Positions 1 through 64,000 of a stretch of 64,000 bases of DNA are shown here, piece by piece. Made by a program: the position numbers and the translations under genes. This stretch comes from Parachlamydiales bacterium (GTDB lineage Bacteria; Chlamydiota; Chlamydiia; Chlamydiales; SM23-39). The notes below the pieces were generated by a model. It was not told the origin of the DNA. It searched no databases and saw only the letters and a list, made by a program, of their open reading frames with translations. How positions within the stretch are numbered: position 1 is the first letter of the stretch; each line of letters opens with the position of its first letter. The stretch is from NCBI GenBank assembly GCA_041661445.1, contig JBAZUK010000001.1, forward strand, positions 258,027-322,026. The letters run 5' to 3'.

Positions 1-8837: not shown

Positions 8838-10391
8838 TTAAGAATAAGTAGTTTCTGTTTCCAGCTTTTCTTCTTTAACATTTGCTTTTTCTTCAAAGGT
8901 TTTAGAAACTCTGTTTATTGCCATTATCCAAACAGGAACAGTTAAAATGAATATGACAAAGATATATGGAGATGCACCTATAGGAGATGCAAAAACCATA
9001 AGCAGTATCTGCATCATCAAGGAGCTGCCGGATTTTCCCAGTCTAGATCCAATTCCATCAATTACAGATTTGCCTTTTAGCTTTTCTTGAGGAGTAAGAG
9101 GAATAAAGGCCATTTCTTTTGTATCATCAAATATTGTATATTTCAAAGCCCTTGAAAAAATATTTTGAAGAGATCCGAAAAATACGGCTAAGGCAAGTGG
9201 AGAGATTCCAAGAAAAGTTATTGCAAGATTAGAGCTTAAAGAATGATTTTTTAAAAAAAGAAAGTAGAAAAAGCCAAGTCCCGTTAGAAGCAGAACAATT
9301 GGTGTAACCATTGCAGTGAATTTCCATCCAAGTCTTCTTATTAAATTTCCTGATATGAAAAAGGATGAAGTTGCGGCGATGATTCCGGTTAGATAAGTAA
9401 TTTTGCTCGTGTAAGCAGTATATTCAGAAGAAGTTGGATAAAGTTCTTTCATTTGAGATTTCCATAATACTTCCGAGAAATTTATTAAGATGTTATAACA
9501 TAAAACTATCAAGGCAATGTATAAAACATATTTTGATTTAAATGCATACATTACACTTTCTCTAAAAGATATTTTTTGTTTTCCCTTATTCTGAATATCG
9601 CTGCCCATTAAATATCTTTGTGGATAAATAGCTACGTGCATGTATCTGTATAAACCCATTATTAAAATTCCGCATACAAGGATGACTGAAATGAAAATGA
9701 ATAAAGTTTGATCCCAAACAGTATGACAGCCGAAGAATTTTCCGATTCCAGTTACAGCTCCCTGATTAGATAACGCTTTATTTGCTAAATATTCACCTAA
9801 AAGTCCTGACACTATTCCGGCGAAGTTTCTAGAAGTCCCAAAAAAGGCATAATATCTTTTAGCCTCATTAATCGAGAGTACGTCAACAACAAAAATCCAA
9901 AGAAGAAGGGATAACATAATTGTAGACCAGGCTTCAGCCATAATATAAAAAAGTGAAAAATGCCAGTACCTGACTATTGCAATCATTCCCTTGAATCCAT
10001 GGGGCATATGTAATGAGAGATAATCTGACATTGAATCTAATTGATATAAACCCGCATTAGGATTTAGAACAAATATGAAAATTGCAAAAAACACCAGAAA
10101 TATGCTTATCATCACATAAAATATTTTTTCCCGATTAAATTTAGAGGATAGCTTTGTGAATAAGAACGTTAGAAGTATCGCCGATGGTAAAATTGCCCAA
10201 ACTTTTAAAAATGGAATTACTTCTGCACCAGAATTTGGCGCTGTGATGATCAGGGTATCTTTTAATATTTTTAAAATGTGATAATTGAAAGAAATTAAAA
10301 AGAAAAGAAGCAACATTGGCACAAATTTTGATAGTTCATGCCGATGTATGGGCCATAAAAACGATCTTAGTTTGCTAAAACGATCGTCCAT
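8838..10391 (-). CDS. ntt: ATP/ADP (nucleotide) translocase, NTT/Npt family
   Basis: The N-terminus 'KLRSFLWPIHRHELSKFVPMLLLFFLISFNYHILKILKDTLIITAPNSGAEVIPFLKVW' is near-collinear with chlamydial Npt1 as I remember it. Polytopic, 517 aa. Confidence 0.92.
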   Translation of the reverse strand: MDDRFSKLRSFLWPIHRHELSKFVPMLLLFFLISFNYHILKILKDTLIITAPNSGAEVIPFLKVWAILPSAILLTFLFTKLSSKFNREKIFYVMISIFLVFFAIFIFVLNPNAGLYQLDSMSDYLSLHMPHGFKGMIAIVRYWHFSLFYIMAEAWSTIMLSLLLWIFVVDVLSINEAKRYYAFFGTSRNFAGIVSGLLGEYLANKALSNQGAVTGIGKFFGCHTVWDQTLFIFISVILVCGILIMGLYRYMHVAIYPQRYLMGSDIQNKGKQKISFRESVMYAFKSKYVLYIALIVLCYNILINFSEVLWKSQMKELYPTSSEYTAYTSKITYLTGIIAATSSFFISGNLIRRLGWKFTAMVTPIVLLLTGLGFFYFLFLKNHSLSSNLAITFLGISPLALAVFFGSLQNIFSRALKYTIFDDTKEMAFIPLTPQEKLKGKSVIDGIGSRLGKSGSSLMMQILLMVFASPIGASPYIFVIFILTVPVWIMAINRVSKTFEEKANVKEEKLETETTYS

Positions 10392-10639
10392 TTTGCCCCA
10401 CTTTTTAATATGTTAGACCAAAATTCGGGTTTAATAAAGGCTCCTTCAGAAATGAATTGCTTTTTTTTTCCCGACTCCAAATATATCGTTTCTTGAATTA
10501 TATGTCATTATAAAAATTTATTTTAAAATTAAAAAAAATAGTTTGTTGATTGATAATTACGAAAAAAAATAAATATTTGCTTAATAGTTCTACATAATTT
10601 TATTTTTTTAGATTTCAGCAAAAGCGGAAGGTTAAAAAA

Positions 10640-12499
10640 TTATTCTAAAATAGAGTCAAGTGAGTATTGGAGTTCATTTTCGATATTTCTTTCATCTATA
10701 TTTATTGTTTCATCTATCCTGAAAACTAAATTTTTTTTAGATATAAATTTACCTTTTAGCTGTGATGAGTCTTTTATGATTATTAATTCATTGGGCGTGA
10801 GGGCGCCGTTTTGATTTACAGAAATTATGAAAGGATTGTGATTTTTGTCAAAAATGGACCTTCCATCAAAAATATCATTAAAATTTTTATCCGGTATTAA
10901 TTGTGAAAGTATAGTAGGAAAGATATCGATATGGGAGGAAATATCAAATCTTTTTTCATTTTGGTTAAGCAGTTTAAAAATTATTGGAACCTGGATCTGG
11001 TAATTATTTAAATGCGATGAATGGAATAAAGAACCGTCTTCAAAAAATTCTTCTCCATGATCTCCGGTAAAAACTATTATGCTGTCATCATATAAATTAT
11101 TTGTTTTCAAAAAGGTTAAGAATTTTCCAAAAAGATGATCGATAAAGTTAATTGAATTTTTATATCTATTCTTAACAAGCTGCAGCTTCGTTTTATCCTG
11201 AGATAAAGTTATATAATTTATTTTGTCGCTGTAAGGAGAAAATTTTGCTTCAAAGTCTTTTGGCCAGCTGTACTCAGAATGGGTCGAATCTAAGAATGTA
11301 ATAAAGACATTTGACTGCTTATCTTTGGTTTCAAGTATTTTTTTTGTAAGATTATCGATTACGATATTATCTCTGGTTGATGGATCGGATGAAATTAAAG
11401 AAAAGTCATTATAGCTATTAGCAAGAGAGTTATTCTCACCGAAAATGAGGTTATTCATATGAAAATAAGACATTTCCGCAGAGGTAAAAACATTAATTTT
11501 ATAATCTAATTTTTTTAAAATGTTTAATGGGAGAGAGCCATGTTTTGAATTTTTATTGTTTTCTGACCAAAAAATTGGATGTTTTGAATGAAATATTGAA
11601 TACCAAGAAATCTGTGAGGCATTCGCTGCTGAATATGATTTATTAAAGGATATATTTTGTTTTTCAAAGTCATAAATATTTGAAGCAATTTCTTTAGTGA
11701 TAAAATCTTTTCTTAAGGTTTCTACAATAAATATATATATATTAGGTCTTTTCACATGTTCAAAATTTATTTTGTTAATTTTATCCAGAAGAGAATTTTC
11801 GCTTTTTAAAATTTTTATGTTTTTTGCCAGTACTATTTCTTTTTTTAAACTCGGTAAAAATGAATAGAATAAAGGAAGCTTTTGTTCATTTTTATAAATA
11901 TATCTTAGGTTTTTTAAATTTGTTTCTTTACAGAACAACCCGAGACTTATCTGGAAAATCAAAAGAATAATTATACTAATTAAGAGATGTTTTAAAGATA
12001 GAGAAAGGGGTTTTTTTTGACTTAATTTCTTTGTATAACGATACAATAATACGCCTGTGAAAGGAATGGTTAGTAAGCCTATAAATACCAAAACAGACAT
12101 CTGAAGGTTAAGATTTATCGCCCTAAAAGTAATTAAAATATTTTCTAAACCGCCTGATAAAAATATGTTTAAACCGAATAAAATGTTTTTATCCATCAGT
12201 CCAATTATTATAAAATTTGCAAAATAGGAAATTAATAAAAAAAATATTAAACTTATGAAAACTTTTTTTAAAAATTCAAATTTTATACAGCAATAAAAAG
12301 TCATGATAATTAATGTCAAAAAAAATGCTTGGATGAATGAATATATGCAAAAAGATATTGTGGCCCTGAAGGAACTTAAGAAAGTGATGGATAATAAGAA
12401 AATCAAGAAAAAAATATAATTTACATTAAAATTATTATTGATTTTATCTATAAAATATTTTTTAGATTTAATAAAAAAGTTTTTGAAGTTTAATAACAT
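10640..12499 (-). CDS. polytopic membrane protein with C-terminal sulfatase/alkaline-phosphatase-superfamily domain (LtaS/EptA/OpgB-like transferase), paralogue A
   Basis: About 5 N-terminal TM helices. Also has 'PNIYIFIVETLRKDF' (metal ligand plus Thr nucleophile context), 'FLDSTHSEYSWP' and 'FTGDHGEEF'. Collinear with 14116-15993. Confidence 0.75.
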   Translation of the reverse strand: MLLNFKNFFIKSKKYFIDKINNNFNVNYIFFLIFLLSITFLSSFRATISFCIYSFIQAFFLTLIIMTFYCCIKFEFLKKVFISLIFFLLISYFANFIIIGLMDKNILFGLNIFLSGGLENILITFRAINLNLQMSVLVFIGLLTIPFTGVLLYRYTKKLSQKKPLSLSLKHLLISIIILLIFQISLGLFCKETNLKNLRYIYKNEQKLPLFYSFLPSLKKEIVLAKNIKILKSENSLLDKINKINFEHVKRPNIYIFIVETLRKDFITKEIASNIYDFEKQNISFNKSYSAANASQISWYSIFHSKHPIFWSENNKNSKHGSLPLNILKKLDYKINVFTSAEMSYFHMNNLIFGENNSLANSYNDFSLISSDPSTRDNIVIDNLTKKILETKDKQSNVFITFLDSTHSEYSWPKDFEAKFSPYSDKINYITLSQDKTKLQLVKNRYKNSINFIDHLFGKFLTFLKTNNLYDDSIIVFTGDHGEEFFEDGSLFHSSHLNNYQIQVPIIFKLLNQNEKRFDISSHIDIFPTILSQLIPDKNFNDIFDGRSIFDKNHNPFIISVNQNGALTPNELIIIKDSSQLKGKFISKKNLVFRIDETINIDERNIENELQYSLDSILE

Positions 12500-12618
12500 T
12501 AATTAACTAAGCTCTTTTAGATTTATGTTATTTGTTTTTTTTGTTTTTTACAATACTTCAATATGTTAAGATATTATTATAAACTGTTATAATCTATTTT
12601 GATAAAGGTTTGACTTTC

Positions 12619-14115
12619 ATGAAAAATAAAATATTAAAAGTTATTTCAATTTTCTTTCTTTTTGTTTCGACAATCTGTTTTGCTAGTCCGACAAACTTAA
12701 AAAATCAAGAAGTTGTAACTGAAAAAATTTATAATACAGTTATTTTAGGCGGCGGCGTTGGAGCCTTGACTTCTGGAATATATCTTGCAAGGGCGGGATA
12801 TGAGCCTCTTATAATCGAAGGCAAGGTGCCTGGCGGTCTTATAACTCAATCCCACATGGTTGAAAACTGGCCTGGGGAATTTAAAATATCTGGATTGGAT
12901 TTAAGCGAAAAAATTAAAGATCAGGCTGAGAAAAACGGATGTGTTTTTTTATCTAAAGAAGTAATAGATGTAGATTTTTCTCAAAGACCTTTTGTGATAA
13001 CACTGCAAGATATCAACGATAAAAAAATTCAAAAAATCAAGGCTAACTCCTGCATAGTTGCGATGGGGACATCTTCAAATTATTTAAATGTTGATGGAGA
13101 AAAAAAATACTGGGGAAAGGGTATATCGAATTGCGCAGTCTGCGATGGCTCTTTATATAAAAACAAAGATGTTGCGATTATTGGAGGCGGAGATAGCGCT
13201 ATTGCTGAAGCAAACTATTTGTCCAATCTTGCTAAAAACGTTTATGTGATTGTAAGAAAAGATGTTCTAAAAGGAACAGATAGAGAAAAAATAAAAGAGT
13301 TCAAGGACAATGTTAAAGTATTGTTTAACTCCGAAGTTACATCGATCAAGGGAAATGAAAGTGTTACAGGGATAACAGTTTTTGATAAAAAACACAATCA
13401 GAGCAAGAGGGTAGATGTTGATGGTGTTTTTTTGGCATTAGGCTCAAAACCTAATACCAATCTGTTTAGAAACAAATTGAAAATGGATGAAAACGGCTAT
13501 GTTTTAGTTGACTCATCTCAGAAAACATCTGTTGATGGCGTATTTGCTTTAGGTGATATAGTAGACCCGATATTTAAACAGGCAATTACTGCAGCAGGAG
13601 ATGGGGCAAAAGCGGCAATTTCATGTCAAAAAAATCTTGAAAGCAATTTTGTTAATCCTTCTCATTTTGTAGCTTTAGCGGATAAAAATGTTTTTGAGAA
13701 AGCTAGTGCTATGCAAGCTGATCATTCAGCAGCTGGTCAAAATGGAACAGTTATTGAAATAAATAACATGAAACAGTTTGATGAAGAAATCTCATCTTCT
13801 AAAGTGCCTATAATAGTCGATTTTTATGCAACTTGGTGCGGACCTTGCAAAAAAATAGCTGCTGTCATCAAGAACCATTCCAAAGTTTTAGATGAAAAAG
13901 TAAAAATCCTTAAAGTTAATGTTGATCAAAACGAAGGATTATCTTTGAAATATAAGATTAAATCTATGCCGACAGTAATAATTTTTGATAACAAGAAAAC
14001 TGTTTTATCTAAGAAAATCGGGGTCGGAGAAATATCGGATGTTTTTGCGAACTTGGAGAATATGAAAGATCAAAATGCTGCTGAGATAGAAACATATTTA
14101 AGAAATCTAAAATAG
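12619..14115 (+). CDS. trxB: thioredoxin reductase-thioredoxin fusion (NTRC-like) with N-terminal signal-peptide-like segment
   Basis: Motifs: FAD 'ILGGGVGALTSG', redox 'CAVCDG' (13132-13149), NAD(P)H 'IIGGGDSAIAEA' and 'FALGDIVD'. A roughly 70-aa linker follows, then the Trx fold 'DFYATWCGPCKK' (13834-13848) and cis-Pro 'MPTV'. The N-terminus 'MKNKILKVISIFFLFVSTICFA/SP' looks like a signal peptide. Confidence 0.85.
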   Translation: MKNKILKVISIFFLFVSTICFASPTNLKNQEVVTEKIYNTVILGGGVGALTSGIYLARAGYEPLIIEGKVPGGLITQSHMVENWPGEFKISGLDLSEKIKDQAEKNGCVFLSKEVIDVDFSQRPFVITLQDINDKKIQKIKANSCIVAMGTSSNYLNVDGEKKYWGKGISNCAVCDGSLYKNKDVAIIGGGDSAIAEANYLSNLAKNVYVIVRKDVLKGTDREKIKEFKDNVKVLFNSEVTSIKGNESVTGITVFDKKHNQSKRVDVDGVFLALGSKPNTNLFRNKLKMDENGYVLVDSSQKTSVDGVFALGDIVDPIFKQAITAAGDGAKAAISCQKNLESNFVNPSHFVALADKNVFEKASAMQADHSAAGQNGTVIEINNMKQFDEEISSSKVPIIVDFYATWCGPCKKIAAVIKNHSKVLDEKVKILKVNVDQNEGLSLKYKIKSMPTVIIFDNKKTVLSKKIGVGEISDVFANLENMKDQNAAEIETYLRNLK

Positions 14116-15993
14116 TTATTTATTAAATATTTGATCTATAGCACCTTCAAAGGGTTCCAAGATTTTTTCTTTTGAAGGCATATTTAATTCCTTATCATCT
14201 CCATCCTTTAAAGATAAAATTTCTAAGTGCTGATTCTTGAAAATTTCTTTTTTGTTTTTAAATTTTAAGGTTAATTTTTCATTTTCAGAGTGAATGAAAA
14301 ATTCATAAGGAGTTCTAGATCCATTGTATCTGGTTGTAACGACATAGTTAAATTTCTGGGGTTCATATATAGATTCACCTGATAGAATTTCACCATAAAG
14401 GTTTTTTCCTATAATGTAATCGAGGATGCTAGGAAAAACGTTCATATGGGAGATGAGCTTTCTTTTAGGGATAACTCTATCATTTTTGCCCATTTTTAAT
14501 AGAATTGGAATGTTGGTTTGGACTGCAGATAAATGCGAAGCATGAAAAAGGTGACCTTCTTCATAAAATTCTTCACCATGGTCCCCAACGACAATAATAA
14601 TCGAATCATCCCAAAGATTCTTTTCTTTTAGTTTATCAAAAAAAGAGCTTAAAAGAGAATCTACGAAATTTATAGAGTTTTTATATCTGTTTATTATAAG
14701 TGAGATATTGTCTTTGGAAGCATAAGCATTCATATACTCAACATCAGCAATAGGCTTAAACTTTATTTCAAAATCTTTTGGCCAGCTATATAAAAAATGA
14801 GTTGAGTCAAGAAAGCCTATATATACATTCTGATCTGTTTCTAAAGCTTTTTCCATGGCAAAAATTGCGTTTTTATCGGAATCGCAAGGTTCAATCGGGC
14901 TATAATGCGGATATAAGTTAAAAGAATTCGTAAGATGATTGTTTTTGCCGAATAAAAGGTCCTTCATTGCATAATATTTTAGTTCAGGAGAAGAGAATAC
15001 ATTAATTTTATAACCCATTTTTTTTAGAATATTCAGTCCCACTGCGCCTGATTGCCAATTCTTATCTTTGTAATATTTCCAGAGATATGGAAAGTCAGAA
15101 TAAAATAACGAGAACCACGAGATGGGAGTAGCATTGGCATTGGCCAGGGACTTTTCGAAACTGATATTTTCATTTTTAAATTTAAATAGATTGGGGGCTA
15201 TATCTTTTGTAATAAAATCGTTTCTCAAGCTCTCTATTACGAAAATGTAAATATTTGGTTTTTTTTCGATCTGTGGATTCTTTTCATCAATAATTCTTAA
15301 TACATCCTCTTCTTTCATAGGTTTTTTTAAAGTCATCGTCTGATCAATTGTTAAAATATTAGGCTGAACAAATGTTATTTTCCATGGCAACATTCTTGAT
15401 AAACCCGCATAGAGATTTGGATTTATTGTAGAAGAAGCTTTGAAATCCCATATGAGCAGTGCAAGGGGAATGCAAAAAAATATCTGAATAAAATGATCAT
15501 GATGTAAAGGTAGTTTTCTTTTCTTAGAAATTTTATCGCATATTTTATAAATCCCAAGTCCGATAAAAGGCAAAAACATTGCTATGATTCCAAATATTAT
15601 CCATGCAAAAAAAGGTATTCCGGTAGCATGAAGCATTTCTATAAAATTTTCCAAGCTTTCATCTAAAACTAAATCCAAGCCTTCCCAAAACGACATATCC
15701 ATTATTTTTAACATTACAAAATCAATAATATGGGATATAGAAAGAATGAAAAAAAGGCTTAGGAAGATTTTATAAACAAAACCAGGAAGTTTTTTCTTAA
15801 TAAACCAGCCGGCTAGCGCTAAAATAAATATTTCCAGGATTGTCTGCCCATATGCATATATTAAAAAAAATGCTTTCGGATAAAGAGGGGAGGGTTTGAT
15901 TTCCAGAACTTCTAATGAGGCAATAATAATGCTGATCACTAAAAAAATTCCAAAAAATATATAATTTATATCTATATGATTCTTTTTATCCAT
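14116..15993 (-). CDS. polytopic membrane protein with sulfatase/alkaline-phosphatase-superfamily domain (LtaS/EptA/OpgB-like), paralogue B
   Basis: 'PNIYIFVIESLRNDF', 'FLDSTHFLYSWP', 'RYKNSINFVD' and 'VVGDHGEEF' align residue for residue with paralogue A. Its stop directly abuts the trxB-fusion stop (convergent, no gap). Confidence 0.75.
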   Translation of the reverse strand: MDKKNHIDINYIFFGIFLVISIIIASLEVLEIKPSPLYPKAFFLIYAYGQTILEIFILALAGWFIKKKLPGFVYKIFLSLFFILSISHIIDFVMLKIMDMSFWEGLDLVLDESLENFIEMLHATGIPFFAWIIFGIIAMFLPFIGLGIYKICDKISKKRKLPLHHDHFIQIFFCIPLALLIWDFKASSTINPNLYAGLSRMLPWKITFVQPNILTIDQTMTLKKPMKEEDVLRIIDEKNPQIEKKPNIYIFVIESLRNDFITKDIAPNLFKFKNENISFEKSLANANATPISWFSLFYSDFPYLWKYYKDKNWQSGAVGLNILKKMGYKINVFSSPELKYYAMKDLLFGKNNHLTNSFNLYPHYSPIEPCDSDKNAIFAMEKALETDQNVYIGFLDSTHFLYSWPKDFEIKFKPIADVEYMNAYASKDNISLIINRYKNSINFVDSLLSSFFDKLKEKNLWDDSIIIVVGDHGEEFYEEGHLFHASHLSAVQTNIPILLKMGKNDRVIPKRKLISHMNVFPSILDYIIGKNLYGEILSGESIYEPQKFNYVVTTRYNGSRTPYEFFIHSENEKLTLKFKNKKEIFKNQHLEILSLKDGDDKELNMPSKEKILEPFEGAIDQIFNK

Positions 15994-16171
15994 AATTTCT
16001 TTATATAAACCTTTTTATTTTTTTTTAATAAGCAAAATTATTTTTTTGTTTTACTAATAATTTTATCAATAGCCTATTTTTTTGAAGGAATCAAGAACAA
16101 TTAGATAAGATTTAAAGTAGAACTATTATATCTTCATGAGATATATTGTATACTTTCATGGATGAAAAATT

Positions 16172-16852
16172 ATGAAATGGATTAAAGATTTTAACCTCTT
16201 CTTATTCGATTTGGACGGTCTGTTGGTCAATACGGAAGTTATTCATTTTCAGGCTTACGTTAATATGCTTCGAAGAAGAGGATATAATTTAGATTGGACA
16301 TTTTTAAGGTTCTGCGAAGTTGCTCATTTCGATGATGATAGTCTTAAAGAAGGAGTATATTCAAAATTCCCTAATCTGTATGAAGAAGAACCAAACTGGA
16401 ATGTCTTAAAAAAAGAAAAAAACGATAACTATCTAGACCTTTTAAAATCCAGTAAGGTAGATCTTATGAAAGGCGTAGAAGCTTTATTAAACTGTTTGAA
16501 AAAGGAAAATAAAAAGCTTTGTGTTGTTACGAATTCCTCAAAACCAATGACAGATATGATCATTGCAAAACAACATTTACTTAAAACTATACCCCATTGG
16601 ATAACAAGAGAAGATTATTTGCTCCCTAAACCTAATCCTGATGGATATCTTCATGCAATCAGCTTACATGGGGAAGCCGGAGACAGAATAATTGGATTTG
16701 AAGATTCTTTAAGAGGTCTTAGCGCTCTTCATCAAACCCCTGCACAATGTGTTTTGATAGGAAATATTACAGACCCTAAAAGCAAAGCAATGATCCCAAG
16801 TGATGCATTTCACTTTGAAACATTTGATGACATCCCCGATAAATTGTTATAA
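16172..16852 (+). CDS. HAD-superfamily hydrolase, subfamily IA (beta-phosphoglucomutase/phosphatase-like)
   Basis: Motif I 'LFLFDLDGLLVNTE', motif II 'VVTNSS', motif III region 'GFEDSLRGLSA'. Confidence 0.75.
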   Translation: MKWIKDFNLFLFDLDGLLVNTEVIHFQAYVNMLRRRGYNLDWTFLRFCEVAHFDDDSLKEGVYSKFPNLYEEEPNWNVLKKEKNDNYLDLLKSSKVDLMKGVEALLNCLKKENKKLCVVTNSSKPMTDMIIAKQHLLKTIPHWITREDYLLPKPNPDGYLHAISLHGEAGDRIIGFEDSLRGLSALHQTPAQCVLIGNITDPKSKAMIPSDAFHFETFDDIPDKLL

Positions 16853-17589
16853 TTAACTTTGAAAAGGAATAAACCCTGCGGTTCAGCCGGAGCCGAGGCC
16901 TTCCGTCTATCTTTAGCATTTAGTATTTTCTCAATGGAGTCCAAGGAGATTTTTTTAGATGATACGTCCAGCAGAGTTCCAACGATGTTCCTGACCATTT
17001 TATATAAAAAACCATCCGCCTCAAATTCCAAAATTATTTTATTTTCATTTTCTATGATATCTATTCTAAATATCGTTTTAATCGGTTTGTTTTTTGCGCA
17101 TCCGGAATATTGCTTATTTGAAAAAGAAGAAAAATCATGCGTTCCAAGAAAATATGTAATAGCGTTTTTCATAATTGTTAAATCAAGATCTTTATTAGGC
17201 GTGTATGAATAGTATCTTGTAAATGGATTTTGTATCTTATCTAATGAAATGTGGTATTGATAAATTTTAGATGTTGCAGAATATCTGGCATGAAAACTTA
17301 TTGGAACTTCTTCAATTTCCGTAACTTTAATATCCTCACTTAAAAGGCAATTGAGCGAATATAAAAATTTTTTTTGATCAAAGTCTTTTGAATATGTAAA
17401 ATGAGCTACTTGTCCAATAGCATGAACGCAGGCATCTGTTCTTCCTGATGCTGTTATTATAATATCTTCTTTTAAAATAATCTTTACGGCTTGTTGAATT
17501 TCTTCTTGTATAGTCTTTCTTTCATTCTGGATCTGCCAGCCGAAATATCTGGTTCCGTCATATGCAATAGTTAGCTTATATTTTCTCAT
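16810..17589 (-). CDS. truA: tRNA pseudouridine(38-40) synthase TruA
   Basis: 'KLTIAYDGTRYFGWQIQ' and the catalytic-Asp motif 'SGRTDACVHA'. The 3' end overlaps the convergent HAD gene by 43 nt. Confidence 0.9.
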   Translation of the reverse strand: MRKYKLTIAYDGTRYFGWQIQNERKTIQEEIQQAVKIILKEDIIITASGRTDACVHAIGQVAHFTYSKDFDQKKFLYSLNCLLSEDIKVTEIEEVPISFHARYSATSKIYQYHISLDKIQNPFTRYYSYTPNKDLDLTIMKNAITYFLGTHDFSSFSNKQYSGCAKNKPIKTIFRIDIIENENKIILEFEADGFLYKMVRNIVGTLLDVSSKKISLDSIEKILNAKDRRKASAPAEPQGLFLFKVNYNNLSGMSSNVSK

Positions 17590-17685
17590 AAAACTAAAAA
17601 AACTGTGTTTGAAGATAATATATTATAACAAATTATTAATTATTAAGCACAATATTGAAAATAAAAGAATAAAATAGAAATAAAA

Positions 17686-17712
17686 AGCCCAAAGATATTA
17701 AATCTTCGGGCT
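17686..17712 (-). terminator. putative intrinsic terminator of the SWIB gene
   Basis: Hairpin AGCCCAAAGAT/ATCTTCGGGCT with one mismatch and a 5-nt loop, followed on the minus strand by a T-rich run (TTTTTATTT). Confidence 0.5.
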
Positions 17713-17722
17713 AAATAAATAA

Positions 17723-17983
17723 TTATGATAAATGTTTACTGACTAATTTTGTCATTTTGAACATATTGATTGGTTTTTTAGAACCAAAAACTTTTCCTAA
17801 AGCATCATCAGGAATAATGTTGCGTAGGTTTTTTGGGTCTTGTAATTTTTTCTTTTTGATATAAGCCCATAATTTTTTTGTTACTTCAGTTCTTGGCATT
17901 GGTCCTTTTCCAACCACTGCAGTAAGATCTTCGCTCACATTTAATGGTGCCATAAACTTTGACGGTGCTTTTCTTTTAGCCAT
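17723..17983 (-). CDS. SWIB/MDM2 domain protein (chlamydial CT460-type)
   Basis: 86 aa. 'FMAPLNVSEDLTAVVGKGPMPRTEVTKKLWAYIKKKKLQDPKNLRNIIPDDALGKVFG' closely resembles the stand-alone chlamydial SWIB protein as I remember it. Confidence 0.9.
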   Translation of the reverse strand: MAKRKAPSKFMAPLNVSEDLTAVVGKGPMPRTEVTKKLWAYIKKKKLQDPKNLRNIIPDDALGKVFGSKKPINMFKMTKLVSKHLS

Positions 17984-18168
17984 ATTTTTTTTCTCCTTTG
18001 AAAGTAAGTTTAACTAAAATATATTCTCTAAATTAACTTTTTTATCTCTATAGCTATATTATAGTCAAAAGAAATCTTTAATATTTTTTTTTAATATTTC
18101 TGAAAATTAATTGTTTTTTTTATAAAAAATTGCTTTAGGATATGTTTTGAAGGTGTTTTTTAAAAATT

Positions 18169-18198
18169 AAGACAGCAAGAAAAAAATCTTGCTGTCTT
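18169..18198 (-). terminator. putative intrinsic terminator (perfect 12-bp stem)
   Basis: AAGACAGCAAGA-AAAAAA-TCTTGCTGTCTT lies immediately downstream of the 18207-18608 gene, with T/A runs on both sides. Confidence 0.6.
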
Positions 18199-18206
18199 AA
18201 AAAAAA

Positions 18207-18608
18207 TTAGATAGAAGTTTCTTCTTCTTGGAAGATTCTTGAAATTCCATATACTGCTAATGATACAATAACTCCCCCTGCAAATCCGATGCCTAGAGCT
18301 TTTTTGTTTTCACGGATATAGGTAATTGCAACAGAAGAATATTTTTTAGCAAAATCGATTCCATACTGGATGCCTTTTTTGCTAAAATCATATGCTGTTT
18401 TTACATATTCTTTTGAATTATTTAAATAATTTGGTAAATAATTTTGAAAGAATTCTTTAACTAGCAAAACTACTTTTTTTGCTAATTCATTAACATTGCC
18501 ACTGGTTTTATTAAGAATGTTTTGTAGATTTTTAATAGTAGTAACACTACTATTATAAACAATATTTCCAGCATTTGTTGCTGCTGATTTCAATGCATCT
18601 AAAGACAT
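18207..18608 (-). CDS. hypothetical tail-anchored protein
   Basis: 133-aa ORF, polar and helical, with a single C-terminal TM 'LGIGFAGGVIVSLAVYGISRIF'. GGAGG SD upstream. No known motif. Confidence 0.5.
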   Translation of the reverse strand: MSLDALKSAATNAGNIVYNSSVTTIKNLQNILNKTSGNVNELAKKVVLLVKEFFQNYLPNYLNNSKEYVKTAYDFSKKGIQYGIDFAKKYSSVAITYIRENKKALGIGFAGGVIVSLAVYGISRIFQEEETSI

Positions 18609-19031
18609 TAATTACCTCCTAAAAATTATTGTAATTTATAATAAAAGTAGCAGATATTATATCTTGAGACCTATTTATGTAAAGAAAAGTTAGGCATTTC
18701 TAAATTTTTTTTTAATAAATTTAAAATTTAAGAAAAAAAATAATGCATAAGAAATTAAATGAACAAAAATTTGATTGATTAAAAAAGATCTGAAAAAAAT
18801 GAAAAAATACGATTTTTGGCTTAAGAAACAGATATCGGATCATTATAACTGCAGATTTTTCTAAAAAGTTAAAAATCTGTAAAAAATAATTTTTGTTGAT
18901 TTTTTGAAAAGATGGGCATTAAGTTTACTTGAATTAAATATATAAATAATTGGAAAATAGAATTTATGAATTATGAGGTTTTTTAAACACCAAAAATTTG
19001 AAAAAGCAAAAAAAATCAAAAAAGAGGTTAT

Positions 19032-19229
19032 ATGAAAAAAATGTTTATTTCATTAATTGCTTTATTAAGTTTTTTTTCTGTTAATTTTGTTATGGCAGAA
19101 CAAAGAAAAGATCTTCTTACCCGCGAGTGCGAAAAGTTTATTGAAAAACAGATAGAAAGGGAAAAGAAACAAAAAGAAGAACAGCAGGAACATTCTGAAG
19201 ATGATGTAGAAGATCAAGACGAAGAGTAA
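19032..19229 (+). CDS. small secreted acidic protein (hypothetical)
   Basis: Signal peptide 'MKKMFISLIALLSFFSVNFVMA', then a charged tail rich in E, K and D. AGAGG SD. Confidence 0.4.
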   Translation: MKKMFISLIALLSFFSVNFVMAEQRKDLLTRECEKFIEKQIEREKKQKEEQQEHSEDDVEDQDEE

Positions 19230-19359
19230 TGTTTAACAAGCTTTAAAAAATATTTAAAGCTTTGGTTTAAAAGCTGCTTGGAAAGCATTTTAATAAAAAG
19301 AAATGCTGGCCTCGTAAATTTTATAATATTTTTAATTATCCGGTTTTTAAGGTGGAAAG

Positions 19360-20455
19360 ATGGTTTATAATATCAGTGAAAAGATGTTGGAGTTCTCCAA
19401 AAGAATTGAAGATATGCAGAGGTATCTTTGACATCGATAATAAAAAAAATGAATTAAATCTTTTTGAAAGCCAGATGTCCAAGCCGAGTTTTTGGGATGA
19501 TCAGGCCGAGGCTCAGAAAATTGTTCAAAAAGTTAATTCCCTTAAATCCTGGACTTCGCCGTTTGATGAAATAAAAATTAATTTTATCGCACTTAAAGAA
19601 TTCATAGATGAAGCAACGGCTCAAAAAGATGAAACTTTATTAAATGAACTGACAGTTGAAATCGAAAATCTTGAAAAAAAATTAGGCGAGCTTGAAGTTA
19701 AAAAAATGCTTTCTTCAGAAATGGATGAAAAAAGCTGTTTCTTATCTATCAACGCAGGAGCAGGGGGAACTGAATCCTGTGATTGGGTATTGATACTTAG
19801 CAGAATGTATGAACGATATGCGGTAAGACACAATTGGAAAATATTTGTTATCGATAAAGTCATGGGTGAGGTTGCAGGAATAAAAAGCATCACAATGAAG
19901 TTTGAAGGGCAGTTTGCTTATGGTCTTTGCAAGTCCGAGAAAGGGGTTCATAGGCTTGTCCGGATCTCTCCTTTTGATGCCAATAAGAGAAGACATACAA
20001 GTTTTGCTTCAGTTGATGTAACTCCGATTATTGACGATAATATTGACATCGAGATAAGACCACAAGATATCAGGGTAGATACCTTCCGCTCTTCAGGAGC
20101 AGGAGGACAGCATGTTAACGTTACTGATTCTGCGGTAAGGATTACGCATATTCCTACAAATATTGCAGTTTCGTGTCAAAGCGAAAGATCTCAGGTGCAA
20201 AATAAACAGACTTGTATGGAAATGCTAAAATCGAAATTATATGAAATAGAAATTGCACAAAGAGAAGAAAAGGTAAACAAACTGGGCGGGGAAAAAAAGA
20301 AAATCGAATGGGGATCTCAGATTAGAAGTTATGTTTTTCAGCCCTATACTCTGGTAAAAGACTCAAGAACAAAATATGAAACTTTCAATGTAGCTGCTGT
20401 TTTAGATGGCGAAATTGATGGTTTTGTTAGTGCATATCTAAAGGAATTTTCATGA
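19360..20455 (+). CDS. prfB: peptide chain release factor 2, requiring a +1 programmed frameshift (19360..19428 joined to 19430..20455)
   Basis: Frame 0 'MVYNISEKMLEFSKRIEDMQRYL' ends at CTT TGA C. The +1 frame continues 'DIDNKKNELNLFESQMSKPSFWDD...' through 'SPF' and 'GGQHVN' (GGQ motif). AAGGTGGA SD sits before the 19360 ATG. The track N-terminus 'MERWFIISVKRCW' is an artefact. Confidence 0.93.
19418..19432 (+). promoter_or_regulatory. RF2 autoregulatory +1 frameshift site
   Basis: AGAGG TAT CTT TGA C: an internal SD-like element, 3-nt spacer, slippery CTT, in-frame TGA and a following C. This is the same layout as the classical E. coli prfB site. Confidence 0.9.
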
Positions 20456-20949
20456 TGGATAAATTAGATATCCGGTATACGGAATTAAAGGATTTTGAAT
20501 ATCTTTTGACCTGGCTCAATGACCCGGATAATAATAAATGGTTCCCTTTTTCAACAAGTCAGGAGATCGAAGAAAGTGCAAAAAACTGGATAAATTTTTC
20601 AAGGTACAAGTCAAGTTTAACGGGCGTTGTCGATAATAAGGTATGCGCCATTGGGACTTTATTTTTAATGCCATATAGAAAACTTATTCATCATTGTATG
20701 TTTTATATGATAGTGGATAAAAAATACCGAAATCACGGAATCGGGTCAACTATGCTGAAAAATTTAATAAACCTTGGTCAAAATTATTTTAAACTGGAGT
20801 CAATATTTACCGAGGTATTTGAAAACTCTCCGATGATCCCTCTTCTGGAAAAATTTAAATTCAATCAATTTGCAAAACAGGAAAATTTTATAAAAATAGA
20901 TGATAATCATTATTTAGCGAGGATCCTTTTTGATATATGGTTCAAGTAA
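20452..20949 (+). CDS. GNAT family N-acetyltransferase
   Basis: Acetyl-CoA motif A 'KKYRNHGIGSTMLKNLI'. The start overlaps the prfB stop (ATGA). Confidence 0.75.
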   Translation: MMDKLDIRYTELKDFEYLLTWLNDPDNNKWFPFSTSQEIEESAKNWINFSRYKSSLTGVVDNKVCAIGTLFLMPYRKLIHHCMFYMIVDKKYRNHGIGSTMLKNLINLGQNYFKLESIFTEVFENSPMIPLLEKFKFNQFAKQENFIKIDDNHYLARILFDIWFK

Positions 20950-21437
20950 GAAATTTAAAAATCAGGCTGTCTGAACAAAGCGATGCTAAATATTTAACAA
21001 AATGGCTCTCTGATCCGGAGATTTTGAGATGGTTCCCGATGTGCAATGAGGCTGAGATAGAAGATGCCGTGAAAATCTGGATGAGCTATACAAAATATAA
21101 AGCTGTGATTACAGCAGTTTGCGATAATGTTCCCTGCGGTATAGCCAACTTGTATGTCCAATCATTAAAAAAGCTTTCGCATCAAAGCCTTTTTGCCATA
21201 ATTGTAGCAAAAGAATATAGGGGAGCAGGTGTAGGGACTGCGCTTATCAAAGAATTGATTCGTATGGGTAAAGAGGATTTTAAATTGGAGCTGCTGCATC
21301 TTGAGGTTTATGAAGGAAATCCGGCTCAGAGGCTTTATGAAAGGCTGGGATTTAAGGAATACGGCGTCCATAAAAAATTTCTAAAAGATTTAGATGGCAG
21401 GTATTACAATAAAATTCTGATGCAGAAAAAACTTTAA
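20937..21437 (+). CDS. GNAT family N-acetyltransferase (tandem paralogue)
   Basis: 'KEYRGAGVGTALIKELI'. It shares 'L..WL.DP....WFP' and 'FKLE.....V.E.N' with the upstream GNAT and overlaps it by 13 nt. Confidence 0.75.
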   Translation: MVQVRNLKIRLSEQSDAKYLTKWLSDPEILRWFPMCNEAEIEDAVKIWMSYTKYKAVITAVCDNVPCGIANLYVQSLKKLSHQSLFAIIVAKEYRGAGVGTALIKELIRMGKEDFKLELLHLEVYEGNPAQRLYERLGFKEYGVHKKFLKDLDGRYYNKILMQKKL

Positions 21438-21487
21438 TGTAATGTATTTTCTGACATAAATTTTCACCAGTTTTTTAACTAAAAGAT

Positions 21488-22159
21488 ATGGATCTTAAAA
21501 CTAAATTAGAAAACAGATTAAATTTAAAAGTAATTTTGAATTTTAAAGATTATAAATCTACTTATATAAAAATAGAAAAAAACAGATCCCAGATAAAAAT
21601 TTTTTTGCATAGATTATTTGAAAATTCCCCAGAAGAAATAAATGAGGCCATTGTTAAATACTGCACGGAAAGACATACAGATGCCCATAGGATCCTTAAA
21701 ACATATGCAAATGAATACTTTTCTAAAATAGACAATTCCCACAAGCTGGACAGACAAAAATTAATAACCTGCGGCACATGTTTTGATTTAAAACAGATTT
21801 ATGATAATTTAAATATTTTCTATTTTGAGGATAAACTTAATTTAAATATTACATGGTTTGAAAAACCGAAGTATGTAAAATTCTCTCATTTTACTTTTGG
21901 TACTTATAATAAAACCTTGAAATTAATAAAAATAAATAAGCTTATGGATAATTTAAATTTTCCTTTTTATTTTATAAATTATATAGTCTATCATGAAATG
22001 CTACATAGCGTATGCGAAGAGAAAATAACTTTAAATGGACAAAGATTAATACATACAAAAGAGTTTAAAAGACTCGAGCAGAAGTTCGCTTATTATAAAG
22101 AAGCTTTAGCTTTTGAAAAAATATTTTTAAAAAAGGGCAGGAAGTATGTCAGGTCATAG
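21488..22159 (+). CDS. DUF45/SprT-like putative zinc metallopeptidase
   Basis: 'FGTYNKTLKLIKINKLM....INYIVYHEMLHSV' carries an HExxH motif in the context typical of YgjP/DUF45 proteins. Assignment by motif only. Confidence 0.5.
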   Translation: MDLKTKLENRLNLKVILNFKDYKSTYIKIEKNRSQIKIFLHRLFENSPEEINEAIVKYCTERHTDAHRILKTYANEYFSKIDNSHKLDRQKLITCGTCFDLKQIYDNLNIFYFEDKLNLNITWFEKPKYVKFSHFTFGTYNKTLKLIKINKLMDNLNFPFYFINYIVYHEMLHSVCEEKITLNGQRLIHTKEFKRLEQKFAYYKEALAFEKIFLKKGRKYVRS

Positions 22160-22850
22160 TAAATGGGCAAATATAAAACACAGAAAAGAAAGGTCGGATA
22201 AAAAAAAGGGAAAGCTTTTTTCCAGGATTGCAAAAGAAATTATAACTGCTGTAAAACAAGGCGGAAGCGACCCTAAAAGCAACAGTAAGCTAAAAATTAT
22301 TATTCAAAAAGCTAAAGATGCCAATTTACCAAATGATATTTTGGAAAGAAATATCAAGAAAGCCTCATCTAAGGAACAGGCAGATTATTTTGAAATGATG
22401 TATGAGCTTTATGGATATGGCGGTGTAGGTTTAATAGTCGAAATAATGACTGATAATAAAAATAGGATTTCTTCTGATATCCGAATTGCAACCAATAAAT
22501 GCGGAGGGACTCTTGCAACTCCTGGAAGCGTAGCATTTAATTTCAAAAGAAAAGGAATTATCAAAGTTGAGAAAAAAAATGCTAATGAAGATGAGCTTTT
22601 TATGCTGGCATCTGAACTGGGAGCTGAAGATTTTCAGGTGGATGAAGAATATTTTACAATAAGTACTAAAGTTGAAGATTTACATAAAATTAAAGAAGGC
22701 ATAAATCTTAATTGTGAAGCAACAATCGAGATGATTCCGAATAGTTTAATTGAATGTTCGGATGAAGATACTGATTCTAATATCAAACTGATTGAATATT
22801 TGGAAAATCTAGATGATGTTGACGTTGTATATCATAATATGTCGGTATAA
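22146..22850 (+). CDS. yebC: YebC/PmpR family DNA-binding transcriptional regulator
   Basis: Signature N-terminus 'MSGHSKWANIKHRKERSDKKKGKLFSRIAKEI', 234 aa. Confidence 0.92.
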   Translation: MSGHSKWANIKHRKERSDKKKGKLFSRIAKEIITAVKQGGSDPKSNSKLKIIIQKAKDANLPNDILERNIKKASSKEQADYFEMMYELYGYGGVGLIVEIMTDNKNRISSDIRIATNKCGGTLATPGSVAFNFKRKGIIKVEKKNANEDELFMLASELGAEDFQVDEEYFTISTKVEDLHKIKEGINLNCEATIEMIPNSLIECSDEDTDSNIKLIEYLENLDDVDVVYHNMSV

Positions 22851-22860
22851 TTTGGTTTTT

Positions 22861-24087
22861 ATGAAAAAAATATTTTTTCTTTTAATGTTTATATTTGCCT
22901 TAAAAGCAAGTGCTATTGAAAAAGTTGAGCTCGGCGTAGATGTTTTTTTCGCTTCCGATGCCTCAATAAAATTAAAAGATAAAAAAATAGCTCTTTTTAT
23001 TAACCAGACAAGTGTTAATAAAGACCTCAAATCTACTTTTGATCTTTTCTTGGAAAATGCAAAGGATTTTAAAACAACAAAAATTTTTACGCCCGAACAT
23101 GGGTTGAACGGCGCTTTTTATGCCGGTGAGAATGTAGATAATTCAAAAAGAGAAGATATTGAGGTTTTATCTTTGCACGGAAAATATAAAAGACCCTCTA
23201 AGGAAATGCTTAAAGATGTTAATGTGATTATTTGCGATATCCAGGAAATCGGATGCCGATCCTATACATATGCAACTACTTTATTTTACATCATGGAAGA
23301 AGCTGCTAAAAATGATATTGAAGTGATAATTTTTGACAGACCAAACCCTATAAACGGTATTATCTGCGACGGCCCTATGTTAGATGAAGAATATAGATCG
23401 TTTCTGGGATATGTTAATGTCCCTTATTGTCATGGAATGACAATAGGCGAGCTGGCATTGTATTTTAACTCTGAATATAAAACAAACTGCAAGCTTGAAG
23501 TAATATCCATGAAGGGCTGGAAAAGGGAAATGAGCTTTGAAGATACTGAGCTTAACTGGATTCCGACTTCTCCGAATATCCCGGAAGCCAGCACTGCCGC
23601 TTTTTATGCTACAACAGGAATCCTCGGTGAGTTAAAACTGGTCAATATCGGAGTAGGTTATACCCTGCCATTTAAAATCGTCGGGGCGCCTTGGATAGAG
23701 GGTGAAAAATTTTGTAAAAGTTTAAATGCTCAAAATCTTGTCGGAGTGAAATTTATCCCATATTTTTTCAAACCTTTTTACGGCCCATATAAAGATAAGA
23801 ACTGTCAGGGTGTTAAGATATTAATAACTGATAAATTAAAATATAGGCCATCTGCCTGCGGATATCTAATCTTAGGAATGCTCAAATCTTTATATCCGAA
23901 AATGATAAAAGACAAATTAAAAAGCTTGTCGGAAGAAAAGATTTTGACTTTCTGCAAGGTCAACGGCAATAAAGAGATATATAATTTTCTTGTCAATGAA
24001 CAATATCCTGCCTGGAAAATGATCGAATTTCAAGCTGACAAAGTTAAAGAATTTCAGAACATAAAGAAAAAATATCTTTTATATTAG
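22861..24087 (+). CDS. DUF1343 family protein (NamZ/YbbC-like exo-beta-N-acetylmuramidase), secreted
   Basis: 'IALFINQTSVN' and 'IFTPEHGLNGAF' family motifs. Signal peptide 'MKKIFFLLMFIFALKASA' from the ATG at 22861. The track extends to 22813 inside yebC. Confidence 0.75.
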   Translation: MKKIFFLLMFIFALKASAIEKVELGVDVFFASDASIKLKDKKIALFINQTSVNKDLKSTFDLFLENAKDFKTTKIFTPEHGLNGAFYAGENVDNSKREDIEVLSLHGKYKRPSKEMLKDVNVIICDIQEIGCRSYTYATTLFYIMEEAAKNDIEVIIFDRPNPINGIICDGPMLDEEYRSFLGYVNVPYCHGMTIGELALYFNSEYKTNCKLEVISMKGWKREMSFEDTELNWIPTSPNIPEASTAAFYATTGILGELKLVNIGVGYTLPFKIVGAPWIEGEKFCKSLNAQNLVGVKFIPYFFKPFYGPYKDKNCQGVKILITDKLKYRPSACGYLILGMLKSLYPKMIKDKLKSLSEEKILTFCKVNGNKEIYNFLVNEQYPAWKMIEFQADKVKEFQNIKKKYLLY

Positions 24088-24290
24088 AATTTTTTTTTAT
24101 AATTAAATAACCAATAGTTTGTCTGCATTTCGAATCCAAGATAAATAAAAATAAATTTAAAAAAAATAAAAATGGAATTTTCTGGCAGTTTCTGTAATTA
24201 AAATACTAATATTTTTTTTTATTCTTTAAATAAAATTAATAATATTTATAATACTTCTTAATAAAAATTATCATGTTGTTGAGGGGATAA

Positions 24291-27200
24291 ATGTCGAGTA
24301 TTTCGGTTATAAGAAATAAGTTTCATCTAACATCAAATAATAATGGGTCTGTTTCAGTCCAGCAATCTATTGGCTCGGACCTTCAAGCTTTCAGTGACTT
24401 AAAAAACTCTAATGGGATGGTTAAAAATGACAGCGTGGTGGGATTTAAGGCAAAGTTTAGCGAAATAGCCGGTAAAATTAATTATCGGATTGCATCGGTC
24501 TTTGAATCTTTATTTCCTAAAGATTCCAAAGCAGAACTCCTTTTTGAAAAACTAAAAACATCCCATCAGCTTGTGATTGATGTAAAAGAGGGAAATATAC
24601 TGCTTGAATATGAAGAAAAAGAAGATTCCTGTCAGTTCGGCATGGTAGCTCCTTTAGGAAAAGTTCAATTTTTTTCTTCATCAGACAAACAAGAGTTGAA
24701 AGAAAAAATTTACAAGTACCTGCAGGTTGTAGTTGATAGGCCATATGCCATATATGAAAATCAGATAAAAAATGCATGGGGAGAAGATCAGAAAGAATTT
24801 GAAACTTTTAAAAAGAGCTTAACGAACAAAGGTTTGTTAATTTTTGAAGATGATTCAGTGACATTTTATAAAGATAAAAATAAATCTTCCTTAGTAACTT
24901 TTGAAGGAGCGGATAAAGATCGAAAGCTGGACTTGTATCTAAAATGGCTTTATGAGTACGGACCTGATGAAGTAATTGCTGAAAATATTAACAAAAAAAA
25001 GCTCAGCACTTTTGAGAAAATGGTTTTAGGTTTTATCGGAACAACAGTATTAACCGGCGTCCTTATGGTTCCATATAAAGCGGCTATCGGAAGACTTGCT
25101 CTTTTCCGAAATTCAATTGGACAGAATAATGTTCTTTGCAATGTCGGATTAGTTGCAAGCAGTTTATTCGTCTTAAGGAATCCGAACAATAAAGAAATGT
25201 GTATAGGAATGGTTGCTCTTTCATGTTTACCGATTGCTAGAGGTGAAATTGTAGTAAAAAATCCTGTTCCTGACCAAAAAGTTCTAGTGAACCAGCCTTT
25301 TTCTTTAAACATTGATCTTAATTCAATTTTTACCCAGACAAATCCTGATTTAACTCTAGATTTATCTTTGAGTGTAAATAATAATGCTACTTTGCCCACC
25401 TGGATGAATCTCAAAGCGACCCCGGAGCTTGTTAGCTTATTGGGAAATTTCGCAGCAAGTGCGATTGATGTAGAAGGGAATAGAGCTTATCTTGCCGGAG
25501 ATAGGCGAGGTGTTGGAATTGTTGATATCTCTTCTAAAAAACCTAATTTGCAGGGGATGATACCGGTTTTTGATTCTAATGGGGTAGATGCGGTAAATTA
25601 TATAGTTTATATAACAGATTTAAAAAAGGGACTAGTGATTGCAGATGCATCGGATGCTAAAAATGCAACTGTTCTCAGTTCGATTTTGTCTAACGGAAAT
25701 GGTGTTTGGGTCAGAGACAATATAGCTTATGTAGCAGATGAAGATTTTGCAGCACTGGATGTATCAGATTTAAAAAAACCGGTAGTTTTAGGGCTCATCA
25801 GCTCTCACGGCGCCCAGAAACCTTTCCTTCTTGATGACAAAGCTTATATTCCTTCTAAAGATGTAGGGTTGGATATTATAAAAATAACCGATCCGCAGGA
25901 TCTCCAGCGTCTTGGGACTTTGATAGGCATCAGAGATATCAATAGCGTTTTTGTTGCAAAAAACTTAAGAGCTTATTTAACAGCCTTAAGCCATGGATTG
26001 ATAGTTGCTGATGTGTCAAACCCTGCCAAACAGTTTGTCGTTTTGGAATACGGTTCGAATGTTTATAGCGCTGTTGTTTCTGGAAAGAAGGTATATCTAA
26101 TTAAAAAAGATGGTTTAGAAATTTTAGATATTTCAGAGGATGATAAAGTAAAATCATTGGGAATGCTTGAAATGAATAACGGCTATGATCTTAAATTAAG
26201 AGGAGACCAAGCCTTTGTAGCAGATAATGTTAATGGACTTGATATTGTTGATATCTATAAATGGCATTTATCGGGCAGCCCATCCTGTTCTGATGGTTCT
26301 AAAACTTATCAGGTGAGCCTGCAGGTTAAAAATGATTTAGGTGAAAACGCAGTTAACTCTTTTGCAATTTCAATCCAAAATATAGATCCTTGGGTAGCTC
26401 ATCCTATTGGTGACCAGCGTGTCCATATTGGAACCCAGTATAGTTTTCAGGTTCCCAAAAACACATTTGAAGGAGTTTGTTCAAAGAATTTTACTCTCAG
26501 CGCATTCCAAGAAGATGGAAAAGAATTACCTCCATGGCTTGAATTCGATCCGGTATTGAATATTCTAAAAGGGCGGCCGTCTAAGGAAGAGAGCATTGGA
26601 AAATTGCAAATAACTATCATGGCAACAGATGAAAACAAAAAAAGTGCTAAATGCAGTTTTGGGCTTGATGTTTTTAAAAACGGCATTCAAGTCAATGGAT
26701 CTATTCCTGATCAAAATACCTTTGTCAAAGGATGTTTTAAATATACTTTTGATTCAAAATTATTTATTGATGGAGATGAAGCTTCTTTAACTTATTCTGC
26801 TGCAGACCCCGATGGAAATCCTTTGAGCTGGGTGAAGTTTAATGCCGAATCAAGGACTTTTTCGGGAAATCCTCAAAAAAAGAATTTAGGAAAAACATTA
26901 ATCCGTTTATCTGCAAAAGATGACTACTCCCAGGCTTATGTTGATTTTGCAATAAAAGTTGCTGATAAAAAACCTCATCCGCCGGTAATAAACAAGGGCA
27001 TAAAAAATAGAAAATCAAAAGTTGGGGATCTTTTAGAATTTAAAATAGATGATGATGCTTTTTCAGATCCTGATAATTACAAATTAACTTATAACGCTTT
27101 TTTAAAAGATAAAAAACCATTACCTGATTGGCTGCATTTTATTATTGACACATGCACCTTTGAAGGTAAATCAACAAAATCTGGAATTTTAGAAATAATT

Positions 27201-27821
27201 GTTACTGCAACAGATCCTTTTGGACAGGAGGCTGATACTTCTTTCTCAATAACAATAGAAAATAAAAAGTCTGCTGCTGGCGAGGATATTTCTTTGGTAG
27301 GCTCAGCATTTGTGGGGTTAGGTGCAGCTGTTTCAGCAATATTCTATCGAGATAATCTAAAAACCTGGGTAAATAGAAAAAAATGTCGGGTAGAAACAGG
27401 TGAGGATTTTAATTATGAAATTGAAAGGCTGAAAGCCGAAGATGTTGGATCTATCAAAGTATTCAAGACAAATGATAAAAAATCTAAAGCCCAAAGTATT
27501 TTGTCATTGTTCAGAAATGATTGGGAAGATGTAGATGAAGAAGAGTGGAGTGAATGGCTTGAGCATGAAGAATTTTCAAATCAATTTAGAACTAAAGAGA
27601 AAGTGACAGCCGATCGTATTGGAAAATATAAAATAACATTTTTTGATAAACATAAAAAACCTAAAGAAGAAATTATTTTAGATGTACAGGAACCTTCTAT
27701 TCCATTTAACAGAGATTACAGAGATTATGGATCAACTGGAGATTCGATTTTGCTGACCAGATATGATAACAGCAATGCAAAGATGGTTACTTATGAAGAT
27801 GATGAGGATGATCAGGTTTAG
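24291..27821 (+). CDS. large mosaic membrane protein: N-terminal domain, multi-lobed hydrophobic block, cadherin-like (dystroglycan-type/He_PIG) domains x4, LVIVD-type beta-propeller repeats x7, C-terminal TM and acidic tail
   Basis: Hydrophobic block at about 25020-25245. LVIVD-like 'GVGIVDIS, GLVIADAS, GLDIIKIT, GLIVADVS, GLEILDIS, GLDIVDIY'. Cadherin-like 'LPTWMNLK', 'LPPWLEFDPVLNILKGRP', 'PLSWVKFNAESRTFSGNP', 'LPDWLHFIIDTCTFEGKS'. TM 'LVGSAFVGLGAAVSAIFY'. Confidence 0.7.
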   Translation: MSSISVIRNKFHLTSNNNGSVSVQQSIGSDLQAFSDLKNSNGMVKNDSVVGFKAKFSEIAGKINYRIASVFESLFPKDSKAELLFEKLKTSHQLVIDVKEGNILLEYEEKEDSCQFGMVAPLGKVQFFSSSDKQELKEKIYKYLQVVVDRPYAIYENQIKNAWGEDQKEFETFKKSLTNKGLLIFEDDSVTFYKDKNKSSLVTFEGADKDRKLDLYLKWLYEYGPDEVIAENINKKKLSTFEKMVLGFIGTTVLTGVLMVPYKAAIGRLALFRNSIGQNNVLCNVGLVASSLFVLRNPNNKEMCIGMVALSCLPIARGEIVVKNPVPDQKVLVNQPFSLNIDLNSIFTQTNPDLTLDLSLSVNNNATLPTWMNLKATPELVSLLGNFAASAIDVEGNRAYLAGDRRGVGIVDISSKKPNLQGMIPVFDSNGVDAVNYIVYITDLKKGLVIADASDAKNATVLSSILSNGNGVWVRDNIAYVADEDFAALDVSDLKKPVVLGLISSHGAQKPFLLDDKAYIPSKDVGLDIIKITDPQDLQRLGTLIGIRDINSVFVAKNLRAYLTALSHGLIVADVSNPAKQFVVLEYGSNVYSAVVSGKKVYLIKKDGLEILDISEDDKVKSLGMLEMNNGYDLKLRGDQAFVADNVNGLDIVDIYKWHLSGSPSCSDGSKTYQVSLQVKNDLGENAVNSFAISIQNIDPWVAHPIGDQRVHIGTQYSFQVPKNTFEGVCSKNFTLSAFQEDGKELPPWLEFDPVLNILKGRPSKEESIGKLQITIMATDENKKSAKCSFGLDVFKNGIQVNGSIPDQNTFVKGCFKYTFDSKLFIDGDEASLTYSAADPDGNPLSWVKFNAESRTFSGNPQKKNLGKTLIRLSAKDDYSQAYVDFAIKVADKKPHPPVINKGIKNRKSKVGDLLEFKIDDDAFSDPDNYKLTYNAFLKDKKPLPDWLHFIIDTCTFEGKSTKSGILEIIVTATDPFGQEADTSFSITIENKKSAAGEDISLVGSAFVGLGAAVSAIFYRDNLKTWVNRKKCRVETGEDFNYEIERLKAEDVGSIKVFKTNDKKSKAQSILSLFRNDWEDVDEEEWSEWLEHEEFSNQFRTKEKVTADRIGKYKITFFDKHKKPKEEIILDVQEPSIPFNRDYRDYGSTGDSILLTRYDNSNAKMVTYEDDEDDQV

Positions 27822-27829
27822 ATATAAGC

Positions 27830-27852
27830 AAGCCTACTTGATAAGTAGGCTT
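27830..27852 (+). terminator. intrinsic terminator (perfect 10-bp stem, 3-nt loop, T-run)
   Basis: AAGCCTACTT-GAT-AAGTAGGCTT followed by TTCTT, 9 nt after the stop of the 24291-27821 gene. Confidence 0.7.
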
Positions 27853-27927
27853 TTCTTAAGATAGTTCAATATCAATTAATACCTTGTTTAATCCAAGCTG
27901 AATTGCGATTATTTCTAGCTTAAGAGA

Positions 27928-29703
27928 TTAGAACGCTGATCTAATTCTATTTATAGCCCTATTTATATTTGGTACTTCAAAAGGTATGCTGTAAGTGATC
28001 AAAACTTCTGTTTCTTTATCTTCAGATAAAGGTTTATTTAAATGAGACGAGATAGCTATTTTATGATTGTTTGATAGAGTATATGTGAAATCCTGCTTGA
28101 AATAATTACCTTTCCAGTTAACAGATTTTGATTTTGGAAAAGGAGTAGCTTTTCTTGTATTATCGGAAAATTCATATGCAAAAGACATACCAAAATTATT
28201 ATTTGCTCTTATTTTAAAAGCAGCGCCCAAAGCTATAGAGTCAGTAAATATTTCTTCATAGATAAGATTTCCAAGTTTTGTATAAATTGAGAAACTGTTA
28301 GAGGTGCTGGGATTATAGTTGAATGTTAATTTATAATTTCTCCAATTTCTGCCTTTATAATTCTCTGCTCGGCTTTTGTAAAGTCCGAGTTCCAAACCAT
28401 TTTCAAGAGAGAATTTTTTTATTGGATAAGATGAAGACAAGCTTACTGAATCTAATTTATATCCGTCATGTTTTGTCAAAACTTTCATTTCTCTTCTATT
28501 TATTCCTAAAGAGTTCTTTAGGCTAAAAATAGGGTAATTAAATGAAAGCTGCATATTATTGTCTCTTTTCGCCTTGCCCTTTTTTAAAGAGTTTTCCAAA
28601 TTCTTTCTTTCATAAAAATCTGATAGTTTGACTCCAAAATTGTTTTTTTCAAATTTAATAAATCCATCAATTTTAGATCTGTCAGAAACAAGCTTATTAT
28701 CTTTATCATAAAGATCGCATACGAATAGAGGATTTAAGTGCAACAGCGCTAATTTGTAAGAAAAATTATCTATTTTCCCATCCATGTTGGCGAAGTGTGC
28801 ATAGTTTCTTTTTGCCTTAGGATCTGCTGATTTTAGGTTGAGCGTACTTATGAAAGCTGATTTAACATCTAAAGAATTTGCTATGGCAGATTCGATATCT
28901 AAGTTGAGAGCTTTATTAGGATTTATAGTAGCGCGAAGTGAATAAACATGGTTGTTTTTCTTATCTGAAATTGTTGAGGGCTCTTCAAATTTGGAATATA
29001 CATAATTTGCATATAAATTAATGAAATCACTAGGTTTTATACAAACAGTTGAAGCCATATTCTCTGATTTTTCAAGGTCTTTATTTTCTGTTTTTCCAAG
29101 AAGATAAAGGGCATTAAAATCAAAACTTTCCTGTTTTAGTTTTAGAAGAGCGCCTCGTTTTTCATAAGATTTTATCGTCAAAGGAGATAAATCATATTTC
29201 GAATCTCCTAATGTAACATCTAAAGACGGGTCCATAAAATTTAAAGAAAATTTTTCAACAGAGGCTTGAAATTTATTTACTTCCTCAGTCTGCTGAAAAT
29301 AAGGAACTTTAATTAAGAAATTAATTTTTCTATCTTTATCTTTATTTAAAACATCAGTAGCTTCGGCCATAAGAAAATATTTTCCAATAGAATCCGCGCC
29401 ATCAAAGTTATAACCAAGCGTTGTTTGTATTGGAAAAGTTGCTGGTGCCCGTGTTTCTTCTAATGGATTATTTTGCAGGTTATTAATTTCGGGTATATTT
29501 AATGCAACTTCAGAAGAAGTTTCTTCATTAGATGCAACTTGTGCATTTTCTGGATTTTCTTGTAAATCTTTAGTAGATGTTTCTGCATTTTCGCTTGCAG
29601 ACTGTTCAGTGACTATTTCATCATTTTCTTTTACATTTTCTTCAGTAAAAGCAATTATTGGGAAAGATAAGACCGTTAAAATAAATATGATATTCTTTTT
29701 CAA
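27928..29703 (-). CDS. putative outer-membrane beta-barrel protein with acidic N-terminal extension
   Basis: Signal peptide 'MKKNIIFILTVLSFPIIAF'. About 70 residues rich in E, N, S and T follow, then alternating beta-strand-like sequence rich in Y, F, N and G. C-terminal '...RIRSAF' ends in Phe. No family assigned. Confidence 0.5.
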   Translation of the reverse strand: MKKNIIFILTVLSFPIIAFTEENVKENDEIVTEQSASENAETSTKDLQENPENAQVASNEETSSEVALNIPEINNLQNNPLEETRAPATFPIQTTLGYNFDGADSIGKYFLMAEATDVLNKDKDRKINFLIKVPYFQQTEEVNKFQASVEKFSLNFMDPSLDVTLGDSKYDLSPLTIKSYEKRGALLKLKQESFDFNALYLLGKTENKDLEKSENMASTVCIKPSDFINLYANYVYSKFEEPSTISDKKNNHVYSLRATINPNKALNLDIESAIANSLDVKSAFISTLNLKSADPKAKRNYAHFANMDGKIDNFSYKLALLHLNPLFVCDLYDKDNKLVSDRSKIDGFIKFEKNNFGVKLSDFYERKNLENSLKKGKAKRDNNMQLSFNYPIFSLKNSLGINRREMKVLTKHDGYKLDSVSLSSSYPIKKFSLENGLELGLYKSRAENYKGRNWRNYKLTFNYNPSTSNSFSIYTKLGNLIYEEIFTDSIALGAAFKIRANNNFGMSFAYEFSDNTRKATPFPKSKSVNWKGNYFKQDFTYTLSNNHKIAISSHLNKPLSEDKETEVLITYSIPFEVPNINRAINRIRSAF

Positions 29704-29826
29704 ACTATTTGCTTCCTTATTTTGAGATTAAAGATTGAATTTTTAACTCAAAATAATAAGCTTTTTAACATTTTGGAAAAAGAAATTTATCGAATTTCTG
29801 TTTCAGAGGAAACATTATATTTAAAA

Positions 29827-32718
29827 TTATTTTATTGCTTCGGTTTGGTAGTAACCAATTTTTTTGTAATCTAAGTCTTTTATTTCCTTATACTTAAATT
29901 CTTTTTCAATTTTTCCTTCCTGGAGGATAGCTAATCTTTTCTTGTTCTCTTTTGAAATAGTTTCCTGAACAAAAGATATAAAATCTTCATAGGACAATGC
30001 TTTCAAAGCTTCGATTCTTTTTTCCAGCCATAAAAAATCTCCTTCATATTCGAACGCTAATTTATTCAATACGGAAGACATTTCTTCAAGATTATTATAA
30101 GGATTAGAAAGAGTCTCAATTATGTTTGATTTAATGTTTTCAAATCTCTCTTTAGGGAGCAAATCTTTTATTTGACTTAGATATGTTTCTAAAAACAGTT
30201 CAAAGCGGGACAGCAAATCTAGAACATCATGAGAATTTGACTGGACGGCAAATGTCTGAAATAATCTTTTTTCTATTTCAAGATCGTTTGAAACAGCTAT
30301 ATAGGCGGTTTTCTGTTCAGAACGCAGCTCGGTAAAAAAAGCTTCTCTTATTGCTTGGGCCAATATATTTTGGCAGGCCCTGTTCTTAAAAGAAAAACTT
30401 CCTTGGTCAATAGCTAAAATAACACCATTTCCCAGCTGAGGAATTTTCTGGTGGATAAAGTAAGGTCCGCTATCATCAGAAATTACAAAAATCTGATTTT
30501 TATAATGATCTTTAGGACTGAAAGAATTTTTGCATAAAACATCTTTGATATCAAACCATACGCTTTCAGTGTCTTTCAGGTTTATATTTCCAGATAAAAA
30601 TCCTTCAACGTATGTGTTTTTAAAGAGATTCTGTTTAAATTCTATGAAATCTTTATAAGTTATGTTTTTGATGGCCTTAAGTTTTTCTGAGGGGATAGAA
30701 GATGATTCAGTTAAAATGTAGGATAAATAATTCTTAGCTTGGGAAATAGGTAAGACTTTCTGTTCATTTTCATAGTCCTTATTAATTGAACTGTAATAAA
30801 TTTCAAAAAGATCTTTGGAGATATCCAGGCTGTTTATTGTCTTTAAAATTTCTTCCAGCAGAAGAGGTGCTTTTTCAGAAAAACCAAAAATTTCTATCTT
30901 AAAAGTGTTTTTATCTGAAGATATTTTTGAATTTAATCCAGCTGCCTGTGCCGAATAGAAAATTGGAGCTAAATTTTCATTTAGGGATTTTATATAGATG
31001 TCTTTTAGAACAATTGATTTCAAGTCATTATCAAAAGCTTTATCTTTGATCTTAAAATGCCAGGAAATTTGCGGAGTTTCGTATTTATCATCTTTTAAAT
31101 AATAAATTTTTCCAAAATCATCATTTACCACAATAGCTGGATTTTTTTCATCGGAGTCACTGTCTTTGCTGGCAACAATTTGTAAATTAGTTGGAATGAA
31201 AAGATTTGGACTCGGCAATCTGATGTCCTGATTCAGTTTTCCTTTAGCAAGATTTGCCAATAAATCCTTATTAAGCTCTTTAATAGTATATTCAGCATCA
31301 GTCCATTTTTCTTTTCTGTCAGTTGCAACCTTCGTTTTTTCAGGATCGGCAATTAGAAAAAACTGACAGTTAGAATAAGTTAAAGTACTAAGGATGTCTA
31401 AAATTGTTTTTGGATTATATCTGGTAGCTAAAATTGTCTTTTGTGGATAAGTGGAAATATCCTCGTCTAGAAGGTTATAGCTATGGGTGCAGACAAATTC
31501 AAAAGGATCTTCATGGGCCTGATATTGATAATTGAGCCTTTCCATGGACTGCATTTCATTAAATAAATATGAAGGGATATTTGTGGATTTTAAATTATTC
31601 AGAGATTCAAAACATCTACTGATAACTTCATTAACTTTTTTTATCCCTAGGTCTGTAAGTTTAACGGAAATTGAAAATATACTGTTTTGGCATCCCATTT
31701 TTTCAAAAGAGATATTAACATCTTCTGCAAGATGTTCACTTTTGAGAACTTCAAGAAGAGAATTCTTTTGTCCTCTTTTTAAAGTATAGGCTATTAGTTT
31801 TGAAGATTTTGTATCATCATTTGAAAATTTGCCATTAAGCTCCCATTCCAAATCAAGTATCTGCAGATTTGAAATCGGCTTGACATAAACGATTTTACCC
31901 AGATTGTTTTTAGAAAAAAGATTTTCTTTTATGTTCTGCTGGTCTTTTCCTATGTTGGGAATTTGAGAAAATTTTTCAGTGACCATTTTGATCATTTCAT
32001 CAATTTCTAGATTGGAATAGACTGTTAAAGCCATCAAATTAGCACTATAATTGCTTTGAAACCATTTTCTTAATTCAGATGGTGGGATGGATCCTAATGT
32101 TTTAGCATTTCCTGTGGAGAATTTTGCATTAGGATGAGAGGGATTTCCGATTTCTTTGGAAATTGAGTAAACCCTGCGATAATCATTTTCCAGATTTTTA
32201 GAGTGTTCCTGGTCAACTGCATAAAGTTCTTTTGCGATATGCGAGGTTTCCATTAAAGGATCTTTAAAAAAATGAGATAATCTGTCTAAAGCTTCATCAA
32301 AAGCTTTGTGATTTATCGAAAACATATATACAGTTCTGTCAGGAGCTGTAAAAGCATTTGGCGTGCCGCTATTGTCCATTATAAATTTAAAATAATCAGA
32401 TTCCTTAGGATATTTTTTTGAACCTTTAAAAAGCATATGTTCGCAAAAATGCGCCATGCCAGGATATTCTTTCGGATCATCCCAGGAGCCGGCTAATACT
32501 GATATTGCCGCTGCAGATTGTTCAGCCTTTTTATCAGATATAAGATATACTTTTAAACCGTTGGAAAGTCTAAGTTTTAAAAATTTTCGATCTTTCAGGG
32601 AAGGGTTCAATATTGTAAGATCTGACTGATCTTCAATAATTTGATATTGCTTTTCCTGGGCAGATATGCTGAAAACTGAAAATGTGAATAATAAAAAATA
32701 TGTTAAAAAAAATTTCAC
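29827..32718 (-). CDS. ptr: M16 family (insulinase/pitrilysin-like) zinc metalloprotease, secreted
   Basis: Inverted zinc motif HxxEH in 'GMAHFCEHMLFKGS'. 963 aa, signal peptide, GTG start. Confidence 0.88.
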   Translation of the reverse strand: MKFFLTYFLLFTFSVFSISAQEKQYQIIEDQSDLTILNPSLKDRKFLKLRLSNGLKVYLISDKKAEQSAAAISVLAGSWDDPKEYPGMAHFCEHMLFKGSKKYPKESDYFKFIMDNSGTPNAFTAPDRTVYMFSINHKAFDEALDRLSHFFKDPLMETSHIAKELYAVDQEHSKNLENDYRRVYSISKEIGNPSHPNAKFSTGNAKTLGSIPPSELRKWFQSNYSANLMALTVYSNLEIDEMIKMVTEKFSQIPNIGKDQQNIKENLFSKNNLGKIVYVKPISNLQILDLEWELNGKFSNDDTKSSKLIAYTLKRGQKNSLLEVLKSEHLAEDVNISFEKMGCQNSIFSISVKLTDLGIKKVNEVISRCFESLNNLKSTNIPSYLFNEMQSMERLNYQYQAHEDPFEFVCTHSYNLLDEDISTYPQKTILATRYNPKTILDILSTLTYSNCQFFLIADPEKTKVATDRKEKWTDAEYTIKELNKDLLANLAKGKLNQDIRLPSPNLFIPTNLQIVASKDSDSDEKNPAIVVNDDFGKIYYLKDDKYETPQISWHFKIKDKAFDNDLKSIVLKDIYIKSLNENLAPIFYSAQAAGLNSKISSDKNTFKIEIFGFSEKAPLLLEEILKTINSLDISKDLFEIYYSSINKDYENEQKVLPISQAKNYLSYILTESSSIPSEKLKAIKNITYKDFIEFKQNLFKNTYVEGFLSGNINLKDTESVWFDIKDVLCKNSFSPKDHYKNQIFVISDDSGPYFIHQKIPQLGNGVILAIDQGSFSFKNRACQNILAQAIREAFFTELRSEQKTAYIAVSNDLEIEKRLFQTFAVQSNSHDVLDLLSRFELFLETYLSQIKDLLPKERFENIKSNIIETLSNPYNNLEEMSSVLNKLAFEYEGDFLWLEKRIEALKALSYEDFISFVQETISKENKKRLAILQEGKIEKEFKYKEIKDLDYKKIGYYQTEAIK

Positions 32719-32721
32719 GGC

Positions 32722-33750
32722 TTATTTTTCCTTACTAATTCTTGCATATTCTTCTTTTACAATATTATGAATATATTTTGCTCTATTTTTTCTTTTATTT
32801 ATTTTGTTCGCATCTTCTGATCCAGGGACATTGTCCATGTCTATTTCTTCTAAGAAACTTAGTGCAATAAATCCTCTGTTGACCTCTCTTTTTTCACCCA
32901 TTTCGATTTGAATTTTTTCCGGAGGCGGCAGGATATCATAAGTTGATAATGCAAGAGGAAAGAAATGAGACTTGTTTTTTGATTTTTTACACATCAAATA
33001 AAACATTTCCAAGCTTTGGGGATCAAATGGTGCAACTTCAATTATTCCTTTTTCATTTTTTCTGTCTCTACCCCCGCTAGGTGCAACATAAATTGTTTTA
33101 CCTCCCTGCGATAAAAGACTGCTCATTAAAGACATAACTTTTTTGTTGTGAATTTGTTTTTTGTGTTTTAAAGAAAGGTCAATATCAATATATCTTTTAG
33201 AGTAAATGCATAACAGATTGCATCCCATGCTGAAAGGAATTGCAAGAAAATCATTCGTGACTCTATCTCCTGCAACATAAATGACATCTTTTGCTATATC
33301 ATAATACTTTTCTTCAAGCATTATATAAATTAGCATTGGGTCAACCTCGGATTGATGGTTAGCCAATAAAATTACGTTTTCTTTGTTTTCTATATATTTT
33401 TTAATTTTTTCCAAATTGTTAAGACCATACAGTTTTGATTTTTCTAAATCTACTAAAGGTTTTAAAAAATCAATGGAAAATTTTTGATAATTGAAGGGGT
33501 GCGTAATTTTTTGATGGAAAGGTAAAAATTTAAAAGGGGAGGCGATCTCCTTGAACAAAAGGTCTATCAAAGTATCAAAAATTGAGTCAAGATCATCTTG
33601 GGAGATTAGCTCTTTGGTAGCATTTTTATAACTAAAATAAAAATCCGATAAATTATCAAAATACTTCTTGGATATTTTTTTTTCTTCAAAAAGATTTTGA
33701 AGTCTTTTAATAAAATTACTGTTAGACATTGATTTTTTTCCCATCAACAA
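32722..33750 (-). CDS. plsB: glycerol-3-phosphate acyltransferase, plant plastid ATS1-like (chlamydial PlsB type)
   Basis: Acyltransferase H(x)4D motif 'NHQSEVDP' plus 'YVAPSGGRDR'. The true start is probably the ATG at 33744 or 33729; the latter overlaps the rng stop as ATGTCTAA. Confidence 0.8.
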   Translation of the reverse strand: MLMGKKSMSNSNFIKRLQNLFEEKKISKKYFDNLSDFYFSYKNATKELISQDDLDSIFDTLIDLLFKEIASPFKFLPFHQKITHPFNYQKFSIDFLKPLVDLEKSKLYGLNNLEKIKKYIENKENVILLANHQSEVDPMLIYIMLEEKYYDIAKDVIYVAGDRVTNDFLAIPFSMGCNLLCIYSKRYIDIDLSLKHKKQIHNKKVMSLMSSLLSQGGKTIYVAPSGGRDRKNEKGIIEVAPFDPQSLEMFYLMCKKSKNKSHFFPLALSTYDILPPPEKIQIEMGEKREVNRGFIALSFLEEIDMDNVPGSEDANKINKRKNRAKYIHNIVKEEYARISKEK

Positions 33751-35245
33751 AAAAATGAAAATCGTTTAAATGCAATGTGTCTTTAATTTTAAATTCCAAT
33801 AAGCACTTGGCATTGGATGCAAGTTTAAAAAAATATTCCTTGTCAGTCATTTTTAAATAATTATCAACGTCTGGGTGAGTTGTGATTTTAATATCCTTAT
33901 TTTGAGAGTTGTGCAGCTCTTTTTTTAAGGCTCTTTCGATTTCTATAGAAGTTGATTCGAAGTTTTTGATATTACCATTCCCTGAGCAGTAAGGACATGG
34001 ATCAAAAATGGTCTGAATTAAGGATTCTCTTGATCTCTGTCTTGTCATTTCGATTAATCCGAATTCGCTCATTCCAAGGATAGTGCATTTGACAGGATCA
34101 TCTTTCATGCATTCTTTGAGTTTTTCTAAAATTCTTCTCTGGTTTTTTCTAAGTCTCATGTCAATAAAGTCGCAAATAATCAAACCGCCGACGTTTCTAA
34201 GTCTTAGCTGTCTTGAAATTTCTTCAACTGCTTCAAGATTTATTCTTACTAAAGTTTCTTCAACATCTTTAACCTGTTCAGAAGAGCTTCTGCCGGAATT
34301 TACATCGATTGTGTACATCGCCTCAGTTTTGTCAAAATAAAGATAGCCGCCGGATGGAAGCCATACTTTTCTTTTAAGGGCTTTCTCAATTTCTCTTTCA
34401 ACATTGTTTTTCTCAAAAAGCGGGGTCCTTTCTTTGTAATGCTCGATAATCAATTTGTGTTCTTTTTCATAATTCTTATATAAGTTTAAACATTTTTGAT
34501 AAGCGGAAAAATCATCAACGATGATTTTATCATATTTTTTATCAATTGCTGTAAGTATTGCCTTTTTTAATAAGGTCCATTCTTCAAATAAAAGCTTTGG
34601 TCCTTTGGCTGCATGGAATTTATTTACAATATCTTCCCAAACTTTTAATAGCTCATTAGCTTCATCGATCAGCATATCAGTAGTAGCGTTTGCGCTTGCG
34701 GTCCTGCAAATCAGTCCCATGTCTTTAGGCATTTCAAATGATTTAATTAATTTTTTTAATTTATCTCTTAAAACTTTGTTTTCAATTTTTCTGGAAACGC
34801 CTTTATGTGAGGTATTTGTTAGAAGAACCAAATATCTTCCGGGTATAGAAAGGTTTGAAGTTAATCTTGCTCCTTTAGTGCCGATTGATTCTTTTACTAC
34901 CTGCACTAATACAGGCTGATCAATTTTTAATAAATCGGAAATATTTCCTTTTGGTTTTTTTTCTTCATTTTCATCTTCAATGTCAAAGTCCATATCAAAC
35001 ATTTCTTCGAACTTCTTTTTGTTTTCAAGAATGTCATTGATATGAATAAAGCCGTTTTCTTTTTCTGCAATATCAATAAATGCTGACTGGATGTTATGCA
35101 AAATGTTTTTAACCTGGCCTCTATAAATATTTCCGGTGATCTGTCTTGTTTTTTTTCTTTCTATAATTAAATCCTGGAGAATGCCAAAACGCATGTATGC
35201 ATATCGAATTTCTTTTGATTCGACGTTAATTAGAATTTCTTTCAT
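33722..35245 (-). CDS. rng: ribonuclease G/E family endoribonuclease
   Basis: S1 domain 'GNIYRGQVKNILHNIQSAFIDI', 'YTIDVNSGR', 'IICDFIDM' and the zinc-link-like 'CPYCSGNG'. Confidence 0.88.
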   Translation of the reverse strand: MKEILINVESKEIRYAYMRFGILQDLIIERKKTRQITGNIYRGQVKNILHNIQSAFIDIAEKENGFIHINDILENKKKFEEMFDMDFDIEDENEEKKPKGNISDLLKIDQPVLVQVVKESIGTKGARLTSNLSIPGRYLVLLTNTSHKGVSRKIENKVLRDKLKKLIKSFEMPKDMGLICRTASANATTDMLIDEANELLKVWEDIVNKFHAAKGPKLLFEEWTLLKKAILTAIDKKYDKIIVDDFSAYQKCLNLYKNYEKEHKLIIEHYKERTPLFEKNNVEREIEKALKRKVWLPSGGYLYFDKTEAMYTIDVNSGRSSSEQVKDVEETLVRINLEAVEEISRQLRLRNVGGLIICDFIDMRLRKNQRRILEKLKECMKDDPVKCTILGMSEFGLIEMTRQRSRESLIQTIFDPCPYCSGNGNIKNFESTSIEIERALKKELHNSQNKDIKITTHPDVDNYLKMTDKEYFFKLASNAKCLLEFKIKDTLHLNDFHFFVDGKKINV

Positions 35246-35314
35246 TGTTACACCACTATATCTCTTTTATAAAATAATAATTGAAATCGAAAACTTTTAC
35301 CAGTTTAAAAAAAA

Positions 35315-36325
35315 TTATTGAAGATAAGATTTAATTGATAAAATTATATTGTTTTTTACAAACTCATGCGTTTCGATAATTGCACTTATTATTCCTTTTA
35401 TCGAAGAATAACCATGACATTTGATTACAATTTTATCCAATCCTACAAGAATGGCGCCTGGATATTCGCCAAAATACAATCTTTTTTTTAGGTTTTGCAA
35501 GATGTTAAAAATCTCTTCCCGTTTTTCTTCCTTTGCAATGTTCTGATAGATTTTATCTAAAACAAAACTAGCCAGTCCTTCAGATGTTTTTAAAAATACA
35601 TTCCCTGTAAAACCATCGGTTACAATAACGTCCGCATTTCCTTCAAAAACTTCTTTACCTTCAACATTTCCGACAAAATTAAAAAAATCATCAAATTTTG
35701 TTAGTTGGCTATATGCATTTTGATGATGAGAGGTGCCTTTCTGCTGTTCTGTCCCAATATTTAAAATTCCAACCTTAGGCTTATTAATATTTAAAGATTT
35801 TTGAAATGCAGCGCCTAACATTGCATATTGCACGAGGTTATCGGCATCAAAAGAAATATTTGCCCCGACGTCTAAGATTGCCGTTAAATTTTTTTTTGTG
35901 GGGATTAAGGCCAGCAGCGCAGGTCTTGAAATGGATTTCAATTTATTTAATATTACATTTGCCCCTGTTGTCAAAGCGCCGGTATTGCCGCATGAGATGA
36001 AAGCATCAATTTTGTTGTCTTTTAGATATCTTAAGCCTTCAAAAATAGTAGATTTTTTTTTTCTTCTAATAGCTAAAAGAGGATTTTCATCCATCGAAAT
36101 AGAATGTTCTGTATAAACAACATCTAAGGAAATATTGTTTTCTTTTTCAATATCAGTAAATTTTGAACTCAGATCATTTGTGGCAAAAAAAACAAAATTT
36201 ATATTTTCAGAATAATTATTTTTAAAATTTATAATGCTTCTTAAAATTTCATCGGGTTTATTTTCGCCACCCATTAGATCTATGCCAATATGAATTGGCA
36301 ATTCATTATTTTTCTGATTGTTCAT
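35315..36325 (-). CDS. plsX: phosphate acyltransferase PlsX
   Basis: 'IGIDLMGGEN', 'ISCGNTGAL', 'DGFTGNVFLKT' and 'VIKCHGYSS'. Lies downstream of rpmF, as in most bacteria. Confidence 0.9.
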   Translation of the reverse strand: MNNQKNNELPIHIGIDLMGGENKPDEILRSIINFKNNYSENINFVFFATNDLSSKFTDIEKENNISLDVVYTEHSISMDENPLLAIRRKKKSTIFEGLRYLKDNKIDAFISCGNTGALTTGANVILNKLKSISRPALLALIPTKKNLTAILDVGANISFDADNLVQYAMLGAAFQKSLNINKPKVGILNIGTEQQKGTSHHQNAYSQLTKFDDFFNFVGNVEGKEVFEGNADVIVTDGFTGNVFLKTSEGLASFVLDKIYQNIAKEEKREEIFNILQNLKKRLYFGEYPGAILVGLDKIVIKCHGYSSIKGIISAIIETHEFVKNNIILSIKSYLQ

Positions 36326-36494
36326 TAGTTATTATTGCTCTGTTTGAATAAAAACCGCATTCTGGACAAACTCTGTGAGGCATTTTAGGTTTTCCGCAAT
36401 TTGAACATTTTGAAAAGCACTTTGCTTTTAGGGCGCTATGTGCGGATCTTGAACCTTTCTTAGCATTAGATGTTCTGTTTCTTGGTACTGCCAT
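36306..36494 (-). CDS. rpmF: 50S ribosomal protein L32
   Basis: 'MAVPRNRTSNAKKGSRSAHSALK' with a CxxC...CxxC zinc ribbon ('CSNCG', 'CPECG'). Confidence 0.92.
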   Translation of the reverse strand: MAVPRNRTSNAKKGSRSAHSALKAKCFSKCSNCGKPKMPHRVCPECGFYSNRAIITNEQSEK

Positions 36495-36495
36495 T

Positions 36496-36939
36496 TTACT
36501 TCTCCTTTAAATTTGCAAATGGAAAATTTTGATTTTTTTGATTCAAAAAATTATTTAAGCTCTGTCTTTTTGAACATTTATCTTTACATTCTACATAAGA
36601 TGGGATTTCTAAAAAACAAGCATTTCTTACTTCTTGTTTGAAATCATAAGAATTATCAATGTTAGAAAGCTTTTCAGTGATATAAAAATTTTTAATAATA
36701 ATTTCTTTTTCGAACAATTCATTGCAAAAACTGCAAGGCAATGAAACGTAAAATTTTATGTCTAAATTAATAATCAAAGTATCTTCAGTAAGATAAGCTT
36801 TGCCTTCGATAAGAATTGGTTTAGTGAAAATCAAGTCTTTTTCATTAATCAACTCTAATGCTTCAGCTTCAATCTTTTCATTGATCGACATAGAATTGTT
36901 TTTTAAAAATTCTATATTAATTTCTGTTCTGCCGGACAT
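36496..36939 (-). CDS. yceD: YceD/DUF177 family protein (large-subunit rRNA accumulation protein)
   Basis: Lies immediately upstream of rpmF (conserved pairing). Has 'LPCSFCNELF' and 'VECKDKC' cysteine pairs typical of DUF177. Confidence 0.7.
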   Translation of the reverse strand: MSGRTEINIEFLKNNSMSINEKIEAEALELINEKDLIFTKPILIEGKAYLTEDTLIINLDIKFYVSLPCSFCNELFEKEIIIKNFYITEKLSNIDNSYDFKQEVRNACFLEIPSYVECKDKCSKRQSLNNFLNQKNQNFPFANLKEK

Positions 36940-37163
36940 TTAAAATTCCAATTATTTGTTAAATAAGTTTATAACTTTAAGCATTTTAATAACAATAAAT
37001 TTCATTTCTCGATTGAAAGATTATTAATTTTAAATATCCTTATAACAAAATTTGCATAATTTATTTGACACTCTTTTAAATTATTAATTAAAAACAACCC
37101 GTTCTAAGAAAAATTTAACTGTCTGTTTTCTAATTATAAAATTCGGGATCTGATTCAAGGTCT

Positions 37164-37204
37164 AAAAACAAAAACCTAAAAAAATATTTTAGGTTTTTGT
37201 TTTT
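37164..37204 (-). terminator. long AT-rich perfect hairpin (18-bp arms), putative bidirectional terminator
   Basis: AAAAACAAAAACCTAAAA-AAATA-TTTTAGGTTTTTGTTTTT, 18 nt downstream of the 37222-37854 gene stop. Confidence 0.5.
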
Positions 37205-37221
37205 TTTTATCAGCTGTTTTT

Positions 37222-37854
37222 TTAGATTACCATATGAGCATCTTTTACAGGTGTGAATACTTTTTTTACAGGTGTGAATACCTTTTCTTTTATTTCGTTA
37301 ATTATTGGCAGACTTTTTAGTTCTAAAGGGACCCATACTTTTTCTTTTAATGAAACGTAGCTGATTCCAAGTAGGTGGATTCCGATACCTGATAGCAACC
37401 CTCTGTTTCCGCCAACGATTGCCAATGCGGCGGTAGTTGTTAGAATATAACCTGCTAAATAGGTGTAAACAATATTTTTATCAGCAACAGCCAAATTGAA
37501 TGTGTCAGATGTGACTTTTGGGATCTCTATAAGCAGAGAAGCGCCTAAAGTAATTCCCTCGTAAAATGATTTTACAAATGAAACTGTTTTTTGAAAAGTG
37601 GTTGGTTTTTCTGCAGGTATTACTGCAGGTGTGCTTTTAGATGGTTCTGTTTTTGGTGCATTAGATCGATGAATCATTTTATGTGCGATAGCACATAAAT
37701 CAAATCCAGCTGTAATTAGGAAAATTGATCCAAGTGTAAAGATAATTAGCGCAACTTTTCCAATTTTTTTTAAAATTGAGTCAGCCTGCTTGGGTAATAT
37801 ACTTTTAGTGTAATCAAAACTTAATAAATTACTTGAGATATTTTTAACGCTCAT
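37222..37854 (-). CDS. hypothetical polytopic membrane protein (Inc-like candidate)
   Basis: Hydrophobic segments 'VALIIFTLGSIFLITAGFDLCAI', 'YLAGYILTTTAALAIVG' and 'LLSGIGIHLLGISYV'. C-terminal duplicated heptad 'KVFTPVKKVFTPVK'. GGAGG SD. Confidence 0.5.
   Translation of the reverse strand: MSVKNISSNLLSFDYTKSILPKQADSILKKIGKVALIIFTLGSIFLITAGFDLCAIAHKMIHRSNAPKTEPSKSTPAVIPAEKPTTFQKTVSFVKSFYEGITLGASLLIEIPKVTSDTFNLAVADKNIVYTYLAGYILTTTAALAIVGGNRGLLSGIGIHLLGISYVSLKEKVWVPLELKSLPIINEIKEKVFTPVKKVFTPVKDAHMVI
37243..37284. repeat. 21-bp in-frame tandem duplication at the 3' end of the 37222-37854 gene
   Basis: TACAGGTGTGAATAC occurs at 37246-37260 and again at 37267-37281, an offset of 21 nt. It encodes KVFTPVK twice. 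Confidence 0.85.
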
Positions 37855-38163
37855 ATAGCCTCCTGCTAGTAAAATATGAAAGTTTTAAACTACGTAAACT
37901 TTTTTTTCAATAATTTTCTTTTAATTTAAAGAAATAATGATAGAAAATGATAATTTTAATTTATTTTTATCAATTAAATATTTTATTTGATAATAAAAAC
38001 AATAAATTAATTTATTTTTTTAGTAATAAAAGAAATCTATTTCCCTGTTTTTCAAAATTTTCATAAAATATTATCTAGTGTGAATATTTTTAAAGATGTT
38101 TAGAGGCGTGTATCAGGAAAAAAAACTTTTTAGGATTCAGCATAATACATTGAGCCCATTTCT

Positions 38164-46673: not shown

Positions 46674-49600
46674 ATGAGAGCACTAAAGTTTTTGTTCATC
46701 ATAATTCCTTGTTTTTTAAGCGCTAATCCAACAGGAGAGGATGTTGTCCACGGAAGTGCAGTTTTTTCAAGAGAAGATAACAGCCTAATAATAAATCAGA
46801 AAACAGATAAGACAATAATTAACTGGAACGATTTTTCAATAAGCGGAAATGAAATAACAAGATTTGTTCAGCCATCAAAAACTTCAACAGCATTAAACCG
46901 AGTAATAGGGAATGAGATTTCAAAAATATATGGAAATCTAGAGAGTAATGGCAAGATTTATTTAATAAATCAAAAGGGCATTTTAATAGGTCCAAATGGA
47001 AAAATAAACACCAATGGGTTTGTAGCATCAACACTTGATCTAGAAGATAGCGAATTTATTAATGGAAAAGATCTGCATTTTGTATCAGATTTGCAATCAT
47101 TCATTCAAAACTTTGGAACAATAGAAGGTTTGGATGGCGAAGTAATCTTAATAGCTCCGTTTATAGAAAACCAAGGAACTATCAAAGCAAAAAATGAGAA
47201 AGCGGCACTGCTTGCATCAAATGATGTTTTATTAAAAGAAGAAGGATCTAATTTTTTGGTTAAAAGCGACTGTTTTATTGATAACAAGGGAACAATAGAA
47301 GCTGTAGAAATAGAGCTAAAAGCATCAAATGGCAATATCTATTCACTTGCGATTAATCAAGAAGGAATAATTAAAGCTCGAGGCATTGAAGAAAAAAAAG
47401 GAAGAGTTTTCTTGATTGCTGATGGAAAAATGGAAGTGGCCGGAAAAATCACTTCAAAAAGCGATAATGGTGGAGTAATTCATATACTAGCTGATGAAAT
47501 ATATATCAAGGAAGGAGCGACAATTGATTCATCATCGGATAATAATGGAGGAGAGATTTTAATCGGTGGAGATTTTCAAGGTAATAACCCGCAAATAAAA
47601 AATGCTAAAATCCTGCAAACTGCTAAAACCGCTACAATTGAAGCAAGCGCTTTCAAGAAAGGCAATGGCGGAAAAATAATTTTTTGGTCAGATGATCTTA
47701 ATTTATATGAAGGAAATACTTTTGCAAAAGGTGGAGAGATATCAGGGAATGGAGGATTTGTTGAGGTCTCATGTAAAAAAGATCTTGAGTTTAGAGGAAT
47801 GGTAAGCACTTTAGCCAGCAATGGAAAAACTGGATCTCTTTTGTTAGATCCTTCTGATATTACAATTAGCACAACATCTCCAAGTTCTCCCGCTTTTATT
47901 CCACCTATATATGACCCAGCTACGAGCCCTGCTAATCTATGGGTAACGGATCTTAATAATGCATTAGTAGGAAATGATGTTACAATACAAACAACGAGTG
48001 GCACAGGCGGTTCAGGGATAATATCAATACAGAATAATGTTGGAATATCTTGGAGCACTAATCATAGCTTAACTATTTTAGCTGATAAAAATATATTATT
48101 TCAACCAGGGGGAGCTCCAACAATTACTCATAATGCTGCTAGTGGTCAGCTTACTTTAACGGCAAATGGAACTGGAAGCGGCGGATATCATGGAATTAAT
48201 TTGCAAACTTTAAAAATTAATTCGACTTCCAGCGATATTATTTCAATAAATGGTACTGGAGGAACTTCTGGAAGTAATTATGGACTTTCTTTTACAAATA
48301 CTACAATTTCAGCCGCCGGTGATATACAAATAACCGGAATTGGAAACTCAATCAGCAGCAATTCTCAGGGAATACATTTTGTCACTTCTTCCATCAGCTC
48401 TACATCAGGATCTATCACTTTTAATGGCACATCTGGTCCTGGAACTACAACTTGTTATGGTATTGCTATATATCAAAGTAATCCTGGTTTTATTACAAAT
48501 GGAGGGGTTTACGCCAATGGTACAATAACGATTAATGGAATATCTCATGGAAGTGGAACATCTGGATATGGGTCATATATTTATGATTCTATAGTGCAAT
48601 CTACTGGAGGAGGAAATATTTCTGTTACAGGAACCGGTTCGGGAACAACAGGAGCTGGAATATATATAGATGTTTCTTCAACAAATATTTCAACGGCAGG
48701 AACTATGTCTTTTACAGGAACTGGTTCGGGAACTGAAAACGGCATACATTTTTTGAATGGAACCATTCAAGGAAGTGATAATTCAGATATAATTCTTACT
48801 GGAAGTGCACCCGTTGGAAATGACATTAATCTTTTGAGTTCATCAAAAATTATTAATTCAACAGGATCGATTTCGTTATTTAATGATACTTATTCATATG
48901 GATCAGCTACTAATTTTCAAACATCAGGAGCCTTAAATATTTCGCCTCTATTATCTTCAGATTCAATAGGTGTCGGAGATTCGGCAGCAGGAACACTTAC
49001 TATTTCAAATGCAACGTTACAATTAATATCTACAAATGTCGGTTCTGTTAATGTTGGATATCCAAATGGCACACATACATCTCAGGTAGGAGGAATTACA
49101 ACGGCACTATCAAAAGATTTAACGGTATATGGACAAATAATATCTACGGTTGGAAACATTAACATTGGAACTAAAACTTTAAATCTAGATATAGGATCTG
49201 CTTCTGCAGGAAGTTGCACTATCAATAATCATGCATATACTATAGCATTAGGCACTTTTAATATTAATGGGCTAACAGCATTTGATCATGTTTTAAACAT
49301 GTCAAATGGAGGAAATAATACTTGGATAATTACTGCAGCGAATTCTGGTAGTATTTCTTCTACATCATATACTGGAAATATTAATTTTATTGGAATGAGG
49401 AATCTTGAAGGCGGAAGCGGAAATGACATATTTAACATTCAGACGGGTGGAAGCATAAATAGTTTAACTTTTGCAAGCGGAACAACAAAAGAGTTAAATT
49501 ACTCAGGTTATGGCTCTGCGATATCGGTTAATTTACAGACTCCAGATGCTACAGGAATAACGACAATAACAGATATAGCAAATATTACAGATATTGTCGG

Positions 49601-52010
49601 AGATGCAACCTTATTTGGATCAATAACAGGACAAAACAGCGGAACAACAACATGGACGATAAATGGATCCAACCAGGGAAATGTCAGCAACAGTGGTGGG
49701 TTAAATAGTGATTTTTCAAATATCAATACATTGATAGGCGGAAGCGGAAATGACATATTTGACATTCAGACAGCCGGAAGCATAAATAGTTTAACTTTTG
49801 GAAGCGGGATAACAAAGGAGTTAAATTACTCAGGTTATGGCTCTGCGATATCGATTAATTTACAGACGCCAAATGCGACGGGAATAACGACAATAACAGA
49901 TATAGCAAATATCACTGATATTGTCGGAGATACAACCTTATTTGGATCAATAACAGGACAAAACAGCGGAACAACAACATGGACGATAAATGGATCCAAC
50001 CAGGGAAATATCAGCAACAGTGGTGGGTTAAATAGTGATTTTTCAAATATCAATACATTGATAGGCGGAAGCGGAAATGATATATTTGACATTCAGACAG
50101 GTGGAAGCATAAATAGTTTAACTTTTGGAAGCGGAACAACAAAAGAATTAAATTACTCAGGTTATGGCTCTGCGATATCGATTAATTTACAGACACCAGA
50201 TGCAACGGGAATAACGACAATAACAGATATAGCAAATATCACAGATATTGTTGGAGATGCAACCTTATTTGGAACGATAACAGGACAAAATAGCGGAACA
50301 ACAACATGGACGATAAATGGATCCAACCAGGGAAACATCAGCAACAGCGGAGGATTAAATAGTGATTTTTCAAATATCAATACACTGATAGGCGGAAGCG
50401 GGGACGATATTTTTAATGTTGAATCTACAGGAAGTTTAAATAGTATTACTCTTGGAACAGGAACTAATAGTTTAAATATGATGACAGGAGCTGGAACGAT
50501 TAGTACGGTAAATGGAGGTGGCACTGATAGTTATGACTTGATGGGCGGAACTATAACAAACTTAATTGCGGGACCTGGAAATGATAACTTTACGATGGCT
50601 GGAACAAATATAGGAGGTTTATTAGATGGTGGATCTGGAAATAATACATTAATAATTCCTAGTTCAAATAATACCTGGAATATAACTGGAAATAATTCAG
50701 GAAATATTTTGAGCGGAATAGCTGGGAATTTTAATTTTATTCAAATCCAGAATTTAGTTGGCGGAAGCGGGAATGACATATTTGACATTCAAACAACCGG
50801 AAGCATAAATAGTTTAACTTTTGGAAGCGGAACAACAAAAGAATTAAATTACTCAGGTTATGGCTCTGCGATATCGATTAATTTACAGACACCAGATGCG
50901 ACGGGAATAACGACAATAACAGATATAGCAAATATCACAGATATTGTTGGAGATGCAACCTTATTTGGATCGATAACAGGACAAAATAGCGGAACAACAA
51001 CATGGACGATAAATGGATCCAACCAGGGAAACATCAGCAACAGCGGAGGATTAAATAGTGATTTTTCAAATATCAATACACTGATAGGCGGAAGCGGGGA
51101 CGATATTTTTAATGTTGAATCTACAGGAAGTTTAAATAGCATTACCCTTGGAACAGGAACTAATAGTTTAAATATGATGACAGGAGCAGGAACGATTAGT
51201 ACGGTAAATGGAGGTGGTACTGATAGTTATGACCTGATGGGCGGAACAATAACAAACTTAATTGCTGGCCCTGGAAATGATAACTTTACGATGGCTGGAA
51301 CAACTATAGGAGGTTTATTAGATGGGGGATCTGGAAATAATACATTAATAATACCTAGTTCAAATAATACCTGGAATATAACTGGAAATAATTCAGGAAA
51401 TATTTTGAGCGGAATAGCCGGGAATTTTAATTTTATTCAAATTCAGAATTTAGTTGGTGGAATAGGTGATGATACTTTTCAGCTTTCAGGAGGAACTATT
51501 TCTACGATCAATGGCGGATCATCAGGAAATAATACCCTTATAGCGGATAATATAAATAACATTTGGAATATTTTAGATAATAATAAAGGTAATATAAATA
51601 ATTCGATTTCTTTTGAGAATATTCAAAATTTAACAGGAGGAAATCAAAGTGATATTTTTATTTTAACAAATCAAAAAGGAATATCAGGAATTATTGATGG
51701 AGGCAATTCTCCTATACCCATTAATACTTTAGATTATTCAAATTATACAACACCTGTTCGGGTGAATTTAATAGCCGGAACAGCAACAAATATTGGTCAT
51801 ATAATCAATATTCAAGCTTTTATTCTGCCTTCAATTTTTATTAAAAAATATTTTACGATATTGGAAATAAGTTATGACTTAAATAATATTTATCTAGATA
51901 AATATGACTATGTATTTGATAACCATAAAAGATTTTATATCAAGTTAAACACGATATTATCTAACAAACTTTTTTTAAATCACCTTATCAATTCAATGTT
52001 AAAAAAATAG
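46674..52010 (+). CDS. two-partner-secretion exoprotein (TpsA; filamentous haemagglutinin-like) with repeats each carrying one GGxGxDxF motif
   Basis: Signal peptide plus a TPS/haemagglutination-activity domain: 'VVHGSAVFSREDNSLIINQKTDKTIINWNDFSISGNEITRFVQPSKTSTALNRVIGNEISKIYGNLESNGKIYLINQKGILIGPNGKINTNGFVAST'. A Gly/Thr/Ser-rich beta-helix-like body follows, with repeated 'GGSGNDIFD'. Confidence 0.85.
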   Translation: MRALKFLFIIIPCFLSANPTGEDVVHGSAVFSREDNSLIINQKTDKTIINWNDFSISGNEITRFVQPSKTSTALNRVIGNEISKIYGNLESNGKIYLINQKGILIGPNGKINTNGFVASTLDLEDSEFINGKDLHFVSDLQSFIQNFGTIEGLDGEVILIAPFIENQGTIKAKNEKAALLASNDVLLKEEGSNFLVKSDCFIDNKGTIEAVEIELKASNGNIYSLAINQEGIIKARGIEEKKGRVFLIADGKMEVAGKITSKSDNGGVIHILADEIYIKEGATIDSSSDNNGGEILIGGDFQGNNPQIKNAKILQTAKTATIEASAFKKGNGGKIIFWSDDLNLYEGNTFAKGGEISGNGGFVEVSCKKDLEFRGMVSTLASNGKTGSLLLDPSDITISTTSPSSPAFIPPIYDPATSPANLWVTDLNNALVGNDVTIQTTSGTGGSGIISIQNNVGISWSTNHSLTILADKNILFQPGGAPTITHNAASGQLTLTANGTGSGGYHGINLQTLKINSTSSDIISINGTGGTSGSNYGLSFTNTTISAAGDIQITGIGNSISSNSQGIHFVTSSISSTSGSITFNGTSGPGTTTCYGIAIYQSNPGFITNGGVYANGTITINGISHGSGTSGYGSYIYDSIVQSTGGGNISVTGTGSGTTGAGIYIDVSSTNISTAGTMSFTGTGSGTENGIHFLNGTIQGSDNSDIILTGSAPVGNDINLLSSSKIINSTGSISLFNDTYSYGSATNFQTSGALNISPLLSSDSIGVGDSAAGTLTISNATLQLISTNVGSVNVGYPNGTHTSQVGGITTALSKDLTVYGQIISTVGNINIGTKTLNLDIGSASAGSCTINNHAYTIALGTFNINGLTAFDHVLNMSNGGNNTWIITAANSGSISSTSYTGNINFIGMRNLEGGSGNDIFNIQTGGSINSLTFASGTTKELNYSGYGSAISVNLQTPDATGITTITDIANITDIVGDATLFGSITGQNSGTTTWTINGSNQGNVSNSGGLNSDFSNINTLIGGSGNDIFDIQTAGSINSLTFGSGITKELNYSGYGSAISINLQTPNATGITTITDIANITDIVGDTTLFGSITGQNSGTTTWTINGSNQGNISNSGGLNSDFSNINTLIGGSGNDIFDIQTGGSINSLTFGSGTTKELNYSGYGSAISINLQTPDATGITTITDIANITDIVGDATLFGTITGQNSGTTTWTINGSNQGNISNSGGLNSDFSNINTLIGGSGDDIFNVESTGSLNSITLGTGTNSLNMMTGAGTISTVNGGGTDSYDLMGGTITNLIAGPGNDNFTMAGTNIGGLLDGGSGNNTLIIPSSNNTWNITGNNSGNILSGIAGNFNFIQIQNLVGGSGNDIFDIQTTGSINSLTFGSGTTKELNYSGYGSAISINLQTPDATGITTITDIANITDIVGDATLFGSITGQNSGTTTWTINGSNQGNISNSGGLNSDFSNINTLIGGSGDDIFNVESTGSLNSITLGTGTNSLNMMTGAGTISTVNGGGTDSYDLMGGTITNLIAGPGNDNFTMAGTTIGGLLDGGSGNNTLIIPSSNNTWNITGNNSGNILSGIAGNFNFIQIQNLVGGIGDDTFQLSGGTISTINGGSSGNNTLIADNINNIWNILDNNKGNINNSISFENIQNLTGGNQSDIFILTNQKGISGIIDGGNSPIPINTLDYSNYTTPVRVNLIAGTATNIGHIINIQAFILPSIFIKKYFTILEISYDLNNIYLDKYDYVFDNHKRFYIKLNTILSNKLFLNHLINSMLKK
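49410..51455 (+). repeat. near-identical in-frame coding repeats inside tpsA, architecture A-A-A-B-A-B (A = 327 bp, B = 369 bp)
   Basis: Unit starts (GGCGGAAGCGG) at 49410, 49737, 50064, 50391 (B1), 50760 (A4) and 51087 (B2), ending at 51455. 50064-50759 and 50760-51455 form a 696-bp higher-order duplicate that differs at only a few, mostly third-codon, positions. Confidence 0.9.
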
Positions 52011-52171
52011 CTAAATCTAGATAGAGAGTATCCAAAAACTCAAGTCCATTTTTTGATTTTATAAAATTTTTTTTGTTTTTTCATTTTTAGTTTTTATTTT
52101 TTACAGTTGATAAAAATATGCATTTTATTAAAATGCAAAAAAAGGGATTTAAATTAAAAAAAGGAAAAATC

Positions 52172-52441
52172 ATGAACAAATTAAATGTAAAAGCTTTTAG
52201 TTTAACCTGCGCTATTACATGGAGCTTAGCTTTGCTTGTTTTAGCCTGGATTTCGGCTTTTGGCTGGGGAATTCGCGATGTCAGCATGCTAGCCGGATTA
52301 TATTTAGGTTATAAAGCAACTTTTTTTGGCGGCATTATCGGAGCTCTATGGGGATTTTTTGATGCAGGCATCGGGGGATTTATTTTTTCATCAATTTATA
52401 ATTACTTTTTAAAAAAATTTTCAAAAATAAAAGCCGGCTAA
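52172..52441 (+). CDS. small hydrophobic membrane protein (hypothetical)
   Basis: AAGGAAAAATC-ATG start. Two or three TM segments rich in Gly ('GGIIGALWGFFDAGIGGFIF'). Confidence 0.5.
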   Translation: MNKLNVKAFSLTCAITWSLALLVLAWISAFGWGIRDVSMLAGLYLGYKATFFGGIIGALWGFFDAGIGGFIFSSIYNYFLKKFSKIKAG

Positions 52442-52647
52442 AAAATTAGATAATGATTTATTTGATTATTTTTTTGTTTCAAAAGTTTTTTGATCTGCTT
52501 AAGATAAGAAGGTATTTTTTTTTCTGCTTTTTTTGTGATGTTAGCTTTCCCGCTATGTTTTTTTACTTTTTTTTATAAAAAACATAAAAAAACTTTTCAA
52601 GAACGCTTTTTATTAATAAAGTTATAAAAAAGAAAGCGGAGGTGTTT

Positions 52648-53253
52648 ATGTCTAAATTATATTTTCGTTACGGAACAGTAGGTTCTGCAAAAACTTTAAA
52701 TTTATTAGCTGTTGCCCATAATTATAGAAGACAGGGGAAAGAAGTCTGTCTGATTAAACCTGAGCTTGATACCAGATTTGGTAAAAAAAAGATCAAATCC
52801 AGAGCCGGACTGGAAAAGGAAGCCGATCTATTAGTTAAACCGGATACTGTACTGAATTACGATCAGTTTCTAAATATAAGCTGCATATTAGTCGATGAAG
52901 CGCAGTTTTTATCTGAGTTCGTCATCAATCAATTTAGAGATATTACAGTTAATCTTCATATACCTATAATTTGCTATGGTCTTCGAACTGATTTTAAATC
53001 CCGGTTATTTGAAGGATCCAGAAGGTTGATGGAACTTGCTGATTCAATAGAAGAAGTTAAATGTACCTGTCAATTCTGCAATAAAAAATCTGTAATGAAT
53101 TTAAAGCATGTCAATGGGCTGGCAACTGTAGAAGGAGCTTCTGTGCAGCTTGGCTGCGAAGAGTTGTTTTATCCGGTATGTTTCAGCTGCTATAAAAAGC
53201 AGATAGATGATGCAAAAAAAGTTAAATTGACTGAAAGCGTACTAACGAAATAA
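52648..53253 (+). CDS. tdk: thymidine kinase (E. coli Tdk type)
   Basis: 'KLYFRYGTVGSAKTLNLL' P-loop region, 'VDEAQF', and a C-terminal zinc ribbon 'CTCQFCNKK...CFSCY'. GGAGG SD 5 nt upstream of the 52648 ATG. Confidence 0.88.
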   Translation: MSKLYFRYGTVGSAKTLNLLAVAHNYRRQGKEVCLIKPELDTRFGKKKIKSRAGLEKEADLLVKPDTVLNYDQFLNISCILVDEAQFLSEFVINQFRDITVNLHIPIICYGLRTDFKSRLFEGSRRLMELADSIEEVKCTCQFCNKKSVMNLKHVNGLATVEGASVQLGCEELFYPVCFSCYKKQIDDAKKVKLTESVLTK

Positions 53254-53316
53254 TTTTAGAAATTAAACTGAGCTTTGGTTTAAGTCTATAAATAGTTTGA
53301 TGCAAAGATGATATTT

Positions 53317-53769
53317 TTATTCTAGCGGTAGATTATTGATCTTTAAAAAGTCATTTTTCCAGTAATAATTATCAAGCAGTCCATCGGTATTTCTTTTTGT
53401 GAGAAGATACATCAGATACAAGGCTTCAATGGATGCCAGACCATGTTTTGGATCCGGGCACATTGTTTGTTTTCTGGGATATGCCGTGACATATTTTGGA
53501 GGAATGCTTCTGCATTCGATATTTTCAGGGATAATTTTAAGAATTTTTTGTAAATATCCCCAGGTTGAATCAATTAATAAAATTCCTTTGTTATTATCTT
53601 TTTCATCTAAAACTGGAGCGTCAACTTTTAATAAAACATAATTTGTTAGATCAAGTCCATCTTTTAAGGGATATGTATGAAAAATCATATCTTCTCTGTT
53701 TTCGATGCCTCGAAGCGAGCATTTCTTCAGGTTTTCTTTTCTATGTCTGATTATTATTGTAGGAAGCAT
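53317..53769 (-). CDS. DTW-domain / TDD-superfamily protein (putative RNA aminocarboxypropyltransferase-like)
   Basis: 'LLIDSTWGYLQK' (DxTW motif) and N-terminal 'HRKENLKKCSLRG'. Short at 150 aa. Family assignment by motif only. Confidence 0.45.
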   Translation of the reverse strand: MLPTIIIRHRKENLKKCSLRGIENREDMIFHTYPLKDGLDLTNYVLLKVDAPVLDEKDNNKGILLIDSTWGYLQKILKIIPENIECRSIPPKYVTAYPRKQTMCPDPKHGLASIEALYLMYLLTKRNTDGLLDNYYWKNDFLKINNLPLE

Positions 53770-53963
53770 AATTTTTATTAAAACAATCTGATAAAATTAA
53801 TTGAACAATTCATATAAATTTAAAGTAATTATAAGAAAGATCTAATTAAATAAAAATCTTAAAAACTGATCATATTCTGCTTAAAGTGTTTTTAAAAAAA
53901 TTATTGTAATTTATTTAAAAAAAATATTTACTGTTTTTTCGTTTTAACAAAAATGGTAAAAAT

Positions 53964-55499
53964 ATGAATATTTTAAAAAAATTATTTTTTTCTATATTTT
54001 TTTCTATAAATCTTTTTGCAACGCTTGATTTTACAAACCCGACTTCAACTCCGGCCGGAACACCAGATTTAGTTCCAGGTGGCTCTATTCAAAAGATGGT
54101 TACGGATACTACAGGACAATATGTTTATGCAATTTGGTCAAAATTTGATGGGCTAGTAACTAGAATTCAAGTTGCAATTTCTTCGGATTATGGAGTTAAT
54201 TGGACTTATCCGGTTTCGACCCAGTGGGGCACTCCAAACTTATCGGAGCCCGGAACTTCGTTTGGTGAAGATGCTAAAAATCCTGAAATAGCAACGGATG
54301 ATTCAGGACAATATGTTTATGCTATCTGGGGTAGAAATAATGGAACGGATTATATAGTTCAAATGGCCTACTCAGATGATTATGGTGTAAATTGGTCTAA
54401 CGTCACAGATCTTGCAGATGTTGGAACAATAGTATATAATTCCGGTTTAGCACCGAAGATATCAACCGATAGCTCCGGACAGTATGTTTATGCTGTCTGG
54501 ACAGAAGATTCGGGTGCATCAGGATCAGTTGAATCTGCATATTCAAATGATTTTGGACAATCCTGGACAAATGTCTTGGTGTCCAATGCTGAGGAACCAG
54601 GTGAGGTCCAATTATCAGCAAATAGTACTGGACAATATGTTTATGCTATTTGGAAAGATTACATATCTCCAAGTTATGATTTAAAGTCAGCTTATTCCAA
54701 TGATTTTGGCCAGTCTTGGACTCCGGTTCCTAATTTAGTAACAGCTAATTCAAATATATCAAATTATAAAATAATCAATAGCGATTCCGGACAATATGTT
54801 TATGCGATCTGGCTGGCAAGCGATGGTATAGTTTCAAGAGCTCAGGTTGGTATTTCTTCTAATTATGGTGTTTCTTGGTCAAGTCCTTTATCTACTCCTG
54901 CAACTGATGGCTCGCCGAACCTCTCTCAGCCAAGGACGGGCTCATCTGATGGAGCTGCAGGCTATATAGGAATAACAGCTAGCAGCAGCGGCCAAAAAAT
55001 TTATGCTATCTGGGCTAGATATGATGGAACAATAAGCAGGGTACAGGTAGCAATTTCTTCGAACTATGGAAATACCTGGATCAATCCTACCGCCACAACA
55101 GCATCTGACGGCTCTCCGAATTTATCCGAGCCTAGACTTGGATCTTCAGATGGAGATAGCGCAAATTGTCAAATAGCAACGAATTCTACTGGAACTAACG
55201 TTTATGCTGTATGGTCAAGAACTAACGTTTCACTTAAGAAGCCGGCTCAACTGGCCATGTCATCAGATTCTGGGATCACATGGACCGATCCTACTACGAC
55301 CCCTCCAGGCACAACTCCTCCGGATCTATCTCTGGTGTCGGTATATAGTATCGTTGGGGTTTCTACCAATTTTTCCGGTGAGTATGTTTATACTATCTGG
55401 AATGATCCTTACGGTCCGCTCCAGGTTGCCAACGGTCTTTTTTCTGTATCGCCATTTAGAATTGCATTTCCCATTTCTTTAATGCCTATAAAAAATTAA
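53964..55499 (+). CDS. secreted BNR/Asp-box repeat beta-propeller protein (sialidase-fold, no catalytic motifs seen)
   Basis: Seven canonical Asp-boxes Sx[DN]xGx[ST]W (SSDYGVNW, SDDYGVNW, SNDFGQSW x2, SSNYGVSW, SSNYGNTW, SSDSGITW), each preceded by 'GQYVYA[IV]W'-type strands. Signal peptide present. Confidence 0.75.
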   Translation: MNILKKLFFSIFFSINLFATLDFTNPTSTPAGTPDLVPGGSIQKMVTDTTGQYVYAIWSKFDGLVTRIQVAISSDYGVNWTYPVSTQWGTPNLSEPGTSFGEDAKNPEIATDDSGQYVYAIWGRNNGTDYIVQMAYSDDYGVNWSNVTDLADVGTIVYNSGLAPKISTDSSGQYVYAVWTEDSGASGSVESAYSNDFGQSWTNVLVSNAEEPGEVQLSANSTGQYVYAIWKDYISPSYDLKSAYSNDFGQSWTPVPNLVTANSNISNYKIINSDSGQYVYAIWLASDGIVSRAQVGISSNYGVSWSSPLSTPATDGSPNLSQPRTGSSDGAAGYIGITASSSGQKIYAIWARYDGTISRVQVAISSNYGNTWINPTATTASDGSPNLSEPRLGSSDGDSANCQIATNSTGTNVYAVWSRTNVSLKKPAQLAMSSDSGITWTDPTTTPPGTTPPDLSLVSVYSIVGVSTNFSGEYVYTIWNDPYGPLQVANGLFSVSPFRIAFPISLMPIKN

Positions 55500-55505
55500 A
55501 AAAAT

Positions 55506-55539
55506 ATCCTTCCTGTTAGTATAAAATAATGGGAAGGAT
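55506..55539. terminator. possible bidirectional terminator hairpin between convergent genes
   Basis: ATCCTTCC ... GGAAGGAT forms an 8-bp stem but with a long 18-nt loop, followed by TTTC. Confidence 0.3.
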
Positions 55540-55596
55540 TTTCTATAAAGGATTACAAATATTAAGCATTTAAGAATTTTAAGAACTTATTTTTTG

Positions 55597-64000: not shown

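Follow-up and report, generated by a model that had tools for sequence, protein, structure and literature searches.

A signal-bearing thioredoxin reductase-thioredoxin fusion in Chlamydiota and Dependentiae

Introduction

Proteins that join a thioredoxin reductase (TrxR) and a thioredoxin (Trx) in a single chain include NTRC (NADPH-thioredoxin reductase C) of plastids and cyanobacteria, in which a flexible linker connects a low-Mr TrxR to a C-terminal thioredoxin bearing the motif CGPC. NTRC works in a compartment that contains NADPH, and in cyanobacteria it carries no export signal. The TrxR-Trx of Mycobacterium leprae and the clostridial "AhpF-homologue" fusions (TIGR03143) likewise consist of a single-chain TrxR plus a Trx-like domain; these fusions are cytoplasmic and are not known to carry a signal peptide. 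Reducing equivalents reach thioredoxin-fold proteins of the oxidising periplasm by a different route, through DsbD, CcdA or ScsB. DsbD takes electrons across the membrane from cytoplasmic Trx/TrxR. ScsB-type proteins have been reported from Chlamydia (PMC3322552). No description of an exported TrxR-Trx fusion was found in the literature.

The fusion gene and its catalytic domains

The fusion described here comes from an environmental, Anoxychlamydiales-like chlamydia and lies in the window, that is, the whole 64,000-nucleotide stretch of DNA that was analysed. Three open reading frames were found exactly where the first-pass annotation had placed them, namely the TrxR-Trx gene and two neighbors called SulfA and SulfB (Table 1). 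The gene call of the public contig (P0001) starts at the ATG of the fusion, and the same open reading frame occurs in two independent assemblies. The region between SulfA and TrxR-Trx holds a promoter-like TTAAGA-16-TATAAT at 12566-12593 (+) and a second promoter-like site on the minus strand (12605-12576), a site count not above the shuffle expectation.

Table 1. Positions of the fusion gene, its domains and motifs, and its neighbors in the window
Feature	Position	Strand	Details
SulfA	10640..12499	-	619 aa, ~5 TM; PF00884 77.2 bits; divergent from TrxR-Trx
Divergent intergenic region SulfA/TrxR-Trx	12500..12618	.	119 bp, common to both genes
TrxR-Trx fusion gene	12619..14115	+	498 aa from ATG; alternative start TTG 12610
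Signal-peptide-like segment	12619..12684	+	residues 1-22; read directly from sequence
Low-Mr TrxR module	12727..13653	+	residues 37-345; domain, motif and structure matches
FAD motif GGGVGA	12748-12765	+	residues 44-49
Redox motif CAVC	13132-13143	+	residues 172-175
NAD(P)H motif GGGDSA	13183-13200	+	residues 189-194
VRKDVLK	13252-13272	+	within TrxR module
TrxR-Trx linker	13654..13743	+	residues 346-375; variable, low-confidence
Thioredoxin domain	13744..14058	+	residues 376-480; PF00085, 86.3 bits
WCGPC	13834-13848	+	residues 406-410
cis-Pro MPT	13966-13974	+	residues 450-452
SulfB	14116..15993	-	625 aa; SulfA paralogue; convergent with TrxR-Trx, stop codons abutting

The protein is built, in order, from a signal-peptide-like segment, a low-Mr TrxR, a linker and a Trx with the motif WCGPC. 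Pfam and TIGRFAM domain matches together with the motifs bear out the earlier claim that the reductase carries a complete C-terminal thioredoxin. Pyr_redox_2 matches residues 42-332 (E=7.5e-49) and Thioredoxin residues 385-472 (E=1.6e-24), and the models TIGR01292 (TRX_reduct) and TIGR01068 (thioredoxin) match at 322.9 and 94.3 bits. In the AF2 model the TrxR and Trx modules are well folded (pLDDT 87), and the N-terminal segment forms a separate helix on a disordered tether. The linker has a pLDDT <50 for residues 351-375 and varies in length across the family alignment.

Across 38 diverse members there is no variation at G44, G46, C172, C175, G189, G190, D192, R213, C407, P409, C410 and P451, and nearly all cluster representatives retain the FAD, both CxxC and the NAD(P)H motifs. 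Because these motifs persist, TrxR-Trx appears to be a functional disulfide reductase driven by NAD(P)H. Its NAD(P)H motif reads VRKDxLK in place of the HRRDxxR of E. coli, so the cofactor preference is uncertain.

How does the fusion relate to the known ones? Against Chlamydomonas NTRC (7p9d) the TrxR module reaches 221 bits, and it superposes well on that structure (TMt ~0.77-0.88). However, a gammaproteobacterial-type TrxR (6bwt, 223 bits) is as close to it as NTRC is. The Trx domain gives 8.8 bits against the Trx of NTRC, whereas its best PDB matches are free thioredoxins, 6gn9 (79.5 bits) and 4ulx (78.6 bits). Since the Trx domain is nearly unmatched by that of NTRC and 6bwt is equally close to the TrxR module, the fusion probably arose independently of NTRC. 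Thus, the label "NTRC-type" of the first-pass annotation holds for the architecture but not for the Trx domain, and in contrast to cyanobacterial NTRC the family keeps a Sec signal. TIGR03143 aligns to residues 37-463 at 235 bits, and its cut-off is far higher (687.65). DsbD, CcdA and ScsB have no sequence relationship to the fusion; the likeness lies in the role proposed here. In contrast to DsbD, it is here the whole NAD(P)H-to-Trx chain that bears the export signal.

The N-terminal signal and its conservation

The N-terminus of TrxR-Trx reads MKNKILK-VISIFFLFVSTICFA-SP, in agreement with the first-pass annotation. It is tripartite, with an n-region MKNKILK (+3), an h-region VISIFFLFVSTI and a c-region CFA, and has a putative SPase I site at A22|S23. 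AF2 places a helix at residues 2-21, followed by disordered residues 22-30. Neither ATG nor GTG nor TTG occurs among codons 2-46. Upstream, the sole further start is a TTG at a distance of 3 codons, and an in-frame TAA follows at 13 codons. The signal segment is unavoidable because the stretch leading up to the FAD motif offers no further start codon. Two earlier claims are confirmed: no internal start bypasses the signal-like N-terminus, and this N-terminus has no twin-arginine (RR) motif.

Signal assignments in the family rest on simple charge and hydropathy rules. The tripartite pattern is also present in homologues, and a signal-like N-terminus occurs in essentially all of those examined, more than by chance. 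The best 120 homologues are all fusions (120/120). In 101 of the 118 close homologues analysed, the N-flank is followed by an uncharged run of 12 or more residues; the remaining 17 look like truncated gene calls. In these 118 the median run length is 17.5 residues, as in a signal peptide and not as in a TM segment. Net charge averages +1.86 in the N-flank and -1.63 over the 15 residues that follow the run, and the N-flank is the more positive of the two in 111/118. Small residues occupy -3/-1 in homologues (S-F-A and C-F-A types). The hydrophobic N-terminus is retained even in relatives with 45% identity or less. Conservation in related genomes, a check that the first-pass annotation had proposed, extends to the wider family: among the best 150 cluster representatives (clusters at 50% identity), the N-terminus is of export type in 122, being SPase-I-like in 86, lipobox-bearing in 26 and anchor-like in 10.

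Further evidence comes from a sister clade, the one around Babeliales protein P0253, which holds the four relatives with names (Candidatus Babeliales, Candidatus Dependentiae or TM6). Of 32 proteins checked there, 25 have a canonical L-x-G-C lipobox at about residues 16-23. Lipobox processing takes place only once Sec has translocated the protein. On a protein that is not exported a lipobox would make no sense, so its presence in the sister clade points to export. Because the N-flank is basic, the C-flank is acidic and lipoboxes occur in the clade holding Dependentiae, the sequence evidence favors export of the catalytic domains rather than a cytoplasmic tether.

Distribution of the family

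The TrxR-Trx family was found only in MAGs labelled Chlamydiota or Verrucomicrobia, and in Dependentiae. Its closest relatives are Anoxychlamydiales with PFOR-based anaerobic metabolism, and no Chlamydiaceae member was seen among the named matches. Chlamydiota and Dependentiae are obligate intracellular, energy-parasitic bacteria. The Dependentiae fusions (the "expanded thioredoxin reductases" of Babela, cluster 28) belong to the same family at 39-47% identity, and share with the chlamydial protein the domain order, the CxxC and NAD(P)H motifs and an N-terminal export signal. They differ in that this signal is mostly a lipobox (SPase II type) instead of SPase-I-like, the Trx motif varies (CMPC, CPPC, CEPC and others), and SulfA and SulfB are absent beside the gene at the one locus read. 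In the published annotation of Babela massiliensis, TrxR fusions make up part of an expanded cluster, and the main text names the TrxR expansion only among chaperone-like functions (PMC4378268). In the same annotation, gene_809 is given a single TMHMM helix and is SignalP-negative, and the adjoining TrxB entry (ending ...EFYSPLCSLC) is SignalP-positive (PMC4378268).

The flanking genes SulfA and SulfB

SulfA and SulfB are 37% identical over 595 aa (E=2e-117), and each has ~5 N-terminal TM helices (within residues 26-190 in SulfA) and a C-terminal Sulfatase domain (PF00884, ~77 bits). Thus, TrxR-Trx is indeed flanked on both sides, in opposite orientation, by paralogous polytopic enzymes of the alkaline-phosphatase superfamily. 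This architecture resembles that of EptA, LtaS and YejM (LapC). The metal and nucleophile positions are also kept: an E (FIVETLR in SulfA, FVIESLR in SulfB), an S/T (ANAS in SulfA; ANAT in SulfB, aligned to GNTT of YejM) and GDHGE as in EptA/EptC (GDHGEEF in both, aligned in SulfB to SDHGE of EptC/EptA). Both retain the D-H metal ligands, whereas YejM does not. SulfA and SulfB are probably active phosphotransferases, and by analogy with LtaS, EptA and YejM their catalytic domains would face the periplasm. SulfA matches the EptA, YejM and arylsulfatase models weakly, far under their cut-offs, and the pair scores 20-48 bits against EptA/LtaS/YejM-type models with cut-offs of 400-1250 bits, so both fall outside those equivalog families. 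They form a family of their own, with 477 matches whose named members are all chlamydial except one labelled Verrucomicrobiota.

The proposal that TrxR-Trx and the two transferases form a module is borne out in part. In its favor, a SulfA orthologue is paired with TrxR-Trx in the same position in 10/13 relatives' loci, and SulfB follows TrxR-Trx in 7/13; locus L004 has SulfA without SulfB. However, both neighbors are missing at three of the 13 loci (a Rhabdochlamydiaceae locus, a similar locus and a Babeliales locus), and the - + - orientation means that the three genes form no operon and are not transcribed together. HAD-TruA-SWIB synteny downstream is conserved to the same degree, so the linkage may reflect general chlamydial synteny rather than function. 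In terms of gene order, SulfA and SulfB are long-standing neighbors of TrxR-Trx in many chlamydiae.

Where does the reductase act?

Export of the catalytic domains in general, to the periplasm or beyond, is likely on the signal evidence. The more specific reading, to which we give about an even chance, is a Sec-exported periplasmic or envelope reductase that is probably fuelled by host-derived NAD(P)H. The first-pass annotation had named three observations that would count against its proposal (orthologues lacking the hydrophobic N-terminus or starting downstream, a predicted cytoplasmic topology of the catalytic domains with an N-in anchor, and a neighborhood conserved in no relative), and none of them was found.

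As a periplasmic reductase, the protein would carry a Sec-type signal peptide when synthesised and would cross the inner membrane, probably co-translationally given its very hydrophobic signal. Export of fast-folding thioredoxin requires very hydrophobic, SRP-type signals. SPase I would cleave near A22|S23, and FAD would be acquired after export, in the periplasm. Shewanella FccA is a Sec-exported flavoprotein whose FAD is loaded in the periplasm through the Bfe exporter. Electrons would pass from NAD(P)H to FAD, the TrxR dithiol and the fused thioredoxin, making a self-contained disulfide reductase. A DsbA-like/DsbB-like pair is encoded at 43566-44656, ~30 kb from TrxR-Trx, so disulfides are expected to form in the periplasm of this organism. 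TrxR-Trx could act on putative substrates as a DsbD-independent reducing source opposing the DsbA/DsbB oxidative pathway.

NAD(P)H is the most likely electron donor because its site is conserved, and the host cell would most likely be the source from which it enters the periplasm. Host NAD+ is taken up by chlamydial NTT transporters, and hence dinucleotides cross the chlamydial outer membrane. The idea fits the occurrence of the family in obligate intracellular, energy-parasitic lineages. Several MAGs carrying the family are labelled Verrucomicrobia, one of which (L091) shows chlamydia-like synteny; if these are truly free-living, the host-NADPH idea loses weight. The periplasmic reading also faces two objections. 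To our knowledge, no bacterial periplasm contains NAD(P)H, and non-covalent flavoproteins are normally exported by Tat, for which the RR motif is absent.

A less probable alternative is that TrxR-Trx is secreted further (type II secretion, vesicles) to the inclusion lumen or host cytosol, as an effector reducing host or inclusion-membrane disulfides. The signal evidence applies equally to it, a fusion requiring just NADPH and a substrate suits a secreted enzyme, and NADPH, for which a site is conserved, is certainly present in the host cytosol. Sec-dependent chlamydial effectors exist, e.g. CPAF, and many signal-bearing Babela proteins are argued to go into the amoeba (PMC4378268). However, the lipoboxes of the Dependentiae clade and the anchor-like versions imply tethering to the bacterial membrane, no secretion motif besides the Sec signal is visible, and conservation across amoebae, arthropods and anaerobic protists as hosts suggests a bacterial, envelope-directed target.

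Alternatively, an uncleaved N-out/C-in anchor might hold a cytoplasmic, NADPH-dependent enzyme at the inner membrane face, e.g. beside membrane clients. The NADPH and FAD paradox would disappear, and both the 10 anchor-like representatives with longer N-termini and the call for gene_809 agree with it. It is nonetheless improbable, as the flanking charges, read by the positive-inside rule, point to the opposite orientation, the uncharged run and the -3/-1 residues are those of a signal peptide, and a sister-clade lipobox is incompatible with a cytoplasm-facing domain.

Very improbable is a reverse reaction, in which electrons pass from substrate cysteines through Trx and the TrxR dithiol to FAD and O2 or another acceptor without NADPH. 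QSOX is a precedent for secreted Trx-flavoenzyme fusions that form disulfides, and such an oxidase would account for an extracytoplasmic flavoenzyme. However, the conserved GGGD[SA]A with R213/K214 would be superfluous, the Trx motif (C-x-P-C/WCGPC) is of the reducing type, O2 is not available to the anaerobic nearest relatives, and a DsbA/DsbB pair is already encoded. Finally, a cytoplasmic NTRC-like protein with a downstream start and an artefactual extension is refuted by the lack of any start codon before the FAD motif, only 43 residues from the N-terminus, by the two assemblies and by family-wide conservation of the extension; no evidence supporting it was found.

Implications

A role in the EB/RB disulfide switch is speculation. 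TrxR-Trx fusions with a signal make up a large family, not described before, that spans two unrelated groups of obligate intracellular bacteria. Because the signal is kept across the family in both groups, a reducing system that normally belongs to the cytoplasm appears to operate outside it.

Domain architecture of the fusion

Three open reading frames had been proposed in the interval 10640-15993 by the first-pass annotation, and they were found exactly so, in the order SulfA, TrxR-Trx, SulfB, with the thioredoxin reductase-thioredoxin (TrxR-Trx) fusion gene on the strand opposite to its two flanking alkaline-phosphatase-superfamily paralogues. An identical fusion sequence is present in two independent metagenome assemblies. 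Among the homologue matches, the nearest named relatives belong to Candidatus Anoxychlamydiales MAGs, and the source of the window is accordingly taken to be an Anoxychlamydiales-like chlamydia that is uncultured.

Coordinates of genes in the window and of motifs in the TrxR-Trx fusion (window positions, or residues of the fusion)
Feature	Position	Strand	Description
PFOR and TLC ATP/ADP translocase	5008-10391		adjoining genes; PFOR 1170 aa
SulfA	10640-12499	-	ORF, 619 aa
TrxR-Trx fusion	12619-14115	+	ORF, 498 aa from ATG
SulfB	14116-15993	-	ORF, 625 aa
HAD hydrolase	16172-16852	+	convergent with TruA, with which it overlaps by 43 bp
TruA	16810-17589	-	convergent with HAD hydrolase
NamZ-type enzyme	22813-24087	+	exo-beta-N-acetylmuramidase
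Very large ORF	24291-27821	+	1176 aa, He_PIG Ig-like and LVIVD repeats
WH2 protein	41102-42244	+	380 aa; sole Pfam match WH2 actin-binding motif, residues 304-326
DsbA-like	43566-44225	+	Thioredoxin_4, CKYC, N-terminal hydrophobic segment
DsbB-like	44225-44656	+	CPFC, 143 aa; adjacent to DsbA-like
Very large ORF	46674-52010	+	1778 aa, significant domain absent
GGGVGA	residues 44-49		FAD motif, GxGxxG/A of low-Mr TrxR
CAVC	residues 172-175		redox CxxC in TrxR NADPH domain
GGGDSA	residues 189-194		NAD(P)H-binding motif
VRKDVLK	residues 212-218		second, basic NAD(P)H-site motif
GDIVD	residues 312-316		C-terminal GD motif of low-Mr TrxR
WCGPC	residues 406-410		Trx active site
MPT	residues 450-452		cis-Pro loop of Trx

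The reductase domain Pyr_redox_2 (PF07992) matches residues 42-332 (E=7.5e-49) and Thioredoxin (PF00085) matches residues 385-472 (E=1.6e-24; 86.3 bits, cut-off 23.5). Together with the Trx active-site and cis-Pro motifs, these matches bear out the claim of a complete TrxR carrying a C-terminal thioredoxin. Both NCBIfam models score slightly under their cut-offs: TIGR01292 TRX_reduct at 322.9 bits (cut-off 343.45) and TIGR01068 thioredoxin at 94.3 bits (cut-off 96.8). The reductase part is thus predicted to be a TrxR-family enzyme, but one outside the canonical TrxB equivalog. An AlphaFold model built from 38 homologues (mean pLDDT 87) displays a helix at residues 2-21 and disorder at 22-30, after which come a TrxR module modelled with confidence (31-343), a linker of low confidence (351-375) and a Trx domain (379-481), again confident, with pLDDT above 90. 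In Foldseek comparisons the TrxR part groups with low-Mr thioredoxin reductases, and its target-normalised TM-scores reach 0.93.

A conserved export-type N-terminus

Residues 1-22 of the fusion read MKNKILK (+3) / VISIFFLFVSTI / CFA, and SP comes next. By simple charge and hydropathy rules, on which the signal calls for this protein and for the family are based, this segment has the features of a Sec/SPase I signal: a basic n-region, a hydrophobic h-region within the usual 10-15 residues, and small residues at -3 and -1 (C-F-A|S). No ATG, GTG or TTG occurs in codons 2-46, and the reading frame is closed by a TAA 13 codons upstream. The sole alternative start is a TTG 3 codons upstream of ATG 12619; an exact protein look-up with the TTG-start version gave no match, the version on record being the one with the ATG start. 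There is no RR in residues 1-36, nor in the N-termini of 38 aligned homologues, and a Tat signal is therefore out. In other words, the earlier description of an unavoidable signal-peptide-like N-terminus without a twin-arginine motif was correct in every detail. The lipoprotein (SPase II) reading of this protein is rejected because the cleavage position (+1) in I-C-F-A lacks a Cys.

Is this N-terminal extension kept in relatives? Each of the 120 top-ranking homologues (439-583 aa) has the Trx domain, and in 101 of the 118 homologues analysed an uncharged run, 12 residues or longer, lies between the N-flank and the FAD motif. The exceptions are few, and in them the first Met falls inside the signal of relatives (e.g., ...LPVMPMSAVEP becomes MSAVEP), so that homologues without a signal appear to result from truncated gene calls. 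For the set of 118 the mean net charge is +1.86 in the N-flank and -1.63 in the 15 residues past the uncharged run, and the N-flank is the more positive of the two in 111. The extension is therefore kept in relatives as a pattern. In the 38-sequence alignment the residues of the signal region are not conserved and its physical pattern is, which is how signal peptides evolve. The uncharged run, c-region included, has a median length of 17.5 residues (interquartile range 15-20), a length that points to a signal peptide and not to a transmembrane helix. By the established positive-inside rule, the positive N-flank and negative C-flank predict an N-in/C-out orientation for the family, i.e., exported catalytic domains.

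The wider family and its lipobox clade

Scanning 1.84 billion cluster representatives without a profile (E<=1e-30) recovered 2,955 clusters, and N-termini were typed in the best 150 of these 2,955 representatives. An export-type segment was found in 122 of the 150. By type, 86 had an SPase-I-like signal, 26 had a lipoprotein lipobox closing the hydrophobic region, 10 had a longer polar tail with an anchor-like helix, and 28 were fragments, canonical short TrxRs, N-terminal-Trx fusions or proteins in which the hydrophobic core is absent. Taxon names cover a minority of the family matches. Named members beyond Chlamydiae come from candidate division TM6 (P0268), Candidatus Babeliales (P0253, P0402) and Candidatus Dependentiae (P0438), and several MAGs with the family are labelled Verrucomicrobia. 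Five longer relatives of 637-722 aa (P0256, P0281, P0300, P0341 and P0344) matched the query in three stretches, which suggests inserted or duplicated extra domains. Another database protein, P0259 (1427 aa), has a long N-terminal region before its TrxR module that appears ankyrin-like by eye.

Further evidence on localization comes from a search with a Babeliales protein. It recovered a clade whose proteins mostly carry a canonical L-x-G-C lipobox around residues 16-23 (25 of 32 checked; e.g., FLIGC, FLVGC, LSGC and ITGC); the next-best matches after this clade were chlamydial proteins at 43-45% identity. In a rough, midpoint-rooted NJ distance tree of the TrxR module, which is indicative only and not suited to deep branching, lipobox members cluster together and canonical signal-less TrxRs cluster apart. 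A lipobox is recognized only after Sec translocation, and its presence is therefore independent evidence that the family works outside the cytoplasm. An alternative is that the N-terminal segment is an anchor holding a cytoplasm-facing enzyme at the membrane. An anchor-like helix is seen in the minority class of representatives noted earlier, but the charge bias and the lipobox point against this reading, and it is disfavoured. That the extension is an artefact is refuted.

The Babela massiliensis genome paper offers a point of comparison. It notes an "expansion of ... thioredoxin reductases", and its annotation table places TrxR fusions within an expanded cluster (PMC4378268). One of these fusions, gene_809, starts MNKILKYIFLAIILISTCLG... 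and has one TMHMM helix, and the adjoining TrxB entry, ending ...EFYSPLCSLC, is SignalP-positive (PMC4378268). No discussion of the export of TrxR fusions was found in the available text of that paper (PMC4378268).

Catalytic motifs and cofactor

The FAD glycines, C172, C175, G189, G190, D192 and R213 of the reductase and C407, P409, C410 and P451 of the Trx domain are invariant among 38 diverse members, and K214 is conserved at >=90% in the same alignment. Catalytic motifs are kept in nearly all of the best 150 of the 2,955 representatives, in which the two residues between the Trx cysteines differ (CGPC, CPPC, CMPC, CPSC, CPTC). Variants within the chlamydial clade at residues 406-410 are WCRPC, WCKPC, RCKPC, WCNPC, WCSPC and WCAPC; the C-x-P-C skeleton is always kept, and this variation hints at tuned redox potentials.

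How would the enzyme be reduced? The NADPH-specificity motif of E. coli TrxR is HRRDxxR. In the fusion GGGDSA is conserved and the second motif is VRKDxLK in place of HRRDxxR. Because VRKDxLK is still basic, the use of NAD(P)H is likely; a preference for NADPH or NADH is uncertain and not readable from sequence. The conserved NAD(P)H site is also evidence against a role without a cofactor or one solely as an oxidase. A QSOX-like oxidase, in which the Trx domain and flavin module would act in that direction, is disfavoured on the same ground and by the anaerobic hosts. Instead, the motifs suggest an active enzyme that depends on NAD(P)H.

Relation to NTRC

Like NTRC, the fusion is a TrxR-linker-Trx on a single chain, and to that extent its description as NTRC-type holds. 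Beyond architecture it is not supported. The TrxR module scores 223 bits against the generic TrxR 6bwt and 221 bits against Chlamydomonas NTRC 7p9d and is thus no closer to NTRC; the Trx domain is far nearer to free thioredoxin (79.5 bits) than to the NTRC Trx domain (8.8 bits). These comparisons suggest that the fusion probably arose independently of NTRC. No peroxiredoxin gene was seen in its neighbourhood. The check for a second, canonical trxB (or trxA) by tblastn found no other TrxR or Trx in the 64-kb window. In an appendix table of a pangenome paper, one thioredoxin reductase family includes a C. trachomatis protein (PMC3899948), which is no evidence for this genome.

The flanking paralogues

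SulfA and SulfB are full-length paralogues (37% identity over 595 aa, E=2e-117), each with about five N-terminal TM helices and a PF00884 domain. Their sequences have the features of a 5-TM anchor with an alkaline-phosphatase fold, including metal ligands and a Ser/Thr nucleophile. The catalytic-position Glu is kept in FIVETLR of SulfA and FVIESLR of SulfB, the nucleophile lies in ANAS and ANAT, respectively, aligned to GNTT of YejM, and the D-H metal ligands are retained in GDHGEEF. In this respect both resemble EptA/EptC and differ from YejM, whose D-H ligands are lost. Against EptA, LtaS, YejM and MCR models they score 20-48 bits, with cut-offs of 400-1250. The best score is 47.7 bits to YejM (cut-off 825), and those to the PEA-transferase domain (41.4 and 39.5 bits; cut-off 500) and LtaS (24.9 bits; cut-off 970) are lower. 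Scores so far under the cut-offs place SulfA and SulfB in none of these families. Thus, of the proposal of LtaS/EptA-like paralogues, the paralogy, the polytopic nature and the superfamily fold stand. A sulfatase sensu stricto is also rejected because the C/S-x-P-x-R (CxPxR) motif is lacking, the nucleophile regions being ANASQISW (SulfA) and ANATPISW (SulfB). The SulfB family has 477 matches, the named ones all chlamydial except one labelled Verrucomicrobiota, under database names such as "sulfatase-like hydrolase/transferase", "YejM" and "glucan phosphoethanolaminetransferase".

Arrangement of the locus in relatives

A profile search of genome contigs with the patterns DFYAxWCxPC and NCAxCDG, both universal, gave at least three close loci (L003-L005). 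Among the 13 relatives' loci compared, L083-L086 (52-58% identity to the window fusion) have SulfA(-)/TrxR-Trx(+)/SulfB(-)/HAD/TruA/SWIB with PFOR and TLC kept upstream. L003, L087 and L088 (45-47%) share this arrangement with different upstream genes. L004 (45%) has SulfA and no SulfB, and L005 and L091 (46-47%) have the SulfA side, after which the contig ends. A sulfatase-family neighbour is absent from L089 and L090 (47-49%; L090 is from Rhabdochlamydiaceae and L089 is similar) and from L092 of Babeliales. The three-gene neighbourhood is therefore only partly conserved: the SulfA pairing occurs in 10 of 13 loci and is missing from the other three. The divergent SulfA and TrxR-Trx pairing is old and widespread in chlamydiae, though not universal.

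Does this linkage reflect function? Coupling of the fusion with SulfA and SulfB is possible, because the products are predicted to face the periplasm, and is unproven. The three genes are not co-transcribed, and the adjacent housekeeping synteny HAD-TruA-SWIB, kept in nearly all chlamydial loci examined, is conserved equally with the SulfA/TrxR-Trx linkage. A scan of 12350-14350 found promoter-like sites not above shuffle expectation and no terminator between the convergent fusion and SulfB genes. Another neighbour that may recur is a Peptidase_S9/BD-FAE/DLH-family gene, found close to the TrxR-Trx gene in L089 (1-337) and L090 (1578-3521) and directly divergent from it in L092 (5850-7868). 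In the Anoxychlamydiales locus L084, an IS200/IS605-type pair (Y1_Tnp and OrfB_IS605/Cas12f1-like TNB) is inserted at 3670-5078, separating the TLC gene from the SulfA orthologue.

Genomic context

The window has a G+C content of ~31% and also encodes pyruvate:ferredoxin oxidoreductase (PFOR), a TLC ATP/ADP translocase and a SWIB protein. The PFOR-TLC adjacency, kept in L083-L086, fits an anaerobic energy parasite of the Anoxychlamydiales type. Given the DsbA-like/DsbB-like pair, periplasmic disulfide formation is expected. The organism looks like an anaerobic PFOR user and has this disulfide-forming pair for the periplasm, to which a reductive counterpart would make biological sense. Elsewhere in the window, the WH2 protein may be a host-cytoskeleton effector, the two very large ORFs are candidates for surface or secreted proteins, and the NamZ-type enzyme suggests peptidoglycan turnover or recycling in this chlamydia.

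Proposed mechanism and significance

To our knowledge, the bacterial periplasm is thought to be supplied with reducing power solely via membrane relays (DsbD, CcdA, ScsB), the stated reason being that NAD(P)H and its flavoenzymes stay cytoplasmic. How could the fusion work there? It would be exported by Sec, probably co-translationally because its h-region is very hydrophobic; thioredoxin export requires SRP-type signals. The signal would be cleaved near A22|S23 and FAD loaded after export, for which Shewanella FccA, with the FAD exporter Bfe, is a precedent. The enzyme may then be fuelled by NAD(P)H diffusing from the host into the periplasm. Chlamydial NTTs import NAD+, and dinucleotides therefore cross the outer membrane. 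A rival with the same export step is that the fusion is secreted further, into the inclusion lumen or the host cytosol. Chlamydiota and Dependentiae are energy parasites, obligately intracellular and equipped with ATP/ADP translocases (PMC4776705). Host-supplied reductant for the periplasmic enzyme fits the lifestyle of these named lineages; the family is also found in a few MAGs labelled Verrucomicrobia.

The literature searched, including that on Chlamydiae and Dependentiae, yielded no account of a TrxR or TrxR-Trx fusion that is exported or periplasmic. Within it, thioredoxin reductase is named in the genome papers on the two groups solely as an oxidative-stress or chaperone-like function. 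What is new is an NTRC-like fusion with a conserved export signal and a predicted extracytoplasmic localization. The family comprises hundreds of clusters, with Chlamydiota, Dependentiae and the few Verrucomicrobia-labelled MAGs as named taxa, and as a lineage marker common to the first two it suggests gene exchange within protist hosts. A bolder proposal, tentative and rather doubtful as a whole, is that these two unrelated groups share an exported or lipid-anchored periplasmic TrxR-Trx driven by host NAD(P)H, a host-gated switch for reducing envelope disulfides, e.g., at the transition from the infectious to the replicative form. If export were disproved, what remains would be a large family of NTRC-like reductases, unannotated and tethered to the membrane. 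If it holds, the fusion would rank as the first candidate thioredoxin system that is complete, driven by pyridine nucleotides and located beyond the cytoplasm, host dinucleotides would get into the periplasm of these parasites, and there would be a concrete candidate for the reduction of disulfide-cross-linked envelopes inside the host.
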